Source: Nitrospirota bacterium (GTDB taxonomy: Bacteria; Nitrospirota; UBA9217). From it: a stretch of 64,000 nucleotides of DNA. The notes beneath the pieces are model-generated. The model did no database searches and was not told where the DNA came from. It saw only the letters and a program-made list of their open reading frames with translations. The DNA is taken from positions 1,088,001 to 1,152,000 of the forward strand of contig CAVVUN010000015.1 of the NCBI GenBank assembly GCA_963751455.1, given 5' to 3'. Position 1 is the first letter of the stretch; every line of letters starts with the position of its first letter. Positions 1 through 64,000 of this stretch are shown here, piece by piece. The translations under genes were made by a program, and so were the position numbers.

Positions 1-242
1 CTCTTGACTCTACGCTGAAGCGATTGAACGTCGGCTCGCTGCGCCTGACAGGCGTTGTAACCGATATATGCGTGTTATTTACCGTCTACGAGGCGGTACT
101 AAGGGATTACACCGTCACCGTAGTGGAAAACGGAGTCGCGGGTATAGAACGTGAAGGCCATGAGGCTGCGCTTGGAATAATGAAGCGTGTACTCGGAGTC
201 AAGATCGTAAAATCGGAACTTAGAGAGAAAAGGGCAGCGTAG
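1..242 (+). CDS. pncA: Isochorismatase-family cysteine hydrolase, probably nicotinamidase (5' end outside the window)
   Basis: LTGVVTDICVLFTVYEAVLRDYTV matches the cysteine hydrolase catalytic segment; lies directly upstream of a nicotinate PRTase. Confidence 0.75.
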   Translation, partial: LDSTLKRLNVGSLRLTGVVTDICVLFTVYEAVLRDYTVTVVENGVAGIEREGHEAALGIMKRVLGVKIVKSELREKRAA

Positions 243-285
243 AGCACAGGCTGCATGCCTGGGCTTACGATGTGAACGAGACAAA

Positions 286-1446
286 ATGTTTTTTACGGCT
301 GATCCAAGAGAGGTCGTTGAGGGAAGGATCACGGACGTTTACTTCGAACGGGCGCTCGCGATCCTGAAGGCTAGAAACATCAACCCGGTTGTTAAAGCGG
401 AGTTCATCGCTAAAACCCTTCCATATAACCGACCCTGGGCCGTTCTTACCGGGATCACCGAAGTCGCGGACCTCTTGAAACCGCTGCCGGTCAAAGCCAG
501 GGCAATGCGGGAAGGCTCTGTTTTTTATCCGTACGAGCCGGTCCTGGAAATCGAAGGCCGGTATCAGGATTTTTGTGTCTATGAAACCGCGCTGTTGGGT
601 CTGCTTTGCCAGGCATCGGGAGTTTCTACGCAAGCGGCGCGCATGAAAAAACTTGCCGAAGACAGGCTCGTTATGAGCTTCGGCGCCCGCAGAATGCATC
701 CGGTGCTTGCTCCCATGATTGAGCGGAACGCGTATGTAGGAGGGTGCGACGGCGTGTCCGTTGTAAAATCGGGACAAGTTATCGGCGAGGACCCGATGGG
801 AACGATGCCGCACTCGCTTATCCTCTGCATGGGCTCGACCGTGGACGCGATCAAGGCCTATGACGAGACGCTCGACCCGAAGCTCAAGCGGGTCGCCCTG
901 ATCGATACTTTTCTCGATGAGAAATTTGAGGTTTTAAATGTGGCAGAGGCGTTGGGAAAACGGCTGTATGCCGTGCGCTTCGATACACCCGCGTCACGAA
1001 GAGGGAATTTTTACCGGTTGCTCGAAGAGTCGCGGTGGGAGCTTGATCTCCGCGGACACGGCCATGTGAGGTTTTTCGTGAGCGGCGGAATCCGGGAGGA
1101 AGACATCCCGGTACTGAACCCGGTGGTCCACGGATACGGCATCGGAACGTCCATCAGCAATGCGCCTGTCATCGACTTTGCGATGGATATCGTGGAGATT
1201 GACGGAAAACCGCTTGCAAAACGAGGGAAATGGTCAGGAAGCAAGCAGGTGCTCCTGTGCAAGCAATGCGGCGAGCGGAAAATCGTCCCCAGGAATGTGG
1301 AAGGGAGCAGGGCGTGTTCCTGCGGAGGGATGCACGATGAGCTGCTCGTTCAGCTTATTGACAACGGAGAGCTCCTGACAACTGCGGAGCCAGCCGCAAA
1401 GATACGACAATTTGTACTACAGGGCGTTAAAGCGCTGGAACTGTAA
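286..1446 (+). CDS. pncB: Nicotinate phosphoribosyltransferase
   Basis: TDVYF, SFGARR, GTMPH, LIDT, VRFDT and SGG motifs. Confidence 0.92.
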   Translation: MFFTADPREVVEGRITDVYFERALAILKARNINPVVKAEFIAKTLPYNRPWAVLTGITEVADLLKPLPVKARAMREGSVFYPYEPVLEIEGRYQDFCVYETALLGLLCQASGVSTQAARMKKLAEDRLVMSFGARRMHPVLAPMIERNAYVGGCDGVSVVKSGQVIGEDPMGTMPHSLILCMGSTVDAIKAYDETLDPKLKRVALIDTFLDEKFEVLNVAEALGKRLYAVRFDTPASRRGNFYRLLEESRWELDLRGHGHVRFFVSGGIREEDIPVLNPVVHGYGIGTSISNAPVIDFAMDIVEIDGKPLAKRGKWSGSKQVLLCKQCGERKIVPRNVEGSRACSCGGMHDELLVQLIDNGELLTTAEPAAKIRQFVLQGVKALEL

Positions 1447-1493
1447 AACCGGATTGCGATTACCCGAGCATGCCGTATTTGTTTGCTGGGTTG

Positions 1494-2081
1494 TCATTGC
1501 TCTTCAACAGAGGGTGGACGTGTAGAACCCATCCGTCCCAGTCTACCCGTCAACCGATGTCCTGGTATTATGGGTGGGGGGACTATTGGTATGAATTCCC
1601 ATTCACTGTATTTAGTTTTTCCCACGAACTCCTTGTTCACGTCTGCGAAATTATCCTTCTTCAGAGGTTCCTTGTCGCTTGAACTGTGAAACTTGATGAT
1701 CCGCCTGGTCTGGTCCCTTACTTCTACGAAGTCCTCTCCCGTGATCGGGTCTTTGAATTTCTGTCGCAGGTACCGCTTGCCGGTTGCCGATCTGCTGTCC
1801 TTGAGGAGATCGTCGATGCTCGCGGGATATTGCCTTCTGCCCGGCATCGCCTTGTAATAACTTTCGAGAGCCTGGCGGTACTGGTTTCCCCGGAAGAGCA
1901 GCTCCTCCTCTTTATCCCGCAACGATACGTTCTGCCAGTATTTCCCGGCTGCGCCAAGGCTGATGCCGATGATGACGATTGCGGCAAGGAGTGCCATGTA
2001 AGTGAAGCCGTGCCGATTGCGGAAGGTCAATGATGTGCTATGCGCCATGCCATTTGCGCTATGCGTTTTCATGCATTTCAT
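1494..2081 (-). CDS. Type II secretion pseudopilin-like protein
   Basis: Prepilin-like cleavage motif GFTYMALL followed by a hydrophobic helix; KDPITG motif; co-oriented with GspE/GspF homologues. Confidence 0.8.
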   Translation of the reverse strand: MKCMKTHSANGMAHSTSLTFRNRHGFTYMALLAAIVIIGISLGAAGKYWQNVSLRDKEEELLFRGNQYRQALESYYKAMPGRRQYPASIDDLLKDSRSATGKRYLRQKFKDPITGEDFVEVRDQTRRIIKFHSSSDKEPLKKDNFADVNKEFVGKTKYSEWEFIPIVPPPIIPGHRLTGRLGRMGSTRPPSVEEQ

Positions 2082-3805
2082 TATTCTATAAACGTTACCC
2101 TGTTGATCTCCTTCAGGGTCGTCTGGCCGGCAAGGACCTTGGCGATTGCGGACTGACGGAGCGTGGTCATACCTTCGGCTATCGCCGCCTTCCGGATTTC
2201 GGATGAAGGCCGTTTTTCGAGGATCATTTCGCGGACGTGGTCCGAGAGGTCCAGAAACTCCGTAATTGCCTTTCTTCCCCGGAACCCGGTGTAGTTACAG
2301 TCTTTGCACCCCGCAGCCTCATAAAACAGGTTTTGCTCGTGCTGCTCAAAATTGATGGCCGAATCCTCGAGTTCCTGCCGGGAAAGACTGACCTGCTTTT
2401 TGCACTTCACGCAGAGCATTCGCACCAGCCGCTGGGCAAGGATGCAATTGAGCGACGATACGAAGTTATAGGGCTCGATTCCCATGTTCAGGAAGCGTCC
2501 GAGCACGTCGAACGCATTGTTCGCGTGCACCGTCGTAAAAACAAGGTGTCCGGTCAGCGCGGACTGAACCGCTATCTGTCCCGTCTCCGCATCGCGGATC
2601 TCGCCGACCATGATCTTGTCGGGATCGTGCCTGAGGATCGATCTGAGCCCGCGCGCAAAAGTAAGCCCTTTCTTCTCATTCACCGGAATCTGCGTTACAC
2701 CCCGGAGCTGGTACTCGACCGGGTCTTCAATGGTGATCATCTTGTCTTCGCCCGTATTGATCTCGGTGATCGCCGCGTAAAGGCTCGTCGTTTTTCCGCT
2801 TCCGGTAGGGCCGGTAACGAGCACCATTCCGTACGGCTCCCGTATGCTCTTCCGGAACCGTCGAAGGTCGTTTTCGTCGAAGCCGAGGCTGTCGAGTCTC
2901 AACGTGTTGACCCCGGCAGTAATCGACTCCTTGTCGAGAATACGGATGACGACGTCCTCTCCGAATGCCGAAGGCAGGATCGAAACGCGAAAATCGATCG
3001 TTTTGCCGCCGCTCCTGAGCTTGAACCGGCCGTCCTGCGGCACCCGCCGTTCGGCGATGTCGAGATCGCTCATCACCTTGATCCTGGACACTATGGCGCT
3101 GTGAAACTTGATGTCGATGGGCTCTGTCGCCGAGTACAGCACGCCGTCGATGCGGTACTTTATCAAAACGTTTTTGTCGGTGCTTTCTATGTGTATGTCG
3201 CTTGCCCGCCGCTCCAGCGCGTCGAAAATGGTCGTGTGCATGAGCTTGATTATCGGGCTCTCGTCCTTCTCGATGCTGTCGAGGGAGAGCACCTCTTCGT
3301 TGCCGTCGTCCTGTTCCTTCACGATTTGAAACTTGAAGTCCTCTGAGACCGCATGAAGCACCTGTTCGGAACTGCCGCTCCTCTTCAGTATGCTCTGGAC
3401 CGCGGAGGGCGTGCTTACACAGATGTCTATCGGCCGGTCCAGGATCATTTCAAGTTCGTCTATGGCGGGTATGTTGTTCGGGTCCGTCATGGCCACGGAA
3501 AGGACGCCCTCATCGGTCTCCTCGATGGGGATGAACTGGTAGCGCTGCATAAGATCAACGGGTATTTTTTCGTAGAACTTCGGATTGATGCGAAGGTCGG
3601 CGAGGTCCAGGTAACGCATGCCCCGCTGCTCGGCAAGCGCCTCTGCGAGGTTCTCTTCGGTAATAAGGCCCGCCGCCTGGAGCAATTCTCCTATCCGCCG
3701 AGTCCGATCTGCCGCTTTCGCGAGCACTTCGCTGACCTGCTCCTGTGTGACGAAGCCTTTGGCTGCAAGGATCTCGCCCAACCGTTTTCGTCTGAACGAT
3801 GTCAT
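2081..3805 (-). CDS. GspE/PilB family assembly ATPase
   Basis: MshEN-like N-terminus (RLGEIL), Walker A GPTGSGKT, MVGEIRD, His box TGHLVFTTVH, tetracysteine motif. Confidence 0.95.
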   Translation of the reverse strand: MTSFRRKRLGEILAAKGFVTQEQVSEVLAKAADRTRRIGELLQAAGLITEENLAEALAEQRGMRYLDLADLRINPKFYEKIPVDLMQRYQFIPIEETDEGVLSVAMTDPNNIPAIDELEMILDRPIDICVSTPSAVQSILKRSGSSEQVLHAVSEDFKFQIVKEQDDGNEEVLSLDSIEKDESPIIKLMHTTIFDALERRASDIHIESTDKNVLIKYRIDGVLYSATEPIDIKFHSAIVSRIKVMSDLDIAERRVPQDGRFKLRSGGKTIDFRVSILPSAFGEDVVIRILDKESITAGVNTLRLDSLGFDENDLRRFRKSIREPYGMVLVTGPTGSGKTTSLYAAITEINTGEDKMITIEDPVEYQLRGVTQIPVNEKKGLTFARGLRSILRHDPDKIMVGEIRDAETGQIAVQSALTGHLVFTTVHANNAFDVLGRFLNMGIEPYNFVSSLNCILAQRLVRMLCVKCKKQVSLSRQELEDSAINFEQHEQNLFYEAAGCKDCNYTGFRGRKAITEFLDLSDHVREMILEKRPSSEIRKAAIAEGMTTLRQSAIAKVLAGQTTLKEINRVTFIE

Positions 3806-4992
3806 TTTAACCTCGATCCCATTTCAAAAATGGGAAGATAGAGAGCCACGACGATGAAGGCGATCATGATGCCCATGGACAGCATAAGAACGGGTTCTAT
3901 CATGGTCGTGAGCACCTGAAGCCGGTTTTCGACCTCCTGATCGTAGAATTCAGCCACGTCCTCGAGCATCTGCGGCAGGTCGCCCGATGTTTCCCCGACT
4001 TCGATCATGCGAACGGTCATGTCCGGGGCAAGGCGCGTCCGTTCAAAGGAATTCGCAAGGCTGACGCCTTCGGTAACGAGGCCGCGGGCTGCCAGGAGCC
4101 GCTGTGCGACCACCGAATTCGTTATGACCCCGGCAGTCGTGTCCAGCGCCTGCACAAGCGGGATGCCGCCGCGGAGCACCGTGGCAAGCGTGCGGGTAAG
4201 CTGGGAGAGAATATACTGGGTAACGATCGACCGGATGAGCGGTATCGTAAGCAGGAGGTTATCGACGGCCCTTTTTCCGGCAGCCGTTTTTCGCCATCTA
4301 TACAAGCCGAAGCCGACAATCGGAAGGCCGAAGAGCAGCACGGGGAAATACCGGGTAAGCGTCGATGTAAATGAAATGAGCATCGTGGTCAGAAAGGGAA
4401 GAGAGCCTGTCTGGTCGCTGTACATCTGGGTAAAATTGGGGATGATATAAAGAAAAAAGAGCAACAGAACCGCGATCAAGGCAATCACCAGGAACGCCGG
4501 ATAGGCCAGCGCCGTGACCAGTTTGCGCCGTATGGTCAGCATCTTTTTCTGATACTCTATGAAGCGTTTAAGCACATCCACAAGCGCGCCGCTCTTTTCG
4601 CCGGCCCGAACCGTGGCCGTATAGAGCGGCGAAAAGAACAGCGGGTGTCTCGCCATCGCGTCCGAGAGCGCCGAGCCCCCCTTGATCTCATGAATAATGT
4701 TTTCGAGCGTACTCCGGAAGGCCTGTTTTTCGGTGCGTTTCTTCAGAATTTCGAGCGACTGGAGAATGGGCAGCCCGGCCTTGATCAGCGTCGCGAATTC
4801 CTGATTGAAGAGGAGAAACTCTTTAGAGGTGCCTCCGGTGCGGCCCAGGCTGGATCCTTTTTTGCTCATGCTCAGGATCAGGTAGCCTCTTCCTTCAAGC
4901 TCCCTGCGCAGCTCCGACGCGTCTCCGGCCGTGGCCTGATCAACGATCGAAGTGCCGTCTTCCCGCAGCACCTTATAAACAAAGAGAGGCAT
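3802..4992 (-). CDS. GspF/PilC family inner-membrane platform protein
   Basis: AGEKSG, LAYP, VGETSG and IEP motifs; ends ALYLPIFEM. Confidence 0.93.
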   Translation of the reverse strand: MPLFVYKVLREDGTSIVDQATAGDASELRRELEGRGYLILSMSKKGSSLGRTGGTSKEFLLFNQEFATLIKAGLPILQSLEILKKRTEKQAFRSTLENIIHEIKGGSALSDAMARHPLFFSPLYTATVRAGEKSGALVDVLKRFIEYQKKMLTIRRKLVTALAYPAFLVIALIAVLLLFFLYIIPNFTQMYSDQTGSLPFLTTMLISFTSTLTRYFPVLLFGLPIVGFGLYRWRKTAAGKRAVDNLLLTIPLIRSIVTQYILSQLTRTLATVLRGGIPLVQALDTTAGVITNSVVAQRLLAARGLVTEGVSLANSFERTRLAPDMTVRMIEVGETSGDLPQMLEDVAEFYDQEVENRLQVLTTMIEPVLMLSMGIMIAFIVVALYLPIFEMGSRLK

Positions 4993-4999
4993 GCCAACG

Positions 5000-5029
5000 A
5001 TAATACCAGAATAGGGCAGAGCAAGTCAA
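5000..5029 (-). promoter_or_regulatory. Sigma70-like promoter, probably leaderless, for the gspF homologue
   Basis: Minus strand TTGACT-18 nt-TATTAT, ATG 7 nt downstream, no SD. Confidence 0.5.
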
Positions 5030-5595
5030 TAAAGCGTTGTCGGCGTTGTGCAGGAAAGGAGTCCGACAGAAATGAGCACAATGATGAACGTTGCGAGAAG
5101 TATATATTTATTGGTGCGCATGGTCCCTCCGATCAAGCAAGTTTGGCACATTATTTTTATCCCTTTTTAAAGAATGGGCAAGACAGGCAGAATGTTGCCA
5201 TTTTGCAAAACTAATACTTTTGTTATAATAAATATAAGAATAGTTAGAATTAAAAAAATATTCAAGAACTAATTCGGGTTATTTTAAGGGTATTGCACAA
5301 TATTGCGATAAGTTGCTAATGAAGAATAAAAGATAAACAAATAAGGAGGTTGGACGATTTAAGGTGCGAATTCCGGATCATTCTTGTCCTGTAGCTTATC
5401 TAAACTTTTAATTTTATACTAAGTAAGCGCGGCCAATACGCCTGAAGTTCTCAACGGCATTCTTTCGGATTGACATTAACAAATCACCATAGAGTATGTT
5501 CGAGATATTCGTTTCGTTAGCGTGACGTGAAGCAGGGTCCGCGGCGAAAGATCTATATTGATCTATATTATGGATACTATAATGAACACGTCGAC

Positions 5596-5664
5596 ACATC
5601 CCTGGCCTGGCAATCGCTAAAGGAATGCAGTTCCACCCCGCCGAACCAAACCGCGAGGAAAGTA
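5596..5664 (+). repeat. Left copy of a ~68 bp direct repeat bracketing the Rhs island
   Basis: GGAATGCAGTTCCACCCCGCCGAACCAAACCGCGAGGAAAGTA nearly identical to the 3' part of 23140-23206. Confidence 0.85.
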
Positions 5665-5730
5665 GGTTGACGTGATTTTCGGCTCGAATGCTTCCAAGTA
5701 ATTCCGCAAAAGTTCTGCTTGCCGTTGCCC

Positions 5731-8124
5731 TCAATTTATACCATTGCCTTCGCTACACTCATCCCGACCTGGAGCTAAACCCCAGAACCCGATGGAATAA
5801 TATTTTTCGTTGATGTAATTAGCGAGCTCACCGGCCTCGGTAGTTCTGCCCTCAAGGTACCAATTCAGCATAATGTGCAATGCCTCTTCCGGGCTTGTGT
5901 ATTGAATGGTATCAGTTGTTACAGCAGGATTCGTTCCATAACTTGTGAAGATGGAACTGCTCGAATATGTATAGTGATAGTAAGCGTTATCGTCTTCGTA
6001 GGTGTCAGTGGAGCTGGCTGCTTTGTCAAGCTTTATGCCGATCGAAGATGCGCCGCTGGCTATATTTCCAAATTTCGACAGGAAGTCCTGTCCTAAACTT
6101 ATTATGATCGTAGAATTCGGTTGCAGCCGCATGTTGTCTATGTAAAGAGTGCCGTTGCCCGTGTCCTCAAATACCGCTTGTGCGGAAGCGGATGCGGGAT
6201 CATTTTCCATCGAGTAGACATCTACATAGAAATCACCGTCATAAAGAGCTCCATACCCTGTATAAATCATGAGTTCTGCGCTCACAATTGAAGATCCGCC
6301 GGGGATGGCTGAGAAGTCAAAGGTGTAATACGGCCGGGAGTCAACCAGGCTATAGTAATTGTAGTCGTCGATTTTGCTCTGATATCGCGTCTCGCTTTTT
6401 TCCGCGTAGGCATATGCTGTCGTTTCCTTATAATAATCATCCTGATGATATACCTCTCCTGCGTAGCCGTAGTCATAGACAGAACGGTAAGCGCGACCAC
6501 CCGCAGCATAAAGAGTCACAGTCTTCTGAACACCGTCGATACCGATGAAGGTCAGGTTGATGGCCGTTGTTATGACCCCGCTTTCTATGTTCCGATCAAA
6601 GGCCCTTATTTGTCTTACTGCGCCTTGTGCATGCCGATAGAAGGACATCTCGCCATCCTGCAGCATGTCTTTGATCTCAATTGCGTTCGGAGAATAATCC
6701 TGTGAGGATGAAATTACAACATTTGCGTCTCCAAAACCATATGACAGTTTCGGTATAAATGAGTAGGTTCCGGGGGCAATTCCGCAAGGGACCGTTATGG
6801 CCACCACCACACTCGCTGTTCCACCGGCCTGTATCAATGTTGTTGCTTCCCATGATGCGTTGTACGATCCGGTATCTATGAATTCCCCATACCATCCCTC
6901 CGGCAGCCCGGAGATCGACTTAAAACCACCCTCATATAAGAATGCATCCGCATTTCCGGCATTTCGGAGCGTAATGTACGCTAAGAAAGTTCCACCTGCC
7001 AGCATTGGCGTAGGGCTTGCCAGAGCATTCGTGATCTCGAGAGTCGGAAGAGAGATTTCATTTATGAGAAGCTGATTTATTCCGTTTCCCAGCCTTCCCG
7101 AAATGGCCGTCGTGGCCTCTCCATCGAAAGCGTATACAACGCCATTGCCCGGTTGCTCAAAATAACCTGTTGCCATGCCTGTGCCGAAATAGAGCACATC
7201 ACCGTTTGTGGTCATAGAAATAACGCCGTCGCCCATGCCGGACGCCTCATTTTCCCAAATGAGTTCCGGGCTTCCATCCTTCCATCGATAAAGCTGTTCC
7301 TTGCCGGGTCCATCGGCCGAGCTGTCCATGCCTATATAAAGCTGGTCATTAAATGCTTTTATGGACCAGATGTTCGAGGGATATATCCCTGAATGATTCT
7401 GAGTAAACGTATTCCCGTCCGTAGTCTGATATATCCAACCATCCGCTGCTCCTGCAAAAAGTTCGTTTTGGAAGACATCCATAGCCTTGATGCCAGCTCC
7501 GGAATAAAAGCTCACTTGTTCAAGGCTGGTACCGTCGAAACGGGCTAGATAGTCGGTATTGGAAGCGCCTATGTATAAATGGTCGTTTGTCGGATAAAGA
7601 GTTTTAAAACCCTGCCACTCGTCGGAAAGTGCCTTGGAGTCGGCAACCAGGGTCCAGTTCTTATCGCTGTCGAACCTGAAAAGCTGTCCGTTATTAGCAG
7701 AGGAATTTATAGCTGCGGCATAGAGCTGCCCCTTGAAGACCGACAGCGAAGTAATTTTTGCTGTAACGTGATTGGACACCGGTACCCATGACTTGCCCCC
7801 CGTGTAGCGGGATATTACCGAAGGTCCGGTAAGCTCGTTCAGGCTCGCAGCGGCGTAAAGCTGCCCGCCGTAAAAAGCAATTGCATCTACGGAAGCGCCC
7901 ATTTCTTCAGAGACGGCTTCCCAATTGGCGCCGCTGACATAGCTGTAGATTTTACCCGGATTAGACGTAGCGGCGAAGAGGCTTCCCTGCGTGAGAGAAG
8001 AATTCGAGAATTGGGGACTAGGCGCGATTGTAGAAGATGAAGAAGATGAGCATGAATAGAGAGTAAAGGAAAAGACAGCGATAACAAGAGTAGACAGCGA
8101 TGCCGTTAATTTTGAGCAATTCAT
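5731..8124 (-). CDS. Large lipoprotein: beta-propeller-like N-terminus, Ig-like middle, DNRLRE-like segment
   Basis: Lipobox LYSC then a Ser linker; repeated F/Y-x-G/D-x-L-Y blades; YTFDFSAIPGGSSIVSAELMIY; SD GGAGG upstream. Confidence 0.75.
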   Translation of the reverse strand: MNCSKLTASLSTLVIAVFSFTLYSCSSSSSSTIAPSPQFSNSSLTQGSLFAATSNPGKIYSYVSGANWEAVSEEMGASVDAIAFYGGQLYAAASLNELTGPSVISRYTGGKSWVPVSNHVTAKITSLSVFKGQLYAAAINSSANNGQLFRFDSDKNWTLVADSKALSDEWQGFKTLYPTNDHLYIGASNTDYLARFDGTSLEQVSFYSGAGIKAMDVFQNELFAGAADGWIYQTTDGNTFTQNHSGIYPSNIWSIKAFNDQLYIGMDSSADGPGKEQLYRWKDGSPELIWENEASGMGDGVISMTTNGDVLYFGTGMATGYFEQPGNGVVYAFDGEATTAISGRLGNGINQLLINEISLPTLEITNALASPTPMLAGGTFLAYITLRNAGNADAFLYEGGFKSISGLPEGWYGEFIDTGSYNASWEATTLIQAGGTASVVVAITVPCGIAPGTYSFIPKLSYGFGDANVVISSSQDYSPNAIEIKDMLQDGEMSFYRHAQGAVRQIRAFDRNIESGVITTAINLTFIGIDGVQKTVTLYAAGGRAYRSVYDYGYAGEVYHQDDYYKETTAYAYAEKSETRYQSKIDDYNYYSLVDSRPYYTFDFSAIPGGSSIVSAELMIYTGYGALYDGDFYVDVYSMENDPASASAQAVFEDTGNGTLYIDNMRLQPNSTIIISLGQDFLSKFGNIASGASSIGIKLDKAASSTDTYEDDNAYYHYTYSSSSIFTSYGTNPAVTTDTIQYTSPEEALHIMLNWYLEGRTTEAGELANYINEKYYSIGFWGLAPGRDECSEGNGIN

Positions 8125-8450
8125 AGTGCACCTCCTGCATCAGTGAAGCGCGTTAGAATTTTTTCTACGAAAATAGTATTACATACTAATAATATAGTCA
8201 AGCCGAAAAATTCATAAACGAATCGCAGTAAGTTGCGCATAGTTGCACTCAATTATTAATTTATGCATAAATATTCATTGACACGCATTTTTTATTTTGG
8301 TATCTTTTTCAAACTAAAGTATCTCCTCTCTGGTTCTTGCCATATCAATATAAAGCAGCTAGGAGTTTAGAAGTTTTCAGCCTGGTTAGCATTCCTTCTT
8401 TTGCCGGTATTTTCGCTTTTGTAACAACTTCATATTTTGCGGAGGGAAAC

Positions 8451-11400
8451 ATGGGGCGCATTTTCTTTCACGCTAACAAATCGTTTAAATTATTCCTTTT
8501 AATCTGCATGTTGGCTCTTATTGCTGTCTCATCCACTCCTGCTTTTGCCGAGGACGGCGCTGGAAGCGGTCAGTCAAAACAAAATTACAAAGTCCAGTTA
8601 AGTGGCGGTAGCGGAGGTGCGAGTGGAACTGCTATGCCCGACCTTTCGACAGGGACGATGTCTTACTCGATCCCGATAGAGGTTCCCGTTGGCAGAAAAG
8701 GCATGGATCCGGGACTTGCCCTGGCATATAGAAGCAATAATGGAAACGGTTGGCTTGGGGTCGGTTGGGAACTTGAAGCAGGGTCCATTGAACGAAGCAC
8801 TAAGCATGGCCTGTCTTATACCGAAGCTGATGGATATATCTTGCGGATGGCCGGAGCAACGATAGATTTAATAAATATAAGCGAAAACGAATATAGGGCA
8901 AAAATTGAAGGGGCGTTCCTTAAAGTAAGGAAAATCCTGAATCAGGACGGCAGTCCGAATTACTGGGAGGTATATGATAAAAAAGGAGCAAAGCTTACTT
9001 TTGGAAAAACTTCGTATGGGACTGCTACCCCTAAACAGGATGATCCTTCGAACGGGAACAGAGTCTTCAAATGGTGCTTGGACAGTGTTGAAGACACAAA
9101 CGGCAACTATATGACGTTCTCATATGTAAAGGAAGTACAGGGCCATGCTTATGAAGGGCAAGTCTATCTTAATCAAATATCTTATACAGCCAATACGGAT
9201 GGAACCCCGGCTACGAATTATGTCAATTTCCATCTTGAATCCCGTACCGATGTTCCGGATATGTACACCATTAATTTTCGGGTAAGGACTGCCTTCAGGT
9301 TGAAAACAATAGATGTTATTGCCAATGGCAATCGCGTCCGGGCGTATAAGCTGATATATGACACTGATCCCAATACCGCAGGCGATCAATATAGTCTCAA
9401 CACAACACGTTCGCTTCTCACCAGTGTTCAGCAATTTGGAAAGGATGCAGATGTCGATGAGAACGGGACGGTGACGGGAGATAACTCACTGCCTGCTATC
9501 GCATTAAAGCCAGGCACTGGAGCCAACTCATTTGTCGATAGTTTATGGTCTACAACGACAACTAGCTGGGACCCGAGCTTTAATTGGACAGGCGATTTTA
9601 ACGGTGATGGAAAAACGGATCTTGCTGCGGGGTACCCTGAGGGGACCGTTAAAGTGTGGCGTGCTAACGCTGAGGGCACGGGCTTTATTGACAGCATATG
9701 GTCCTCAACGACAACTAGCTGGGACCCGAGTTTCAATTGGACAGGCGATTTTAACGGTGATGGAAAAACAGATCTTGCCGCCGGGTTCTCAGATGGAACC
9801 GTTGGGACCGTTAAAGTATGGCTTGCCAATGCTGATGGCACGGGTTTTATCGACCCCGATCCCAATCATCCCTGGTCCACATCTACAAACAATTGGGATC
9901 CGAGATTTAATTGGACAGGCGATTTTAACGGGGACGGAAAAACGGATCTTGCTGCGGGGTTCTCAGATGGGACCGTTAAAGTGTGGCGTGCTAACGCTGA
10001 GGGCACGGGCTTTATCGATAGCATATGGTCCTCAACGACAACTAGCTGGGACCCGAGTTTCAATTGGACAGGCGATTTTAACGGTGATGGAAAAACAGAT
10101 CTGGCCGCTGGGTTCTCAGATGGGACCGTTGGGACCGTTAACGTGTGGCTTGCCAATGCGGATGGCACAGGTTTTATCGACCCTGATCCCGAACATCCCT
10201 GGTCCGAGACCACAAACGGCTGGGATCCTAAGTATGTTTGGACAGGCGATTTCAACGGTGATGGTAAAACGGACCTTGCTGCCGGGTTCTCGGATGGAAC
10301 AGTTGGGACCGTTAAAGTTTGGATCTCTACCGGCACCGGGTTTATGGACCCCGATCAGCCCTGGTCCTTTACCACAAATGGCTGGGATTATAAATTTGCT
10401 TGGACAGGCGATTTCAACGGTGATGGAAAAACGGATCTTGCCGCGGGTTTCCAGGACGGTGCCGTTGGCACCGTTAAAGTATGGGTCTCTACCGGGTCCA
10501 GTTTTATAGACCCCGATCAGCCCTGGTCTTACACGACAAGTAACTGGAATCCGAGCTTTAATTGGACAGGGGACTTTAACGGTGATGGGAAGACGGATCT
10601 AGCGGCGGGATACTCTGATCCTAGCGTCAAAGTTTGGCTATCCAACACTTTCCCGGTAGACCTGCTGACTAAGATTTCTAACGGTTTGGGCGGCACCACC
10701 TCAGTCGGCTATACTCCGTCAACACAATATGCTAACACTCAATTACCCTTCCCGATCCAGACCGTCAGCTCTGTTTCCATAACCGATGATATTGCGTCAT
10801 CAGCAACAGCAACAACGACTTACACCTATTCCGGCGGGTATTATGATATTGGCGAACGCGACCTCCGGGGTTTCAATTATGTGAAAGTTACCGGGCCAGT
10901 CGGCCCGGACGGCGAACAGCTCATTACCGAAACATGGTTCCACCGCGGCAATGATACCGGTACAATCGATATAGCAAACCCATCGCTTTATGTAGACAAC
11001 CCTTCCGGCAATGACGGTTATATGAAAGGCAAGCCTTACTATTCTCGCCTGATTGATGCGCAAGGCCGGGAATATTCTAAAACAACGACGATATATAGTG
11101 CCGGCAGCGGAACGCCCTATTTGAATCCGCCGCAGGAAGTCCATGCATATCTTTGCGACGGCGACGCTTGTACCAGAGAGACAAAAAGCATTTACAACTA
11201 CGATGCATACGGCAACGTGACGCTCGAAGAGCATTACGGCGATGTGAACGACGTCACCGACAACCGCAGAATTGAAAGGAGCTATTTACCGAATACCGAG
11301 AAATGGATTCTTGGCCTGCCCGCGAGCGAGACCATATACAGCGGCATCACCACCACTGCCATGGCAGCTGAAACAACATTCTATTATGACGAGTCAGTGA

Positions 11401-14400
11401 ACTGCACGTTTGCCGCAATGACGCCGGTGAACCAGCCGCCCACTAAAGGCAATCTCACCCGCATTGTCCGCTGGTTCGATGGAGGAACGAACCCGGAAGT
11501 GCGTATGGCGTTCGATGCCTATGGGAATCTTGTCTGCACACAGGACCCCAAGGGAAATATTTCTACTATTGGATACGACAGTACGAACACATTTTCTACA
11601 ATTGCAAAAAACCCCCGGCCCTTCGAACACATTACCAGAACCGAATATTATGGGGTCGACGGAGTGCTTGCCGACAGTGGTCTTTACGGGCAGGTAAAAA
11701 AGGTTACCGACCCGAACCTTGCAGTCACTACGACGGAATACGACGTTTTCGGCCGGCCGGTCAAAACAGCCGCGCCTGACGGAGGATGGACCAGCCGATC
11801 GTATATCGATTTCGGCATTGTCGGGCAGCAGCATGTCAGAGAAGACACATCGGTAGGGCTGTCGACGTGGTCGTATTTCGACGGTTTTGGCCGAACGACA
11901 ACTGTAGAAAAGACGGGGCCTGATTCAAAAACCATAAAGGCCGTGACGCAATATAACGCGACCGGGACAGTTTTGCGGACTTCCTTGCCTTATTTCAAAG
12001 GAAGCGACGACCTTGCCAGTTGGGCGTCATACACTTATGATCCACTGGGTCGGACTGCTCAGGTCAGCAAACCGGATGGAACGCTCACGCTTAGCTGCTA
12101 CAATGACGGTGTAACCGTATCCATAGATGCGAATGGTCACCGAAGGCGAGAAACCAGGGACGCTTCCGGCCGTTTAGTAAAAGTGGATGAATATTTAAAC
12201 GCCGCCTTCACCGAATGTAAAACAGACGTAGGGAGCCCTTATGCCACGACCACGTATCAGTATGACATAATGGGAAATCTTCGTTTTGTCATCGACGCTG
12301 CAAATCAGACTCAGCTGACGTACAATATCGAGATGCAGTACGACACCCTGGGCAGGAAGACCTTCATGCACGATCCCGACATGAGCAGCGCGCCGACCGG
12401 AACCAACGGCAACTGGACATATGGATATGATGCCAACGGAAATTTAATATCGCAGAAAGACGCAAAGGGACAGACCATCAGTTTTATTTACGACAACCTG
12501 AACAGAGTGACAAGGAAAATCGCGCCTACCCCGATTACGTATTATTACGACTTACCAACATCCACCTACAGCAAGGGCAGGCTTTCAAAGGTCACGGACG
12601 GTTCAGGCCAGATAGTCTATCACTATGACAAGAAGGGCAGGGTCACGAAGACAGTGCAGACTGTGAATGCAGTCAATTACACCACAGAGTACGGCTACGA
12701 TCATATTGACCGGGTGACCACCATAAAATATCCCGGAACTTCCCCGGAGACCGTCACGTACACGTACAATGCCGATTTGCTTTCCCAGGTCACAGGGTCC
12801 AACCCCACACCCTACGCATCCTACACGAACTACAACGCCCTCGGCCAGCCGGAAACACTCACATACGGAAACGGCGTAATCACAACTTACCAGTACCACG
12901 AGAACAACAATAGGGTCAAGTCCATAGAAACGGCCAAACCCGGCCAGCCAGAGCTTCTGAACCTCTTCTACGGATACGACAACGTGGGCAATATAACCGG
13001 AATTACCGACAGCCTTGACGCCACCCGCTCGCAGGCCTTCATCTATGACGACCTGAACCGGCTCTGGCAGGCTCAGAGCACGAGCTACGGAACGCTCTCG
13101 TACGCTTACGATCAAATCGGAAACATCACTTCAAAAGAAGGCGTAACTTACATCTACGATCAGACCGGCCTCAAGCCCCATGCGGTACGAAGCACACTTC
13201 CCGACGGCAAGACTTACAACTACGACTCCAACGGCAATATGCTCACGGACGGCGCCCGGGTAGTCGTATACAACGAAGACAACATGCCCAAGACAGTGAC
13301 CGCCTATGGAAATACAACAAACTTTACTTACGATTACAAAGGCCAGAGAGTGAAAAAGGCGAGCTCAAACGGAACAACTATTTACATCGGCAAGCTTTAC
13401 GAATGCAGGCCGGGCGGTGAATGTTCAAAGTATATTTTCGCCGGAGGCCAGCGAATTGCACAGAAAGCTGGTACAAGCGTGTATTACTACCACCAGGACC
13501 ACCTTGGAAGCACAAGCGTCGTGACGGACCCCGACGGGAACAAGGAAGAAGAAATAACCTACTATCCCTTTGGCGGAACAAGAACGGATACCGGGGCTAC
13601 CGGCGGGTCAAACATGACCCACAAATACACATCTCAAGAGTTCGATGCCGAGACAGGGCTGTACAATTACAATGCAAGGTTCTATAATCCAAGCTTGGGG
13701 CGGTTCATCAGCGCGGATTCGATAGTTCAGAATTATGCAGATCCGCAGTCGTTTAATCGATATAGCTATGTTAGAAATAACCCTTTAAGTTATACAGACC
13801 CGTCAGGACACTATTATGATCCTGGGCTAATCGGAGCTGCCATAGGAGCAGTACTGGGGGCATATTCTGCGCATCAACAAGGCGGTGTATGGTGGAAGGG
13901 TGCAATAGCCGGTGCTATAGCAGGCTATGTGGCCGGTGAGACCGGGGAATGGGCTTATAATGCCACTCCTGCAGGCTGGGGTGCGTGGTCATATTTCATA
14001 GCCGGCGTAGCGGGTGGTACGGCAGGCGGGGCAGCCGGAGGCGCAGCAAATGCGGCGCTGAATGGTGGTGATACCTGGGACCAGGTTTATCATGGTGCAT
14101 ATTACGGCGCAGTCGGTGGAGCAGTTGGAGGAGCCGTGGGAAGCGCGCTCTCAGGGGTTAACGGTTACCTTGCTGCAATAGCTGGGGGAGTTGCCGGGGG
14201 ATATGCAGGTGGGTACACTGCATGCGGGAGTGCTTGCGCACAGAAAGATGCTTGGTACGGGTTTGTTGCAGCGGTTGTTGCGACAAGCATTAAAAGTCAA
14301 GGTTTAGAACAGCAGAGCGGACAATCCAATGGAACCATGTGCTCTGACAAAGACCCAATAGTGTCCGATCCTAATGTTCGTTCTGCTATGGATAAGGCAT

Positions 14401-14711
14401 GGCAAAACTCAAATCCTGGGACAAAAAACGCTGTAGAACAAGGTGGATGGATTACAAAAAAAGGTGACTCTTACGGAGTGAGCTCATGGCCTTCTGGGCA
14501 GGGTTCAAGTATAAGTCCTTCACTAATGCCAAATAATGCAGCAGGGCAGTTTCATACACACCCCAATATTGGTCCTGGATGGAATCCAGAACCTAGTGGG
14601 GCCGATATAAGAGCAACAAGACATTTTGGTGTCCCCGGATATGTCATTAATACTAATGGCATAGTAAGAGTTGATCCGAGAACAGGAGGATGTTGTTATG
14701 TGGTTCGCTAA
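8451..14711 (+). CDS. Secreted Rhs/YD-repeat polymorphic toxin (signal peptide, SpvB-like domain, 7 FG-GAP repeats, TcdB-mid-like region, Rhs core, JAB-like C-terminal tip)
   Basis: ATG 8451 with SD GGAGG; signal peptide ending AFA; GWLGVGW; GDFNGDGKTD x7; YYHQDHLGS; NPLSYTDPSG; tip E...HTHP...PSGAD. Confidence 0.93.
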   Translation: MGRIFFHANKSFKLFLLICMLALIAVSSTPAFAEDGAGSGQSKQNYKVQLSGGSGGASGTAMPDLSTGTMSYSIPIEVPVGRKGMDPGLALAYRSNNGNGWLGVGWELEAGSIERSTKHGLSYTEADGYILRMAGATIDLINISENEYRAKIEGAFLKVRKILNQDGSPNYWEVYDKKGAKLTFGKTSYGTATPKQDDPSNGNRVFKWCLDSVEDTNGNYMTFSYVKEVQGHAYEGQVYLNQISYTANTDGTPATNYVNFHLESRTDVPDMYTINFRVRTAFRLKTIDVIANGNRVRAYKLIYDTDPNTAGDQYSLNTTRSLLTSVQQFGKDADVDENGTVTGDNSLPAIALKPGTGANSFVDSLWSTTTTSWDPSFNWTGDFNGDGKTDLAAGYPEGTVKVWRANAEGTGFIDSIWSSTTTSWDPSFNWTGDFNGDGKTDLAAGFSDGTVGTVKVWLANADGTGFIDPDPNHPWSTSTNNWDPRFNWTGDFNGDGKTDLAAGFSDGTVKVWRANAEGTGFIDSIWSSTTTSWDPSFNWTGDFNGDGKTDLAAGFSDGTVGTVNVWLANADGTGFIDPDPEHPWSETTNGWDPKYVWTGDFNGDGKTDLAAGFSDGTVGTVKVWISTGTGFMDPDQPWSFTTNGWDYKFAWTGDFNGDGKTDLAAGFQDGAVGTVKVWVSTGSSFIDPDQPWSYTTSNWNPSFNWTGDFNGDGKTDLAAGYSDPSVKVWLSNTFPVDLLTKISNGLGGTTSVGYTPSTQYANTQLPFPIQTVSSVSITDDIASSATATTTYTYSGGYYDIGERDLRGFNYVKVTGPVGPDGEQLITETWFHRGNDTGTIDIANPSLYVDNPSGNDGYMKGKPYYSRLIDAQGREYSKTTTIYSAGSGTPYLNPPQEVHAYLCDGDACTRETKSIYNYDAYGNVTLEEHYGDVNDVTDNRRIERSYLPNTEKWILGLPASETIYSGITTTAMAAETTFYYDESVNCTFAAMTPVNQPPTKGNLTRIVRWFDGGTNPEVRMAFDAYGNLVCTQDPKGNISTIGYDSTNTFSTIAKNPRPFEHITRTEYYGVDGVLADSGLYGQVKKVTDPNLAVTTTEYDVFGRPVKTAAPDGGWTSRSYIDFGIVGQQHVREDTSVGLSTWSYFDGFGRTTTVEKTGPDSKTIKAVTQYNATGTVLRTSLPYFKGSDDLASWASYTYDPLGRTAQVSKPDGTLTLSCYNDGVTVSIDANGHRRRETRDASGRLVKVDEYLNAAFTECKTDVGSPYATTTYQYDIMGNLRFVIDAANQTQLTYNIEMQYDTLGRKTFMHDPDMSSAPTGTNGNWTYGYDANGNLISQKDAKGQTISFIYDNLNRVTRKIAPTPITYYYDLPTSTYSKGRLSKVTDGSGQIVYHYDKKGRVTKTVQTVNAVNYTTEYGYDHIDRVTTIKYPGTSPETVTYTYNADLLSQVTGSNPTPYASYTNYNALGQPETLTYGNGVITTYQYHENNNRVKSIETAKPGQPELLNLFYGYDNVGNITGITDSLDATRSQAFIYDDLNRLWQAQSTSYGTLSYAYDQIGNITSKEGVTYIYDQTGLKPHAVRSTLPDGKTYNYDSNGNMLTDGARVVVYNEDNMPKTVTAYGNTTNFTYDYKGQRVKKASSNGTTIYIGKLYECRPGGECSKYIFAGGQRIAQKAGTSVYYYHQDHLGSTSVVTDPDGNKEEEITYYPFGGTRTDTGATGGSNMTHKYTSQEFDAETGLYNYNARFYNPSLGRFISADSIVQNYADPQSFNRYSYVRNNPLSYTDPSGHYYDPGLIGAAIGAVLGAYSAHQQGGVWWKGAIAGAIAGYVAGETGEWAYNATPAGWGAWSYFIAGVAGGTAGGAAGGAANAALNGGDTWDQVYHGAYYGAVGGAVGGAVGSALSGVNGYLAAIAGGVAGGYAGGYTACGSACAQKDAWYGFVAAVVATSIKSQGLEQQSGQSNGTMCSDKDPIVSDPNVRSAMDKAWQNSNPGTKNAVEQGGWITKKGDSYGVSSWPSGQGSSISPSLMPNNAAGQFHTHPNIGPGWNPEPSGADIRATRHFGVPGYVINTNGIVRVDPRTGGCCYVVR
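9530..10640 (+). repeat. Seven tandem FG-GAP/VCBS coding repeats
   Basis: TGGACAGG(C/G)GA(T/C)TT(T/C)AACGG recurs 7 times; one two-unit block is duplicated at a 327 bp period (9643 vs 9970). Confidence 0.9.
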
Positions 14712-15018
14712 TAGGCTTTTTTTATATTTATTGTTACTGTTCATTTCTGACATTCATTCTGATGGCTTATTAAGTGCAGATACTGGGGGAATAAATATAA
14801 TGAGTAATCAAGATAGCTTAATACTTACAGCCCGGGAGCTTGCTGAAAAGGAGGGTATAAATGTTAATGACTGTAATGCGGAAATCGTTTATGAAAACAA
14901 TCATACTATTGTAGAATTTTATCCAAAAAATCCTTCTCAATTTGGCGGAGGAGGACGAGTTTATTTTAAGAAAGAAAACGATAAATATAAATTTTTAAAA
15001 ATTGAACATTGGCAATAG
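14698..15018 (+). CDS. Putative immunity protein for the JAB-like tip
   Basis: Overlaps the toxin stop; ATG 14698 with SD AGGAGG (alternative ATG 14800); small and AT-rich. Confidence 0.65.
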   Translation: MWFANRLFLYLLLLFISDIHSDGLLSADTGGINIMSNQDSLILTARELAEKEGINVNDCNAEIVYENNHTIVEFYPKNPSQFGGGGRVYFKKENDKYKFLKIEHWQ

Positions 15019-15564
15019 GAATAAGTCACACTACCGCTTCTTTAAATTGTTGTTGACAAAGGGCCTTTTAATGAAAAGGCAAGAACTCCCTGCGCTCTTG
15101 GCGCAGAGATGAATTGCCTATCACGCGAAGCGCGATGAGAGGAATCTATAGGGTCACCCATTTAAAGGTCACAGAATCTACGGAGAAGGTGATCACAATG
15201 GGGATGGTATAATCGATGCGAGGGACCCAAAACATCCGGCCAATAAAATCTGCACAAACTGTCATGATGGGCCTATTCTCCCTGAAGGTCGATGCCCATA
15301 TTGCTACACACCTTGGATAGAGTAAAAAATAGTTCTCTCTGTAAACGTAATTATTTTAGATGTAATAGATTAAGAGAAGAAGGGATCTGGAGTCCAGCGA
15401 CTATTGTGAAATCCGCCAGTTTGGGTGGATGCAGAGACAAGCCACATGGCATAACTAGCAAGAATAAAAACGAAAAACGCGTAGTACAAGATAGATGGAC
15501 TAGGCACTCAAAGACAGGGACGCGAAGAGCACAACGCTTTTAAAGTAAACTTATCGGAGGACAT

Positions 15565-15873
15565 ATGAATGCGACTAACAAATTTGTTACCATTTGGTTC
15601 AATACAGCATTATTTGTTTATCTAATAATAACTATGATTGTCGATGTTCTATTCAGCGCACAAGCCAAAAAAGTTCCATGGGATGACTTCTACGATATGT
15701 TTCCTGTCGTCGCGGTGATAGTTGCAGCTCTTCTGTTTGTTATTGTGATATTCGTTGGTGCGATGCTATTGAAGCACTTTTGGAATAATATAATTTCTGA
15801 CATTTTCAAGTTACGCGAAATTAATTTTGCAGAAGCTTTAGCAATTACAATGGTTGCTACCATTCTCGCTTGA
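15565..15873 (+). CDS. Small membrane protein, candidate orphan immunity gene
   Basis: SD GGAGG; three hydrophobic segments; AT-rich. Confidence 0.7.
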   Translation: MNATNKFVTIWFNTALFVYLIITMIVDVLFSAQAKKVPWDDFYDMFPVVAVIVAALLFVIVIFVGAMLLKHFWNNIISDIFKLREINFAEALAITMVATILA

Positions 15874-15891
15874 GAAGCTATTAGGGAAATG

Positions 15892-18800
15892 GGTAGACCT
15901 GTTGACTAGGGTCTCTAACGGTTTGGGCGGCGCCACTTCGATCGGCTACACTCCTTCAACGCAATACGCTAACACTCAATTACCCTTCCCGATCCAGACC
16001 GTCAGCTCGGTTGCCATAACCGATGATATTGCGTCATCAGCAACAGCAACGACGACGACTTACACCTATTCCGGCGGGTATTATGATATCGGCGAACGCG
16101 ACCTCCGGGGTTTCAATTATGTAAAAGTTACCGGGCCAGTCGGCCCGGACGGCGAACAGCTCATTACCGAAACATGGTTCCACTGCGGCAATGATACCGG
16201 TACAGTCGATATAGCAAACCCATCGCTTTATGTAGACAACCCTTCAGGCAATGACGGTTATATGAAAGGCAAGCCTTACTATTCTCGCCTGATTGATGCG
16301 CAAGGCCGGGAATATTCTAAAACAACAACGATATATAGTGCCGGCAGCGGAACGCCCTATTTCAATCCGCCGCAGGAAGTCCATGCATATATTTGTGATG
16401 GCGACGCTTGTACCAGAGAGACAAAAAGCATTTACAACTACGATGCATTCGGCAACGTGACGCGTGAAGAGCATTTCGGCGATGTGAACGATGATACCGA
16501 CGACCGCAGAGTTGAAAGGAGCTATTTACCGAATACGGAGAAATGGATTCTTAGCCTGCCCGCGAGCGAGACAATATATAGCGGCATCACCACCACTGCC
16601 ATGGCAGCTGAAACAACATTCTATTATGACGAGTCAGTGAACTGCACGTTTGCCGCAATGACGCCGGTGAACCAGCCGCCCACTAAAGGCAATCTCACCC
16701 GCATTGTCCGCTGGTTCGATGGAGGAACGAACCCGGAAGTGCGTATGGCGTTCGATGCCTATGGGAATCTTGTCTGCACACAGGACCCCAAGGGAAATAT
16801 TTCTACTATTGGATACGACAGTACGAACACATTTTCTACAATTGCAAAAACCCCCCGGCCCTTCGAACACATTACCAGAACCGAATATTATGGGGTCGAC
16901 GGAGTGCTTGCCGACAGTGGTCTTTACGGGCAGGTAAAAAAGGTTACCGACCCGAACCTTGCAGTCACTACGACGGAATACGACGTTTTCGGCCGGCCGG
17001 TCAAAACAACCGCGCCTGACGGAGGATGGACCAGCCGATCGTATATCGATTTCGGCATTGTCGGGCAGCAGCATGTCAGAGAAGACACATCGGTAGGGCT
17101 GTCGACGTGGTCGTATTTCGACGGTTTTGGCCGAACGACAACTGTAGAAAAGACGGGGCCTGATTCAAAAACCATAAAGGCCGTGACGCAATATAACGCG
17201 ACCGGGACAGTTTTGCGGACTTCCTTGCCTTATTTCAAAGGAAGCGACGACCTTGCCAGTTGGGCGTCATACACTTATGATCCACTGGGTCGGACTGCTC
17301 AGGTCAGCAAACCGGATGGAACGCTCACGCTTAGCTGCTACAATGACGGTGTAACCGTATCCATAGATGCGAATGGTCACCGAAGGCGAGAAACCAGGGA
17401 CGCTTCCGGCCGTTTAGTAAAAGTGGATGAATATTTAAACGCCGCCTTCACCGAATGTAAAACAGACGTAGGGAGCCCTTATGCCACGACCACGTATCAG
17501 TATGACATAATGGGAAATCTTCGTTTTGTCATCGACGCTGCAAATCAGACCCAACTGACGTACAATACCGAGATGCAGTACGACACCCTGGGCAGGAAGA
17601 CCTTCATGCACGATCCCGACATGAGCAGCGCGCCGACCGGAACCAACGGCAACTGGACATATGGATATGATGCCAACGGAAATTTAATATCGCAGAAAGA
17701 CGCAAAGGGACAGACCATCAGTTTTATTTACGACAACCTGAACAGAGTGACAAGGAAAATCGCGCCTACCCCGATTACGTATTATTACGACTTACCAACA
17801 TCCACCTACAGCAAGGGCAGGCTTTCAAAGGTCACGGACGGTTCAGGCCAGATAGTCTATCACTATGACAAGAAGGGCAGGGTCACGAAGACAGTGCAGA
17901 CTGTGAATGCAGTCAATTACACCACAGAGTACGGCTACGATCATATCGACCGGGTGACCACCATAAAATATCCTGGAACTTCTCCGGAGACGGTCACGTA
18001 CACGTATAATGCCGATTTGCTTTCTCAGGTCACAGGGTCCAACCCCACACCCTACGCATCCTACGGGAACTACAATGCCCTCGGCCAGCCGGAAACAGTC
18101 ACATACGGAAACGGCGTAGTAACGGCTTACGAGTACTACGAGAACAACAATAGGGTCAAGTCCATAGAAACGGCCAAACCCGGCCAGCCCGAGCTTCTGA
18201 ACCTCTTCTACGGATACGACTACGTGGGCAATATAACCGGAATTACCGACAGCCTTGATGCCACCCGCTCGCAGGCCTTCATCTATGACGACCTGAACCG
18301 GCTCTGGGAGGCCCAGAGCACAAGCTACGGCACGCTCTGGTACAATTACGACCAGATCGGAAACATCACTTTAAAAGAAGGCATCACATATACATATGAT
18401 CCGGACGGCCTTAAGCCCCATGCTGTAAGGAGCACGTCCGACGGCAAGACCTACAACTACGACCCAAATGGCAATATGCTCACAGACGGCACGCGTATTA
18501 TTGTATACAATGAAGATAACATGCCCAAGACAGTGACCGCCTATGGAAAGACCACAAACTTTACCTACGATTACAAAGGCCAGCGAGTGAAAAAGGCGGT
18601 CTCAAACGAGACAACTATTTACATCGGCAAGCTTTACGAATGCAGGCCGGGCGGTGAATGTTCAAAGTATATTTTCGCCGGAGGCCAGCGAATTGCACAG
18701 AAAGCCGGTACAAGCGTGTATTACTACCATCAGGACCACCTTGGAAGCACAAGCGTCGTGACGGACCCCGACGGGAACAAGGAAGAAGAAATAACCTACT

Positions 18801-19912
18801 ATCCCTTTGGCGGAACAAGAACGGATACCGGGGCTACCGGCGGGTCAAACATGGGTCACAAATATACGTCGCAGGAATTCGATGATCAAACAGGACTGTA
18901 CAATTATAACGCAAGGTTCTATAATCCCAGCTTAGGGCGGTTTATTAGTGCGGATACAATAGTGCCCAGCCCTTCAGATCCACAGTCTTTTAATCGGTAT
19001 TCGTATGTGCTGAATAACCCGATTAATTATACAGACCCATCAGGTCATTATTGTGGCGAGTGCATTGCAGCGGGAGTTGGAGCAGTAATAGGCGCCTACA
19101 TGGCCGAGCGGCAGGGCGGAGTTTGGTGGAAGGGCGCGATAGTCGGCGCCGTAGCAGGTTATACAGGAGCATGGGCTTATGGTGCAACTACTTCAGCTTT
19201 AACTAGCGCAGGATACAGCTCTTGGTTTGCGGGTTTTGTGGGTGCAACAGCCGCCGGAGCAGCAGGCGGTGCAGCCGGTGGAGCAGCAAATGCTGCCGTG
19301 TATGGTGGTAATACCTGGGACCAAGTTTATCACGGAGCGTATTATGGTGCAGTCGGTGGAGCGGTTGGAGGCGCTGTTGGAAGCGCACTCTCTAGTATGG
19401 GAGTTTATGGCTACATAGCGGGAGCGGCCGCTGGAGCTGCCGGAGCATATGCTGGGGGATACACGGCATGTGGGAGCGCCTGCGCACAAAAAAATGCTTG
19501 GTATGGATTTGTAGCCGCGGTAATGGCGCAGAGTTTACATGCCGCAGCCGCGGACGAGCCAACAGAAAACACGCAGACTGATAATCCTGGTAAAGCTGAA
19601 CAGGAAAAGGCGATAAAAATTTATCAACAATCGAAGCAAAATCAGTCTCAACTGAAAGTAAACGTAGCAGGAACACATGCTGCATCTGGAGCGATCGAAA
19701 TTGGAAAGATTGGTATGGAACTCGCTGAGCTTGCACCTGAAATATACAAAACAACGAAGATCATGGCTGAATTAGACTATACCTACTTTAAGGAAACAGG
19801 CATGCATTATCCTTATTCCCCAGGTTCGGCCGTTAACTGGACTACCGTTAATTGGAACCTTTATGATCAGGGTAATTTCGGTGCTACCTGGAATAATATT
19901 CTTTCTCGTTAA
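15892..19912 (+). pseudogene. 5'-truncated (orphan) Rhs copy with an alternative C-terminal tip
   Basis: Open frame near-identical to 10655-~14280 (offset ~5240); lacks signal peptide, SpvB-like and FG-GAP regions and a credible start; NPINYTDPSG. Confidence 0.85.
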
Positions 19913-20010
19913 AATGTTTTGAAAGCTGAAAATGCTGTTGCTGTAGTAGAATTCTAAAATGCTTTTAATATTGGAATGGATAATGGTCCCAAGAGATAGG
20001 AGAGGGGGGT

Positions 20011-20898
20011 ATGAGCATTCTTCACGCCCTAGATATTTATGCGGTTTCAAAGTTGGGTTCATATGCAGTTGTCTATTTCAGCTTCGTTAGTTATCTTCCG
20101 TTACTGACGACCTTTAGTATCCTTTTGCTTGCGATTTATATTTTAAAGAAGAAGCAGACAGAAAACCCAGACGGGACAAATATAAAATCGTTGACAGTAA
20201 CGGTTTATGCCGCACTCCTTGCGGCATATGCGGGCGTTTGTTTGTATGACATCTCAATATTAGCGTCCATGAACCGGTGGTTTCAGCGTGATGATTTCCA
20301 GGCGCGCCTTCTATTTCTTTTAAGCGCGCGGAATGTAGCAATAGAGTCTGCAATAAAATATCTATTGTTGCTGACCGTACTGATCATAATGCTTTACAAG
20401 AGAAATAAACGCCTATTGTCTGCTCTTTTTTCCCGGCCAAAGACTCTTTTCAGACATACACTATTTCTGTATTGTGCAAACACCGTCGCTATACTCGTTC
20501 TGGGGTTCGTTATCTCAAAAGCATTTAATCAGCCAGAAGGGATTTCATTAAAGGCTGTAACAACTGCATTGTCGGCAAGTTATTCATCTGTTGCCATACT
20601 GTATCTATTTTTTCAAGCAATGATAATTTCAATCAGTGAGGAGCTTCTTTTCCGGGGCGTTATCTATACTGGACTAAGAATCAGGATTGGAACTATGTTG
20701 GCCACAATCGCAGCATCGGGATTGTTTGTATTGTATCACTACAATGCGCTGGCCGAACCTCTTTACGGGATCTACTATTTTTCAGCAGGTTTGCTTTTGA
20801 CTTTTTTGTATCGGCAAGCCGGCTCACTCTACCCACCAGCAGCAGTCCATGCTACGGTTTTGATTTTGCCCGGCGTTAAGAATTTTATAATAAATTGA
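20011..20898 (+). CDS. CPBP/CAAX (Abi) family intramembrane metalloprotease
   Basis: EELLFRG, FVLYH and AVH motifs; multiple TM segments; SD upstream. Confidence 0.88.
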   Translation: MSILHALDIYAVSKLGSYAVVYFSFVSYLPLLTTFSILLLAIYILKKKQTENPDGTNIKSLTVTVYAALLAAYAGVCLYDISILASMNRWFQRDDFQARLLFLLSARNVAIESAIKYLLLLTVLIIMLYKRNKRLLSALFSRPKTLFRHTLFLYCANTVAILVLGFVISKAFNQPEGISLKAVTTALSASYSSVAILYLFFQAMIISISEELLFRGVIYTGLRIRIGTMLATIAASGLFVLYHYNALAEPLYGIYYFSAGLLLTFLYRQAGSLYPPAAVHATVLILPGVKNFIIN

Positions 20899-20907
20899 TA
20901 TATAGAA

Positions 20908-21102
20908 ATGGCGAAAGATAACCTCATTAGACTTCTTTTCTACCATGTTTACCTTCTATTCGTTCTTGGTTTTTGCTTGATCATATTTGCAAAATGGGTT
21001 TCTGCAGCAGCAGACGAACTGATCACTTCAAATCTCGTGAGACTCGCAGGAGCGATGATTGTGCTTCTTAGCGTTGTCCTTTTTCTTTGCGGCCATCGAT
21101 AG
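20908..21102 (+). CDS. Small two-TM protein
   Basis: 64 aa with two hydrophobic helices, 9 nt after the CPBP stop. Confidence 0.5.
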   Translation: MAKDNLIRLLFYHVYLLFVLGFCLIIFAKWVSAAADELITSNLVRLAGAMIVLLSVVLFLCGHR

Positions 21103-21135
21103 AGTACCGACTCGATGTTCCCGGCGCTTTTCAAT

Positions 21136-21316
21136 CAACGAATTTTGGGTGGAGGAGAATTTGGCAACCAGATTCTGAAAGAAGCAGAAGAACGACACCC
21201 GCGCCAACTTAAACACAAGCGATCAGGAAAAAACCATACAGAAGATTATCGATGAAAAATGTCGAAGGAGCGCAATAAATCCGCTTGAACTGCAGAGCGA
21301 CGGCAAACGCAGGGAT
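21136..21316 (+). pseudogene. Probable C-terminal relic of a REP-associated (Y1) transposase
   Basis: QRILGGGEFGNQILKEAEER, then after a frameshift TIQKIIDEKCRRSAINPLEL; resembles RAYT C-terminal extensions from recall. Confidence 0.4.
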
Positions 21317-21482
21317 ATGGGTGGAGTGGAAACATATTGTGCCGCAACGTGCTGGTGGTCGTTTCTTTTCGCCTATTTGGATTGGCTACGGGCTATATTA
21401 AGCTACTTAATAACTTTAGCAACCACATTTTCTGAGAGTGAAAAAATTTCCAATTATGTGAGAACGCAATGATGGGGCCGGC

Positions 21483-22157
21483 GTGCAGGGCTTAGCTTTC
21501 TTTTGGAATCAAATAAGAATTATAATCAAAATTGTTAGTATGATTTTCAGTATGTTCTTGACTGGAGAGAGCATAAAAAATATAAAATCAATGTGCTTCG
21601 TTGAGTATGCACATCACTTGTATGATAATGGGGATGACGAACAGGCTGTTAAATTTTACAATAAATCAATTAATCTAAACTCAAATTATTATGCATACGG
21701 CGGTATAGCAGCAATACTTCTCAAAAGAAAACAATTTAAAGAGGCTTTAAATTATTGCAAACAGGCCGACTCCGTTAAAGCAAACATTTTGATCGATATA
21801 ATGTTATATATAATTTATAATGCAATGGGTGAAATTAATTCGGCAAAAATAATGTTTGAGAAAATATTAAAATATTTTAAAAATAATCAGGCAGCAGCAT
21901 ATGATCGAGTCGCTTATTCATATTTCCAATTAAGCATGTTTCACGAGGCAGAGTATTATTCTAAACAAGCCTTGCAAATTTTGCCTAAAGAGGCTGGAAT
22001 TCACTATAACCTCGCCCAGATATACTTAGCTCAAGAAAAATTGTCAGACGCAAAAAAAGAGCTTCAGGAAGTGCTAGGCTTTGCAAGCAATAAGCGATAT
22101 AAAAAATATGCAGCCGATAAACTGAAAAATCTGAACAAACGTTTACAACATGCATGA
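21483..22157 (+). CDS. Tetratricopeptide repeat protein
   Basis: TPR-like helices (YYSKQALQILPKEAGIHYNLAQIY); start uncertain. Confidence 0.75.
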   Translation: MQGLAFFWNQIRIIIKIVSMIFSMFLTGESIKNIKSMCFVEYAHHLYDNGDDEQAVKFYNKSINLNSNYYAYGGIAAILLKRKQFKEALNYCKQADSVKANILIDIMLYIIYNAMGEINSAKIMFEKILKYFKNNQAAAYDRVAYSYFQLSMFHEAEYYSKQALQILPKEAGIHYNLAQIYLAQEKLSDAKKELQEVLGFASNKRYKKYAADKLKNLNKRLQHA

Positions 22158-22203
22158 TTCAATAAGTTTAATCGAGATATTAAATTATTTCCAATATTAA
22201 ATT

Positions 22204-22611
22204 ATGACCAATAAGACTTCGTTCGGAATAAAAGTATACGGAATTATTTCCCTCATTTTTTCTTTCATTATTCTATTCCTTGTTGTCATTCCAAGTCTTT
22301 ATTCGCCGAACATGTCTACGCTTGCATATTTCATATCTGCTTTAGGTTGGATGATTTTTGGTATCGGTGTCTTGAAACACTATTCCGGGGCAAGGATCGG
22401 CTTGATGGCGTTATCTGTAATCTACATCGTAGACACTTTTGAACAGCCTTCACATCTGTTATTAACAATAAGAAATCAACCTATTACTGGTTTAACAATC
22501 TTGATTACAAGCTTAACTTTTTTCCTTTCGCTCCTTTTCTTTTTCGCAAGGCCAAGCGTCAAACAGGAATTTATTAAAAACGATGGGAAGAGTGATCAAC
22601 GGTCTTTGTAG
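22204..22611 (+). CDS. Four-TM membrane protein
   Basis: Hydrophobic helices; C-terminal RPSVKQEF. Confidence 0.75.
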   Translation: MTNKTSFGIKVYGIISLIFSFIILFLVVIPSLYSPNMSTLAYFISALGWMIFGIGVLKHYSGARIGLMALSVIYIVDTFEQPSHLLLTIRNQPITGLTILITSLTFFLSLLFFFARPSVKQEFIKNDGKSDQRSL

Positions 22612-22642
22612 CGCACGGACATCTTATAGCCTTCCTGTCAAG

Positions 22643-23060
22643 GATCAAATCGGAAACGCATCACTTCAAAAGAAGACATAACGTATATATAATCAGATGA
22701 TCCTACAACTACATCCGAATGGCAACATGCTCTCCGATGGAAAACGCAGTATCCTTTACGACTGCGACAAATGCCAAAATCTATCACCCTGCGGGTAAGA
22801 CGAAGAAAAGATACAGCAGGAGCTGGCCCAAAGAGGTATCACGGTGGATAAGATGATAAATGAGGCGAAACAGATGATGCGTCAGAGCCGGGGTGCCGGA
22901 GCAGGAGGAGGAGCGGCTGATACGGCCGACCAGGATTTGAAGCAATCGCTGAGCTTTGTGAACGATTATAGCGACCAGCGGGTAAAGAAAACGAACTCAA
23001 CCGGCACCAAAGTCTACATCGGCAAGCACTACGAATGCAGGGGGGGGACATCTGCACCAA
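22643..23060 (+). pseudogene. Degraded Rhs-core fragments
   Basis: GATCAAATCGGAAAC..CATCACTTCAAAAGAAG matches ~13110; DYSDQRVKKTNSTGTKVYIGKHYECRGG matches DYKGQRVKKASSNGTTIYIGKLYECRPG. Confidence 0.75.
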
Positions 23061-23139
23061 AATTAGGACCTACGAGTATCGTAAGCGATGGAAAACCATC
23101 AAGATAGATAGAAAAAGACCTGAAGGGCCGCTACCCCAG

Positions 23140-23206
23140 ACATCCCCCGGCCTGACGATCCCTGGAACGCAGTTCCAACCCGCCGAACCAAACCGCGAGG
23201 AAAGTA
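23140..23206 (+). repeat. Right copy of the ~68 bp direct repeat bracketing the Rhs island
   Basis: GGAACGCAGTTCCAACCCGCCGAACCAAACCGCGAGGAAAGTA; compare 5596-5664. Confidence 0.85.
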
Positions 23207-23565
23207 ATTCAAATTACGATTTCGCTGCTCCAGCAAGCGATCACCGCTTTTTTTGCACAGTGTGTCGGCGTTGTCTTGTGTCCAAGGGAGCGCGCTGTTC
23301 ATATCCCGTGAAGGCTCGATTGCCATAAATTAACAGCCAATCCGACAATAAAAAATTTGACAAAATAAAGTCGTTATGACAAAATATTGCACCACCTTTG
23401 AAGTTTTTCCCCGGCCTGGCGACGGTCGGTTGAACCCGCTCGATAATCAAGAACATCTTGCCGCCCGTTTTATCAGTTTTACCGACTATACTCGATTTAC
23501 GGTTTTATTCCCGATACTGTTCCGGGAAGCGCTACCGGCTCGGCGCTCGAAAGGGGGAGCGTTCG

Positions 23566-23862
23566 ATGTCCTACAAAGAGAATTGCTGGACGTTCAAGGA
23601 TTGCCGCAGGGAACCGGGAGGGACGAAGGCAGCCGAGTCGGGAGTTTGCCCGGCGGCAGCCGACTCCTCATGCAACGGTGTCAACGGCGGAACGAATGCG
23701 GGCAGGATCTGCTGGGCTGTAGCAGGCACGTTCTGTGAGGGGAAAGTGCAGGGAACGTCAGCCGAGAAGGATCTGTCCTGCATGACCTGCGACTTCTTCA
23801 GGAAAGTCGAGTCCGAGGAAGGGATCATGAAATTTATAATAACAAAGCCCGGGCGAAGGTAA
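23566..23862 (+). CDS. Cys-rich two-CW domain protein
   Basis: NCW..CRRE..CPAA..GRICWAVAGTFC..CMTCDFF; SD GGGGGAG before ATG 23566. Confidence 0.8.
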   Translation: MSYKENCWTFKDCRREPGGTKAAESGVCPAAADSSCNGVNGGTNAGRICWAVAGTFCEGKVQGTSAEKDLSCMTCDFFRKVESEEGIMKFIITKPGRR

Positions 23863-23886
23863 TGCGCTTCGAGGGGGGAGTGGGAC

Positions 23887-24408
23887 ATGAGCGAAGGCGG
23901 CACCGGCAGTAAGAGCGATCGTATTCTGAACGAGCTCAGAAAACGAAAAGCGCAGAAAACGGTTCTCGATGTGGACGAAAAAAAGATAAAGACGGTGATT
24001 TTTTCCCTTCGAGGCGAACTGTTTGCGCTCCCCGGGGAAAACATCAAAGAGATCCTTCCGCTTTCCGTGATCTATCCGGTTCCGGGCACTCCGCCTTATA
24101 TACCGGGGGTCATCAACATGAGGGGCGAAATAGAATCGGTCCTTACCATCAACGCATTCCTCGGGTTGGCCGAATCCGAACGGTCAACTGACTCCCGGAT
24201 CGCGATAGCAGAGAAGGGCGCTATCCGGTCGGGTATTCTCCTCGATTCCGTTACCGATGTGGTCGACATTCCCGTCAGCGCAGTAAAACCCCCGCTTGAT
24301 ACGCTCGCAAAGGCCCGGAAGGAATTCGTTGCAGGCGAATTTTTGTATCGCGATAAGAATATCATACTTCTCGATATCGCCAAAATATTCGGAAAGGTAT
24401 CGGTATGA
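23887..24408 (+). CDS. cheW: Chemotaxis coupling protein CheW
   Basis: VPGTPPYIPGVINMRGEI; GILLDSV. Confidence 0.92.
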   Translation: MSEGGTGSKSDRILNELRKRKAQKTVLDVDEKKIKTVIFSLRGELFALPGENIKEILPLSVIYPVPGTPPYIPGVINMRGEIESVLTINAFLGLAESERSTDSRIAIAEKGAIRSGILLDSVTDVVDIPVSAVKPPLDTLAKARKEFVAGEFLYRDKNIILLDIAKIFGKVSV

Positions 24409-24824
24409 CCGCGCTTTCGCTTCAGAGCCGTGTCGCTCCCGCTGAATTGCATGTGCTGACCTTCAGCGTTATGGGTATCAAAATCGGCATCGATGCGGAC
24501 CAGATATCCGAAATCATGGATTCGGATGCGGCCGAGGCACGGGAGCTGCCCGTCTCGGCAATACATGAAAAAATATTCTTTCCTCGAATGACCGCGGCTT
24601 ATCGTGCGCCGAAAGTAGTTATTATCAAAGACGGGCGAACAGCGCATGCCCTCAAGATCGAAATGCCGGACGATATCGTATCCGTGCATATTGAAAATAT
24701 TCAGCCGCTTCCAGCGCTGATTGTCATGAACAGTCTGTCGAGAGCGCTCTGGGCAGCATTTGTTTTGCATGGCGAACCGGTTTTTCTTCTCGATTTTTCC
24801 CGGCTTGCCGATCCAGCGGCCTGA
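24405..24824 (+). CDS. Degenerate CheW-like protein
   Basis: IGIDADQISEI, IQPLP, PVFLLD; operon context. Confidence 0.7.
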   Translation: MTALSLQSRVAPAELHVLTFSVMGIKIGIDADQISEIMDSDAAEARELPVSAIHEKIFFPRMTAAYRAPKVVIIKDGRTAHALKIEMPDDIVSVHIENIQPLPALIVMNSLSRALWAAFVLHGEPVFLLDFSRLADPAA

Positions 24825-24913
24825 GACCTTGAGATTGTTTTTTAGATTTTTTCACGGGATTCGGCAGAAAAGCGGGACCCGAATGTAGATTCTCGAAACA
24901 CACAGGGGGAGCC

Positions 24914-26623
24914 ATGAAAACATCTATTCCTAAGATCGGTACCGATAAACGGTCGCTGAAAAACCAGGTTCTTCTTTTTACGATTCTGCCCATGATAGCG
25001 GGCATGCTGGTTTATTCATGCATCACACTGTACAGCTTGAGCTCCATGGGCGAATCGAGAATACGGGACTACCGGGAAGAGCTCATAGCCGGGAAGAAAG
25101 AGCATTTGAAGAATTTGGTGGAGACTGTTTTCAGCGCCATAGAAGGCCAGAGCGCGGAACGGATCGTCGCTATCATCAAGCATGCCCGGCACGGCGAGAG
25201 CGGCTATTTCTGGATCAATGACGCCGCGCTGCCTTTTCCCAGGATGGTCATGGATCCGGTAACGCCGGGCCTGAACGGCAAGGTTTTGAGCGACGCCAAA
25301 TTCAAGTTGGCAATGGGCAAGGGGCAGAACGTCTTCCAGGCGTCTGCGGAAACCTGTCTTGCTCACGGTGAAGGATATATCGACTACCTGTGGCCGAAGC
25401 CGCAGAAAACGGGTTTTACGGAGGACATGACCAAGCTGGCGTTCGTTAAATATTATAAGCCTTTGAACTGGGTGATCGGGACGGGGGTATACGTCGACGA
25501 CATAGATTCCCTTGTGGCCATGGAGAAGTCGAAACTCAAAAAGCAGTCCGCCGTGCTCATGATACGGAACGTTTTCGCTTTTGTCGTTATCATAGTCTCC
25601 CTGTATTTTTTTGTCTCGTTCTTCTATGATAAATACATGGGAAAGCCGCTCTATGATATCACGGACACCTTTCGGAACTATAATAACGACCTCACATTCA
25701 AAATACCGGTAACCGCGAATAACGAGATCGGAGAACTTGCAAAGGCTTTCAACGTTCTTACGGCCAATCTCATGGGTGTCATCAAGAATGTGACCGATGC
25801 CGCTACAGGCATCAATGCCTACGCGGGGGAAGTCTCCGTCTCGATTGAGCAGCAGGCAAGTGTCGCTTCCGAGCAGACTGCGGCCGTGGCCGAAATAACC
25901 TCCACGATGGAGGAGCTTTCCACATCATCCACGCAGATCGCGGAGCATTCGAAAGCCGTCGTCGACATTGCCACGAAGACATGGGAAGACACCAAGAAGG
26001 GGGCATCGGCCGTGGAGTCGGTTATCATGAAGATGAACGAAATCCACACCGACAACCAGCAGAGCATCCATGAGATCGTAGACCTGGGAAAAAAATCGAA
26101 GGAAATAACGAAAGTGATGGAATTTATCAATACCATTGCGGACCAGACCAAGCTGATCGCCTTTAACGCGGCGCTTGAAGCGTCGAGCGCGGGAGAAGCG
26201 GGGAAGCGTTTCGGCGTCGTGGCCGTGGAAATCCGGAGGCTCGCGGATAGCGTGATGGAGTCCACCGGGGAGATTGAAAGCAAAATCAATGAAATACAGG
26301 ACGCGATCAATCGGCTGGTGATCGCCTCGGAAAAGGGCGCCAAAGGCGTGCAGGACGGGATGGAATATTCCAGCCAGACCTCGAATCTGTTGATGGACGT
26401 TGTGGAAGCAGCGCAGTCGACCAAGGAGTCGGCCAAACAGATCTCACTTTCAACGCAGCAGCAGAAAACGGCAAGCAACCAGGTAGTAACCGCTCTGCGC
26501 GAAATCGTGGCCGGATCTTCCCAGACAGCCGAGTACATCCGGCAGATCGCATCCATAAGCAAACGATTGACCGAACTGTCCGACGGGTTGAGGGCGCATA
26601 CCAGGAAGTTCAACGTGAATTGA
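24914..26623 (+). CDS. Methyl-accepting chemotaxis protein (Cache, HAMP, MA domains)
   Basis: GYFWIND..GYIDYLWPKP..WVIGTGVY; IADQTKLIAFNAALEA..GKRFGVVAVEIRRLA. Confidence 0.95.
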   Translation: MKTSIPKIGTDKRSLKNQVLLFTILPMIAGMLVYSCITLYSLSSMGESRIRDYREELIAGKKEHLKNLVETVFSAIEGQSAERIVAIIKHARHGESGYFWINDAALPFPRMVMDPVTPGLNGKVLSDAKFKLAMGKGQNVFQASAETCLAHGEGYIDYLWPKPQKTGFTEDMTKLAFVKYYKPLNWVIGTGVYVDDIDSLVAMEKSKLKKQSAVLMIRNVFAFVVIIVSLYFFVSFFYDKYMGKPLYDITDTFRNYNNDLTFKIPVTANNEIGELAKAFNVLTANLMGVIKNVTDAATGINAYAGEVSVSIEQQASVASEQTAAVAEITSTMEELSTSSTQIAEHSKAVVDIATKTWEDTKKGASAVESVIMKMNEIHTDNQQSIHEIVDLGKKSKEITKVMEFINTIADQTKLIAFNAALEASSAGEAGKRFGVVAVEIRRLADSVMESTGEIESKINEIQDAINRLVIASEKGAKGVQDGMEYSSQTSNLLMDVVEAAQSTKESAKQISLSTQQQKTASNQVVTALREIVAGSSQTAEYIRQIASISKRLTELSDGLRAHTRKFNVN

Positions 26624-26770
26624 GCGATGGAGGCTCGTTCTTAAAGGGCAATCGATCAGGAAGCGGCATGGGTCATGCGGGATGAGGACGCTGCGCATTG
26701 CGGCGTCCATCGTCCATCGGCTATTTTCGCCGGGGATGCCGGGTGTCATAAATTAATAAGGGGTGTCGGA

Positions 26771-27814
26771 ATGGCGGGTAAAATTCGCGTATTGGTTGTC
26801 GATGACAGCGATCTGGCACGGGACCTTATTGTCGCCATACTGTCCAGCGACAAGGAAATCGCGGTTGTCGGCGAAGCGAAGAACGGGGTTGAAGCCGTTG
26901 AAATGGTCGGCGAATTGAAACCCGATATCGTCACGATCGACATCGAAATGCCTGTCATGAACGGACTTGACGCCATAGAACGTATTATGGCCGTGAATGC
27001 GCTTCCCATACTGGTGGTAACGACCCGGGGAGACGCGCACACCGCATACGCCGCAATATCGAAGGGCGCGCTCGATCTTGTTGTAAAGCCCGACGTGAAT
27101 CTCGATGAAGCGCAGGATTTCATCAGCAAGATCAAACTGCTTTCCAGAATCAAGGTGATAACTCACATCAGGGGCAAAAGATCAACAGCGCAAACGCCGG
27201 CTCCTCCTCCGCTCCTTTTCACGGGAGGAACATCCGACCGGGCGATAGCGATCGCCTCTTCAACCGGCGGACCCGAAGCGCTGTCGATCATTTTATCCCG
27301 TCTTCCCGAGGATTTCCCCTGTCCGATTGTCGTTGCCCAGCACAACTCGGACGGCTTTATTCCCGGAATGGTGGAATGGCTCAAAAGAATTTCAAAAATC
27401 CCGATCAAGGTCGCAGAGGACAGCGAGAAAATTTTTCCCGGCAGGGTTTACGTTTCCCCTTCCGAGAAACACATGCAGATATCTGAAGCGAAGACCGTAA
27501 GCTTCATTGAACGGAATCCAAAGGACATTTATCGTCCTTCGTGCGATATGCTGCTGTCGTCTGTTGCACGCGTCTATGGACCGCAGGGAGTCGGCGTGGT
27601 GCTTACGGGTATGGGAAGCGACGGCGTACTGGGTGTAAAGGCGATCAAGGAACACCGGGGATTGACCGTTGCGCAGGACCAAAAGACTTCGATCGTATTC
27701 GGCATGCCGAAAGTTGCGATCGAAACCGGATGTATCGATGCAATTCTGCCGCTGGACGAGATCAGCAATCATCTTCTTCACATCGCCAACGGCAAGCATG
27801 TCAGGACAGTGTAG
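26771..27814 (+). CDS. cheB: Chemotaxis methylesterase CheB
   Basis: REC domain plus ASSTGGP, QH, YRPSCD and LTGMGSDG. Confidence 0.95.
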   Translation: MAGKIRVLVVDDSDLARDLIVAILSSDKEIAVVGEAKNGVEAVEMVGELKPDIVTIDIEMPVMNGLDAIERIMAVNALPILVVTTRGDAHTAYAAISKGALDLVVKPDVNLDEAQDFISKIKLLSRIKVITHIRGKRSTAQTPAPPPLLFTGGTSDRAIAIASSTGGPEALSIILSRLPEDFPCPIVVAQHNSDGFIPGMVEWLKRISKIPIKVAEDSEKIFPGRVYVSPSEKHMQISEAKTVSFIERNPKDIYRPSCDMLLSSVARVYGPQGVGVVLTGMGSDGVLGVKAIKEHRGLTVAQDQKTSIVFGMPKVAIETGCIDAILPLDEISNHLLHIANGKHVRTV

Positions 27815-27827
27815 GGCTCGAAAAGCG

Positions 27828-29342
27828 ATGGACCTGGAGCTGTTCAAAGAGATCATTAAAGAAAAGTGCGGCCTGGTATTCGAAGATGTCAGGACCGAGA
27901 CGCTCGAGGGCGGTATCCGCACGCGCATGGTTGACTGCGGACTGAACTCATGGCAGGATTATCTCGGCCGTCTCGTGAAGAACGAGACCGAATTTACGAA
28001 CCTGGTCAACCTGCTGACCATCAATGAGACGTATTTTTTCCGTGAACCCGCCCATATCGACCTGCTGGCGAACCGGTTGTTTCCCGAAATGCTTGCCTCC
28101 AAAAAAGCAGGCGAGCCGGTCCGGATCTTGAGCGCCGGATGTTCGACCGGCGAAGAACCGTACTCGATCATGATGGCGCTGATCGAAAAGTACGGCCAGG
28201 GCATACGAAACTCAGTTTCGATTATCGGCGCCGATATCGACAGCAATGTCGTTGCCAGGGCCGGGCAGGGCGTCTACAACGCTTTTTCCTTCAGGAACTT
28301 TCCGGAACCGCTGCTTGACCGCTACTTCGAGGCGGGCCGCAACGGGCAATACAGGATCAAGCGCGTTGTCAGGGAGGCGGTGCAGTTCCAGAGCCTGAAC
28401 CTGATGACCGAAGTGTATCCGCAGTGGCTTCGCGGCGTGGACGTCCTTTTTTACCGGAATGTTTCGATCTATTTCGATATTACAACACAGAAAAGGGTGT
28501 TCGGAAAACTCGCGGAGCTCCTGAACGATACGGGCTATCTCTTTGTCAGCTCTACGGAGACGCTGTCCCACGATCACGGGGTACTGTCCCTCATTGAAGT
28601 CGACGGCGTTTTCTGTTATCGGCGCGGGTTCGAACTTGCAGTTGCGGAGCGGAGAACCGGAGCCAGGGAACAGCAGAAACCGATTCCGGGAGGGCCGGGC
28701 ACGAAACGGGCTGCACTTCCTGCCGTAAGACGGCCGGCCGTATCACAGTGGAAACAGGCAGTGCCAGACGGCAGGTATCAACCATTAGATGCGCCAACCG
28801 GTGCAAATTCCGGTCTGCCACGGACACCGTCCCCACAATTCGATGAAGCACTCGAACTGGCTAAAACAAAAAACTACGCCGAGGCGCTTAAGCGGATCGA
28901 CGAAATAGATCAAAATCATTCTTCCTTTGTCAAGGCGAGCATGCTCAAAGCAGGCATCCTGATAAACATGAAGCGGGTTGAGGATGCCGAACTGGTCTGT
29001 CTGAAATGCATCTCCCGCAGCAGGTGGTACCTGGAAGGCTATCTCCTGCTTGGACTGATCGCAAAAATGCGGGACGACGACGAGGGCGCTCTCAGAAGGT
29101 TCAAGGAGGCAATGTATATAGATACCTCCTGTTGGCTGGCCCACTTTTACACCGCCGAAATCTACAGCATGCGGAACGATTGGAAAAACGCCTGCCGCGA
29201 ATATGAAATTGTGGTCAGGCTTCTGCAAAAGGGCACAATCGCCGATCACGGACTTACGTTCTTTCCCCTGGCTTTTCCAGCCGAGCAGATCATGCATTTG
29301 TGCAGGCATAACCTGTCGAAGATAAAAGCGGGAAAGGCGTAG
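27828..29342 (+). CDS. cheR: CheR methyltransferase with C-terminal TPR
   Basis: TINETYFFRE, SAGCSTGEEPYS, RNVSIYFD; TPR tail. Confidence 0.93.
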   Translation: MDLELFKEIIKEKCGLVFEDVRTETLEGGIRTRMVDCGLNSWQDYLGRLVKNETEFTNLVNLLTINETYFFREPAHIDLLANRLFPEMLASKKAGEPVRILSAGCSTGEEPYSIMMALIEKYGQGIRNSVSIIGADIDSNVVARAGQGVYNAFSFRNFPEPLLDRYFEAGRNGQYRIKRVVREAVQFQSLNLMTEVYPQWLRGVDVLFYRNVSIYFDITTQKRVFGKLAELLNDTGYLFVSSTETLSHDHGVLSLIEVDGVFCYRRGFELAVAERRTGAREQQKPIPGGPGTKRAALPAVRRPAVSQWKQAVPDGRYQPLDAPTGANSGLPRTPSPQFDEALELAKTKNYAEALKRIDEIDQNHSSFVKASMLKAGILINMKRVEDAELVCLKCISRSRWYLEGYLLLGLIAKMRDDDEGALRRFKEAMYIDTSCWLAHFYTAEIYSMRNDWKNACREYEIVVRLLQKGTIADHGLTFFPLAFPAEQIMHLCRHNLSKIKAGKA

Positions 29343-29504
29343 GGACGGGATCAGGCAGCGAGGGATGAAGGATACCCTGTGTTCGCGTATCCATTTAGCG
29401 CCGGATGCAGGCGAGGGACATGAGACGCAAAATCGTCCATCGTCTTAGCGAACAAAGTGAGCGTCGTCTATCGTCCGTCGTGCTTGCGGGAATGGGGATT
29501 CATA

Positions 29505-31781
29505 ATGGCATTGGATATGGCTAAATTTCTGACACGGTTCATTGAGGAAGCCCGGGACAACGTAAACAAGCTCAACCAGGGTCTGGTCAAGCTTGAAAAA
29601 AACCCGGACGACGCCGAAACCGTGAACGCCGTATTTCGATCGGCCCATACCATCAAAGGCTCCGCACGGCTTATGAAATTGACGGGTATTTCAGAAGTCG
29701 CTCACAGGCTCGAGGATGTGCTTGCGGCGCTGCGCGAAGGGAAAATCGGCCACTCGATCCAGCTGAACGACGTTTTATTCAAAGGCATCGATTGTATTGC
29801 AGAGCTTGTAGAGAAGACGGCTTCAGGAAAGGTTCCGGAGGGCGATACAAGCGCTCTCTGCGAGGCGTTATCGCAGGCGGCATCAGGCACGCTCGCGTTA
29901 AATTCACAACGGCGGGGCGGGAAAAAGAACGAGGGTGAAACGACTGCGGCGGCCGCACAGAACATCGCCCCCGCGGTCAATGCCGTGTTCGAAGTGAAAT
30001 CCGGGAAAGCCGCAGCGACGGGCGGTGGTTCCGCCGACCTTTCTTCACGGCCTTCCGGCGGTACGGACCCCGCGGCAACGGAGACGATCCGGGTTGACGC
30101 GCGAAAACTGGATGTATTGATCCGGTTAATGGGTGAGATTGTATCGACTCAGAATAGGTTGAAGCACAGGTTGACAGAGGTAAAGGAGGCCCAGCGGCTG
30201 GCAAAAAGAAAATCGGCGCTCCTTTCCACCCGTCGGAATGAGGGTACTGTCGACCTCTTTCAGCAGGACATTATCAAAACAAGCCTGGCATTGTCCGGAA
30301 AAATAAACAAGCTGGCCGCGGACATGCGGGATGACGCTACCATTCAGGAATTGCTGACCACGGAACTCCAGGAAAAGGCTTTGATGATGAGGATGGTGCC
30401 TCTGGGCCAGGTCTTCGATCCTCTTCACCGCATGGTACGGGACCTTGCGCGGTCCCAGGAAAAAAACGTCGATTTTATCGTGGAAGGCGCTGATATCGGG
30501 ATCGATAAAAAAATGATGGAGAAAATCGGCGCTCCCCTTATTCACATGCTGAGAAATGCTGTCGATCACGGCATCGAAAGCGCGGAAGAGAGGCGAAAAG
30601 CGGGCAAACCGGAACAGGGGCGCATAACGCTTTCCGCCTGCTATGACGCCGGCAGCGTTGTCATGGAATTACGAGACGACGGGAGCGGCATAGCGGTAGA
30701 TAAAGTAAGGGAGCGCGCGCTTCTCAAAAAACTGTTTTCCAAGGAAGAGCTCGCAGTCATGACCGAATCTGATCTGGTCGACCTCATATTTCTGCCCGGT
30801 TTCAGCACAAGCTCCCTGATCACCGACGTGTCCGGCAGGGGCGTCGGAATGGACGTGGTGAGGAAAAATTTCATCGAGGAGCTGAAGGGCGCGGTGAGCG
30901 TAGAGACAAAAACCGGCGCAGGCGTCTGTTTTACCATACGACTTCCCATGACGCTGGCAGTCATGCGCGTCCTTCTGGTCAACACCGTGAACAGGACGTT
31001 CGCCGTGACGACCCAGTATGTTGCCGAAATTGTGCGAGTGTCCGCATCCGAAGTGATATCGGTTCTGGGCCGCAAGGCGATCCGGCTGCGTGAAGAACTG
31101 ATCCCCGTGCAGCACCTCGCAGATCTGGTTGAGCACACGAGCGGAAATCCGCAGCGAAAGAACGAGATCCTGATCCTTATCGCGAAGGCCGGAAATGAGA
31201 AACTTGGTTTGATCGTCGATTCGCTTATTGACGAAGAGGACATGGTAATCAAATCCCTGCCGTATCATCTGACCAAATTGCCGCTGGTGGCCGGTATAAC
31301 GATTTCCGGCAAGAATGAGGTCATCTGCATCCTGAATATACCGGGGATGATAGCCGTTGCCCAGTCGCTTACCGAGACGAGGCGGGAGGGGCAAGCGGCT
31401 GAACCGGCGGATTCCACCGTCCGGATCCTGGTCGTTGATGATTCGATAAACACCCGCGACATCGAGAAGAACATCCTCGAGGCGTACGGCTACGAAGTAG
31501 ATCTCGCCGGTGACGGGATTGAGGCCATCGAGAAGACGAGGAATGCCCGGTACGACCTGATCGTGACCGACATTGAAATGCCCAGGCTCGACGGATTCTC
31601 TCTGACCGAACGCCTGCGGAGCGATGAGACGTATAAGCATACGCCCATTATCATCGTAACTTCGCGCGAGAAGGAAGAAGATAAAAAACGGGGAATCATG
31701 GTCGGCGCGAACGCCTATATTGTAAAAGGGGCCTTCGACCAGACCAACCTGCTGGAAACGGTGCAGAACCTGGTGGGGTAA
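29505..31781 (+). CDS. cheA: Hybrid CheA kinase with C-terminal receiver
   Basis: FRSAHTIKG, HMLRNAVDHGIE, PGFST..SGRGVGMDVV, CheW and REC domains. Confidence 0.95.
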   Translation: MALDMAKFLTRFIEEARDNVNKLNQGLVKLEKNPDDAETVNAVFRSAHTIKGSARLMKLTGISEVAHRLEDVLAALREGKIGHSIQLNDVLFKGIDCIAELVEKTASGKVPEGDTSALCEALSQAASGTLALNSQRRGGKKNEGETTAAAAQNIAPAVNAVFEVKSGKAAATGGGSADLSSRPSGGTDPAATETIRVDARKLDVLIRLMGEIVSTQNRLKHRLTEVKEAQRLAKRKSALLSTRRNEGTVDLFQQDIIKTSLALSGKINKLAADMRDDATIQELLTTELQEKALMMRMVPLGQVFDPLHRMVRDLARSQEKNVDFIVEGADIGIDKKMMEKIGAPLIHMLRNAVDHGIESAEERRKAGKPEQGRITLSACYDAGSVVMELRDDGSGIAVDKVRERALLKKLFSKEELAVMTESDLVDLIFLPGFSTSSLITDVSGRGVGMDVVRKNFIEELKGAVSVETKTGAGVCFTIRLPMTLAVMRVLLVNTVNRTFAVTTQYVAEIVRVSASEVISVLGRKAIRLREELIPVQHLADLVEHTSGNPQRKNEILILIAKAGNEKLGLIVDSLIDEEDMVIKSLPYHLTKLPLVAGITISGKNEVICILNIPGMIAVAQSLTETRREGQAAEPADSTVRILVVDDSINTRDIEKNILEAYGYEVDLAGDGIEAIEKTRNARYDLIVTDIEMPRLDGFSLTERLRSDETYKHTPIIIVTSREKEEDKKRGIMVGANAYIVKGAFDQTNLLETVQNLVG

Positions 31782-31790
31782 GGAGGCGGC

Positions 31791-32213
31791 ATGAGCGAGA
31801 AAAAAACCACAGTCCTCGTCGTTGACGATGACGGATTTATCCGGGATGTGCTTGCCTCCATCCTGGAGGGCGGTAACTACGCGGTCAAAACGGCCGAGAA
31901 CGGGAAACAGGCGTTCACTGCTTTCACCGCTGACAGTGAAATAGGCCTGATCATATCGGACATGAACATGCCCGAAATGAACGGTATGGAACTGATTGCG
32001 AAGATCAGGGAGAAAGGAAGCGACGTCCCCGTCATCCTTCTTACCGCCGATGCCGGGATGACCGAAGCTTCCCCCGCGCTTGAAACAGGAGCGAGCGCTT
32101 ACCTGGTCAAGGACGAGAACATGCAGGACGTCGTTATCCTCTCGGTTAAAAAGGTTCTCGAAAAGCAGTCAGCAAAAAAGCGGAATATTCAGGTTACGAG
32201 AGCTTCGCATTGA
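31791..32213 (+). CDS. Single-domain response regulator
   Basis: VVDDD, ISDMNMPEMNG, YLVK. Confidence 0.88.
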   Translation: MSEKKTTVLVVDDDGFIRDVLASILEGGNYAVKTAENGKQAFTAFTADSEIGLIISDMNMPEMNGMELIAKIREKGSDVPVILLTADAGMTEASPALETGASAYLVKDENMQDVVILSVKKVLEKQSAKKRNIQVTRASH

Positions 32214-32260
32214 AGCAGGAGAAATTCATATGTTTTTGCTGAGAACTGTAAAGGAGGTTC

Positions 32261-33934
32261 ATGGCACAGTCCAATGAATCGGTCCGGGGCAAGCTGAAGG
32301 AGCTTAGGGCCGCTTTTAGCGAACAACTGCCCAAAAGGATCCGGCAGATCGAGGACGCATGGGCCGCCCTCCTTCGGGACGGATGGGACCCTGAGAGGGC
32401 GGAGAACCTTGCGAGGCTGCTCCACACGCTGGCCGGCACTGCAGGAACGTTCGGCTTCTCTGCCGCCCGCGGCGCTGCGCGCAATATGGAAGCGCAACTG
32501 AAGTCGATCATCAAAAGCGGTGCGGTCCCGGACAAGGAAACCATGCCTTCGATCGGGGATCATCTGACTGCGCTCAAGGCGGGCACGAGTGAAAGCGGAA
32601 AAAGGGAGTTTATCGAACCCGTGTGGACCGCGTCCGCAAAGCCGGAGACTCTCATACCGCAGGCCGCGGCGAGGCCGCTCAAGAACACCGTTTTTTTCTT
32701 TGCCGACGATCCGTTATCGATAGAATCACTTGTGCTTCAAATCCGTTATTACGGTTACGAGGCGGTCACGTTCGGCACTCTTGACGGACTGAGCGATTCC
32801 CTGAAGACCCTGGCGCCGCTTCTCGTCATCATGGACCTGTCCGAAGGCGGCATCCCCTGCATACAGGAGGTCGCCCGGATACAGCAGAACCGCACGCCGC
32901 GGATTCCCGTAATCTTTTTTTCTACGCGGGCCGGTTTCGACTCCAGGCTCGAGGCGGTCCGCTCAGGCGGTGACGCGTATTTTACAAAACCGGTCGATAT
33001 CGGGAAACTGGTTGACATGCTCGATGTTCTCTCTCAACGCAGGCCCCTCGATCCGTACCGGATACTCATCATAGACGATGACCCCCTGCTGGCCGACTAC
33101 CACGCCACGGTATTGCGCCAGGCGGGCATGTCGACCGGCGTGGTTACCGATCCCGTCCGTGCCCTTCAATCCATGGCAGATTTCAGGCCGGAGTTGATCC
33201 TGATGGACGTGTATATGCCCGGGTGCAGCGGTATCGAACTCGCGAAAGTCATCCGGCAGGATGAAACCTATATCGATATTCCGATCGTATTTCTTTCATC
33301 GGAGACGGACATCAAAAGACAGCTTCAGGCCATGAGCCGGGGTGCGGACGATTTTCTCACGAAACCGATACAGCCGGAGCACCTTGTGACGTCGATTACG
33401 CTGCGCGCCGACCGCCACCGGGCGCTCCGCTCATTCATGTTGTACGACGGGTTGACGGGCTTGCTCAACCATACCAGGACGAAGGAACAACTCGATATCG
33501 AGATCGCGCGGCTTTTGAGGCAGAATTATTCGGCGCTTACCTTTGCGCTTATCGACATCGATCATTTCAAAACGGTCAACGACACCTACGGCCATCCCGT
33601 AGGCGACCAGGTGATTAAAAGCCTGTCACGCCTGCTTCGCCAGCGGCTGAGGACCACCGATACGGTCGGCCGCTACGGCGGCGAAGAGTTTGCCATCATT
33701 CTAGCCGACACCGATGCCCAGAATGCGATAAGGATATTAAACGAATTGCGCGAAGACTTCGGCAAAATAAGGCATAAAAGCGAATTGGAAGCTTTTTCTG
33801 CAACCTTCAGCTGCGGAGCAGCGGTCTATGCTCCCGGGATCTCGGGATCGAGGCTTATCGATGCGGCGGACAAGGCGCTGTATGAGGCTAAGCGATCGGG
33901 CAGGAACAGGGTGGTTATGGGTTCGGACGTGTAG
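32261..33934 (+). CDS. HPt-REC-REC-GGDEF diguanylate cyclase
   Basis: LHTLAGTAGTFG, two REC domains, DIDHFK, RTTD I-site, GGEEF. Confidence 0.92.
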   Translation: MAQSNESVRGKLKELRAAFSEQLPKRIRQIEDAWAALLRDGWDPERAENLARLLHTLAGTAGTFGFSAARGAARNMEAQLKSIIKSGAVPDKETMPSIGDHLTALKAGTSESGKREFIEPVWTASAKPETLIPQAAARPLKNTVFFFADDPLSIESLVLQIRYYGYEAVTFGTLDGLSDSLKTLAPLLVIMDLSEGGIPCIQEVARIQQNRTPRIPVIFFSTRAGFDSRLEAVRSGGDAYFTKPVDIGKLVDMLDVLSQRRPLDPYRILIIDDDPLLADYHATVLRQAGMSTGVVTDPVRALQSMADFRPELILMDVYMPGCSGIELAKVIRQDETYIDIPIVFLSSETDIKRQLQAMSRGADDFLTKPIQPEHLVTSITLRADRHRALRSFMLYDGLTGLLNHTRTKEQLDIEIARLLRQNYSALTFALIDIDHFKTVNDTYGHPVGDQVIKSLSRLLRQRLRTTDTVGRYGGEEFAIILADTDAQNAIRILNELREDFGKIRHKSELEAFSATFSCGAAVYAPGISGSRLIDAADKALYEAKRSGRNRVVMGSDV

Positions 33935-34416
33935 GGCAAGCAGCGCGGATGCAAAAGACGTTGTCTAAAGACTATTGAAAATTGCAAAGTGTAAATGTAA
34001 TTGCCACGGCTGACACTGATGGCCACGAATTAAAGAAAACAGCGCAGGAATCGGATGGTATCATCCGTCTAAAAAAATCTTGAACTTCATGCCAGGAAGG
34101 TCAGCCTGTATTCGCGCTATGCACTGCTTAGACTCATTGTCGTACCATCTCGCTTAGAAGCGCGTGATGGGAATCAAGGACCTCATAATCACTGGCCGCA
34201 GGCGAGATCCTTTTCTTTTTTCTGCACCGCCACTCGCATCACCGCGCAAACATGACATGAATCAATATCGAATATCTAAAATAGAAATACTAAATAATTT
34301 GGAAATTAAATTTTAGATATTAGGATTTGCTTCCAATGGGATGCAGGGGGTTCTGGAAAAGCAAAATCATTTGCTTTAGGTTCTCCACTCCGCAATCCGC
34401 AATGGATAGATCTGAC

Positions 34417-35547
34417 CTATCTCAGGCTCTTCCAAAATTGTTTATGGATTGAAGTAATCGTCCTGATTACCTGATCTGCCGCGGGCGAGGGCTGCTGCTC
34501 CGCGGGCGGAGGCTGTTTCCCCACCAGACTACTGAGCACCGACCGTACGCCGTCCCTCAAGCCCTGCGGATTGTAGCCCCCTTCAAGCGTAATCAAAATA
34601 TTGCCGCAGGTCTCGCTGGCGATTTCCCGGATGATCGCGGCCAGTGCTCCGAACCCCTCGCCTGTTACATCCATCCCGCCCAGAGGGTCTTCTCTATACG
34701 GATCAAAGCCGGCGGACACGACAATGAGCTCCGGATGGTATTCAAGCGCGATCGTTTTTAGTATCCGGTCGTAGACCCGTATGTACTCGGCGTTGCCGAA
34801 CCCGGCGGGGAAGGGGGCATTGACGGTAAAGCCTTCGCCGGGCCCGCTCCCTGTTTCGTTGAAATTACCGGACCCCGGGTAATACGGGTACTGATGAGAA
34901 GAGAAAAAGAGGACGCCCGGGTCATCATAAAACGCTCGCTGGGTCCCGTTGCCGTGGTGAAGATCCCAGTCGGCGATCAGTATCTTTTTGAGTCCGAACT
35001 TCTTCCTGGCATATTGCGCGGCAACCGCTGCATTGTTAAAAAGACAGAATCCCATGCCCCTCCGGGGTTCTGCATGATGGCCTGGCGGACGGACAAAGGC
35101 GAATATAGATTTCGGATTTCGGATTGCACCCTGCACTCGCGCGGGCACTCGTAATCGCGCCCTGTACTCGCGCTGCCCACTCGTGGCACTGGGTGCAGGC
35201 TGGGCGCAGGCGGATTGCGGATTTGTGAGTAATGAGTCGACGGCTTCCAGGAGACCCCCGGCGGCCAGGCGGGCAACTTCATATGAGCGGGCCGAAAGGC
35301 CTGTGTCGGGATCGAACTGCGAATGGAGCTTGCCTTCGGTGCTCGCTACCATTTTTATATAGCCGATATCATGAACGAGGGCGAGTTCTTCCTCGGTTGC
35401 GAGACGCGGCAGTATCAACGGCAGGCCCGGAAACTCCTTATCAAGGAGATCATGGATCACCCGGAGCCGGTTCGGGCTTTCGGGGTGCCCTTCACCGGCT
35501 TTGTGTTCCAGATACCGGTCGTCTCTGATGATTGCCAGAGGGGACAT
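34417..35547 (-). CDS. Histone deacetylase family amidohydrolase carrying an in-frame repeat insertion
   Basis: HPESP, RPPGHH, GFCLFNN, DWDLHHGNG, SAGFD, LEGGY. Confidence 0.93.
   Translation of the reverse strand: MSPLAIIRDDRYLEHKAGEGHPESPNRLRVIHDLLDKEFPGLPLILPRLATEEELALVHDIGYIKMVASTEGKLHSQFDPDTGLSARSYEVARLAAGGLLEAVDSLLTNPQSACAQPAPSATSGQREYRARLRVPARVQGAIRNPKSIFAFVRPPGHHAEPRRGMGFCLFNNAAVAAQYARKKFGLKKILIADWDLHHGNGTQRAFYDDPGVLFFSSHQYPYYPGSGNFNETGSGPGEGFTVNAPFPAGFGNAEYIRVYDRILKTIALEYHPELIVVSAGFDPYREDPLGGMDVTGEGFGALAAIIREIASETCGNILITLEGGYNPQGLRDGVRSVLSSLVGKQPPPAEQQPSPAADQVIRTITSIHKQFWKSLR
35126..35209 (-). mobile_element. Two nested 42 bp mini-elements inside the HDAC gene
   Basis: Outer CTGCGCCCAGC|GATTACGAGTGCCCGCGCGAGTGCAGGGTGC is interrupted by inner CTGCACCCAGTGCCACGAGTGGGCAGCGCGAGTACAGGGCGC; homologue at 39661. 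Confidence 0.75.
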
Positions 35548-35569
35548 AGCTTTACCCGTAATTCGTTTT

Positions 35570-35668
35570 ATTGAAAATTGAAAAATGCAAGTTGCAAAGT
35601 GTAATTGAACGACCCCCAAAACCTGTTCTCAAATTTGCATTTTGCACTTTGCACTTTGAAATTTGACT
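35570..35668. repeat. Inverted heptamer-type repeat
   Basis: TGAAAAT/TGCAAAG-like runs facing ATTTTGC/ACTTTGC runs; similar tracts near 33973 and 34263-34330. Confidence 0.6.
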
Positions 35669-35672
35669 TGAT

Positions 35673-36203
35673 TCACCCCTGGTCTTCTCTTCCGGCGATA
35701 ATCTGCGGTGCCGTCTGCTTGTAATTCTCAACGCTCAACGATTCCAGAAATTTCTGCATCTCCGGCGGGTTCGGGAGCCTGGCCGGCAACTTCGCATCCG
35801 GGGCACAGACTGCCAAGACCGTTTTAACCAGGTCCATAACGCTGAACTCGAGGATGTCCTGTATTGTTTTAGAGGAAGCTTGTTCTATCAACAGCGTATT
35901 TTCGCGGTACCAGCCGTCGCCGCGCGGCGTCATCGGTGCGCAGGGAATATGCTCGGCGTTTTTTGTCCGGAGACCCCTCTTCAGCGCGAACCCCGATACG
36001 TCGGAGCGCAGCAGCTGGAGGCCCTTGAACGCAGGGTTTGAGCAGATGCCTGCTTTTCCCCAGCAGAGGGGATCGAACCGGGAAATGTTGATGCCGCAGC
36101 AGAAGGTATAGGCATCCGGCCCATGATCGGGCGCCTGCCGGATCACGATGTACAGGTACTCATTTTTATACTCATAGGAGCGTAACGGGCGTTTATTATT
36201 CAT
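35673..36203 (-). CDS. Hypothetical protein
   Basis: 176 aa ORF with SD AAGGA, co-oriented with neighbours. Confidence 0.7.
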   Translation of the reverse strand: MNNKRPLRSYEYKNEYLYIVIRQAPDHGPDAYTFCCGINISRFDPLCWGKAGICSNPAFKGLQLLRSDVSGFALKRGLRTKNAEHIPCAPMTPRGDGWYRENTLLIEQASSKTIQDILEFSVMDLVKTVLAVCAPDAKLPARLPNPPEMQKFLESLSVENYKQTAPQIIAGREDQG

Positions 36204-36303
36204 GATTTATTCCTTTATAGATTAAGAAGCCGGGAAGGATTAAAGCGCAAGGGGCACTGAGAAAAGGATCTGCCCCCGGTCTCACGCCTTCCGTGTTTCA
36301 GTG

Positions 36304-36651
36304 TTATCTGCTCCTGGTCTTGGAAGATTTTTTCGCAGTGCTTTTCGCGGGGCTTTTCGTCGGGGTCTTCTTTTTGGGGGCGGGCTTGGCTTTAGCCCTG
36401 GCTTCGAACTGCTGAACCTTTTTCTTGAGCGTATCGTTTTCCACGTTCAGGTCCTTGACCATTTGCTCCAGCTTTGCGTTATCCTGGCTGATTGATTCAA
36501 GCTGCTGCCTGACTGCGTCCCGCTCGGAGCGTGCCTTGCTCGCGGACGCGAAGCTCCATATAAGGAGTATGAGCACCACTGCCGCCAGAGATAAAAATAT
36601 CAGCTTTGCCTTCTGTGCATCGTCTTTTTCGTTCCGCTCTGTCCTCTCCAT
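36304..36651 (-). CDS. Single-TM coiled-coil protein with Lys-rich tail
   Basis: TM helix, heptad region, basic tail; SD GGAGG. Confidence 0.8.
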   Translation of the reverse strand: MERTERNEKDDAQKAKLIFLSLAAVVLILLIWSFASASKARSERDAVRQQLESISQDNAKLEQMVKDLNVENDTLKKKVQQFEARAKAKPAPKKKTPTKSPAKSTAKKSSKTRSR

Positions 36652-36675
36652 CGTGATCTGTACGACCTCCTTGCA

Positions 36676-37203
36676 TTAATGTTTTAATGTTGTTTCGCTG
36701 TAGCGTTTCACTTCAAACCGGTACATGACCAGAGGGGACCCCTCCGGGATGCCGGCTTTCTGCATTGCAATTCCAATCTGGGAATCCACCGAGTCCACAC
36801 CCTCGAGGTCGGGCAGGAGAAGGCCCCGCTTTGAGCCCGACTGGACAATCAAGCCGTAGCGCTGCGGATCGAGGTCTCTTTTGTCCCGGACCGGCTCGGG
36901 AGCCGTCAGCAGGTCTACGGTATATTGGATCGTCCCGAGTTCTTCCGGACGCACGCAGGCGAAACGAGGATCGCAGGTCGCTGCGCTGATCGCGTTTCGC
37001 ACTGTCTCATGCGCTATTGTCGCTTCCTGGGGCTGAAAAGAACCGATGCAGCCCCGGAGAATGCCGTTTATCTTGAGGCAGATGAAGACGCCCGCGCGTT
37101 CCCGCAGCTGCGGCGTCAGCTCCTGTTCCCGGATTTCCCGAATCTTGCCTTCCCTGACGTACAGTTCGACCGTCTCTTTTGCCAATTGTACAAGGGGATG
37201 CAT
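36676..37203 (-). CDS. amrA: AmmeMemoRadiSam system protein A (AMMECR1 family)
   Basis: GVFICL, LRGCIG, DPRF, GLLLP. Confidence 0.9.
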   Translation of the reverse strand: MHPLVQLAKETVELYVREGKIREIREQELTPQLRERAGVFICLKINGILRGCIGSFQPQEATIAHETVRNAISAATCDPRFACVRPEELGTIQYTVDLLTAPEPVRDKRDLDPQRYGLIVQSGSKRGLLLPDLEGVDSVDSQIGIAMQKAGIPEGSPLVMYRFEVKRYSETTLKH

Positions 37204-38189
37204 TACATCTCCCGCCGCACCACGTAGTCAGCGAGTGCCATAAGAGCCTGACGCGGCGGCGAATCAGGAAAAATCGAGAGGCTCGCCTTGGCTTCTTCGG
37301 AAAATATCCTTGCAACCTGGAGCGCGTCGTCAACCGCGCCGTATCGTTGCATCATCTGGAGAGTGGAGGAAAGGTCGTCGTCTGAAAGGACGTTGCTTTG
37401 AAGCATGTTTCTGAGCTGCTGCTGTTCATCGGCGTCCGCCTTCCGAAAGAGGTAAATCAGGGGAAGGGTGACCTTACCCTCGGCCAGGTCCTTGCCGAGC
37501 ACCTTGCCGAGTCGTTTCTGGTCTGCGGCATAATCGAGGGTATCGTCGGTTATCTGGAATGCGAAGCCCATTTTTTTTCCGTATGCCGTCAGCGCGTCTT
37601 CCTGTGAAACCGGGGCCTTGCCGATGATCGCGCCCAGTCTGCAGGAAGCCGAAATGAGGACCCCGGTTTTGCAATCGACCAGGCGGAAGTAGTCCGGTTC
37701 CGTTATGTCGGCGTTCTGGATCTGCATGAGCTGCAGGACTTCGCCTTCTGACATGGTGGTAGTCGTTTCGGAAAGAACGTCCATGACCCGCTGGTTCTCA
37801 AGCCGCACGGCATGGTAGAGCGCCTTGGAGTACAGATAATCGCCGACCAGGATGCTCGCCTGGTTGCCCCAGAGGGAATTTGCGGAGGTTTTGCCGCGGC
37901 GGACTTTGGCCTCGTCGATAACATCGTCATGCAGGAGGGACGCGGTATGGATGAACTCCACGACGGCGCCGAGGGTGTACTCGGCGTCATGATCGCGGCA
38001 TCCGCAGAGGCGGGAGGACAACAGGTGAAGCATCGGGCGGAACCGCTTGCCGCCCGCGCCGAGGATATATTTGCTCACTTGACGGATGAGCTCGACCTCG
38101 GTTCCGAGGCTTTCATGGATGCGGTGCTCCATGCGCTCCATGTCGGACTTGAATTCCCTGAGGACGTCTTGAAGGGTGGTTATCATCAC
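37203..38189 (-). CDS. Polyprenyl diphosphate synthase
   Basis: GGKRFRP, LHDDVID, FQITDD. Confidence 0.93.
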   Translation of the reverse strand: MMITTLQDVLREFKSDMERMEHRIHESLGTEVELIRQVSKYILGAGGKRFRPMLHLLSSRLCGCRDHDAEYTLGAVVEFIHTASLLHDDVIDEAKVRRGKTSANSLWGNQASILVGDYLYSKALYHAVRLENQRVMDVLSETTTTMSEGEVLQLMQIQNADITEPDYFRLVDCKTGVLISASCRLGAIIGKAPVSQEDALTAYGKKMGFAFQITDDTLDYAADQKRLGKVLGKDLAEGKVTLPLIYLFRKADADEQQQLRNMLQSNVLSDDDLSSTLQMMQRYGAVDDALQVARIFSEEAKASLSIFPDSPPRQALMALADYVVRREM

Positions 38190-38290
38190 GCTATTCTCAG
38201 CTTTTCATTCAGGATAATAGGGGAGACGTCCTGCATTGTCAAGCCGTTTTTCAAATCATGACACGAGGAGATTTTCCGCAAGATAATGAA

Positions 38291-38425
38291 TGATGATCTC
38301 GTAAAAAGTCGTCTCCCCGGTGAAAACCGGGGTCCAGTGGTTATCGAACTTATTGAAAAGACTGGATACCGGCGTTCGCCGGTATGACGAAATTGGGTGT
38401 TTTCTGACTTCTTACGAATGCATCA
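38291..38425. mobile_element. MITE-like element with an internal REP-like hairpin doublet
   Basis: Terminal IRs TGATGATCTCGTAAAAAGTC / GACTTCTTACGAATGCATCA; flanking 5 bp direct repeat ATGAA; internal CCCCGGTGAAAACCGGGGTCCAG..CTGGATACCGGCGTTCGCCGGTATGAC. Confidence 0.7.
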
Positions 38426-38525
38426 ATGAATGCTGTCAAATTTTTTTTAATGTGATACTTTTAAATGAATAAATAGGCAACTCGGGAGGGGAAGGGGCTT
38501 TTTCTCAAGTCCGAAGCTCTGAATT

Positions 38526-39509
38526 CTAAAGTTTCATCGCTTCATTCACTTCGGCCAGCGTTCCGGCCGCCACTGTGCGTGCCCTTCTCGAACCCTCCTG
38601 CATGATTTCGTTCACTTTTTCGGGTCTTGCGGAAAATTCAGCGCGACGTTCCTGAATCGGCTTGAGATAGGCGAGGAGATGCTTCAGCAGCTCTTTTTTA
38701 TCATCAACGCATCCTATACCCGCGCGCCGGCATTCCACGTTCACATAGTCGCACCATTCCTTCGGAGCGAAGATCCTGTCGAGCGCGAACAGCGGGCAGA
38801 TATCCGGATTGCCGGGATCCTGCCGCCGGACCCTGGCCGGGTCGGTCACCATCTGCATTACCTTTTTCGTGATTTCTTCAGGGGTGTCCGAGAGGTTGAT
38901 GGTATTGTTATAGCTCTTGCTCATTTTGCGGCCGTCGGTACCCGGAAGTTTAGGGTACTCAGTCATGAGCGGTTGCGGTTCAGGAAAGACCTCGCCGTAG
39001 AACTGGTTGAACCTGCGGCAGATCTCGCGGGTAAGTTCCAGATGAGGAAGCTGGTCTATGCCGACGGGAACGAAGTTCGCCTTGTAGATGAGGATGTCGG
39101 CCGCCTGGAGCACAGGGTAGCCCAGGAATCCATAGGTATTCATGTCCTTATCCTGGAGCTGGTCGATCTTCTCCTTGTAGGTCGGCACGCGTTCGAGCCA
39201 GGGCAGGGGCGTGGCCATGGACAAGAGAACATGGAGCACTGCATGCTCGGGCACAAGCGACTGGCGGAAGATGACGCATTTTTCCGGGTCGAGACCGGCG
39301 GCGAGCCAATCGATCACCATTTCATGGACGTAGGTCCTGATCCTCGATGTGTCGGCATAGTTCGTGGTCAGCGCATGCCAGTCCGCAATGAAATAGTGGC
39401 ACTCGTACTGGTCCTGGAGCTTCCTCCAGTTATCCAGCGCGCCCATGAGGTTTCCGAGGTGCAACAGCCCGCTCGGCTGCATTCCGCTTAACACACGCTT
39501 TTTTGACAT
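38526..39509 (-). CDS. trpS: Tryptophan--tRNA ligase
   Basis: SGMQPSG, HLGN, YPVLQAADIL, KMSKS. Confidence 0.97.
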   Translation of the reverse strand: MSKKRVLSGMQPSGLLHLGNLMGALDNWRKLQDQYECHYFIADWHALTTNYADTSRIRTYVHEMVIDWLAAGLDPEKCVIFRQSLVPEHAVLHVLLSMATPLPWLERVPTYKEKIDQLQDKDMNTYGFLGYPVLQAADILIYKANFVPVGIDQLPHLELTREICRRFNQFYGEVFPEPQPLMTEYPKLPGTDGRKMSKSYNNTINLSDTPEEITKKVMQMVTDPARVRRQDPGNPDICPLFALDRIFAPKEWCDYVNVECRRAGIGCVDDKKELLKHLLAYLKPIQERRAEFSARPEKVNEIMQEGSRRARTVAAGTLAEVNEAMKL

Positions 39510-39569
39510 GGTGGTATCCTTTTTAGGAATAAGTTCCAAATAGCAGATGCCGAATCACAGAAGCTTAAA

Positions 39570-39748
39570 ATTTACCGCGAAGGCGCAAGGGACGCAAAGG
39601 AAATTATTAATTTTCTTGTTCTTAAACCCGGAAGAAAAAGCCTTCCTCGCGACCTTTGTCTTGCGCCCAGCGTTTACGAGTGCCAAGCGCGAGTGCAGGG
39701 TACGCCCTCGCGGTTCAAGCTTTGGTTCCGGCTTGTCCGGGTCAGGGT
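39570..39748. repeat. Composite intergenic repeat: ACCGCGAAGGCGCAAGG..CGCCCTCGCGGT hairpin interrupted by a 43 bp mini-element
   Basis: Inverted arms at ~39574 and ~39647-39714; insert 39661-39703 homologous to the HDAC element. Confidence 0.6.
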
Positions 39749-39762
39749 TGTACAGGTTCACT

Positions 39763-40441
39763 CTAAAAAATATTTGCGCCCAGCAGCCAGAACAGCAGCG
39801 GCCCTATGATGGGGCTGATCATCCGGCCGAGTATGCCGAAACCGAAGAGAGCGAGGATGATCAGCATGCCGTATCGCTCGAGCCGGTAATACGCGGCCCC
39901 CTGTTTATCCGGAAGAAGCCAGTATACGATCCTGCTGCCGTCCAGCGGCGGGATCGGTATCAGGTTGAGCACAGCGAGTATGACATTGATGATTACTCCG
40001 TAGCCGAACATGAGCGAGACCGGATGGAAAAACCGCGAAGAGGCGGATGCGGGAGCAATTGCTTCAAGCGCCGGCATGACTCCCCGGAGCAGAAACGCGA
40101 ACAGGACCGCCATGACCATATTCGTTGCCGGGCCGGCGATGGATGACAGGGCCATGCCTTTTTTCGGATTCCTGAAATTATACGGATTGATCGGCACGGG
40201 CTTTGCGGACCCGAACACCATCTGCCCGTTGGTGACTACAAAAAGCAGCAAGCGGCATGATGATCGTTCCGAAAAGGTCTATGTGCGGAATCGGGTTCAG
40301 GGTAAGCCGTCCCATGTCGCGCGCCGTGTGGTCCCCAAGCTTGTCCGCGACCCAGCCGTGGGCGACCTCATGCAGCACGATGGCGAATACCAGCGGCAGG
40401 GCCATCACCGATATTTTTTGTACGATATTCAGTTCTTCCAT
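39763..40441 (-). CDS. Site-2 protease (M50) family protein, split by a +1 frameshift near 40250
   Basis: HEVAH in the first frame; AGPATN and NLIPIPPLDG in the second. Confidence 0.85.
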
Positions 40442-40582
40442 GGTCTACGGAGGTTCCGAGGATGCGGTTAATGCCGGATAAGTACGATAGCAACAGAAAA
40501 AGACGCGAACCCATGCGTCATTTTCGTAACTGTGGATAGTAAGGGAATATACCGGGCATTGTCAAGAAAAAACGGGGAAGGT

Positions 40583-42510
40583 TTATTTCTGGTTGTTCAC
40601 GGGTTTAAATTTGCCGTCTTCCACTTTTATAGGAAAAGTATTTTTCAGCGCTTCCCGGTTTCCGTCGAACGTCGTCAAGCCGGAGACTCCCGGGTAGTTT
40701 TTCAGCGCCAGAAGGCCGTCTCGCACCGCTGCGGGTGTTTCTTTATGCTCCTTGAAAAGCGTGAAAACCATCATGGCCGCGTCGTAAGACTGGGCCGAGA
40801 GAATGTCCGGTTCTTCACGGTAGGCGGAACGGTAAGCTTCGACGAAGGCTGTCACAGCCGGATCCCTGCTTTCAGGCAGGAAGCCGTCTACGAAGACCGC
40901 TCCGTCGGCATGGCGGCCGGCGCGCTCGATCAGGTCCGGAGCATGCCAGTTGTCCGATCCGATCAGGGCTACTCCTGTTGACGTTGTAGAACGCGAGCTG
41001 GGGGATAAGCAGTCCGACCTGCTCTGCATAGCCGGGAAGATAGAGCGCATCGAAGCCGGGCGCATATTCGGCGAAGAGCTTCTTTCGCTCCGCATCGTCC
41101 TCCGGGATCAGGATTTTCCGTGAGCGCAGATCGATCTCCATAAGCTTGCGGATGTAGGGGCCGAAGTCCTTGGTTTCCGGCGGATACGCTATGGTTGCAA
41201 GGATCTCAGCCTTCCGTTCGAGTTCCCGGGCGAACAGGTTCGAGAGGTCCTTGCCATAGGGTTCATCCGGATACAGCAGCACGAACCGGTTAAGCTTCTG
41301 CTGGAGAGCATACTGCGCGGCCGCTCGCGCCTGGCTATCGATCGTGAGGGCGTTCCTGAATATCCAGTCGCTTTTCTCGGTAAACCCGGAACGGGACGCG
41401 GCTGGGCGGATTACCGGGATCCTTATGTTTGCGAGAAGCGGGGTTATCGCTTCCTCATCTTTGGTTGTGACCGGCCCGATAACCGCGGTCACCCCTTTTG
41501 CCGCGAGTTCTTGAAGAGCGGCGACCGTTTTTTCCGGAAGACCCTCCGTGTCCTTGATTATTATATCCACCCGGTTCTCAGGCTCGGCCAGATTGTGAAC
41601 ATGAACAGCCAGCTCGATGCCCTTGAGCACGCGGTCTCCGAAGAACGCGAGAGGGCCTGACTGGGGCAGGAGCGCGCCTGCCAGGTATCGCGGCGCGGTC
41701 AGCTTCGAAGTGGCCTCGTTCAACAGCATCTCGCCGCGGGTCTTCTCCGGAGTGCGCCGGGAACCGATCGAGAAACTCTTTGCTCACGACGATCGCCTCG
41801 CGGTATTTGCGCTGCTCCAGCATGACCGCGGCAAGCCGCAGTCGTGCGATGTCCGATGGATAGGCGCTCCCCTCAGAGAGGTTCTTCAACTCATCTTCAT
41901 TCAGGCTCTTGTCGACGAGTTCACGCATCCTGTCGCGGTAGCCGGCCCGCTGCTTCTCGTTCGCGGCCGTTTCGGCAAGGTAGCTGTATTCCTTCACGGC
42001 CATGAGATAGTTCTTTTTAAAGGTATAGGCAGCGGAGAGCATCTCCGAGATATGCCGCAGTCGCTCTGGATCGGCGATTTTGCTCCGGTCCTGAAGGTTG
42101 GCGGCCGCGAGGTCGTATTCCTTGAGCTCGAAATAACAGGTACCGAGCTTGTATTTGGAATCGGGAATAAGCGGGGAAGCGGGATATTTTTCGATGATGT
42201 CTTTGTAATAGCTGAGGGCCTGCCGGAAATCGCGCTTCGTCAGGAATATCTCTCCCTTGAGGTGCAGCGCCCTGTCCGCATGCCTGCTTTTCGGGTACAG
42301 CTTGAAGAACGCGTCCGCGGCTTTCACGGCCTGCTCATACTGTTTTTTGGCAAAGAGCGCCTCTGCCTGTTCGATCTGGACGCGGGCGCTTTTTTCCCAT
42401 TCCGGTTCGGGCGGCAGCGACGCGGCGCAGCCCGCCAGTATAATCGTGGATGCGGAGGCGATGAGGAACAGCACAAATGTTATAGTCGAGATGATGCGCC
42501 TGAACGGCAT
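40583..42510 (-). CDS. TPR (BamD-like) plus LppC-like periplasmic-binding-fold lipoprotein, split by two +1 frameshifts
   Basis: Lipobox LAGC, TPRs, GALLPQSG, VIGP, SYDAA; frames join near 41750 and 40978. Confidence 0.8.
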
Positions 42511-42604
42511 GTGGTTTACCCCGTTAGAGAAAGCTGTGATCTTTTCAAGGCAGCTAATACTTCGTGAATTGATGCACTGACGGATTCATGCTTCGATCCG
42601 GTTT

Positions 42605-42715
42605 TTATTTCCCTTTTTTGGCGGCTGCTTCCACAATGGCGGCTTTGCGCTTCGCTTTTTGGGTTTCCTCTTTGCGTTTGCGTCTGCGGCTCAGTTCTTT
42701 TTGTCTTTCACGCAC
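42605..42715 (-). CDS. 36 aa basic protein (DUF6800-like)
   Basis: SD AAAGGAG then GTG: MRERQKELSRRRKRKEETQKAKRKAAIVEAAAKKGK. Confidence 0.65.
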   Translation of the reverse strand: MRERQKELSRRRKRKEETQKAKRKAAIVEAAAKKGK

Positions 42716-42990
42716 GGATTCGCTTCTCCTTTCAAAAGAAAATGTCTTTCCCGAAGCTCCAACCCGTCCACCGGGGAGGAATCGAAGAAAGGGGATCCTG
42801 AAGCGCACACTATAGCTGAGACCGGTCCATTTGTCAATACGGAGAAGCGGCCGAAGGCAGGCAAACGTCAATTAAATAAGAGGGTTATCCGCACGAGTTC
42901 ATCAGTGTTTATGCGTTGCTGTCTGATTTTTTTCTTGATTTATTCAGACTTATAGATTAAATTATACCCGCCTTACGACAGTTGGTCAAT

Positions 42991-43048
<58 letters not shown>

Positions 43049-43066
<18 letters not shown>

Positions 43067-43567
43067 AAATAAAACAAAGCTGGTCATTCTTGACCGGCTT
43101 TTTTTATTTCAGGAAGGGGATCGAACCAAAGGGAGTTTGAGGGAAAGGATTTCACTCATGTTTCGGGAGAGGCCACGAGAGGGCAGGCCCTTTCGTGAAG
43201 CGAAGCGCGTGAGATTCCCCTTCTCGTCCACCAAAATAAAACAAAGCTGGTCATTCCTGACCGGCTTTTTTTATCTCAGGAAGGGGATCGAACCAAAGGG
43301 AGTTTGAGGGAAAGGATTTCACTCATGTTTCGGGAGAGGCCACGAGAGGGCAGGCCCTTTCGTGAAGCGAAGCGCGAGAGATTCCCCTTCTCGTCCACCA
43401 AAATAAAACAAAGCTGGTCATTCTTGACCGGCTTTTTTATTTTCATGAGAGGCGATCGAACCAAGGGAATTTGAGGGAAAGGATTTCACTCATGTTTCGG
43501 GAGAGGCCACGAGAGGGCAGGCCCTTTCGTGAAGCGAAGCGCGTGAGATTCCCCTTCTCGTCCACCA
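43049..43567 (+). repeat. Three tandem 167 bp tRNA-linked repeats
   Basis: TCCCCTTCTCGTCCACCA at 43049, 43216, 43383 and 43550; each unit has a terminator-like hairpin and an antisense T-arm copy. Confidence 0.93.
43077..43105 (+). terminator. Rho-independent terminator after tRNA-Ala (recurs in each repeat unit)
   Basis: AAGCTGGTCA-TTCT-TGACCGGCTT followed by a T run. Confidence 0.7.
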
Positions 43568-43938
43568 TAATTTCTTCCTGACAACTTCAAAAACATCCGC
43601 CTCGCGCAAAGCCGCAAAGTTTATAAACCTTAAATCAGTATTAACCATGGATGAACACGGATATTTCCGAACTGATTCGTCTCACACGGACGTACCGATT
43701 GACATAAAAATAGTTGTGTAAAGTATAAATAGAAATTACTTTACACAAACTCTGTTGTGTCGGCTTGCCCATTATGATGGCATATTGTACGGCGTTCCTA
43801 ATCCCGAAGTAAAGAAAAGGACATTGAACTGGCTGAACGCCGAATGGAAGAATGGATGCGGAGGCATCCGTCGGTTTGACCATTTTTTCTGCAACATCTA
43901 GAAAGGCGAGGTAAATCCATCTGCGAGCAATATAAATG

Positions 43939-43967
43939 TTGACTTTGTGATTTCTCGTATATAAAAT
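43939..43967 (+). promoter_or_regulatory. Sigma70-like leaderless promoter
   Basis: TTGACT-17 nt-TAAAAT, ATG 5 nt downstream. Confidence 0.6.
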
Positions 43968-43972
43968 AAGCC

Positions 43973-45214
43973 ATGCCCATTCGAAGAAATTTACTGAAAG
44001 AGCTTCAAGCTCATCTTCCCAAGAAAGAGATGACCCTGCTGGTCGGCCCGCGTCAGGCCGGGAAAACGACCCTGATGCTGCATCTCCAGGACGACCTGCG
44101 GAACAAAGGGGAGAAGACGCTCTTCCTGAGCCTTGATTACGAGCGGGACCAGCCGCATTTCGCGGATCAGGAGGCGCTGCTCTCCCGGCTGCGCCTGGAG
44201 TTCGGCCGCAAAAAGGGGTATGTGTTCATCGACGAGATACAGAGAAAGGAGAACGCCGGAATCTTTCTCAAGGGCCTGTACGACATGCGGACGCCGTACA
44301 AGTTCATCCTCTCCGGCTCCGGAAGCGTTGAATTAAAGGAAAAGGTGCACGAGTCCCTCGCAGGCAGAAAGAGGATGTTCGAGCTTTCCACGGTCACGCT
44401 CGCGGAGTTCGTCAACTACCGGACTGCGTACAAGTATCAGGACAGGCTTGCGGACTATTTCCGTGTGAACAAGGCCGAGGCGCGGGATCTTCTGATGGAA
44501 TATCTGAACTTCGGAGGTTACCCGCGGGTGGTGCTTGAGGATACCGCGAAGGAGAAATCGGCGATCATCGACGAAATCTACCGGAGCTACATTGAAAAGG
44601 ACATCGCCTTCCTGCTGCGCGTGGAGCGGATCGACGCGTTCGGAAATCTGATACGCATGCTCGCGGACCGGATCGGCGGCATGACCAACCTGAATGAGCT
44701 TTCTTCGACTCTGGGGATCTCCGTGCAGACCGTGAAGAACTATCTGTCCTATGCGGAAAAGACCTTCATCATCAGAAGGGTCACGCCCTGGTTCAAGAAC
44801 CTGAGAAGCGAGATCAGCAAATCACCGGTGATGTATTTTGGCGACCTCGGGCTCCGGAACTTCGCGCTTCGGCGGTTCGGCAGACACACGGCGCTGCACG
44901 AGACCGGGTTCCTGTTTCAAAACCTTATTCATCAACTGCTTTATGAGAAGACGCAGGAGGAGGGCGGCACGGTCCACTTCTGGAGGACGAAAGACAAGGC
45001 GGAGGTGGATTTCATCATCAATAGCGATGACGGCGTGATCCCCGTGGAGGTGAAATGCCGGGAGATGAAGAGCGGGGAGATCGGCCGCTCGCTCCGGGGC
45101 TTCATCGCGAAGTACAAGCCGAAGGAAGCGTGGGTCGTGTCGCTGGGAAGGCATGAAGACGAGAAGCTGGAAAAAACACGGGTGCGGTTCCTTCCGTTTT
45201 ATGAGTTGCTGTGA
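43973..45214 (+). CDS. AAA_14 ATPase with DUF4143 and a PD-(D/E)xK-like tail
   Basis: GPRQAGKT, FIDEIQ, SGS, ESLAGR, GGYP, EVDF..PVEVK. Confidence 0.9.
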   Translation: MPIRRNLLKELQAHLPKKEMTLLVGPRQAGKTTLMLHLQDDLRNKGEKTLFLSLDYERDQPHFADQEALLSRLRLEFGRKKGYVFIDEIQRKENAGIFLKGLYDMRTPYKFILSGSGSVELKEKVHESLAGRKRMFELSTVTLAEFVNYRTAYKYQDRLADYFRVNKAEARDLLMEYLNFGGYPRVVLEDTAKEKSAIIDEIYRSYIEKDIAFLLRVERIDAFGNLIRMLADRIGGMTNLNELSSTLGISVQTVKNYLSYAEKTFIIRRVTPWFKNLRSEISKSPVMYFGDLGLRNFALRRFGRHTALHETGFLFQNLIHQLLYEKTQEEGGTVHFWRTKDKAEVDFIINSDDGVIPVEVKCREMKSGEIGRSLRGFIAKYKPKEAWVVSLGRHEDEKLEKTRVRFLPFYELL

Positions 45215-45270
45215 CATTGCAAGGTCTCTTCTGGACTTTTTTGGCTGCTTGTAGTAAAGTGCTGAAATAC

Positions 45271-45809
45271 TTGCCCCGTTAGAGAATCGTTTTTATTATC
45301 AATGAGATTGCGCATTTGTAAATGGTCGCGAAGACAATTCCTGACCGGGAAACTCGTGATCTCTAACGGGGTGAAGGATTAATAGAAGTCGGGGAGGATC
45401 ATGGCTGATTTACCCCGCTTAGAGGTCCCTTTTACCGTGAATTAGTAGGCGTCAGTCATTCTTGGCGGATAGATCGATCGTAATTGAGAGAGGGGCGGTT
45501 TCTTGACCTCTAACGGGGTTTAGAAACAATCCAGAAAAAGATCCTCTCATTTACCCCGATAGAGATTTTTGCCCGTGCCATAGTGGAGCCGATACCATCG
45601 AAAGCGTACGACTGCGTTCGTTTGCCTATCAAGAAAAGACCGTTGAATCTCACACGGGTGAACGGAACGAGCGTGATTGGCAGCAATTCCACGATCCTTC
45701 ACCCCGTTAGAGATAGCGGCGCAAACACAACGGGTGCATAATCGGCATCGATAGCAAGGATAACGTATATCCGTCACATCAAGCAGGTCTGAATCTCTAA
45801 CGGGGTTAA
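45271..45809. repeat. Array of four inverted-repeat-bounded ~100 bp cassettes with unique interiors
   Basis: CCCCGTTAGAGA..TCTCTAACGGGG-type units at 45274-45371, 45413-45518, 45554-45658 and 45702-45805. Confidence 0.88.
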
Positions 45810-45825
45810 CCCCTACAACGAGACG

Positions 45826-46100
45826 ATGCGTATGTACTATACGTATGTTTTGCAGAGCACAAAAGACGGTAAATGGTATACGGGATTTACAGGGGATCTA
45901 CAAAAACGCTTCAGCGATCACAACGCAGGTAAAGTTCCCGTAACCAAGAACCGTGGACCGTTCGAGTTTATTACGAGGCATGCTTGCACGAGCAAGATGC
46001 TACGGCGCGGGAGAAATACTTGAAGTCGGGGATGGGCAAGCGGTATGTGAGGAATCGGCTGAAGCGTTTTTTTATGGACAAGCCCTCTTTACCCCGTTAG
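45826..46100 (+). pseudogene. Small stand-alone GIY-YIG nuclease, frameshifted near 45968
   Basis: YTYVLQS..WYTG..LQKRFSDHNAG..RGPFE, then shifted frame YYEACL..AREKYLKSGMGKRY; stop TAG lies inside the next repeat. Confidence 0.85.
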
Positions 46101-46197
46101 AACATAATTAATCTCTAACGGGGCAAGCCTTGCAGTCCCGCAATCTCTCGCCTGATTTACCCCGTTACAGATTGTTCATCATCTGTAATGGGGAGAA
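46088..46197. repeat. Two short hairpin versions of the same inverted repeat
   Basis: TTTACCCCGTTAGAAC..TCTCTAACGGGGCAA and TTTACCCCGTTACAGAT..ATCTGTAATGGGGAGAA. Confidence 0.85.
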
Positions 46198-46209
46198 CTC
46201 ACTAAGTGA

Positions 46210-46365
46210 AAAGAACTGGCCGACATTTTCATCTTCCTCACCTATCTAAGCGAGGAATACAATATCGATTTATTGAATGAGGTCGAAAAGAAAATCGGCT
46301 TGAACGAATCGAAATACCCTGTGGAAAAGGCTAAAGGCTCGTCGAGGAAATACACTGAATTGTGA
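46210..46365 (+). pseudogene. 3' relic of a MazG-like nucleotide pyrophosphohydrolase
   Basis: ELADIFIFLTYLSEEYNIDLLNEVEKKIGLNESKYPVEKAKGSSRKYTEL*; no 5' half. Confidence 0.75.
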
Positions 46366-46386
46366 TTGATATCTACTGAGGTTTTT

Positions 46387-49300
46387 ATGAGTACTGAACT
46401 GCCAATACAGGTCGGTCAACTGGTCACAGGCCCTCTTTTCAATGAGCCCATGCGGGTGGAGACAGTTCGCTCTGATGGTGCTCAGATGTGGGTTCTCGGC
46501 CTCGTTGGTGAAAAAACCCACCAATTCCGCCGCGTCACACTTACCGGATCAGATCTGAAACAGCTCATCATTCTCGATTCGATGCCGAAGTACGATGGCG
46601 ACGGTGAACTCGTGCGCCTCGGGCTACAAGCTTATTTTCTCGGCATTGCCTATGAATTCGATCCTTATTTCGGCCTCTCCATCTCTCGTGTTGATCCGCT
46701 TCCGCACCAGCTTGAAGCTGTCTATGACTACCTGCTGAAACTAGCCAGAGTTCGGTTTCTCCTTGCCGATGACGCCGGTGCAGGAAAGACCATCATGGCT
46801 GGGCTTCTCATCCGAGAGCTTAAGCTAAGGGGCTTAGCAGAGCGTATTCTTATCGTTTGTCCGTCCAACCTAACTTTTCAATGGGAACGGGAACTCAAAG
46901 ACAAGTTTGAAGAACGGTTCAAGAGAATCGTGGGTGCTGATCTCAACTCCTACAGCATGAATCAGTGGATTGAGAACAAGCAAATCATCACATCTCTTGA
47001 TCTCGCTAAGAGGGAACAGACTTTGCCGGGACTCCGGCAGGCTGAATGGGACCTGGTTATCGTAGACGAGGCGCACCGTATGTCTGCCTCTGATCCCGAA
47101 CATCGGACACAGCGCTACAGGCTTGGCGAACTGCTTCGCGATACTTCGTCACATATTCTGCTGTTGACCGCTACACCTCACAAGGGTGATCCCGAGAATT
47201 TCACCTTCTTCCTTCAGCTTCTTGATCAGGATGCCTTTGCGGATGTCCGCTCGATCCGTGAGGCAATGGACAAGCGAAGGGCACCGTTCTACCTTCGCCG
47301 GACCAAAGAGGCAATGGTTTATTTTCCTGAGCGCCAGGATGACGGCACGTGGATCGCACGGAAGATATTCACCCGTCGTATTCCGCATACAGTACAGTTC
47401 TCAATCGACGGTCCCGAAGATCAGCTCTACCGGGATGTGACCCGCTACGTCAAGCAGCAGAGCGCACAGGCCGCGGCAAATGGCGAGGATCCGCGCGCTC
47501 GTGCTATCGGTTTCTTAATGTCCCTCTATCAGCGTCGTCTAGCCTCAAGTACCTATGCAATGCGCCACTCCCTGGAGAACCGTATAAAGAGACTTAGGGA
47601 CAACCTTCAGCGCGCACAGGAATTGGCCAAAACAGCACCTCCTGATATGCCGACTGACGAGGAACTTGAGGAAATGGAGGATGCCGAGCGTGTGAAGCTG
47701 GAAGATGTAATTGAAGCATTAACACTCTCACGAAATGCGAAAGAAGTCCAAGAGGAAGTAGCTCAGCTTACTGAACTTGCACATCAGGCAAAGATTGTGG
47801 AGGAATCTGGTACAGAAGCGAAACTGTCCAGATTCAAGGATCTTCTTCAGACAGAGGGGTTCTTCGACCATCCGGACAAGCGGCTGCTGCTTTTTACTGA
47901 GTTCAAGGACACGCTGGAATATCTGGTCTCGTGCCTCAAGACCTGGGGTTTCCGCGTCGGATTCATCCACGGAGGTATGAAGCCTGGCAGCAGGAACGAG
48001 CCAGGTTCCAGGCTTTTTGCAGAAGCCCAGTTCTGGGCAGGTGATACGCAAATTCTGGTGGCAACGGAAGCGGCAGGTGAGGGCATCAACCTGCATTGCT
48101 GCAATATGCTGTTCAACTATGATATTCCCTGGAACCCGAACAGGCTTGAGCAGCGCATGGGCCGGATCCATCGTTATGGCCAAAAGAAGGATTGCCTCAT
48201 CTTCAATTTTGTCGCGGCAAATACGATTGAAGGCCGCGTGCTGCAAAAACTGCATGAAAAGCTGCAAGAGATAAGGGACGCCCTAGATGACGACGCCGTT
48301 TTTAATGTTGTCGGAGAAATTCTGCCGTCGTCGCACCTTGAACGGGTGCTCCGGGATTATTACGCTGGCGAGCTTGGTGAAGAGGATCTGGAAGATCGCA
48401 TACTTAAAGACGTAAAGGAAGACAAGTTCAGAGCAATCTGCCAAAATGCCCTTGAAGGGCTCGCTTCAAAGAAACTTAACCTGAACATGCTCGTGGAGCG
48501 TCGGGCGCTTGCGCAGGAGCGGCGGGTTGTTCCCGAGACCATAGCAAGGTTTATCAAGGAGTCATCTGGGAGAATTCCGTTTAATTTAAAACCGGTATCC
48601 GGGATGCTTCACGCCTACGAACCGTCCACAACACCACCTGTACTTCGCCGGTTTGAAATGGAGCCTGACTGGAAGCTGGCGTCTATCGCAAACAGGTATC
48701 CGCGATTCTCGACAGATAGAAAGACAGCAGAGGAAAATAATCTCGAATGGGTCACTCCCGGCCATCCTTTATTTGAAGCGCTTCGTCGTCATTCTCTTAA
48801 TCTGGCAAGAGAGGTTTTCAATCAAGGTGCATGTTTCCATTCAATCAGCCATGATAAACCCGCCCGCTTGGACTTCTATCGCGCCCGCGCCGTGGACGGT
48901 CTCGGCCAGGTGATACACGAGCGTTTGTTCGCAATCCAAATAGCCGACAGCGAAGAACCGAAACTGTTCGATCCCGGTGTGCTGGGGAATCTCCAGGCCC
49001 ACAGCGCCTCCCGATGAACTGCCTAACATCGCCTATCTTCCTGAACCGTCTACCTGGTTTCATGAACATGCTCTGCGCCCCTTCATGGATGAAGTGGGAA
49101 TTGAGCGTCGCGCTGAAGTAGATCGCATTTCGCGCCATGTGGAAATATCTCTCACTGAGCTGATCCATAAGGCGGATGAACTGATTGGCAGGTTTGCCGA
49201 ATCTGCCGAACGGGGCGACGAAGGGGCCAAGGGACTTCTGGCCCAAGCAGAGGCGCGTCACCATGAATTGCTTTATCGCCGTGAAAAGAGAAGGCAGGAA

Positions 49301-49813
49301 CTGGAACGACAGAGGGCACTCAGTCTTCAGGCCGTTGACCGGATCGCGAGCGTGTTGATCCTTCCACATCCGGAGCGGGAAAAACCCGAGATGAGAAGGC
49401 TTCAGCCTGATGCGGCCGTAGAAGCGACCGCAATGCGAGTCGTGATTGAGTACGAGCAGAAGCAAGGCCGACAAGTATTCGACGTGCATGAAAAAAACCT
49501 CGGCTATGATGTGACGAGTCTCGACATCAATTCGGGAGAACTCAGGCTGATCGAGATTAAGGGCCTGGGAGCGGAGACAGGAAATATTCTTCTTACTCCG
49601 AACGAGCGCAGGGTCGCAGAAGATCGACGGGATTGTTACTACCTCTATGTTGTGACCGACTGCAACAAGGAACCGCAATTGCAGGAACCGATTAAAGACC
49701 CGGCAAGGTTCCCTTGGCATGAGGTGAAGAAAGTACAACATTATTGGCTGGAAGTGAATGCCATGACGAAGCCGATGCAAGTAAAAGAGGAACAAAAACC
49801 ATATGGCAGCTGA
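46387..49813 (+). CDS. SNF2-family helicase with C-terminal DUF3883-like nuclease domain (+1 frameshift near 48996)
   Basis: LADDAGAGKT, VDEAH, TATPH, QRMGRIHRYGQ; second frame GYDVTS..IEIKG..LTPNE. Confidence 0.88.
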
Positions 49814-50636
49814 GCACATTACCGCTCATTACGAAAATGCAATTGTAACATTTATTGATATTTTGGGATTTCGTGACATTGTACTGAATTCATCATGTAC
49901 TGATGTTGAAAGCATCCTTGAGCGGATTGAGTATTTTACCGATGCTGGAGAGCGCGATCCGGACTATGCACATTTTTCAATTGATCCCGCTGTTTACACA
50001 TTCTCTGATTCGATAATCCGCATTCGCCCAATTGAACGATATGGGAACCGTCACTATCCTGTTGGTTTACTTTTTCATGAACTTCTTGACTTGGTTCATG
50101 TGCAAGGGGGATTGTCCTATAACGGCATTCTTTTGAGGGGGGCGGTTTCATATGGATCGATTAGGATTACCGATACGCGTGTCTTTGGTCCAGCACTTAT
50201 AAGAGCGTACGAACTCGAAAAGAACTGTGCTCTTTATCCACGCATAATTATAGACCCTGAGCTCATAAGTGAGTTCCAGCGCAACCGACTATTAAGAAAT
50301 GAAATACATTCTCTCGAAGAGGAAACTCGTTATATATCAAACGTTACATCGCACAGCGATGATGGCTTCGTTTTCGTAGATTATCTCAGGGCAATGGAGT
50401 CTGAGAGCGATCCTGTGTCTTACCCTAGTTTCCTGTCAAGTCACAGAGATGTAATTATTCAACGTGCACAGGGTCATCAACTTCCGCAGAATATTGCGCA
50501 AAAGGTAATGTGGCTTGCAAGATACCATAATTCCATCATAACAGCGCTGCCGGACGAATTTTATGAACACCATCAGTTTGACAAAGATAGGTTGCTAATA
50601 ACACAAGGTGATATCGGGAATCTCGTGCAAATATGA
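49803..50636 (+). CDS. Class III nucleotide cyclase-like protein
   Basis: FIDILGF, FSDS, LRGAVSYG, FGPALIRAYELE, YPRIIID. Confidence 0.65.
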   Translation: MAAEHITAHYENAIVTFIDILGFRDIVLNSSCTDVESILERIEYFTDAGERDPDYAHFSIDPAVYTFSDSIIRIRPIERYGNRHYPVGLLFHELLDLVHVQGGLSYNGILLRGAVSYGSIRITDTRVFGPALIRAYELEKNCALYPRIIIDPELISEFQRNRLLRNEIHSLEEETRYISNVTSHSDDGFVFVDYLRAMESESDPVSYPSFLSSHRDVIIQRAQGHQLPQNIAQKVMWLARYHNSIITALPDEFYEHHQFDKDRLLITQGDIGNLVQI

Positions 50637-50679
50637 TGCAGTGAATAGCTTTGCGTTGTTACATCAGGAAGGATACTAA

Positions 50680-52755
50680 ATGCCGATTACAGATCGTCAG
50701 CGGGCATTAGCGCAGGAACGTCAATGGGCAGCTGCACGGGACACATCGCCACAAGTACGCTTAGTCGCTGGCCCAGGGACCGGGAAATCGCATACGATTG
50801 AAAAAAGAATCGCTGACTTGTTGACGGGCGGTATTCCTGCAGAAAATATATATGCGATATCGTTTACTCGCGCTGCCTGTGCGGAGCTCAGTGGCAGGGT
50901 GCAGCTTTTTTGCAGCACGCTATCATGTGCAGACGTTGCTTCAGGCGTCAGAATTTCAACGATGCATTCTCTTGCGCTTCGTATTTTGCGAAGAGCAAAT
51001 TTACTTACTTCATATCCTAGCACGCCTATGATGCTTGACAACTGGGAGCAGAGCACAATATATGACCGGGAGCTCGCCAGTAGTATCGGTTGTTCTCCTT
51101 CGCGGGCGGGTGAGATTCGTCGTGCATATGACGCTCACTGGCAAACCCTTAATCCAGACTATTTGAACCAAGCACGAATAACAACCGCCGAAATTACTGG
51201 CTTCAGAGCATTTCACGCTGCCAGAACGAATCTTTATTGTTGCGTCCTGCCGGGAGAAGTTATATTCAAATGTGTGGATGCCCTTCAGCATGGTGCCCTT
51301 CAGCAGGATCAACTACCACGAATAGATCATTTGATCGTTGATGAATATCAGGATCTGAATGCTTGCGATCAGGAATTCGTCCGACTGCTCTGCTCCCAGG
51401 GCACGATTCTATTTATTGCTGGCGACGATGACCAAAGCATTTATTCCTTCAGACATGCTAATCCAGAAGGAATAATTACCTTCCCGATCACATATCCTCA
51501 GTCATCAACGCACATATTAACAGATTGTTTTCGCTGCACGCCTGCGGTTTTGGCACCAGCAAATCGTCTTATAACATTCAATCCAAGTCGCGTGCCCAAG
51601 CAACTTGACGCTCTTTACGGGACGGCAGAACCACCCGTTGCGGGACAAGTCGCGGTGTGGTCTTTTTCGACAGCACAGCAGGAGGCGCAGGCTATAGCAA
51701 AGTCATGCAAAGAACTGCTTGACGCCGGTTTGTCGGGTAGAGAAAACGAGATTCTAATACTGGTAGCGAATCGAAGGGTACAGTTGAATCTTATTACACA
51801 AGAGCTGGGAAATCTTGGTTTACCTTACGAGCCGCCTAAAGACGCAAGTTTGACGGGGTATGCGTCGATCCGAGTTATCTACTCTATATTACGTCTTGTC
51901 CGCGAGCAAGCAACGGGGGAGGCAGATTATCCTGCTTATCGTGATGTCTTGGAATTGTTGCACGGTGTAGGCCAAGCAACGGCAAAGTCAATTGCCGATG
52001 ATTGCATAACGCACAATCAAAACTATCGAGATTTATATCATTTACAATCGGCACCTCGTTGGCTTGCCGGCCGTGCCTCCGCCGCCGTTCAGCGGGTTAT
52101 ATCAATTGTACAGGCTGTTAGTTCTTGGGTTATGTCCGATACATTATCAGCCCGTTCTGCCGATATGGAATACGTTCTCCGGTCACTGGTTTTCACGACA
52201 GGAGGACAAGCGACAACTGCCATAGCAGAATGGAATACCCTTTCTGGAGCACTTCCACAGGAAATGACTCTCGAAGAACTACTCCAATTTCTGTCCGCTG
52301 ATACAGAGACTGAACAGCAGGCTATTCTTGATATCGTCTCTCAGCGAATAGGAACAGCCTCGCAAGCAGCAGAATCTAATTCTCACACGCCTGGTCAGAA
52401 GAAGATTAGAATATTAACTATGCACGGTGCAAAAGGTCTAAGTGGAAAGATTGTCTTTATTCCTTCAGCAGAACAGGGGATTATGCCCAATTCAGCTGCA
52501 TTACAGGCAACGGGCCTTCTTATTGAGCAACGACGTCTTTTTTATGTATCGTTAACGCGAGCAATGGCATGCTGTATCATATCGCACGCTGCGCAACATA
52601 CGGGTGCTGCGGCTATGACCCTCGCACAGCGATCTTCTGTGCGGTTACCAAGATCACAGTTTTTGAGTGAGATGGGTGTAACCAGTGTTAACAGGGCAGT
52701 AGGATTAAGTCAGGCGGAAGCATCAAGGATCATAATTGATGTAAACAATCTTTAA
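50680..52755 (+). CDS. UvrD/PcrA-like SF1 helicase
   Basis: AGPGTGKS, VDEYQD, GDDDQSIYSFR, TMHGAKGL, RRLFYVSLTRA. Confidence 0.92.
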   Translation: MPITDRQRALAQERQWAAARDTSPQVRLVAGPGTGKSHTIEKRIADLLTGGIPAENIYAISFTRAACAELSGRVQLFCSTLSCADVASGVRISTMHSLALRILRRANLLTSYPSTPMMLDNWEQSTIYDRELASSIGCSPSRAGEIRRAYDAHWQTLNPDYLNQARITTAEITGFRAFHAARTNLYCCVLPGEVIFKCVDALQHGALQQDQLPRIDHLIVDEYQDLNACDQEFVRLLCSQGTILFIAGDDDQSIYSFRHANPEGIITFPITYPQSSTHILTDCFRCTPAVLAPANRLITFNPSRVPKQLDALYGTAEPPVAGQVAVWSFSTAQQEAQAIAKSCKELLDAGLSGRENEILILVANRRVQLNLITQELGNLGLPYEPPKDASLTGYASIRVIYSILRLVREQATGEADYPAYRDVLELLHGVGQATAKSIADDCITHNQNYRDLYHLQSAPRWLAGRASAAVQRVISIVQAVSSWVMSDTLSARSADMEYVLRSLVFTTGGQATTAIAEWNTLSGALPQEMTLEELLQFLSADTETEQQAILDIVSQRIGTASQAAESNSHTPGQKKIRILTMHGAKGLSGKIVFIPSAEQGIMPNSAALQATGLLIEQRRLFYVSLTRAMACCIISHAAQHTGAAAMTLAQRSSVRLPRSQFLSEMGVTSVNRAVGLSQAEASRIIIDVNNL

Positions 52756-52797
52756 AATTTCGTTGCTGCTATCCGTATATTTAGAAAGGAAAGGTTA

Positions 52798-55791
52798 TTG
52801 ATCCCCAAAGAATGTAAACGCCTTGCAGAAGTGGATTTTCCGATTGCTGTCGTGAGCAAGCATTCGGCACGGGAGAAATACGTTCGACAAGGTCATCCGA
52901 GTACATTACATCTTTGGTGGGCGCGTCGGCCGCTGGCTGCATGCCGCGCTATATTATTGGGTTTATTGTTACCCGATCCTTGTGATCCATATTGTCCGGA
53001 TGACTTCAAGAGAGAGTCGATTAAGCTGCTGAGGCGCGATGCTGCTACATCAGACAAATCTCTGCAAAAAGCTCTTCTCAAATTTATCGGAGATTTTGCG
53101 AACTGGGAGGCCGCTGCAGACAGAAAATACCTCGAAATAGGTCGTGGTTTAATCAAGGCAGCACATCCGAATGAGAAACCATTAGTGGTCGATCCTTTTA
53201 CAGGTGGTGGTTCTATTCCCTTTGAAGCACTTCGATTGGGGTGCGATGCCTTTGCTAGTGACCTTAATCCTGTTGCACGCTTGGTTCAAAAGGTGTTATT
53301 GGAAGACATTCCACGACATGGTCAACGATTGGCAGAGGAGTTGCGCAATACGGGAGAGGAAATACGCAAAGCTGCTGAAAAAGAGCTTGCGAACTATTAT
53401 CCAGTAGATGCAGATGGGTCGCGTCCTATCGTTTATTTGTGGGCGCGCACTGTTCAGTGTGAATCTCCAAATTGCGGCGCCGAAATGCCGCTTATACGGT
53501 CTTTTTGGTTGTCCAAGAAATCAAATCGAAAAAGTGCGCTGAAATATGAAGTGATACGGCAAAAAGGGAAACCGCCCCGTGTTGAATTCGACATTTTTGA
53601 ACCAAAGAGAGATAAAGAAGTTCCAACTGCAACGATTACACAGGCAAGAGCTACCTGTCTTTGCTGCGGGTCAGTTCTATCTCCTGACCGCGTAAGGGTA
53701 CAGCTTACAACAATGCGTGGGGGAGCGGATGTTAGTTTTGATAAACACGGCAGCCGTATCGGTGGAGCGCGTTTACTTGTTGTTGTTATTTTGAAGGAGA
53801 ACGATCCAGGACGTCATTACCGCTTACCTGCTAATAAGGACTATGAAGCTGTATGGAGAGCAAAGAAAAGTCTTGACAGATTGTCTCACCAAAAACAAGA
53901 TGGCGATCAAGAATTATCGATGGTTCCCGATGAAGTAATATCCCTGAATGAGATTAGACGAATATCGGTGCCGATCTATGGTGCAACAACTTGGGGTGAT
54001 ATTTTTACATCACGACAAAAGCGTACGCTGTCTACGTACTCTGCGCTTGTCAGAAAAAATAACAATAAAGATACTGCCGCTATGTTGGCTCTTGCAGTTG
54101 ATAGAATGATCATGCTATTAAGTGCGCATTGTCGCTGGAAGCCTACAGGAGAAACGCTGATTGATATGTTTGGCCGTCACGCAATCGGCATGGTCTGGGA
54201 TTTTGCGGAAGCCGTCCCGGGTGTCCAGACATCAAGTATATTCAAAGGATGGATTGACGCGTATGTAAAATTTAGCGAAGACATTTCACGGCTATCATTA
54301 GAGCCTGCACAGGTCATATCCGCAGATGCGTGTAAACATCCGCTGCCTGACTCATCCTGTAGCATCTGGTTTACAGATCCGCCCTACTATGACTCAATCC
54401 CTTATGCGCATCTTGCAGATTGTTTTTATGTCTGGTTAAGAAGAATGTTATCAAATAGTCCTTTACTGAAAGCCTTTACAACTGAACTGACGCCTAAAGA
54501 AGCAGAATGTGTAGTTGATCGTCCACATCGGTTAAGTACTTCAAAAAAAGATGCAAAATATTTTGAAGAGGGTATAAAAGCAGCGTCTGCCGAAGGCCGT
54601 CGAATTCTTGCCGATGATGGTATCGGCTGTATAGTTTTTGCCCACAAAACTACTGAGGGATGGGAATCTCTGCTATCAGGCATTATACAAGCAGGTTGGT
54701 CGGTGACTGCATCATGGCCTATTTCTACTGAGCTTGCTACCCGATTAAATGCAAGAGACACGGCTTCATTAGATGCAAGTATTCATCTTATTTGTCGTCC
54801 TCGTATTAACGATCAGGTCGGTGACTGGGGTGAAGTTCTTAGAGAACTACCGAAGCGAGTAGGTGACTGGATAGAGCGGCTCCAGGCTGAACATGTGCGT
54901 GGGGCTGATCTAGTATTTGCCTGTATAGGCCCAGCGCTAGAAATATTCAGTCGGTATTCTCGTGTCGAGACAGCGGATGGGAAAGAGGTCCCGCTTGCGG
55001 AGTACCTTGCGAAGGTTTGGGAAGTGGTTGGGCGGACGGCGTTGGAGCATGTGCTCGGAACAGCCGAGGCCAAGGCGCGGAATGGAATGGCAGGCGCATT
55101 GGAAGAGGACGCGCGGTTGACCGCGCTATTTCTCTGGACGCTTCAGAGTACCAATGGCGATGCTGATTCCCCCTCACCCCGGCCCTCTCCCGCAAGGGGC
55201 GAGGGAGTAGATGAGGAAAGCTCTGACGATGAAGATGAGGATGTAGGGGCAAAGGGAAAAAAGGGTGGTTACAGCCTTATTTACGATGTTGCACGAAGAT
55301 TTGCACAACCTCTCGGTATTCACTTGGAGAAATGGGAAGGCAGGATCATCGAAACAACAAAAGGGGTCGTTCGGCTTTTGCCTGTGCATGAGCGAGCGAA
55401 GCAACTTTTCGGTGAGGCAGGTGTGCAGGCTGTCGCCGAGCAAATGAAACACAAAAGGGCCGAATCACTGCAAATGACTCTTTTTGCCCATGCGGAGTTG
55501 CCAGCCGCGGCTGAAGTATCAAAATCTGGTCGAAAGAATAAGACGAGGATCGAGATTTCCGACGATGCCGTAGAAACGCGGAAGATTGAGGCGACGACTC
55601 TCGACCGCGTGCATGCTGCGATGCTCCTTCAGGCTGGCGGGCAGTCCAATGCTCTTCGGGCCTTACTCAAGGCGGAGCAGGAACGCGGGCCGGATTTTCT
55701 GCGGTTGTCAAACGCGCTTTCGGCTCTGTATCCGCGCGAGAGCGAAGAGAAGCGGCTGCTTGATGCGATGCTTTTGGCAGTGCCGAGGTAA
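52798..55791 (+). CDS. DUF1156-containing DNA amino-methyltransferase
   Basis: LHLWWARRPLAACRA, DPFTGGGSIP, TDPPYY, FAHK. Confidence 0.9.
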   Translation: MIPKECKRLAEVDFPIAVVSKHSAREKYVRQGHPSTLHLWWARRPLAACRAILLGLLLPDPCDPYCPDDFKRESIKLLRRDAATSDKSLQKALLKFIGDFANWEAAADRKYLEIGRGLIKAAHPNEKPLVVDPFTGGGSIPFEALRLGCDAFASDLNPVARLVQKVLLEDIPRHGQRLAEELRNTGEEIRKAAEKELANYYPVDADGSRPIVYLWARTVQCESPNCGAEMPLIRSFWLSKKSNRKSALKYEVIRQKGKPPRVEFDIFEPKRDKEVPTATITQARATCLCCGSVLSPDRVRVQLTTMRGGADVSFDKHGSRIGGARLLVVVILKENDPGRHYRLPANKDYEAVWRAKKSLDRLSHQKQDGDQELSMVPDEVISLNEIRRISVPIYGATTWGDIFTSRQKRTLSTYSALVRKNNNKDTAAMLALAVDRMIMLLSAHCRWKPTGETLIDMFGRHAIGMVWDFAEAVPGVQTSSIFKGWIDAYVKFSEDISRLSLEPAQVISADACKHPLPDSSCSIWFTDPPYYDSIPYAHLADCFYVWLRRMLSNSPLLKAFTTELTPKEAECVVDRPHRLSTSKKDAKYFEEGIKAASAEGRRILADDGIGCIVFAHKTTEGWESLLSGIIQAGWSVTASWPISTELATRLNARDTASLDASIHLICRPRINDQVGDWGEVLRELPKRVGDWIERLQAEHVRGADLVFACIGPALEIFSRYSRVETADGKEVPLAEYLAKVWEVVGRTALEHVLGTAEAKARNGMAGALEEDARLTALFLWTLQSTNGDADSPSPRPSPARGEGVDEESSDDEDEDVGAKGKKGGYSLIYDVARRFAQPLGIHLEKWEGRIIETTKGVVRLLPVHERAKQLFGEAGVQAVAEQMKHKRAESLQMTLFAHAELPAAAEVSKSGRKNKTRIEISDDAVETRKIEATTLDRVHAAMLLQAGGQSNALRALLKAEQERGPDFLRLSNALSALYPRESEEKRLLDAMLLAVPR
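55169..55207 (+). repeat. REP-like hairpin in-frame within the methyltransferase
   Basis: CCCCCTCACCCCGGCCCTCTCCCGCAAGGGGCGAGGGAG encodes PSPRPSPARGEG. Confidence 0.7.
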
Positions 55792-55847
55792 ACGTAAGGC
55801 AAGAAAAAGGCCTTGCAATTTTCCACCACAAATGGCATTATTTCAGC

Positions 55848-56183
55848 ATGAAAGTAGTGGAAAAAGATAAAGTCGTCAGCGGCATGCTTCGGGACGAGCT
55901 CAAACGATGCCAGGAGATGCTCGCCGGTCTGCAGAAGTCCGCTGCAGCGCTTCCCAAAGGTGTTCTCAGCGAACGGAAGAAGCGATACAAACAAAAAGCC
56001 TATTCCTACTTTTCGTTGAAATACCGCGACGGGAAACAGGTTGTCAATAAGCACATACCGAACGCCGACGCGCCGGCGCTGGCGAAGAAACTCGATCAAA
56101 GAAAGCAGCTCGAAAAAGAGGCGCTGGCGTATGAGAAAAGAATCGTTTATCTTTCGAAGATCCTGAAAACCGGCAAGGGCTGA
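55848..56183 (+). CDS. Small basic protein (DUF6788-like)
   Basis: LPKGVL..YSYFSLKYRDGKQVVNKHI; own promoter TTGCAA-17-CATTAT. Confidence 0.7.
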   Translation: MKVVEKDKVVSGMLRDELKRCQEMLAGLQKSAAALPKGVLSERKKRYKQKAYSYFSLKYRDGKQVVNKHIPNADAPALAKKLDQRKQLEKEALAYEKRIVYLSKILKTGKG

Positions 56184-56187
56184 AGGC

Positions 56188-56877
56188 ATGCTGCTGACGA
56201 TTCCTCTCACGAACAAGAACATCTTTCCGCCCGAGGTTGCTGAGCTGTTTCAGGCTCTCCACAACGCAAGTTTCTTTGAAGAGTCCATGCTGATCGGAAG
56301 CTGGGTCATGCCCCTGTATCAGGCCGCCTTCGGCATGTCCTATGTGCTTCGCACGCTCGACATTGATTTCGCGGTCCAGTTTGCCGCATCCGACAGAATC
56401 AGGAAGTCCGATATCGAGAGCATCATCACGGCCTTAGGCTATCTGCCGGTCATGATGCAATCCGGCATACGGAAGTATACGCGCGAAAATTTCAGCGTCG
56501 AATTCGTCGCACACCGGAAAGGCGGCAGAGATGACGAAGTCGTGGTGATCAGAAAATGGAACATTACCGCCGCGCCGCTTCCTTTTGTGAATATTCTTCT
56601 GGATTTTCCCTTTATCGCCGATTTCGGTGGCTTCCGCGTGAGGGCTCCGATCCCGGAAGCATACTTTATCCAAAAAATGCTTACTGCCCAGAGACGGCCC
56701 GGCGAGAGTAAAAGGGACAAGGACCTTGAACAGTGTTCGATCATAGCGCGCAGAATCGATTCGGGCAGGCTTGCAGCGGTAATCGGATCGCTTAAGCTGA
56801 GTGCGAAGAGCAAGAAAGCGTTACTCGCCTCATGCGAGGCGATCCATTTTCCACCACAGACGCTGGGTTTACGGTAG
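56188..56877 (+). CDS. GSU2403-like nucleotidyltransferase-fold protein
   Basis: LIGSW, RTLDIDF, P.PEAYFIQK, KRDKD. Confidence 0.78.
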   Translation: MLLTIPLTNKNIFPPEVAELFQALHNASFFEESMLIGSWVMPLYQAAFGMSYVLRTLDIDFAVQFAASDRIRKSDIESIITALGYLPVMMQSGIRKYTRENFSVEFVAHRKGGRDDEVVVIRKWNITAAPLPFVNILLDFPFIADFGGFRVRAPIPEAYFIQKMLTAQRRPGESKRDKDLEQCSIIARRIDSGRLAAVIGSLKLSAKSKKALLASCEAIHFPPQTLGLR

Positions 56878-56913
56878 CAGTGTAGGGGAAAGAAAAGGGC
56901 AGAGGAGGATATC

Positions 56914-59673
56914 GTGGAACCTTGGTATAAGGTAGTTACTCCCCGCAAGGAAGTTCGTGAGGGGAGATCATTCAATCCGGACGAGTTTGCAATCGCCCTT
57001 GAGCAGGTTGTGGCTAAGACCGCTCCCGAGGACTACCGCGATCCTGCAAAGTTCTTCAGCCGAACCTTTTTCTCTCGTGCTCTAACCGACCATGCCTGCA
57101 TGGTGCTTCGCCGTTTGTCGGGCGAGACGACAAATACTGCGCCGGTGCTTACGCTCATTACCCAGTTTGGCGGAGGTAAGACACATACCCTGACGACACT
57201 CTATCACCTGATCAATAGCGGCACACCTGTCGCGAAGCTTACAGGCGTACCGGAATTATTGAAACAGTCTGGACTTGCTTCTGTGCCGAAATCAAAAGTC
57301 GGCGTTTTTGTCGGCAATGCCTGGGACCCAAAGGAAGGGCATGAAACCCCTTGGATCGATCTTGCACGTCAGCTTGCGGGCGACAAAGGCGTTGCAGCCC
57401 TCGGCACATCATCCAAGACAACTCCTCCTGGAACAGAAGTTCTCGGGAAAGTATTTGACGCCGCAGGTGGTTCGGTGCTCATCCTTTTTGATGAAGTGCT
57501 CAATTTCATGAACCGCCATAGAGATATGTCGGAGCCATTCCATGCCTTTATCCAGAATCTCACCGTTGCTATGACAGGCGCCGCAAAGAGCGCGGCAGTC
57601 ATCAGCCTTCCGCGCAGCCAGGTTGAGATGACTGAATGGGATATGAAGTGGCAAGAAAAGATCACGAGGGTTGTGAGGCGAGTATCAAAGGACCTGATCG
57701 TTCTCGATGAGGCGGAAATATCAGAGGTGATCAGGCGCAGGCTCTTTGAAGACTTGGGGAATGAAAGAATCAGGAAGAACGTTGCAAAAACTTACGCAGA
57801 CTGGTGCTTTGAACGCCGCGCTCAGCTTCCTCCTGAATGGACGGCGGTTGACTCAGCTTCGAGCGAGGCAAAGTCACGCGAGTATTTACAGAGCAGGTTT
57901 GAGGCTTGTTATCCTTTTCATCCCGCCACGCTTTCCGTGTTCCAGAGAAAGTGGGCAACAGTAACCCAGTATCAACAGACACGCGGCACTCTTGCCATGC
58001 TTGCTCAGTGGATATCGTGGGCACAGAAGGACGGTTTTCAAAAGGCTAGAACTGAACCACTCATTACTCTTGGATCGGCTCCGCTCGATGTACCGGAGTT
58101 CCGCAGCGTCGTACTGGGCCAGCTCGGCGAGTCGAGGCTTCAGTTTGCTATTGATACCGATATTGCAGGGAATCATGCGCATGCCCGAGCTTTAGATGTG
58201 GATACCAAGGGGCCGCTTAAAGGTCTTCATCGCCGTGTGGCAACAGCAATTTTATTTGAATCATCGGGCGGCATGGTGGACAAAGTGGCTCATCTGCCCG
58301 AGCTCCGGTTTGCGCTGGGTGAGCCTGATGTAGATACAACCTCTGTTGACACTGCTGCACACGCACTAGAATCAAAGGCATATTATGTCAGGAAAGTTGG
58401 CACGGATGGCTTCCGGATCGGATACCAGCCTACGCTTAAAAAGGTGGTGAGCGACCGGCGTGCTTCGTTGGATGAAGAAAGCGAGATTCGCCCTGCAATG
58501 CAAACGCTCGTGAAAAGTGAGTTTGAACGAGGGCGGACAATCCCGTGGATTCTATTTCCCACGGATGGAACAGAGGTGCAGGATTCTCCTAAGCTGACTC
58601 TCATTCTTATGGACCCGAGAAATGAATGGGATGGTAATGGCGGCCTGCGCACGCGCATCGGGGAGTGGACAAAGCAGCGCGGCAGTTCACCCAGGCTCTA
58701 TCCCGGTTCGCTTGTCTGGTGTTTCAAAAAACCAGGCCGTGAACTGCACGATAAGGTTGAAATGATGCTTGCCTGGAGGCGGGTCAGACAGGAAATCGAC
58801 GATAATACACTGGGCGGAGATTTTGACCGCTCAGATAAAGCAGAGCTACATACCAAGGTAAAGGATGCCGAAGAATCGGCGAAGGATGAGGTCTGGGCGT
58901 GTTACCGATATGCAGTCCTGTATGATCCCGCGGCTAAGGACGGACTTAAAATTATTGATCTTGGAGCAGGGCATTCGAGCGCGAGTGAAACGCTTTGTGG
59001 TCGGATCATCAGCGCATTAAAAGCTGAAGCACTCTTAAACGAATCAGTAGGCGCAGGCTATCTTGATCGCAAATGGCCACCTGCGTTAAAAGAATCTGGA
59101 GCCTGGCCGCTTGGCAGCCTTCGTCAAAGTTTTTTAAACGGCACCATGCCCCGCCTTGTTGATCCGGACACGGTCCTGAGAAATAAGATCGTGGAATTCG
59201 TCGAAAGGGGCGAGATGGGGCTTGCCTCTGGCCAAAAGCAGGATGGTACTTTTGATCGAGTTTGGTTCAATGAGTCTATCGCAATAGATGAAGTCACGTT
59301 TGACACCGGTGTGTTTCTTTTGAACAGTAAGAAAGCCCGTCAGCTTAAGAGTGGAGCGACAGTTCTTCCTGCTGGCGTCGTAGTTCCACAACCGGAACCC
59401 ACCAAGACTATTCCTGTTGGATCTGATCAAACAACGGCTGTGGCGGGTGCCCAGCAGGTATGTCTGTGCTTAACGGGTGCGGTGACGCCGGAAGTATGGA
59501 ACAGGTTGGGTGTGAAACTATTGCCGAAGCTGCGAGGCGGTCAAGATTTGAAGCTCGGCATTAATTTTACTGTTACCATCGATGCCAGGTTCGCTAAGAA
59601 TACCGAAACTGAATTGCGCCAGATTATTGAAGAGCTTGGGCTCAGCGAGACGATTACAGTAGAAGTGAAATAA
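56914..59673 (+). CDS. DUF499 family ATPase
   Basis: PW..V.PR, FGGGKTH, LFDE, RRRLFE, YPFHP, QQTRG. Confidence 0.88.
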   Translation: MEPWYKVVTPRKEVREGRSFNPDEFAIALEQVVAKTAPEDYRDPAKFFSRTFFSRALTDHACMVLRRLSGETTNTAPVLTLITQFGGGKTHTLTTLYHLINSGTPVAKLTGVPELLKQSGLASVPKSKVGVFVGNAWDPKEGHETPWIDLARQLAGDKGVAALGTSSKTTPPGTEVLGKVFDAAGGSVLILFDEVLNFMNRHRDMSEPFHAFIQNLTVAMTGAAKSAAVISLPRSQVEMTEWDMKWQEKITRVVRRVSKDLIVLDEAEISEVIRRRLFEDLGNERIRKNVAKTYADWCFERRAQLPPEWTAVDSASSEAKSREYLQSRFEACYPFHPATLSVFQRKWATVTQYQQTRGTLAMLAQWISWAQKDGFQKARTEPLITLGSAPLDVPEFRSVVLGQLGESRLQFAIDTDIAGNHAHARALDVDTKGPLKGLHRRVATAILFESSGGMVDKVAHLPELRFALGEPDVDTTSVDTAAHALESKAYYVRKVGTDGFRIGYQPTLKKVVSDRRASLDEESEIRPAMQTLVKSEFERGRTIPWILFPTDGTEVQDSPKLTLILMDPRNEWDGNGGLRTRIGEWTKQRGSSPRLYPGSLVWCFKKPGRELHDKVEMMLAWRRVRQEIDDNTLGGDFDRSDKAELHTKVKDAEESAKDEVWACYRYAVLYDPAAKDGLKIIDLGAGHSSASETLCGRIISALKAEALLNESVGAGYLDRKWPPALKESGAWPLGSLRQSFLNGTMPRLVDPDTVLRNKIVEFVERGEMGLASGQKQDGTFDRVWFNESIAIDEVTFDTGVFLLNSKKARQLKSGATVLPAGVVVPQPEPTKTIPVGSDQTTAVAGAQQVCLCLTGAVTPEVWNRLGVKLLPKLRGGQDLKLGINFTVTIDARFAKNTETELRQIIEELGLSETITVEVK

Positions 59674-59717
59674 ATCTCAAGTCGTGGCGTTGTCAACTGC
59701 GAAGAAGATCCGGCTTA

Positions 59718-60415
59718 TTACTTATATCTTTTCTTCTTCTCCATCACCACCCCGACAATCCGATACTCGATGTCTTTATTCAAGACGATATCCTGATATT
59801 TGGGATTCAGCGGGTGGAGGACTCGGGCACTGTCGAATTTTTTGTACTGCTTAAACGTTGCCTCTTCCTCGTCGTTCTTCACGATAACGTAATCGCCGTT
59901 CTCCGCCCCTGCCCCGTAGCTGCAAGTAGGGCGATTCGAATCATTTGCGACAATCAGGTGTTGTACTCCCGCCAAATGCAGGGTTGAATAATCATGTGCT
60001 GCAACGGGGTGAACAGTAGGGCTGATAACGAGAATTTCGCCTTCCTTGAACTCCGGCTCCATGGAATTGCCCTTCACCCGGAGCGCGAAGTTGTGCTCTC
60101 CTTTAATATCGCTCTCGATCCATTCTGCTGCATCTTCTGTGTGGAATGATTCACCGGTTTCCGACCACTTGCCGGCAGCCACCTAGGATGTGACCGAGAT
60201 CTTACGCATCTTGCCGAGAGCGGCGGGCTCCACGTTTTCGAGAGGTAGCCGGTCTCTCTGAGGAACTCCTGAACGTCGGCGCGGTAGGCTGCCCCGATGC
60301 TGCCAAGATTCGAAGTCACGCCAGCTACGGGGTAAACATCACCTTGTCGAACGACGGGGCGGTCACGCCGTCTTCGATTTCCTTGACGAACGTGCGGGAA
60401 ACATGCGCGAGCTTA
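59718..60415 (-). pseudogene. HTH-S24 (LexA/CI-like) repressor disrupted by a stop, a frameshift and two repeat insertions
   Basis: HTH relic AKLAHVSRTFVKEIEDG; VAAG, VKGNSMEP, ATFKQ, LHPLNP. Confidence 0.8.
59909..60013. mobile_element. Dispersed ~100 bp inverted-repeat cassette inserted in-frame in the S24 domain
   Basis: CTGCCCCGTAGCTGCA..TGCTGCAACGGGGTGAA; CCCC to GGGG span is 98 bp. Confidence 0.75.
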
Positions 60416-60431
60416 GCGGGATAGGTTATGC

Positions 60432-60902
60432 CTATTTCTCTTTCCACATACGTGCATCGAAGACAAAGGGCATGGGATCGCTGATGCGGATTTTCTTAAA
60501 GTCACGGTGGCCGGGATTGAGCAGATAGTTCCAGCTTTTAGGAACCAGCACGGAGGGGACTCGGAAAACAGCCGTGTCCGCTTTTTTCGCCCATGCGGAA
60601 CCGATATCCTTTGTTGAATCCTGCGGCGGTTCGGCGGTCCAGTCATCAGGGAGATCGGCGCTTTTAAGCTTTTCAACAAGGACACTGTCCGGGATCTCGA
60701 TCTTAAAGTACACGAACTTGATATGAGAAGCGTCGAACCCCAAGTGAACGAACTTTTCGACCACGGACAGCGCCAGAGACTCGCTTGCGTAGATTGCCGG
60801 TATGCCCTGGTGATGCCATCGGCCGCTTACGCGGCGGGCCCCTTCGCCGGTAAATGCTTCCTTGGCGCGTTTTGCCTTATCCAGGCGCCACGCAGTGATC
60901 AC
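60432..60902 (-). CDS. RES domain toxin (NAD+ phosphorylase family)
   Basis: WR..GEGA..GRW..YASES..E..VH..VPS..NYLLNP.H. Confidence 0.92.
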   Translation of the reverse strand: MITAWRLDKAKRAKEAFTGEGARRVSGRWHHQGIPAIYASESLALSVVEKFVHLGFDASHIKFVYFKIEIPDSVLVEKLKSADLPDDWTAEPPQDSTKDIGSAWAKKADTAVFRVPSVLVPKSWNYLLNPGHRDFKKIRISDPMPFVFDARMWKEK

Positions 60903-61339
60903 GAAATGACCCCGTACTCAATGCGCCAGAGAAGGTCTTCGACCTCCTTTGATCCTGCCTCGGTATGCAGCAGATCAAGGGGCGCTTTGCCGCCCAAGCC
61001 CACCTGTCCCCGGCGCAGCCATTCCCTGGCTTTGTCCTCGTCCTCCAGGACCTCGCAGGCGATCGAGAATATCCTCGCCAACCGGTAAAGCCGGTCGCTG
61101 GCAATGGCCGACAGGCGCTGACCCGGAGAGTTGCGGACGCGGGCCAGAGTCCGCTCGCTTACCTCGATAATGCCGGCGAAAACGGGGAGGGGAAGGTTCA
61201 GCAGGCCCCGGACGTGGTTTCCCGCCTTATAGGGGAACCCTTCGCGGATGAGCTTGTCCAGGTCCAGGGTGCTTTTGATTTTGCGTCCAAGAGAGGTCTG
61301 GCCGCCGAGAACTGATACGATATTCTGTTCGGTAAACAT
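60899..61339 (-). CDS. Xre/MbcA/ParS antitoxin
   Basis: SERTLAR, SDRL, A.EWL, LGG.APLDLL..G..EV..LL.RIEYG; 4 nt overlap with the RES gene. Confidence 0.92.
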   Translation of the reverse strand: MFTEQNIVSVLGGQTSLGRKIKSTLDLDKLIREGFPYKAGNHVRGLLNLPLPVFAGIIEVSERTLARVRNSPGQRLSAIASDRLYRLARIFSIACEVLEDEDKAREWLRRGQVGLGGKAPLDLLHTEAGSKEVEDLLWRIEYGVIS

Positions 61340-61412
61340 GAAAGTGACCTCCTGTCATCTGGCATAATATTATCAGACAAATGGCAAGCTGTCAACTGAA
61401 ATAGGTGAAAAC

Positions 61413-61535
61413 TTACTTGTACCGCTTCTTCTTCTCCATCACCACTCCGACGATCCGGTATTCCTTATCCTTGTTCAGGACGATGTCGTTGAACTTGGGA
61501 TTGAGCGGGTGAAGGATTTTGGTATTGTCGTACCG
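61413..61535 (-). pseudogene. 3' relic of a second S24 repressor
   Basis: RYDNTKILHPLNPKFNDIVLNKDKEYRIVGVVMEKKKRYK*, paralogous to 59718-59850. Confidence 0.8.
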
Positions 61536-61605
61536 TTTACCCCGTTACAGTTCAATCTTATAGGCGCTAATGTTACGGTATTGCAGAAGGGGAGCGGATG
61601 GCTCT

Positions 61606-62030
61606 GTATCGCTTTATTTGAACCTATTTTCATTTCCAATGAAATATATTCCTGTCGATAATACGAACAGGGAATTCATAGGCGGTCATTGGAATAAGAA
61701 ATATATTCGAGCTATACAGTCGATTCTTCTGGTTAAGAGAGGAATCGTGTCCAGTAATCGGAGTTTTTTTGAAAAGGCGTTTGGGAAAACGCTTGATGAG
61801 TATTTTGAGATACTGATGATGCCAGAGGACTTTATAATCTATCGAAAATATTTCGAAATGGAAAAAAACTGACTCCCGAATGGCAAAAATTGTATCGATC
61901 ACTAAATCAAAGCGAGAAGTCGTTATTGCTTGAAACGGTGAAAACTAACAAGGTTGCGCCATTGGAGCACGTTCACTATTCCACGAGTCTCCAGAAAATA
62001 TTGCCATATTACGAAATTACTTATGATTAA
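61606..62030 (+). pseudogene. C-terminal relic of a probable radical SAM-type protein
   Basis: SFPMKYIP..IGGHWNKKYIRAIQ..FFEKAFG..MPEDFIIYR; family assignment from recall. Confidence 0.4.
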
Positions 62031-62129
62031 TCGTCAGTCTGGTAAAACGCCGAGTGTGGCTAATGGTATAAACATTTGTCGCTGTTCTCCGAAAACAGCG
62101 AGTGATATGTTGAGGACGATGGCGCAATA

Positions 62130-62474
62130 TTATGCGGCCGCTTTTTGAGCCCTCACATCGACGGAAGTAGGAAGCGTTATTTGCACGTTGGCCTGAGTCG
62201 CGGGGACAAACATATAGGATTGATATGAAGAATATGTAGTTGTCGTTATTACAGGCGGTTCCGGTATTTCCATGCCCAGTTCAATTCGTGTTTTTAAGTA
62301 GAGCTGCTTTGCATCTCCAAGATTTTGCAATGCTTCTTCCTGGCTTCTTCCATGACTCATACATCCCGGCAGTTGAGGATGTTCTGCGCGATAGCAGGGT
62401 TCGCCGTTCATATCTTCATCGGGTGTCACAATCGCGATGTAGGGCAATGATAAATAATGGTCGATAGTTTTCAT
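62130..62474 (-). CDS. hicB: HicB family antitoxin
   Basis: YLSLPY..P.LPGCMSHG.S.EEAL.NL. Confidence 0.88.
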   Translation of the reverse strand: MKTIDHYLSLPYIAIVTPDEDMNGEPCYRAEHPQLPGCMSHGRSQEEALQNLGDAKQLYLKTRIELGMEIPEPPVITTTTYSSYQSYMFVPATQANVQITLPTSVDVRAQKAAA

Positions 62475-62698
62475 TTCGGGTCGCCCCCCTTTAATTCCTG
62501 TAATTTCTCGATTAGTTTTATGGCTGTTTGAATATATCCTACCACAACATGGCTATGTCTGGCAACTGTTGCCATCAATTCGGGATGTTCAGGATGATAA
62601 TAAATCGTGTGATTGCCACCCTCACGGAACGTGAAACCAAAACCAGTATAAACCTTGTGCAGGTCATCCGGTGTCCAGCCATGCTTCGTGTTCTTCAT
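62471..62698 (-). CDS. hicA: HicA family toxin
   Basis: GF.FREGGNH.IY.HP..VARH; overlaps hicB. Confidence 0.8.
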   Translation of the reverse strand: MKNTKHGWTPDDLHKVYTGFGFTFREGGNHTIYYHPEHPELMATVARHSHVVVGYIQTAIKLIEKLQELKGGDPK

Positions 62699-62825
62699 TT
62701 TCTCGAAGTATGGCTATCATTCTAATAGATGGGGATGTTGTTCACATACCTATAACGCTGAAGACGAGCGCGCGGCCGATTTAGAATAATTCCGGGTAAG
62801 AGGTGTGATAGTTCAAGTCGTCCGT

Positions 62826-62856
62826 AAAAAAGCCCGCTCATAAGAGCGGGCTTTCT
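62826..62856. terminator. Rho-independent terminator, probably bidirectional
   Basis: AAAAAAGCCCGCTC-ATAA-GAGCGGGCTTTC. Confidence 0.8.
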
Positions 62857-62901
62857 TGCGTTTTGGAGGAATCTATATCGATCCCGAAACTGCTCTCTTT
62901 A

Positions 62902-63123
62902 CTATGCTTCCTTGTGGCGTGTTTCCTCTCTTAACGATGATATCCCGAGCAGTTTATACGCCGGACAGAAGCCCACGCTGCTCGTCACGAGAAAGATCAC
63001 TGCAAAGATCCCCAGAATAATTGCCGCTATGCCGGTAAGCTGGCCTGTAAAATACAGGATGCCAACGATCACGGCAAGAATTGTCCTAAGCACCCGGTCA
63101 ACAACTCCCATGTTTTTTTTCAT
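62902..63123 (-). CDS. DUF2892 (YgaP-like) membrane protein
   Basis: NMG.VDRVLR..GFCPAY.LLGISS; SD GGAGG. Confidence 0.9.
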   Translation of the reverse strand: MKKNMGVVDRVLRTILAVIVGILYFTGQLTGIAAIILGIFAVIFLVTSSVGFCPAYKLLGISSLREETRHKEA

Positions 63124-63282
63124 CGTTCTCACCTCCATCTTATAAAGCCGAACGCCTGAACAATGCCGGTGGCGAGTCCGATGCAAATGAGGCATGCCAA
63201 GCTAAATTAATATCCTTTCAGAACTATTGGCATGGAATCCCGACGCGATCATTTCTCTTAATTTAAGTATACCACCCCGTAA

Positions 63283-64000
63283 TCAGGCCGCCAATTTTCC
63301 CAGTTCCTGTGCCGGAGACTTCCCGAGGAACCGGTATTCGCCTATATTCTGTTTTCTGGCTTCCTGCTGTCCGGCCTCGATTCTTGCTTCTATGGACGCC
63401 TTTGAGAAATCCGAGGGGCTTCTGAGTTCTGCGGCGGCAGTGAAGGGTATCATCGTAAAGGCGTCAATGCGTCTGTGGTCCAGCAGGCCTTTGAACCCGG
63501 GATGATCCTGGAGCTCGTGAACCGTGGCGCCCCTGCCTGCGGATGCCAGTGCGTCGTTCAGCTCCTTTTTGAGTTTTTCGTCGGCATTTATCGTTTTCAG
63601 AATAAAATCGATGTTTTCGGCCAGGTCCATGAATTCCGAATAGTTCACAAACAATTTCTTATCGAGTTCGAGCTTGCTGGCGAAGATCAAATTGAAGAAG
63701 CGGGAAATGACTTCCTCCATGGTGTTCGGTATCGTTCCCTGCATGGGGACCAGCTCGACAACAATGATTTCGCGTTTTACCCCGCGGCTGCGTGCCCCGC
63801 ATCGTTCGAGGCAGTTGATCGCCTCAGACAGGGGGGTGTTCGAGTGAACGCCGCCGTCCCAGTAATAGCCGTCCTTTATCCGGGTCATAGGGAATGCCGG
63901 CGGCAGGCTTCCGCTCGCGAGGATATGATCGATCGATAAGTCCTGTTCGTTCTCGAATTTTCCGCCCTCGCGTATACTCAGTGCGTTTCCGAATTTCGCG
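63283..64000 (-). CDS. Patatin-like phospholipase, C-terminal part (5' end outside the window)
   Basis: ASGSLPPAFP, YWDGG..SNTPL, DFS.ASI. Confidence 0.85.
   Translation of the reverse strand, partial: AKFGNALSIREGGKFENEQDLSIDHILASGSLPPAFPMTRIKDGYYWDGGVHSNTPLSEAINCLERCGARSRGVKREIIVVELVPMQGTIPNTMEEVISRFFNLIFASKLELDKKLFVNYSEFMDLAENIDFILKTINADEKLKKELNDALASAGRGATVHELQDHPGFKGLLDHRRIDAFTMIPFTAAAELRSPSDFSKASIEARIEAGQQEARKQNIGEYRFLGKSPAQELGKLAA

Follow-up and report, generated by a model that had tools for sequence, protein, structure and literature searches.

Seven insertions of a terminal-repeat family, likely mobilised by a small GIY-YIG nuclease, interrupt a MazG-like gene

In a 64,000-nucleotide stretch of a Nitrospirota genome (contig CAVVUN010000015.1, positions 1,088,001 to 1,152,000; hereafter the window), a MazG-like gene is broken by seven insertions at separate sites: six gene-less units and one element that carries a GIY-YIG nuclease gene. 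The units are very probably insertions of a single family with terminal inverted repeats. The only gene of this family encodes the nuclease, which is the likely mobiliser and would act by cutting, exchange of four-nucleotide ends and joining by the host (probability of about 0.65, based on comparison of the window with related loci).

The linkers between the units, described in the first-pass annotation as unique sequences, are successive segments of a single MazG-like gene, which relatives have in uninterrupted form. In a comparison of positions 45150-46400 with 31 genomes, the linkers and flanks were matched and the unit interiors never were. At seven loci, the linkers are contiguous and form intact 115-123-aa ORFs (empty alleles), the intact ORF corresponding to the Pfam MazG-like family PF12643 (E 1.6e-16). 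One intact MazG-like copy is also present in the window's own genome (G000). Unit 1 is located in the leader of the broken gene, and units 2-6 and the nuclease element interrupt its coding sequence at separate points. What was first taken for a repeat array is instead a scatter of separate insertions in a host gene, arranged as follows:

45274..45371, + strand: short unit 1, a 98-bp core with outer 4-mers CTTG/TGAA, in the leader of the MazG-like gene; locus L033 lacks the unit and has 5 nt at this site
45401..45412, + strand: MazG-like piece 1, the start codon and codons 2-4
45413..45518, + strand: short unit 2, 106 bp, with TTTA on both sides versus a single TTTA in the empty allele (4-bp duplication)
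45519..45551, + strand: MazG-like piece 2 (linker 2)
45554..45658, + strand: short unit 3, 105 bp, with decayed arms; a 69%-identical unit is at the same site in locus L126
45663..45697, + strand: MazG-like piece 3 (linker 3)
45702..45805, + strand: short unit 4, 104 bp, in head-to-tail arrangement with the nuclease element; recurs at the same site in G176
45810..45825, + strand: decayed left arm of the GIY-YIG element; intact in L126 and L127, in the same decayed form in G176
45832..46072, + strand: GIY-YIG nuclease gene, 86-87 aa when intact, with a 4-nt deletion near 45966-45968 and the right arm deleted
46080..46087, + strand: MazG-like piece 4, 8 nt only, placed by its order and by a G176 unit at the same site
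46092..46123, + strand: short unit 5, a 32-bp hairpin, with about 50 nt of the host gene lost
46132..46155, + strand: MazG-like piece 5, of which 23 of 24 nt match locus L037
46160..46193, + strand: short unit 6, a 34-bp hairpin
46194..46363, + strand: MazG-like piece 6, the 3' half, which contains a stop and has lost a few bases in a small deletion

When re-measured, the first four units gave the lengths and periods (139, 141 and 148) originally reported. As also described at first, each of the four interiors has TGA as its last letters, next to the right arm, an ending that belongs to the longer arm of one subfamily, and two short hairpin units (46092-46123 and 46160-46193) are located 3' of the nuclease gene. 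The notion of a fixed cassette length was not borne out, with the 110 short units of the family ranging from 29 to 128 bp. At one mismatch or fewer, the arm motif has 11 matches in the window versus 0.81 expected (maximum of 4 in 100 shuffles), and 9 of the 11 fall within the kilobase of the unit cluster. The exact arm 10-mers number 31 genome-wide, including 7 at this cluster, and 11 more paired units are found outside it in the same genome. A lone left arm is present at 42518, in the region of the first codons of a reverse-strand TPR gene, with no near partner. The arms co-vary as proposed: AGAGGTC pairs with GACCTCT in unit 2, and TTACAGAT pairs with ATCTGTAA in unit 6. Folding of units 1, 2 and 4 gives a terminal stem between the two arms and an interior without a stable fold; in unit 3, the arms are decayed (folding z −0.6).

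Related alleles show other stages of filling. At the window's site 4, L126 and L127 both have an intact nuclease element, the unusual right junction of which is shared with the window; site 3 of L126 is also occupied by a relative of unit 3, and a different unit lies further on in L127. In G176, unit 4 is followed by the decayed left arm, an intact nuclease gene, a unit inside the right arm and another unit at site 5. The sequence P0124, available as protein only, is a MazG start fused to the GIY-YIG domain at site 3. Unit 4 is absent from L126, L127 and one contig of sequencing run X6, and a relative of it is found at another site. Contigs from run X6 individually skip unit 2, the interior of unit 2, or unit 4 (at 80% likeness, such that other organisms are possible sources), and in the contig that skips unit 2, four letters at the junction fit both sides. 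Two contigs of this run, also at 80% likeness, retain the four bases lost from the window's nuclease gene. No sequencing run contained more than 6% of the window words, and no RNA run was among those listed. Judged by these alignments, the window's allele has the most insertions and the most decay of any in the series. Intron-like removal of the insertions that would spare the host gene is unlikely, since 3-5 nt or more are missing at the junctions and a stop interrupts the 3' piece. In a separate observation, the MazG-like genes of this family of genomes are often cut short at varied points, with unrelated genes directly after them (L309-L312, L323-L325, L327, L328 and L334), which suggests a recombination hot spot at island entrances.

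The first-pass annotation also raised the possibility of a spacer-like array with transcripts that guide the nuclease in defence. The regular spacing of the units, their common polarity, their unlike interiors (the four are mutually unalignable, z at most 2.0) and the adjoining Hma-like defence locus are all compatible with this idea, yet the spacing is set by the pieces of the host gene, and the interiors follow a different pattern of inheritance. Unit 3 resembles the L126 unit in its interior (z 10), and the interior of unit 4 aligns with the G176 unit at the same site (18.6) and with a unit at another site (7.1). In other genomes, there are subfamilies that share interiors, as well as identical copies. 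Interiors are thus inherited with their site and recur at other sites as MITE subfamilies. The proposed comparison with phage and plasmid DNA was carried out: positions 45260-45830 have no match in 50,697 phage records and only two 23-nt chance matches in plasmids. In addition, the interiors match no Rfam family and have no conserved fold that could be seen, and most nuclease genes of the family have no array. The cas1 gene is absent from the window, with two matches, both on other contigs. The guide-array reading is largely refuted already and is considered extremely improbable. Alignment of the interiors as decayed copies of one MITE had been named in advance as evidence against guides, and here the outcome is split: the interiors do not align with each other, whereas two of them align with units elsewhere, one at a different site. 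Among other origins considered for the interiors, decayed copies of one MITE were rejected on this mutual unalignability, deletion derivatives of the nuclease gene on the lack of any match, and captured coding DNA on the differences between unit 3 and its L126 relative, which are distributed 7/9/10 by codon position. A search with the window interiors of the genome and the collected loci gave nothing beyond chance, and a promoter and terminator scan stayed at chance level.

As first described, a GIY-YIG gene directly follows the first four units. It starts at 45826 or 45832, matches Pfam PF01541 and encodes a single domain of 86-87 aa when intact. The reported frameshift corresponds to the 4-nt deletion near 45966-45968. 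The stop codon is indeed within the next arm (46098-46100), but this placement is accidental, as intact relatives stop in the right arm of their own element, which is deleted here. From its reading frame, the window's copy of the nuclease is judged to be dead. Residues Y5, Y16, R26 and E62 are invariant in 32 sequences and correspond to residues that SsnA needs, according to the accessible text of PMC11893778. Between L126 and L127, the nuclease differences by codon position are 4/0/12, and second positions are unchanged between close copies; by this measure, the nuclease is under purifying selection. The predicted structure is confident (pLDDT 90) and has no separate DNA-binding domain. Its best sequence and structure matches are 1zg2 (UPF0213) and Slx1, and the TIGR01453 score is far under the cut-off. 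In viral collections, no relative of the nuclease and one short unit were found.

The flanks of homologous genes were searched for the repeat, as had been suggested, and the link between nuclease and arms holds. At least 597 relatives were confirmed in a GTDB scan, from Bacteroidota, Patescibacteria, Planctomycetota, Verrucomicrobiota, an archaeon and others, and at least 510 in a metagenome scan. Among the best 80 of the metagenome relatives, both arms flank the gene in 78 by direct motif search and in 53 by a blind inverted-repeat test. Among the best 80 of the GTDB relatives, both arms are present at one mismatch in 43, and the blind test recovers an inverted repeat of 12-13 of 13 positions in 68. 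As a control, 27 other small GIY-YIG loci were put through the test; 5 have an inverted repeat of this kind, in every case with a different sequence. Other small GIY-YIG clades (L016, L023, L027 and L030) are bounded by perfect inverted repeats of their own, and pairs of nuclease and repeat may be a general theme beyond Ssn and the window family. In the best relative from 151 genomes of the phylum, the left arm is located just 5' of the start codon and the right arm encodes the last residues and the stop; this element sits inside a four-helix-bundle gene. A YLTG C-terminus is found in 111 of 120 homologues of this relative (a query-biased count), and LTG, the translation of the right arm, ends 76 of 120 homologues of the window's C-terminal query, which itself has no such motif. 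Arm position 7 is altered in 33 of 135 elements, always on both sides and never on one, although the arm detector required 11 of 13 paired bases, which inflates covariation, and the loci are kin rather than independent. Arm type tracks the nuclease tree loosely. The 248 paired units comprise 137 with the nuclease gene, 110 short units and 1 chance pair. Five further units of 145-404 bp from repeat-rich genomes contain no long reading frame, and no transposase or other gene was found inside the arms of the 248 units or the five longer ones, where PF01541 is the only family present. As read from these loci, the element is a left arm, a nuclease gene and a right arm, about 280 bp in total, and is IS-like with MITE-like gene-less derivatives. 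Of the earlier suggestion of a REP/RAYT-like nuclease-repeat element, the selfish GIY-YIG element is retained, and the likeness to REP/RAYT gives way to that of IS and MITEs, since each arm is one half of a terminal inverted repeat.

Constraint extends to the four bases outside each arm and no further. A direct 4-nt duplication flanks 39 of the 110 short units (9.2 expected, maximum of 18 in 2000 shuffles) and 15 of the 137 full elements (5.2 expected), and the remaining ends are mostly mixed. The ends of full elements are mostly TTCA/TAAA (30) or TTTA/TGAA (22), which represent one configuration on opposite strands; perfect inverted end pairs are scarce (13 vs 27). The nuclease tree requires no fewer than 4 and as many as 13 changes between the two end forms, and thus end polarity is not fixed to the gene. 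An empty homologue was found for 33 of the 181 units tested, or 29 after four self-hits were removed. At these 29 sites, the number of bases replaced is 3 (7 sites), 4 (10), 5 (6), 6 (3), 11 (2) or 18 (1); replacement is exactly 4 nt at 10 of the 29, and the junctions are imprecise. Judged by these sites, the four bases outside the arms are exchanged with the target, and we infer that the junction pattern reflects 4-nt sticky ends that host repair has joined. The ends of elements, and palindromes that resemble them, also serve as targets themselves, which leads to head-to-tail runs. At the G111 loci L282, L284, L285 and L289, 41-bp units have inserted into the middle of another palindrome and duplicated TTTA there, and nested units with hairpin repeats of other families inside them are found at G000:C2:557912-558025, L158:1104-1231 and L276:245-501.

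The proposed route of movement begins with single-stranded DNA, in which the two arms would pair into a stem. The nuclease would bind this stem, cut about 4 nt outside each arm and also open the target at a T/C-N-N-A/G tetramer. Host ligation and repair would then join the ends, with each junction keeping the tetramer of either the target or the element; about one-third of short units have a duplication and most others have mixed ends, with slips of 1-2 nt. GIY-YIG enzymes are hydrolases for which strand transfer is not known, so that joining must be the work of the host. A related small GIY-YIG enzyme cuts single-stranded DNA a few bases from a hairpin, as described in the accessible text of PMC11893778. 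The nuclease probably works close to the gene that encodes it, so that gene-less units would accumulate there, and break repair probably carries a filled allele into empty copies of the same host gene (homing). The window copy would later have lost both arms and its reading frame. Chances are about even that the family constitutes a new class of transposon, bacterial and archaeal, with a length of about 280 bp, an 86-residue GIY-YIG nuclease as its sole enzyme, excision of hairpin-ended DNA with 4-nt ends, nearby reinsertion in the sense orientation of genes, an interior that can be any 5-380 bp, and homing between copies of a host gene.

The distribution of the short units bears on whether the nuclease or some other enzyme moves them. 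Short units are present in 18 of the 151 phylum genomes, and a close nuclease gene is found in only 2 of these 18 drafts. No nuclease gene was found in five repeat-rich drafts (65-99% complete), one of which holds four identical 41-bp copies. The 16 of 18 short-unit genomes that have no close nuclease gene in their drafts would be explained if the units were MITEs moved in trans by an HUH or DDE transposase, with the GIY-YIG nuclease as cargo that promotes persistence, for example by cutting empty alleles. The window's genome has 33 Y1_Tnp matches (IS200/RAYT-type HUH), one of them about 290 bp from a dispersed unit and none in the window, and some DDE families make 4-bp duplications. This explanation is nonetheless considered unlikely. 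No transposase is found inside the arms of the 248 units or the five longer ones, the right arm is fused into the nuclease coding sequence, the arm type loosely follows the nuclease tree, and mixed ends and slips are a poor fit for the clean strand transfer of DDE enzymes. Short units also cluster at the nuclease gene: their density is 4.4 times higher within 500 nt of it (20 in 120,576 nt vs 18 in 478,012).

Elements of the family are concentrated in particular host genes, with ORF6N genes hosting 36 of 68 metagenome elements and integron integrase genes hosting 13 of 64 GTDB elements. Within each host gene, the insertion positions are many and different, and the nuclease is co-oriented with the host gene in 54 of 55 assigned cases (kin, not independent). 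In the MazG-like series, from which the truncated allele L038 was dropped, likeness among the four filled alleles is 75-86%, compared with about 94% among the nucleases they carry, and an empty allele is the nearest neighbour of each. The filled alleles group together in 0 of 200 bootstrap trees, and the AU test does not clearly reject a single clade (p 0.069, 0.052 and 0.032). The concentration in host genes and the odd junction that the filled MazG-like alleles share, yet without forming one clade, are what a free-standing homing endonuclease would produce if the element were copied only by recombination after empty alleles are cut and new sites were rare repair accidents. In such a case, however, many sites per host gene and many host genes would not be expected, nor would 11 dispersed units in the window's genome or duplication of the target tetramer, and the protein has no separate DNA-binding domain to recognize a long homing site; homing as the sole process is therefore improbable. 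Local hopping by the nuclease together with homing is the best explanation of the clustering, the orientation and the pattern of filled alleles; the signal of homing is weak, and the tree of these alleles could also be produced by precise excision or ordinary recombination. The integron integrase hosts relate to a further possibility, that of minimal integron-type cassettes moved by the integrase. The arms contain GTTAGAG/CTCTAAC, which resembles the attC core GTTRRRY. Against this possibility, GTT is changed to GTG or GTC on both arms in the 33 of 135 elements noted above, the junctions are outside the arms rather than within GTT, and insertion into an integrase gene destroys that gene; a role for the integrase is very improbable.

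The broken gene lies between defence-related genes. Directly upstream of the MazG-like leader, an ATPase with AAA_14 and DUF4143 domains (43973-45214) matches PADLOC PDC-S01. Downstream, an Hma-like defence locus (46366-59673) encodes an HmaA-like helicase, interrupted near 49000 so that it occupies two overlapping frames, an HmaB-like methylase (52798-55791) and an HmaC-like ATPase (56914-59673), with a UvrD-like gene and a gene of no assigned family between the Hma-like genes. The Hma-like genes agree with the defence-island setting given in the first-pass annotation, but the locus looks more like a tolerated landing zone. At 42991-43571, a tRNA-Ala(CGC) precedes a tandem array, 3.1 copies long, of a 167-bp repeat whose first part is the 3' end of the tRNA. 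Small GIY-YIG genes on neighbouring branches (L004, L006 and L014) are found beside tRNA-like sequence, and none adjoins the tRNA repeat of the window. The window's genome also contains 12 SRM-like repeats, as well as broken genes at G000:C7:13701-13880 and C2:424672-425107 that we take to resemble Ssn-type nucleases.

If the nuclease moves these elements, it would add a chemistry to those of bacterial transposition, in one of the smallest mobile elements that encode their own enzyme, and the question raised by Ssn, whether a small GIY-YIG nuclease spreads repeats, would become directly testable in a system with known ends, targets and allele series. An 86-residue enzyme with 13-nt ends and a free interior would also be a very compact tool. 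If another enzyme is the mover, the units would still represent a large MITE family, not described before, in which the nuclease is a passenger. The family is widespread in either case (at least 597 and at least 510 relatives in the two scans), and its insertions disrupt integron integrase, ORF6N and MazG-like genes located in defence and accessory regions.

Compared with known systems, the family resembles insertion sequences and MITEs in its terminal inverted repeats, gene-less derivatives, empty sites, 4-bp duplications and orphan copies without a parent. It differs from insertion sequences in the absence of a DDE, HUH, serine or tyrosine enzyme, in its total length of about 280 bp, and in a target duplication limited to 39 of 110 short and 15 of 137 full copies, most ends being mixed. 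GIY-YIG homing endonucleases such as I-TevI and the seg genes share the catalytic fold and the spread of a filled site among host alleles; unlike these, the window family has no DNA-binding extension and no intron, has terminal repeats and uses many target sites. Like the REP/REPIN-RAYT systems, studied by Bertels and Rainey and by Nunvar, it has spaced, paired inverted repeats both near a small enzyme gene and dispersed, whereas its enzyme is GIY-YIG rather than HUH, its arm is not itself a palindrome, its units lie in genes and the enzyme gene itself moves. In fold and size, the nuclease is similar to the stand-alone Slx1-like/UPF0213 GIY-YIG proteins (PMC1564403; PDB 1zg2, 1ywl). In the covered part of PMC1564403, the Slx1-like proteins are described as minimal and probably ancestral nucleases with a predicted role in repair, a parasitic nature is merely posed as a question and, unlike the window family, the proteins are listed without such elements.

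The closest published system is Ssn/NTS (Chenal et al. 2025, PMC11893778; CDD cd10448), which belongs to a different clade; the window family may work like Ssn and, from the comparison below, does not appear to be a member. In the accessible text of that study, Ssn is a small GIY-YIG nuclease that cuts single-stranded DNA a few bases from a hairpin repeat, the NTS-ssnA-NTS arrangement is called IS-like, and the enzyme is suggested to have spread the repeats. Both systems, as far as that text describes Ssn, have a single-domain GIY-YIG protein of less than 100 aa (about 85-100 aa in the window family, with the catalytic Tyr, Tyr and Glu), own inverted repeats that flank the gene and many gene-less copies. 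In contrast, the window family forms its own branch (96/96) apart from the NTS-flanked L018 and L021, which stood in for the Ssn clade, and an SRM is present within 500 nt in 0 of 160 loci and absent from 44700-46700 (the search pattern found 1 of 2 NTS-flanked controls). Within the same portion of PMC11893778, each SRM is a hairpin of 20-50 nt and NTS are rarely in genes (2%), whereas the window family has two 13-nt arms around a variable interior, and its units break genes. Insertion footprints are seen for the window family; transposition of Ssn was not tested in PMC11893778, as far as the text was covered. The all-GIY-YIG tree of that study may include the window clade, and a literature search, mostly outside subscription journals, found no description of the family. 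New here are the allele series, the clustering in host genes, the co-orientation in 54 of 55 cases and a hint of homing.

Follow-up and report, generated by a model that had tools for sequence, protein, structure and literature searches.

Hairpin-ended units interrupting a Nitrospirota repressor gene are mobile DNA, probably MITEs served by IS1380-family transposases

A 64,000-nt stretch of a 5.72-Mb Nitrospirota genome (G000), referred to here as the window, carries short inverted-repeat units inside a repressor gene, beside gene fragments and in an array that includes a small GIY-YIG gene, which raises the question of what these units are and what moves them. The initial annotation described them as mobile, recombinogenic cassettes of a single family, a picture it held to be consistent with action by the linked GIY-YIG protein. 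Our analysis supports the mobility of the units and does not support the GIY-YIG mechanism: those that interrupt the repressor gene are an ordinary kind of mobile DNA, and the units as a whole, which are 30-125 nt long, hairpin-ended and non-coding, are probably MITEs moved in trans by DDE transposases of the IS1380 family. The repressor gene and its surroundings comprise the following features.

59718..60450, minus strand: XRE-HTH/peptidase S24 repressor pseudogene (copy A), N-terminus missing
59908..60013, minus strand: MITE u1, a 98-nt inverted-repeat unit (59912-60009) with its flanking 4-mers
60290..60336, minus strand: MITE u2, with a 41-nt unit (60292-60332), in the HTH coding region
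60432..61339, minus strand: RES toxin / Xre-MbcA-ParS antitoxin pair, with an S24 gene copy on either side
61416..61539, minus strand: copy B, the remnant of another, diverged S24 repressor gene, comprising about 41 codons from its 3' end and cut off at 61539
61536..61550, plus strand: solo left arm TTTACCCCGTTACAG, right arm not demonstrable

Aligning copy A with repressor orthologues, the check proposed in the initial annotation, returned orthologues without u1 and an intact HTH at the u2 site. Unit u1, whose arms CCCCGT../..ACGGGG pair at 11 of 13 positions, is bounded by CCTG and TGAA (plus strand), and together with 4 flanking nt adds 102 nt in frame to the S24 domain, which agrees with the roughly 34 codons first attributed to it. 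The unit and both of its flanks replace the single 4-mer TTCG of the empty sites. It is absent from all six close same-family orthologues in a DNA-level alignment and from 58 of 58 tblastn alignments that cross its site. The u2 segment places 47 nt where intact orthologues have 12 nt (the codons Q-L-L-R), a net gain of 35 nt that shifts the frame, so that the HTH is indeed interrupted by a 41-nt unit as had been claimed. Contigs from public runs, which come from relatives of 85-99% likeness in runs containing at most 0.13 of the sampled words, include the uninterrupted form of either site: in X3 and X6, position 59907 is joined to 60014 with only TTCG between, and in X1 and X9 intact HTH sequence carries on past 60289. 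Decay of copy A extends beyond its two MITEs: an A run is short by 1 nt, and a TAG stands in frame.

Elsewhere in the genome, a Y1-transposase-like gene (C15:218698-218807) contains a 110-nt insertion, made up of a 106-nt unit and 4 nt, that is missing from all five paralogues, and on contig C1 a 27-nt mini-hairpin, missing from all eight homologues, adds nine codons in frame to a large, intact surface-protein-like gene. The net insertion size is the unit plus 4 nt. These empty sites, found in orthologues, paralogues and environmental contigs, uphold the original claim that the units are mobile.

The genome contains 27 occurrences of CCCCGTTAGAG, the motif of the array units, where about 2.7 would be expected, and a looser pattern finds 36 arms, 10 of them within the window. 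Arms were paired at 11-13 of 13 positions in a set of 51 complete, non-redundant units from nine genomes. Five of seven folded window units form hairpins with z-scores between -3.2 and -5.6, among them u2 (-3.2) and the short unit at 46156-46197 (-5.3); the whole-unit fold of u1 is no better than that of shuffled sequences (z -0.68), and the stretch at 61536-61594 does not fold (z +1.4). Interiors are largely unrelated from copy to copy. The 12-mer ACCCCGTTAGAG is present in 21 of 36 same-family genomes versus 1 of 24 others of the phylum, reaching 40 matches in G006. Matches to a 14-mer in viral contigs (64 loci, one match each and no paired arms) were taken as chance.

Hairpins with conserved arms could also be host regulatory elements, such as terminators, protein-binding sites or small RNAs, maintained by selection and not mobile. 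We regard this as extremely unlikely. It would account for arms of 12-15 nt being conserved in 13 or more genera despite variable interiors, for three hairpins of the 110-nt type being kept across genera, and for the many units located just before or after genes; however, the empty sites in coding sequence contradict it as the sole explanation, and it sits poorly with flank duplications and with the nesting of one unit inside another. Counts of the 12-mer are also patchy within genera (for example 0, 6 and 15 in genus g17), and no Rfam family was found, either in the window, where the tRNA alone was matched, or at four loci with units of the 110-, 41- and 30-nt types. Some copies of these mobile units may be used secondarily by the host.

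The GIY-YIG gene lies in a second part of the window, together with the array and two further repeats.

42515..42534, plus strand: solo 'End A' arm TTTACCCCGTTAGAGAAAGC (110-nt unit type), separated from a start codon by 4 nt
45274..46123, no strand assigned: cluster of five CCCCGTTAGAG-type units (45274-45371, 45413-45518, 45554-45658, 45702-45805 and 46092-46123)
45832..46080, plus strand: small GIY-YIG gene, frameshifted, the sole close copy in the genome
46156..46197, plus strand: short hairpin unit CCCCGTTACAG..CTGTAATGGGG; the MazG-like fragment starts 12 nt further on
46210..46365, plus strand: C-terminal fragment of a MazG-like gene, matching (over 46210-46362) profile positions 37-85 of 85 only

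That the nuclease cuts and moves the units is, in our judgement, very unlikely. Its appeal comes from position, as the gene sits between the fourth and fifth array units in the cluster at 45274-46197, and in another genome (G004) a GIY-YIG gene lies about 520 nt from a 31-nt unit. The suggested comparison of repeat abundance with nuclease presence gives partial encouragement, in that GIY-YIG matches are somewhat commoner in repeat-rich same-family genomes (9 of 10) than in repeat-poor ones (15 of 26), but the best of these matches share about 40% identity over 47 aa, which is generic for the fold. Several observations argue against action of this protein on the repeats: the gene is frameshifted and its one close copy would have to serve about 30 units, the repeat-rich relatives hold no close homologue of it, and G013 has 20 arms with no GIY-YIG match at all. 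In G004 and G020 the intact gene adjoins tRNA-Asp and is enclosed by repeats of the 3' end of that tRNA, and is a tRNA-Asp-linked mobile cassette of its own, separate from the units. The 4-bp flank duplications of the units, moreover, agree with what DDE elements of this genome show. We read the GIY-YIG gene as a bystander and not as the mobilising enzyme.

Other neighbours of the units were surveyed as well. Clustering of genes around 22 unit loci in G000 and 25 in relatives gave no family present at more than five loci and no enzyme candidate; two neighbouring proteins of 413 aa are unrelated lytic transglycosylases, and paralogues of a DUF4143 ATPase showed no linkage to units. Among long-range inverted repeats with CCCCG tips in G000 (0.5-6 kb), none brackets a transposase. 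A seemingly longer element at two contig ends of G006 is a unit arm beside a gene fragment that presumably belongs to a DUF1016-type nuclease.

The two units in copy A differ from those of the array. Their arms, CCCCGTAGCTGCA / CCCCGTTGCAGCA, define a sister subfamily distinct from the CCCCGTTAGAG type; within this subfamily u2 is an internally shortened form. The single family of the initial annotation holds only with this qualification. Its description of repeats beside damaged or neighbouring genes holds at several points. The unit at 46156-46197 adjoins a truncated MazG-like gene, and only 4 nt separate the arm at 42515 from the start codon (ATG, 42510-42508) of a minus-strand gene for a TPR/YfiO-type lipoprotein (41578-42510). 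Copy B breaks off at 61539 with the CCCC foot of an arm starting at 61540, an arm identical at 15 of 15 positions to 46156-46170, and a contig of run X9 has intact S24 sequence continuing past 61539. The proposal that a degenerate unit at 61536-61594 joins two truncated genes thus stands for its left side, where truncation coincides with the arm; only a left arm was found in this stretch, and the gene to its right has no Pfam match. Whether the units are recombinogenic, as had been claimed, is suggested and no more by these cases, namely an S24 fragment that stops at an arm, a MazG fragment 12 nt away from a unit, and the 12 nt lost where the HTH unit inserted.

We then considered what the sequences at the feet of the hairpins reveal about the enzyme. 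The same 4-mer, of the form TNNA, stands on both sides of 24 of the 51 complete units, where permutation gives an expectation of 8.9 +/- 2.3 and a maximum of 20 in 10,000, and TTCA, TGAA, CTTA and TCTA are among the variants that occur as matched pairs. The remaining 27 units have unequal flanks, including the one in the Y1-like gene and three units of the original observation. At the sites whose empty form is known the flanks are likewise unequal, being TTCA/TAAA in the Y1-like gene, where the empty form is TTCA, and CCTG/TGAA in the S24 gene as against TTCG when empty. An integron attC site can be set aside on the order of the core sites and on the insertion boundaries. The attC consensus has its core sites in the order RYYYAAC ... 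GTTRRRY, with cassette boundaries inside the site; in the units this order is reversed (GTTAGAG first, CTCTAAC last), and insertion boundaries fall at the hairpin feet.

The unequal flanks fit another reading, under which the units are REP/REPIN-like or IS200/IS605-type hairpins moved as single strands by a Y1 HUH transposase and inserted 3' of TTYA with no duplication, the element itself extending over the 4 nt beyond the right foot. The hairpin ends with their compensating arm changes, the predominance of TTTA and TTCA among left flanks, the unequal 4-mers at the Y1-like and S24 sites and the 33 PF01797 matches in the genome all count in its favour. So does the recurrence of CAG(G/C) as right flank at both S24 units, and as CAGG at L150; at the C1 mini-hairpin the same letters are part of the host gene's own conserved G-Q-G codons. 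We nevertheless consider a Y1 enzyme unlikely, given that identical flanks, rare variants among them, are far in excess of expectation. None of the 33 PF01797 loci in G000 is bracketed by units, the sole adjacency being the Y1-like gene that was itself struck by one; PF01797 is without a match in G001, G013 and G020, whose arms number 20, 20 and 12; and 50 of 61 genomes have PF01797 irrespective of arms.

Duplications of 4 bp point instead to a DDE transposase, as does the resemblance between the arms of the S24 units and IS1380 element ends. G000 contains 10 intact, near-identical copies of a 1.52-kb IS1380-family element, IS-A, whose transposase (an open frame of 492 aa, 487 aa when counted from the first ATG) scores 227.6 bits against NF033539 (cut-off 180) and whose ends, CCTTGTAGTTGCATAAAC and CCTTAACGTTGCATAAAA, are CC-tipped inverted repeats. 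The 4-bp flanks are identical at eight of the 10 copies (TCAA, TTAA three times, TTGA, TAAA twice and TTTA), the same TNNA spectrum as that of the units, and IS1380-family copies in this genome and its relatives show A/T-rich duplications of 4 bp (or 5 bp) and CC-tipped inverted repeats. Compared with positions 5-18 of the IS-A ends, the ..G(T/C)TGCA arms of two units, one at C15:564496 (flanks TTGA/TTGA) and one at C2:275362 (TAAA/TAAA), agree at 9-11 of 14 nt; a background of 11,314 CCCCG words has its 99th percentile at 8. By eye, the arms of a unit near C15:863k match at 10 and 10 of 14. One u1 arm reaches 9 of 14, and the remaining three arms of u1 and u2 score 7, 7 and 8, no higher than background words do. 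The tips differ, CCCC in the units and CCTT in IS-A. A non-redundant set of 46 full-length IS-A transposase relatives from metagenome contigs has ends of the form CC(C/T)NNNAGTTGCATAAA, with tips of CCCC at 6 and CCCG at 13 of 92 ends, flanks of the form T..A in 64 of 92 4-mers and identical pairs at 12 of 46, in a table that includes about eight apparently mis-registered rows.

The evidence is less even for the CCCCGTTAGAG family, whose arms match the IS-A ends at 5-6 of 14, the background level. This main family, including the array and the 42515 arm, might be moved by a different, unsampled DDE family with a 4-bp stagger, only the S24-gene subfamily being linked to IS1380, and to this we give a small but real chance. 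Neither G000 nor the IS1380 loci of relatives nor 80 metagenome loci yielded a full-length element bounded by CCCCGTTAGAG, and NF033539 does not co-occur with the motif: of 10 same-family genomes with at least four arms, three have a match and one exceeds the cut-off; G006 (40 arms), G001 (20), G013 (20) and the 10-contig G011 (8) have none; and G027 and G034 pair 23 and 15 matches with one arm and no arm, respectively. On the other hand, both unit families share their architecture, CCCC tips, TNNA flank spectrum, size classes and island, and IS1380 ends in this clade vary widely past the CC tip. The initial annotation had set tracking of a DDE transposase against the nuclease, and here the result is divided, since the flank duplications and S24-unit arms point to IS1380 while IS1380 genes do not track the CCCCGTTAGAG motif.

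Under the preferred reading, of MITEs served by IS1380-family enzymes, a transposase of the IS-A type would bind the arms, excise the unit and insert it through a 4-bp staggered cut of the target. The CCCCGTTAGAG units of the array would be a sister MITE family with its own transposase outside the sampled genomes. Truncation of genes at arms could stem from deletions or from the use of surrogate ends during such transposition; IS1380-family transposases are reported to recognise ends loosely, to use surrogate ends and to mobilise neighbouring DNA (PMC9330008). The units may have accumulated in this tRNA-linked defence and toxin-antitoxin island through tolerance of insertions there.

Bacterial MITEs, such as the Correia elements of Neisseria, are short, non-coding, multi-copy elements with terminal inverted repeats and TA duplications that depend on a transposase in trans. 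The units resemble them in shortness (below about 300 bp), copy number, lack of coding capacity, inverted-repeat ends and placement between and within genes, but differ in their 4-bp TNNA duplications, CCCC tips, size range of 30-125 nt, largely unrelated interiors and unequal flanks at half of the sites. Compared with IS1380 insertion sequences such as ISEcp1 and ISPme1 they have no transposase, and likeness to the resident element's ends is confined to the ..GTTGCA-armed subfamily. Rickettsia palindromic elements, of about 100 nt, lie in frame within protein-coding genes and add a peptide segment to the product, as do the 34 codons in the S24 domain and the nine in the C1 gene; host clade and sequence are unrelated, however, and copy A, being a pseudogene on other grounds, gives no argument that the added peptide is tolerated. 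REP/REPIN elements with RAYT transposases are hairpin repeats, partly clustered and lineage-specific, with arms more conserved than loops, features that the units share; flank duplications, the lack of a Y1 gene bracketed by units and occurrence in PF01797-free genomes set the units apart.

The odd inverted repeats are thus explained as ordinary mobile DNA and the tempting but unsupported link to the GIY-YIG gene is removed. For annotation of these Nitrospirota genomes, this means a MITE superfamily whose members split genes (such as the repressor and the Y1-transposase-like gene), add peptides in frame (nine codons in an intact surface-protein-like gene), occupy 5' leaders and mark decaying islands. 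The titles and abstracts returned by a literature search include no report of MITEs derived from the IS1380 family, and the pairing may merit a short description.

The unequal flanks allow one further, speculative proposal, a minor possibility in our view, that elements of the IS1380 clade and their MITEs carry the 4 nt flanking the donor site to the new site. Such carry-over would show as unequal flanks because the TNNA target is degenerate, and unequal flanks are seen at 27 of 51 MITEs, 2 of 10 IS-A copies, 34 of 46 metagenomic relatives and, as TTCA/TAAA, at an empty site that reads TTCA. It would liken the IS1380 clade to piggyBac, a eukaryotic relative whose excised form carries TTAA; IS1380 transposases serve as the prokaryotic outgroup of piggyBac in PMC10813416. 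If true, these bacteria would preserve a natural record of prokaryotic piggyBac-type chemistry, and the unequal flanks of MITEs and full-length elements offer a cheap handle on piggyBac-like transposition in the IS1380 family.

Alignment with repressor orthologues, which the initial annotation had proposed as a check, bears out its view that both inverted-repeat units within the S24 gene of the window are inserted DNA. The window features concerned are as follows.

45832-46080, small GIY-YIG gene, frameshifted
46366-59673, genes for a SNF2-type helicase, a UvrD-type helicase, a DUF1156 methyltransferase, NTP_transf_8 and DUF499
59718-60450, minus strand, XRE-HTH/peptidase S24 repressor gene (copy A), S24 domain matched by Pfam
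61416-61539, diverged second 3' end of the S24 gene family (copy B), 74% identity over 43 aa

The S24 domain of copy A falls into two Pfam stretches with an insert between them, and the corresponding query pieces (residues 2-57 and 92-154) directly adjoin in relatives' DNA (60 genomes searched). In a DNA alignment with six orthologues, the window has 102 nt extra, comprising the 98-nt unit at 59912-60009 and 4 nt. Residues 58-91 face a gap in 58/58 spanning tblastn alignments from 60 further loci, with at most 7 residues there, and contigs of relatives from the public sequencing runs X3 and X6 link 59907 to 60014 by TTCG alone, which is the empty site of the orthologues. At the 41-nt unit interrupting the HTH (60292-60332), 47 nt stand in place of the orthologues' 12 nt, and X1 and X9 contigs continue past 60289 with intact sequence that lacks the unit. 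Copy A is a pseudogene on grounds besides the units too, as its N-terminus is missing, a TAG replaces TGG, and an A run carries a 1-nt deletion, which could be an assembly error.

Empty sites in two other genes of the source genome (G000) likewise uphold the proposal that the units are mobile. First, a 106-nt unit plus 4 nt breaks a Y1-transposase-like gene at C15:218698-218807, and five paralogues retain the uninterrupted site, GTTCA followed directly by GTGGGG. Second, a 27-nt CCCCGTTAGAG-type mini-hairpin at C1:705834-705873 (locus L256) lies in a large intact gene for a repeat-rich protein, lengthens the product by nine residues (TPLESSSLK) without shifting the frame, and is absent from three paralogues and five orthologues. 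We conclude that these are genuine insertions of mobile elements. The broken Y1-transposase-like gene (C15:218081-219129, ~306 aa, C-terminal HTH) is one among ~20 paralogues and has a second insert of another kind, ~87 nt, near 218410-218500.

The window corresponds to C15:1088001-1152000 of G000, a genome of 5.72 Mb in 15 contigs. Across this genome, CCCCGTTAGAG occurs 27 times versus ~2.7 expected, and the window contains 10 of the genome's 36 arms. The majority of these arms pair up to form units 32-114 nt long whose interiors are unrelated; a few units have a 110-nt three-hairpin interior in common. The 12-mer ACCCCGTTAGAG is present in 21/36 same-family genomes, with a maximum of 40 matches per genome, and in 1/24 genomes from other families of the phylum; its reversed control gave 0-2 matches. 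Unit types of 110, 41 and 30 nt were found again in other genera, and an Rfam search matched the units to no family. At about 549-635 of locus L028 (G006:C40:33300-34500), a 41-nt unit has inserted after TTTA into a 110-nt unit, within the loop of the middle hairpin, and the remainder of the host unit is missing: a nested insertion with adjacent loss.

The linked GIY-YIG protein had been named as the mover, which our data do not support: its gene is frameshifted, has no second close copy in G000 and has no close homologue in relatives, where the top hits within the family reach ~40% identity across 47 aa. In two relatives (G004, C91, L020; G020, C223, L022), the GIY-YIG gene is intact (83 aa), adjoins tRNA-Asp and is enclosed by two repeats of the tRNA's 3' end. 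The gene looks like a separate selfish cassette, of a tRNA-targeting type, in the same island. Y1 (HUH) transposases were also rejected, as none of 33 matches in G000 is bracketed by units and three repeat-rich genomes have no Y1 match. Clustering of the genes neighbouring units yielded no enzyme candidate.

It was the flanks that led to the IS1380 family. We compared the 4-mers flanking 51 complete, non-redundant units, drawn from G000 and eight relatives; left and right agree in 24 of them (permutation expectation 8.9 +/- 2.3), and the agreeing pairs include the rarer TTCA, TGAA, CTTA and TCTA. A 1.52-kb element, IS-A (NF033539, 227.6 bits; cut-off 180), is present in G000 in 10 near-identical copies. 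Its ends are CCTTGTAGTTGCATAAAC and CCTTAACGTTGCATAAAA, and in 8/10 copies the two flanking 4-mers agree and are, like those of the units, of TNNA type. A second IS1380-like element has four copies and 5-bp duplications. Units with ..G(T/C)TGCA arms have a GTAGTTGCA / GTTGCATAA core in common with the IS-A ends; this group contains both S24-gene units and the following.

C15:564496-564592, unit, flanks TTGA/TTGA
C2:275362-275486, unit, flanks TAAA/TAAA
C15:862994-863082, unit, flanks TTTA/TTTA

The arms at C15:564496 and C2:275362 and one arm of the 98-nt S24-gene unit match the IS-A ends at 9-11 of 14 positions, and the remaining three S24-gene arms at 7, 7 and 8; the 99th percentile of the background is 8. 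From 80 metagenomic loci encoding IS-A transposase relatives we obtained 46 non-redundant full-length elements with ends of the form CC(C/T)NNNAGTTGCATAAA and tips including CCCG and CCCC; 64/92 flanking 4-mers are T..A, and 12/46 flank pairs are identical. Given the flank pattern of the units at large and the likeness of arms to ends, the S24-gene units are best read, from sequence, as MITEs of the IS clade of IS-A. The units overall are MITEs, a known general kind of element, and most likely of IS1380 type. No IS end resembling the array-type CCCCGTTAGAG arms was found among G000, the relatives' IS1380 loci or the metagenome loci, and IS1380 genes as a family did not co-occur with the CCCCGTTAGAG motif across relatives. 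Multi-copy IS are often lost from short-read MAGs, yet the 10-contig G011 has eight arms and no IS1380 match. Judging by titles and abstracts, we found no literature on IS1380-derived MITEs.

Flanks are unequal in half of the units, the best-documented insertions included. As the same is seen in 2/10 near-identical IS-A copies and 34/46 metagenomic relatives, unequal flanks may be a trait of the mechanism rather than decay; the second IS1380-like element has unequal 5-mers in 2/4 copies (example loci for both elements, L223-L228). Among near-identical copies, they reflect either recombination exchange between copies or carry-over at transposition. In piggyBac, the donor 4 nt travel with the element, and on one reading the donor site's 4 nt would move similarly here. 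In PMC10813416, IS1380 transposases serve as the prokaryotic outgroup of piggyBac, and PMC9330008 reports surrogate-end use in IS1380-family members.

Sequence has been lost beside arms in four cases: S24 copy B, the MazG fragment, the HTH site with its missing 12 nt, and a truncated unit in G006. Deletions or the use of surrogate ends would fit these truncations. For the claim that the units are recombinogenic they are suggestive at most, being no proof of recombination. Copy B breaks off where the CCCC foot of arm TTTACCCCGTTACAG starts, and an X9 contig runs on past this end with intact S24 sequence. The arm is identical to that at 46156-46170 over 15 nt. Because folding of the stretch to 61594 gave no pairing partner (z +1.4), the element is a solo arm; of the degenerate unit annotated at 61536-61594, the arm at the break stands and the unit does not. 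A RES toxin/Xre antitoxin pair (60432-61339) lies between the two diverged S24 3' ends and overlaps copy A at its truncated 5' end, which suggests that part of a repressor gene either came along with the pair or was displaced by it.

The MazG-like gene beside a unit is truncated as annotated, matching only profile positions 37-85 of 85. Only 4 nt separate the solo arm at 42515 from a lipoprotein gene's ATG, a start with which the signal peptide agrees and for which the arm's GGGG might act as a ribosome-binding site; further units of this arm's type lie 15-70 nt from the start of unrelated genes.

Relatives of the window genes come from Nitrospirota / Thermodesulfovibrionales MAGs. The island holding the S24-gene insertions begins at a tRNA gene (42991-43063) and contains a DUF4143 ATPase, the inverted-repeat unit cluster, the small GIY-YIG gene, the MazG-like fragment, the helicase / DUF1156 methyltransferase / DUF499 block, the XRE-S24 repressor gene, the RES-Xre pair and a HicAB pair. 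The block at 46366-59673 looks like a phage-defence island. Within 42991-43571, the tRNA gene is followed by three tandem 167-bp repeats, with the tRNA 3' end duplicated at the close of each; they look like scars of repeated integration or excision at the edge of the island.
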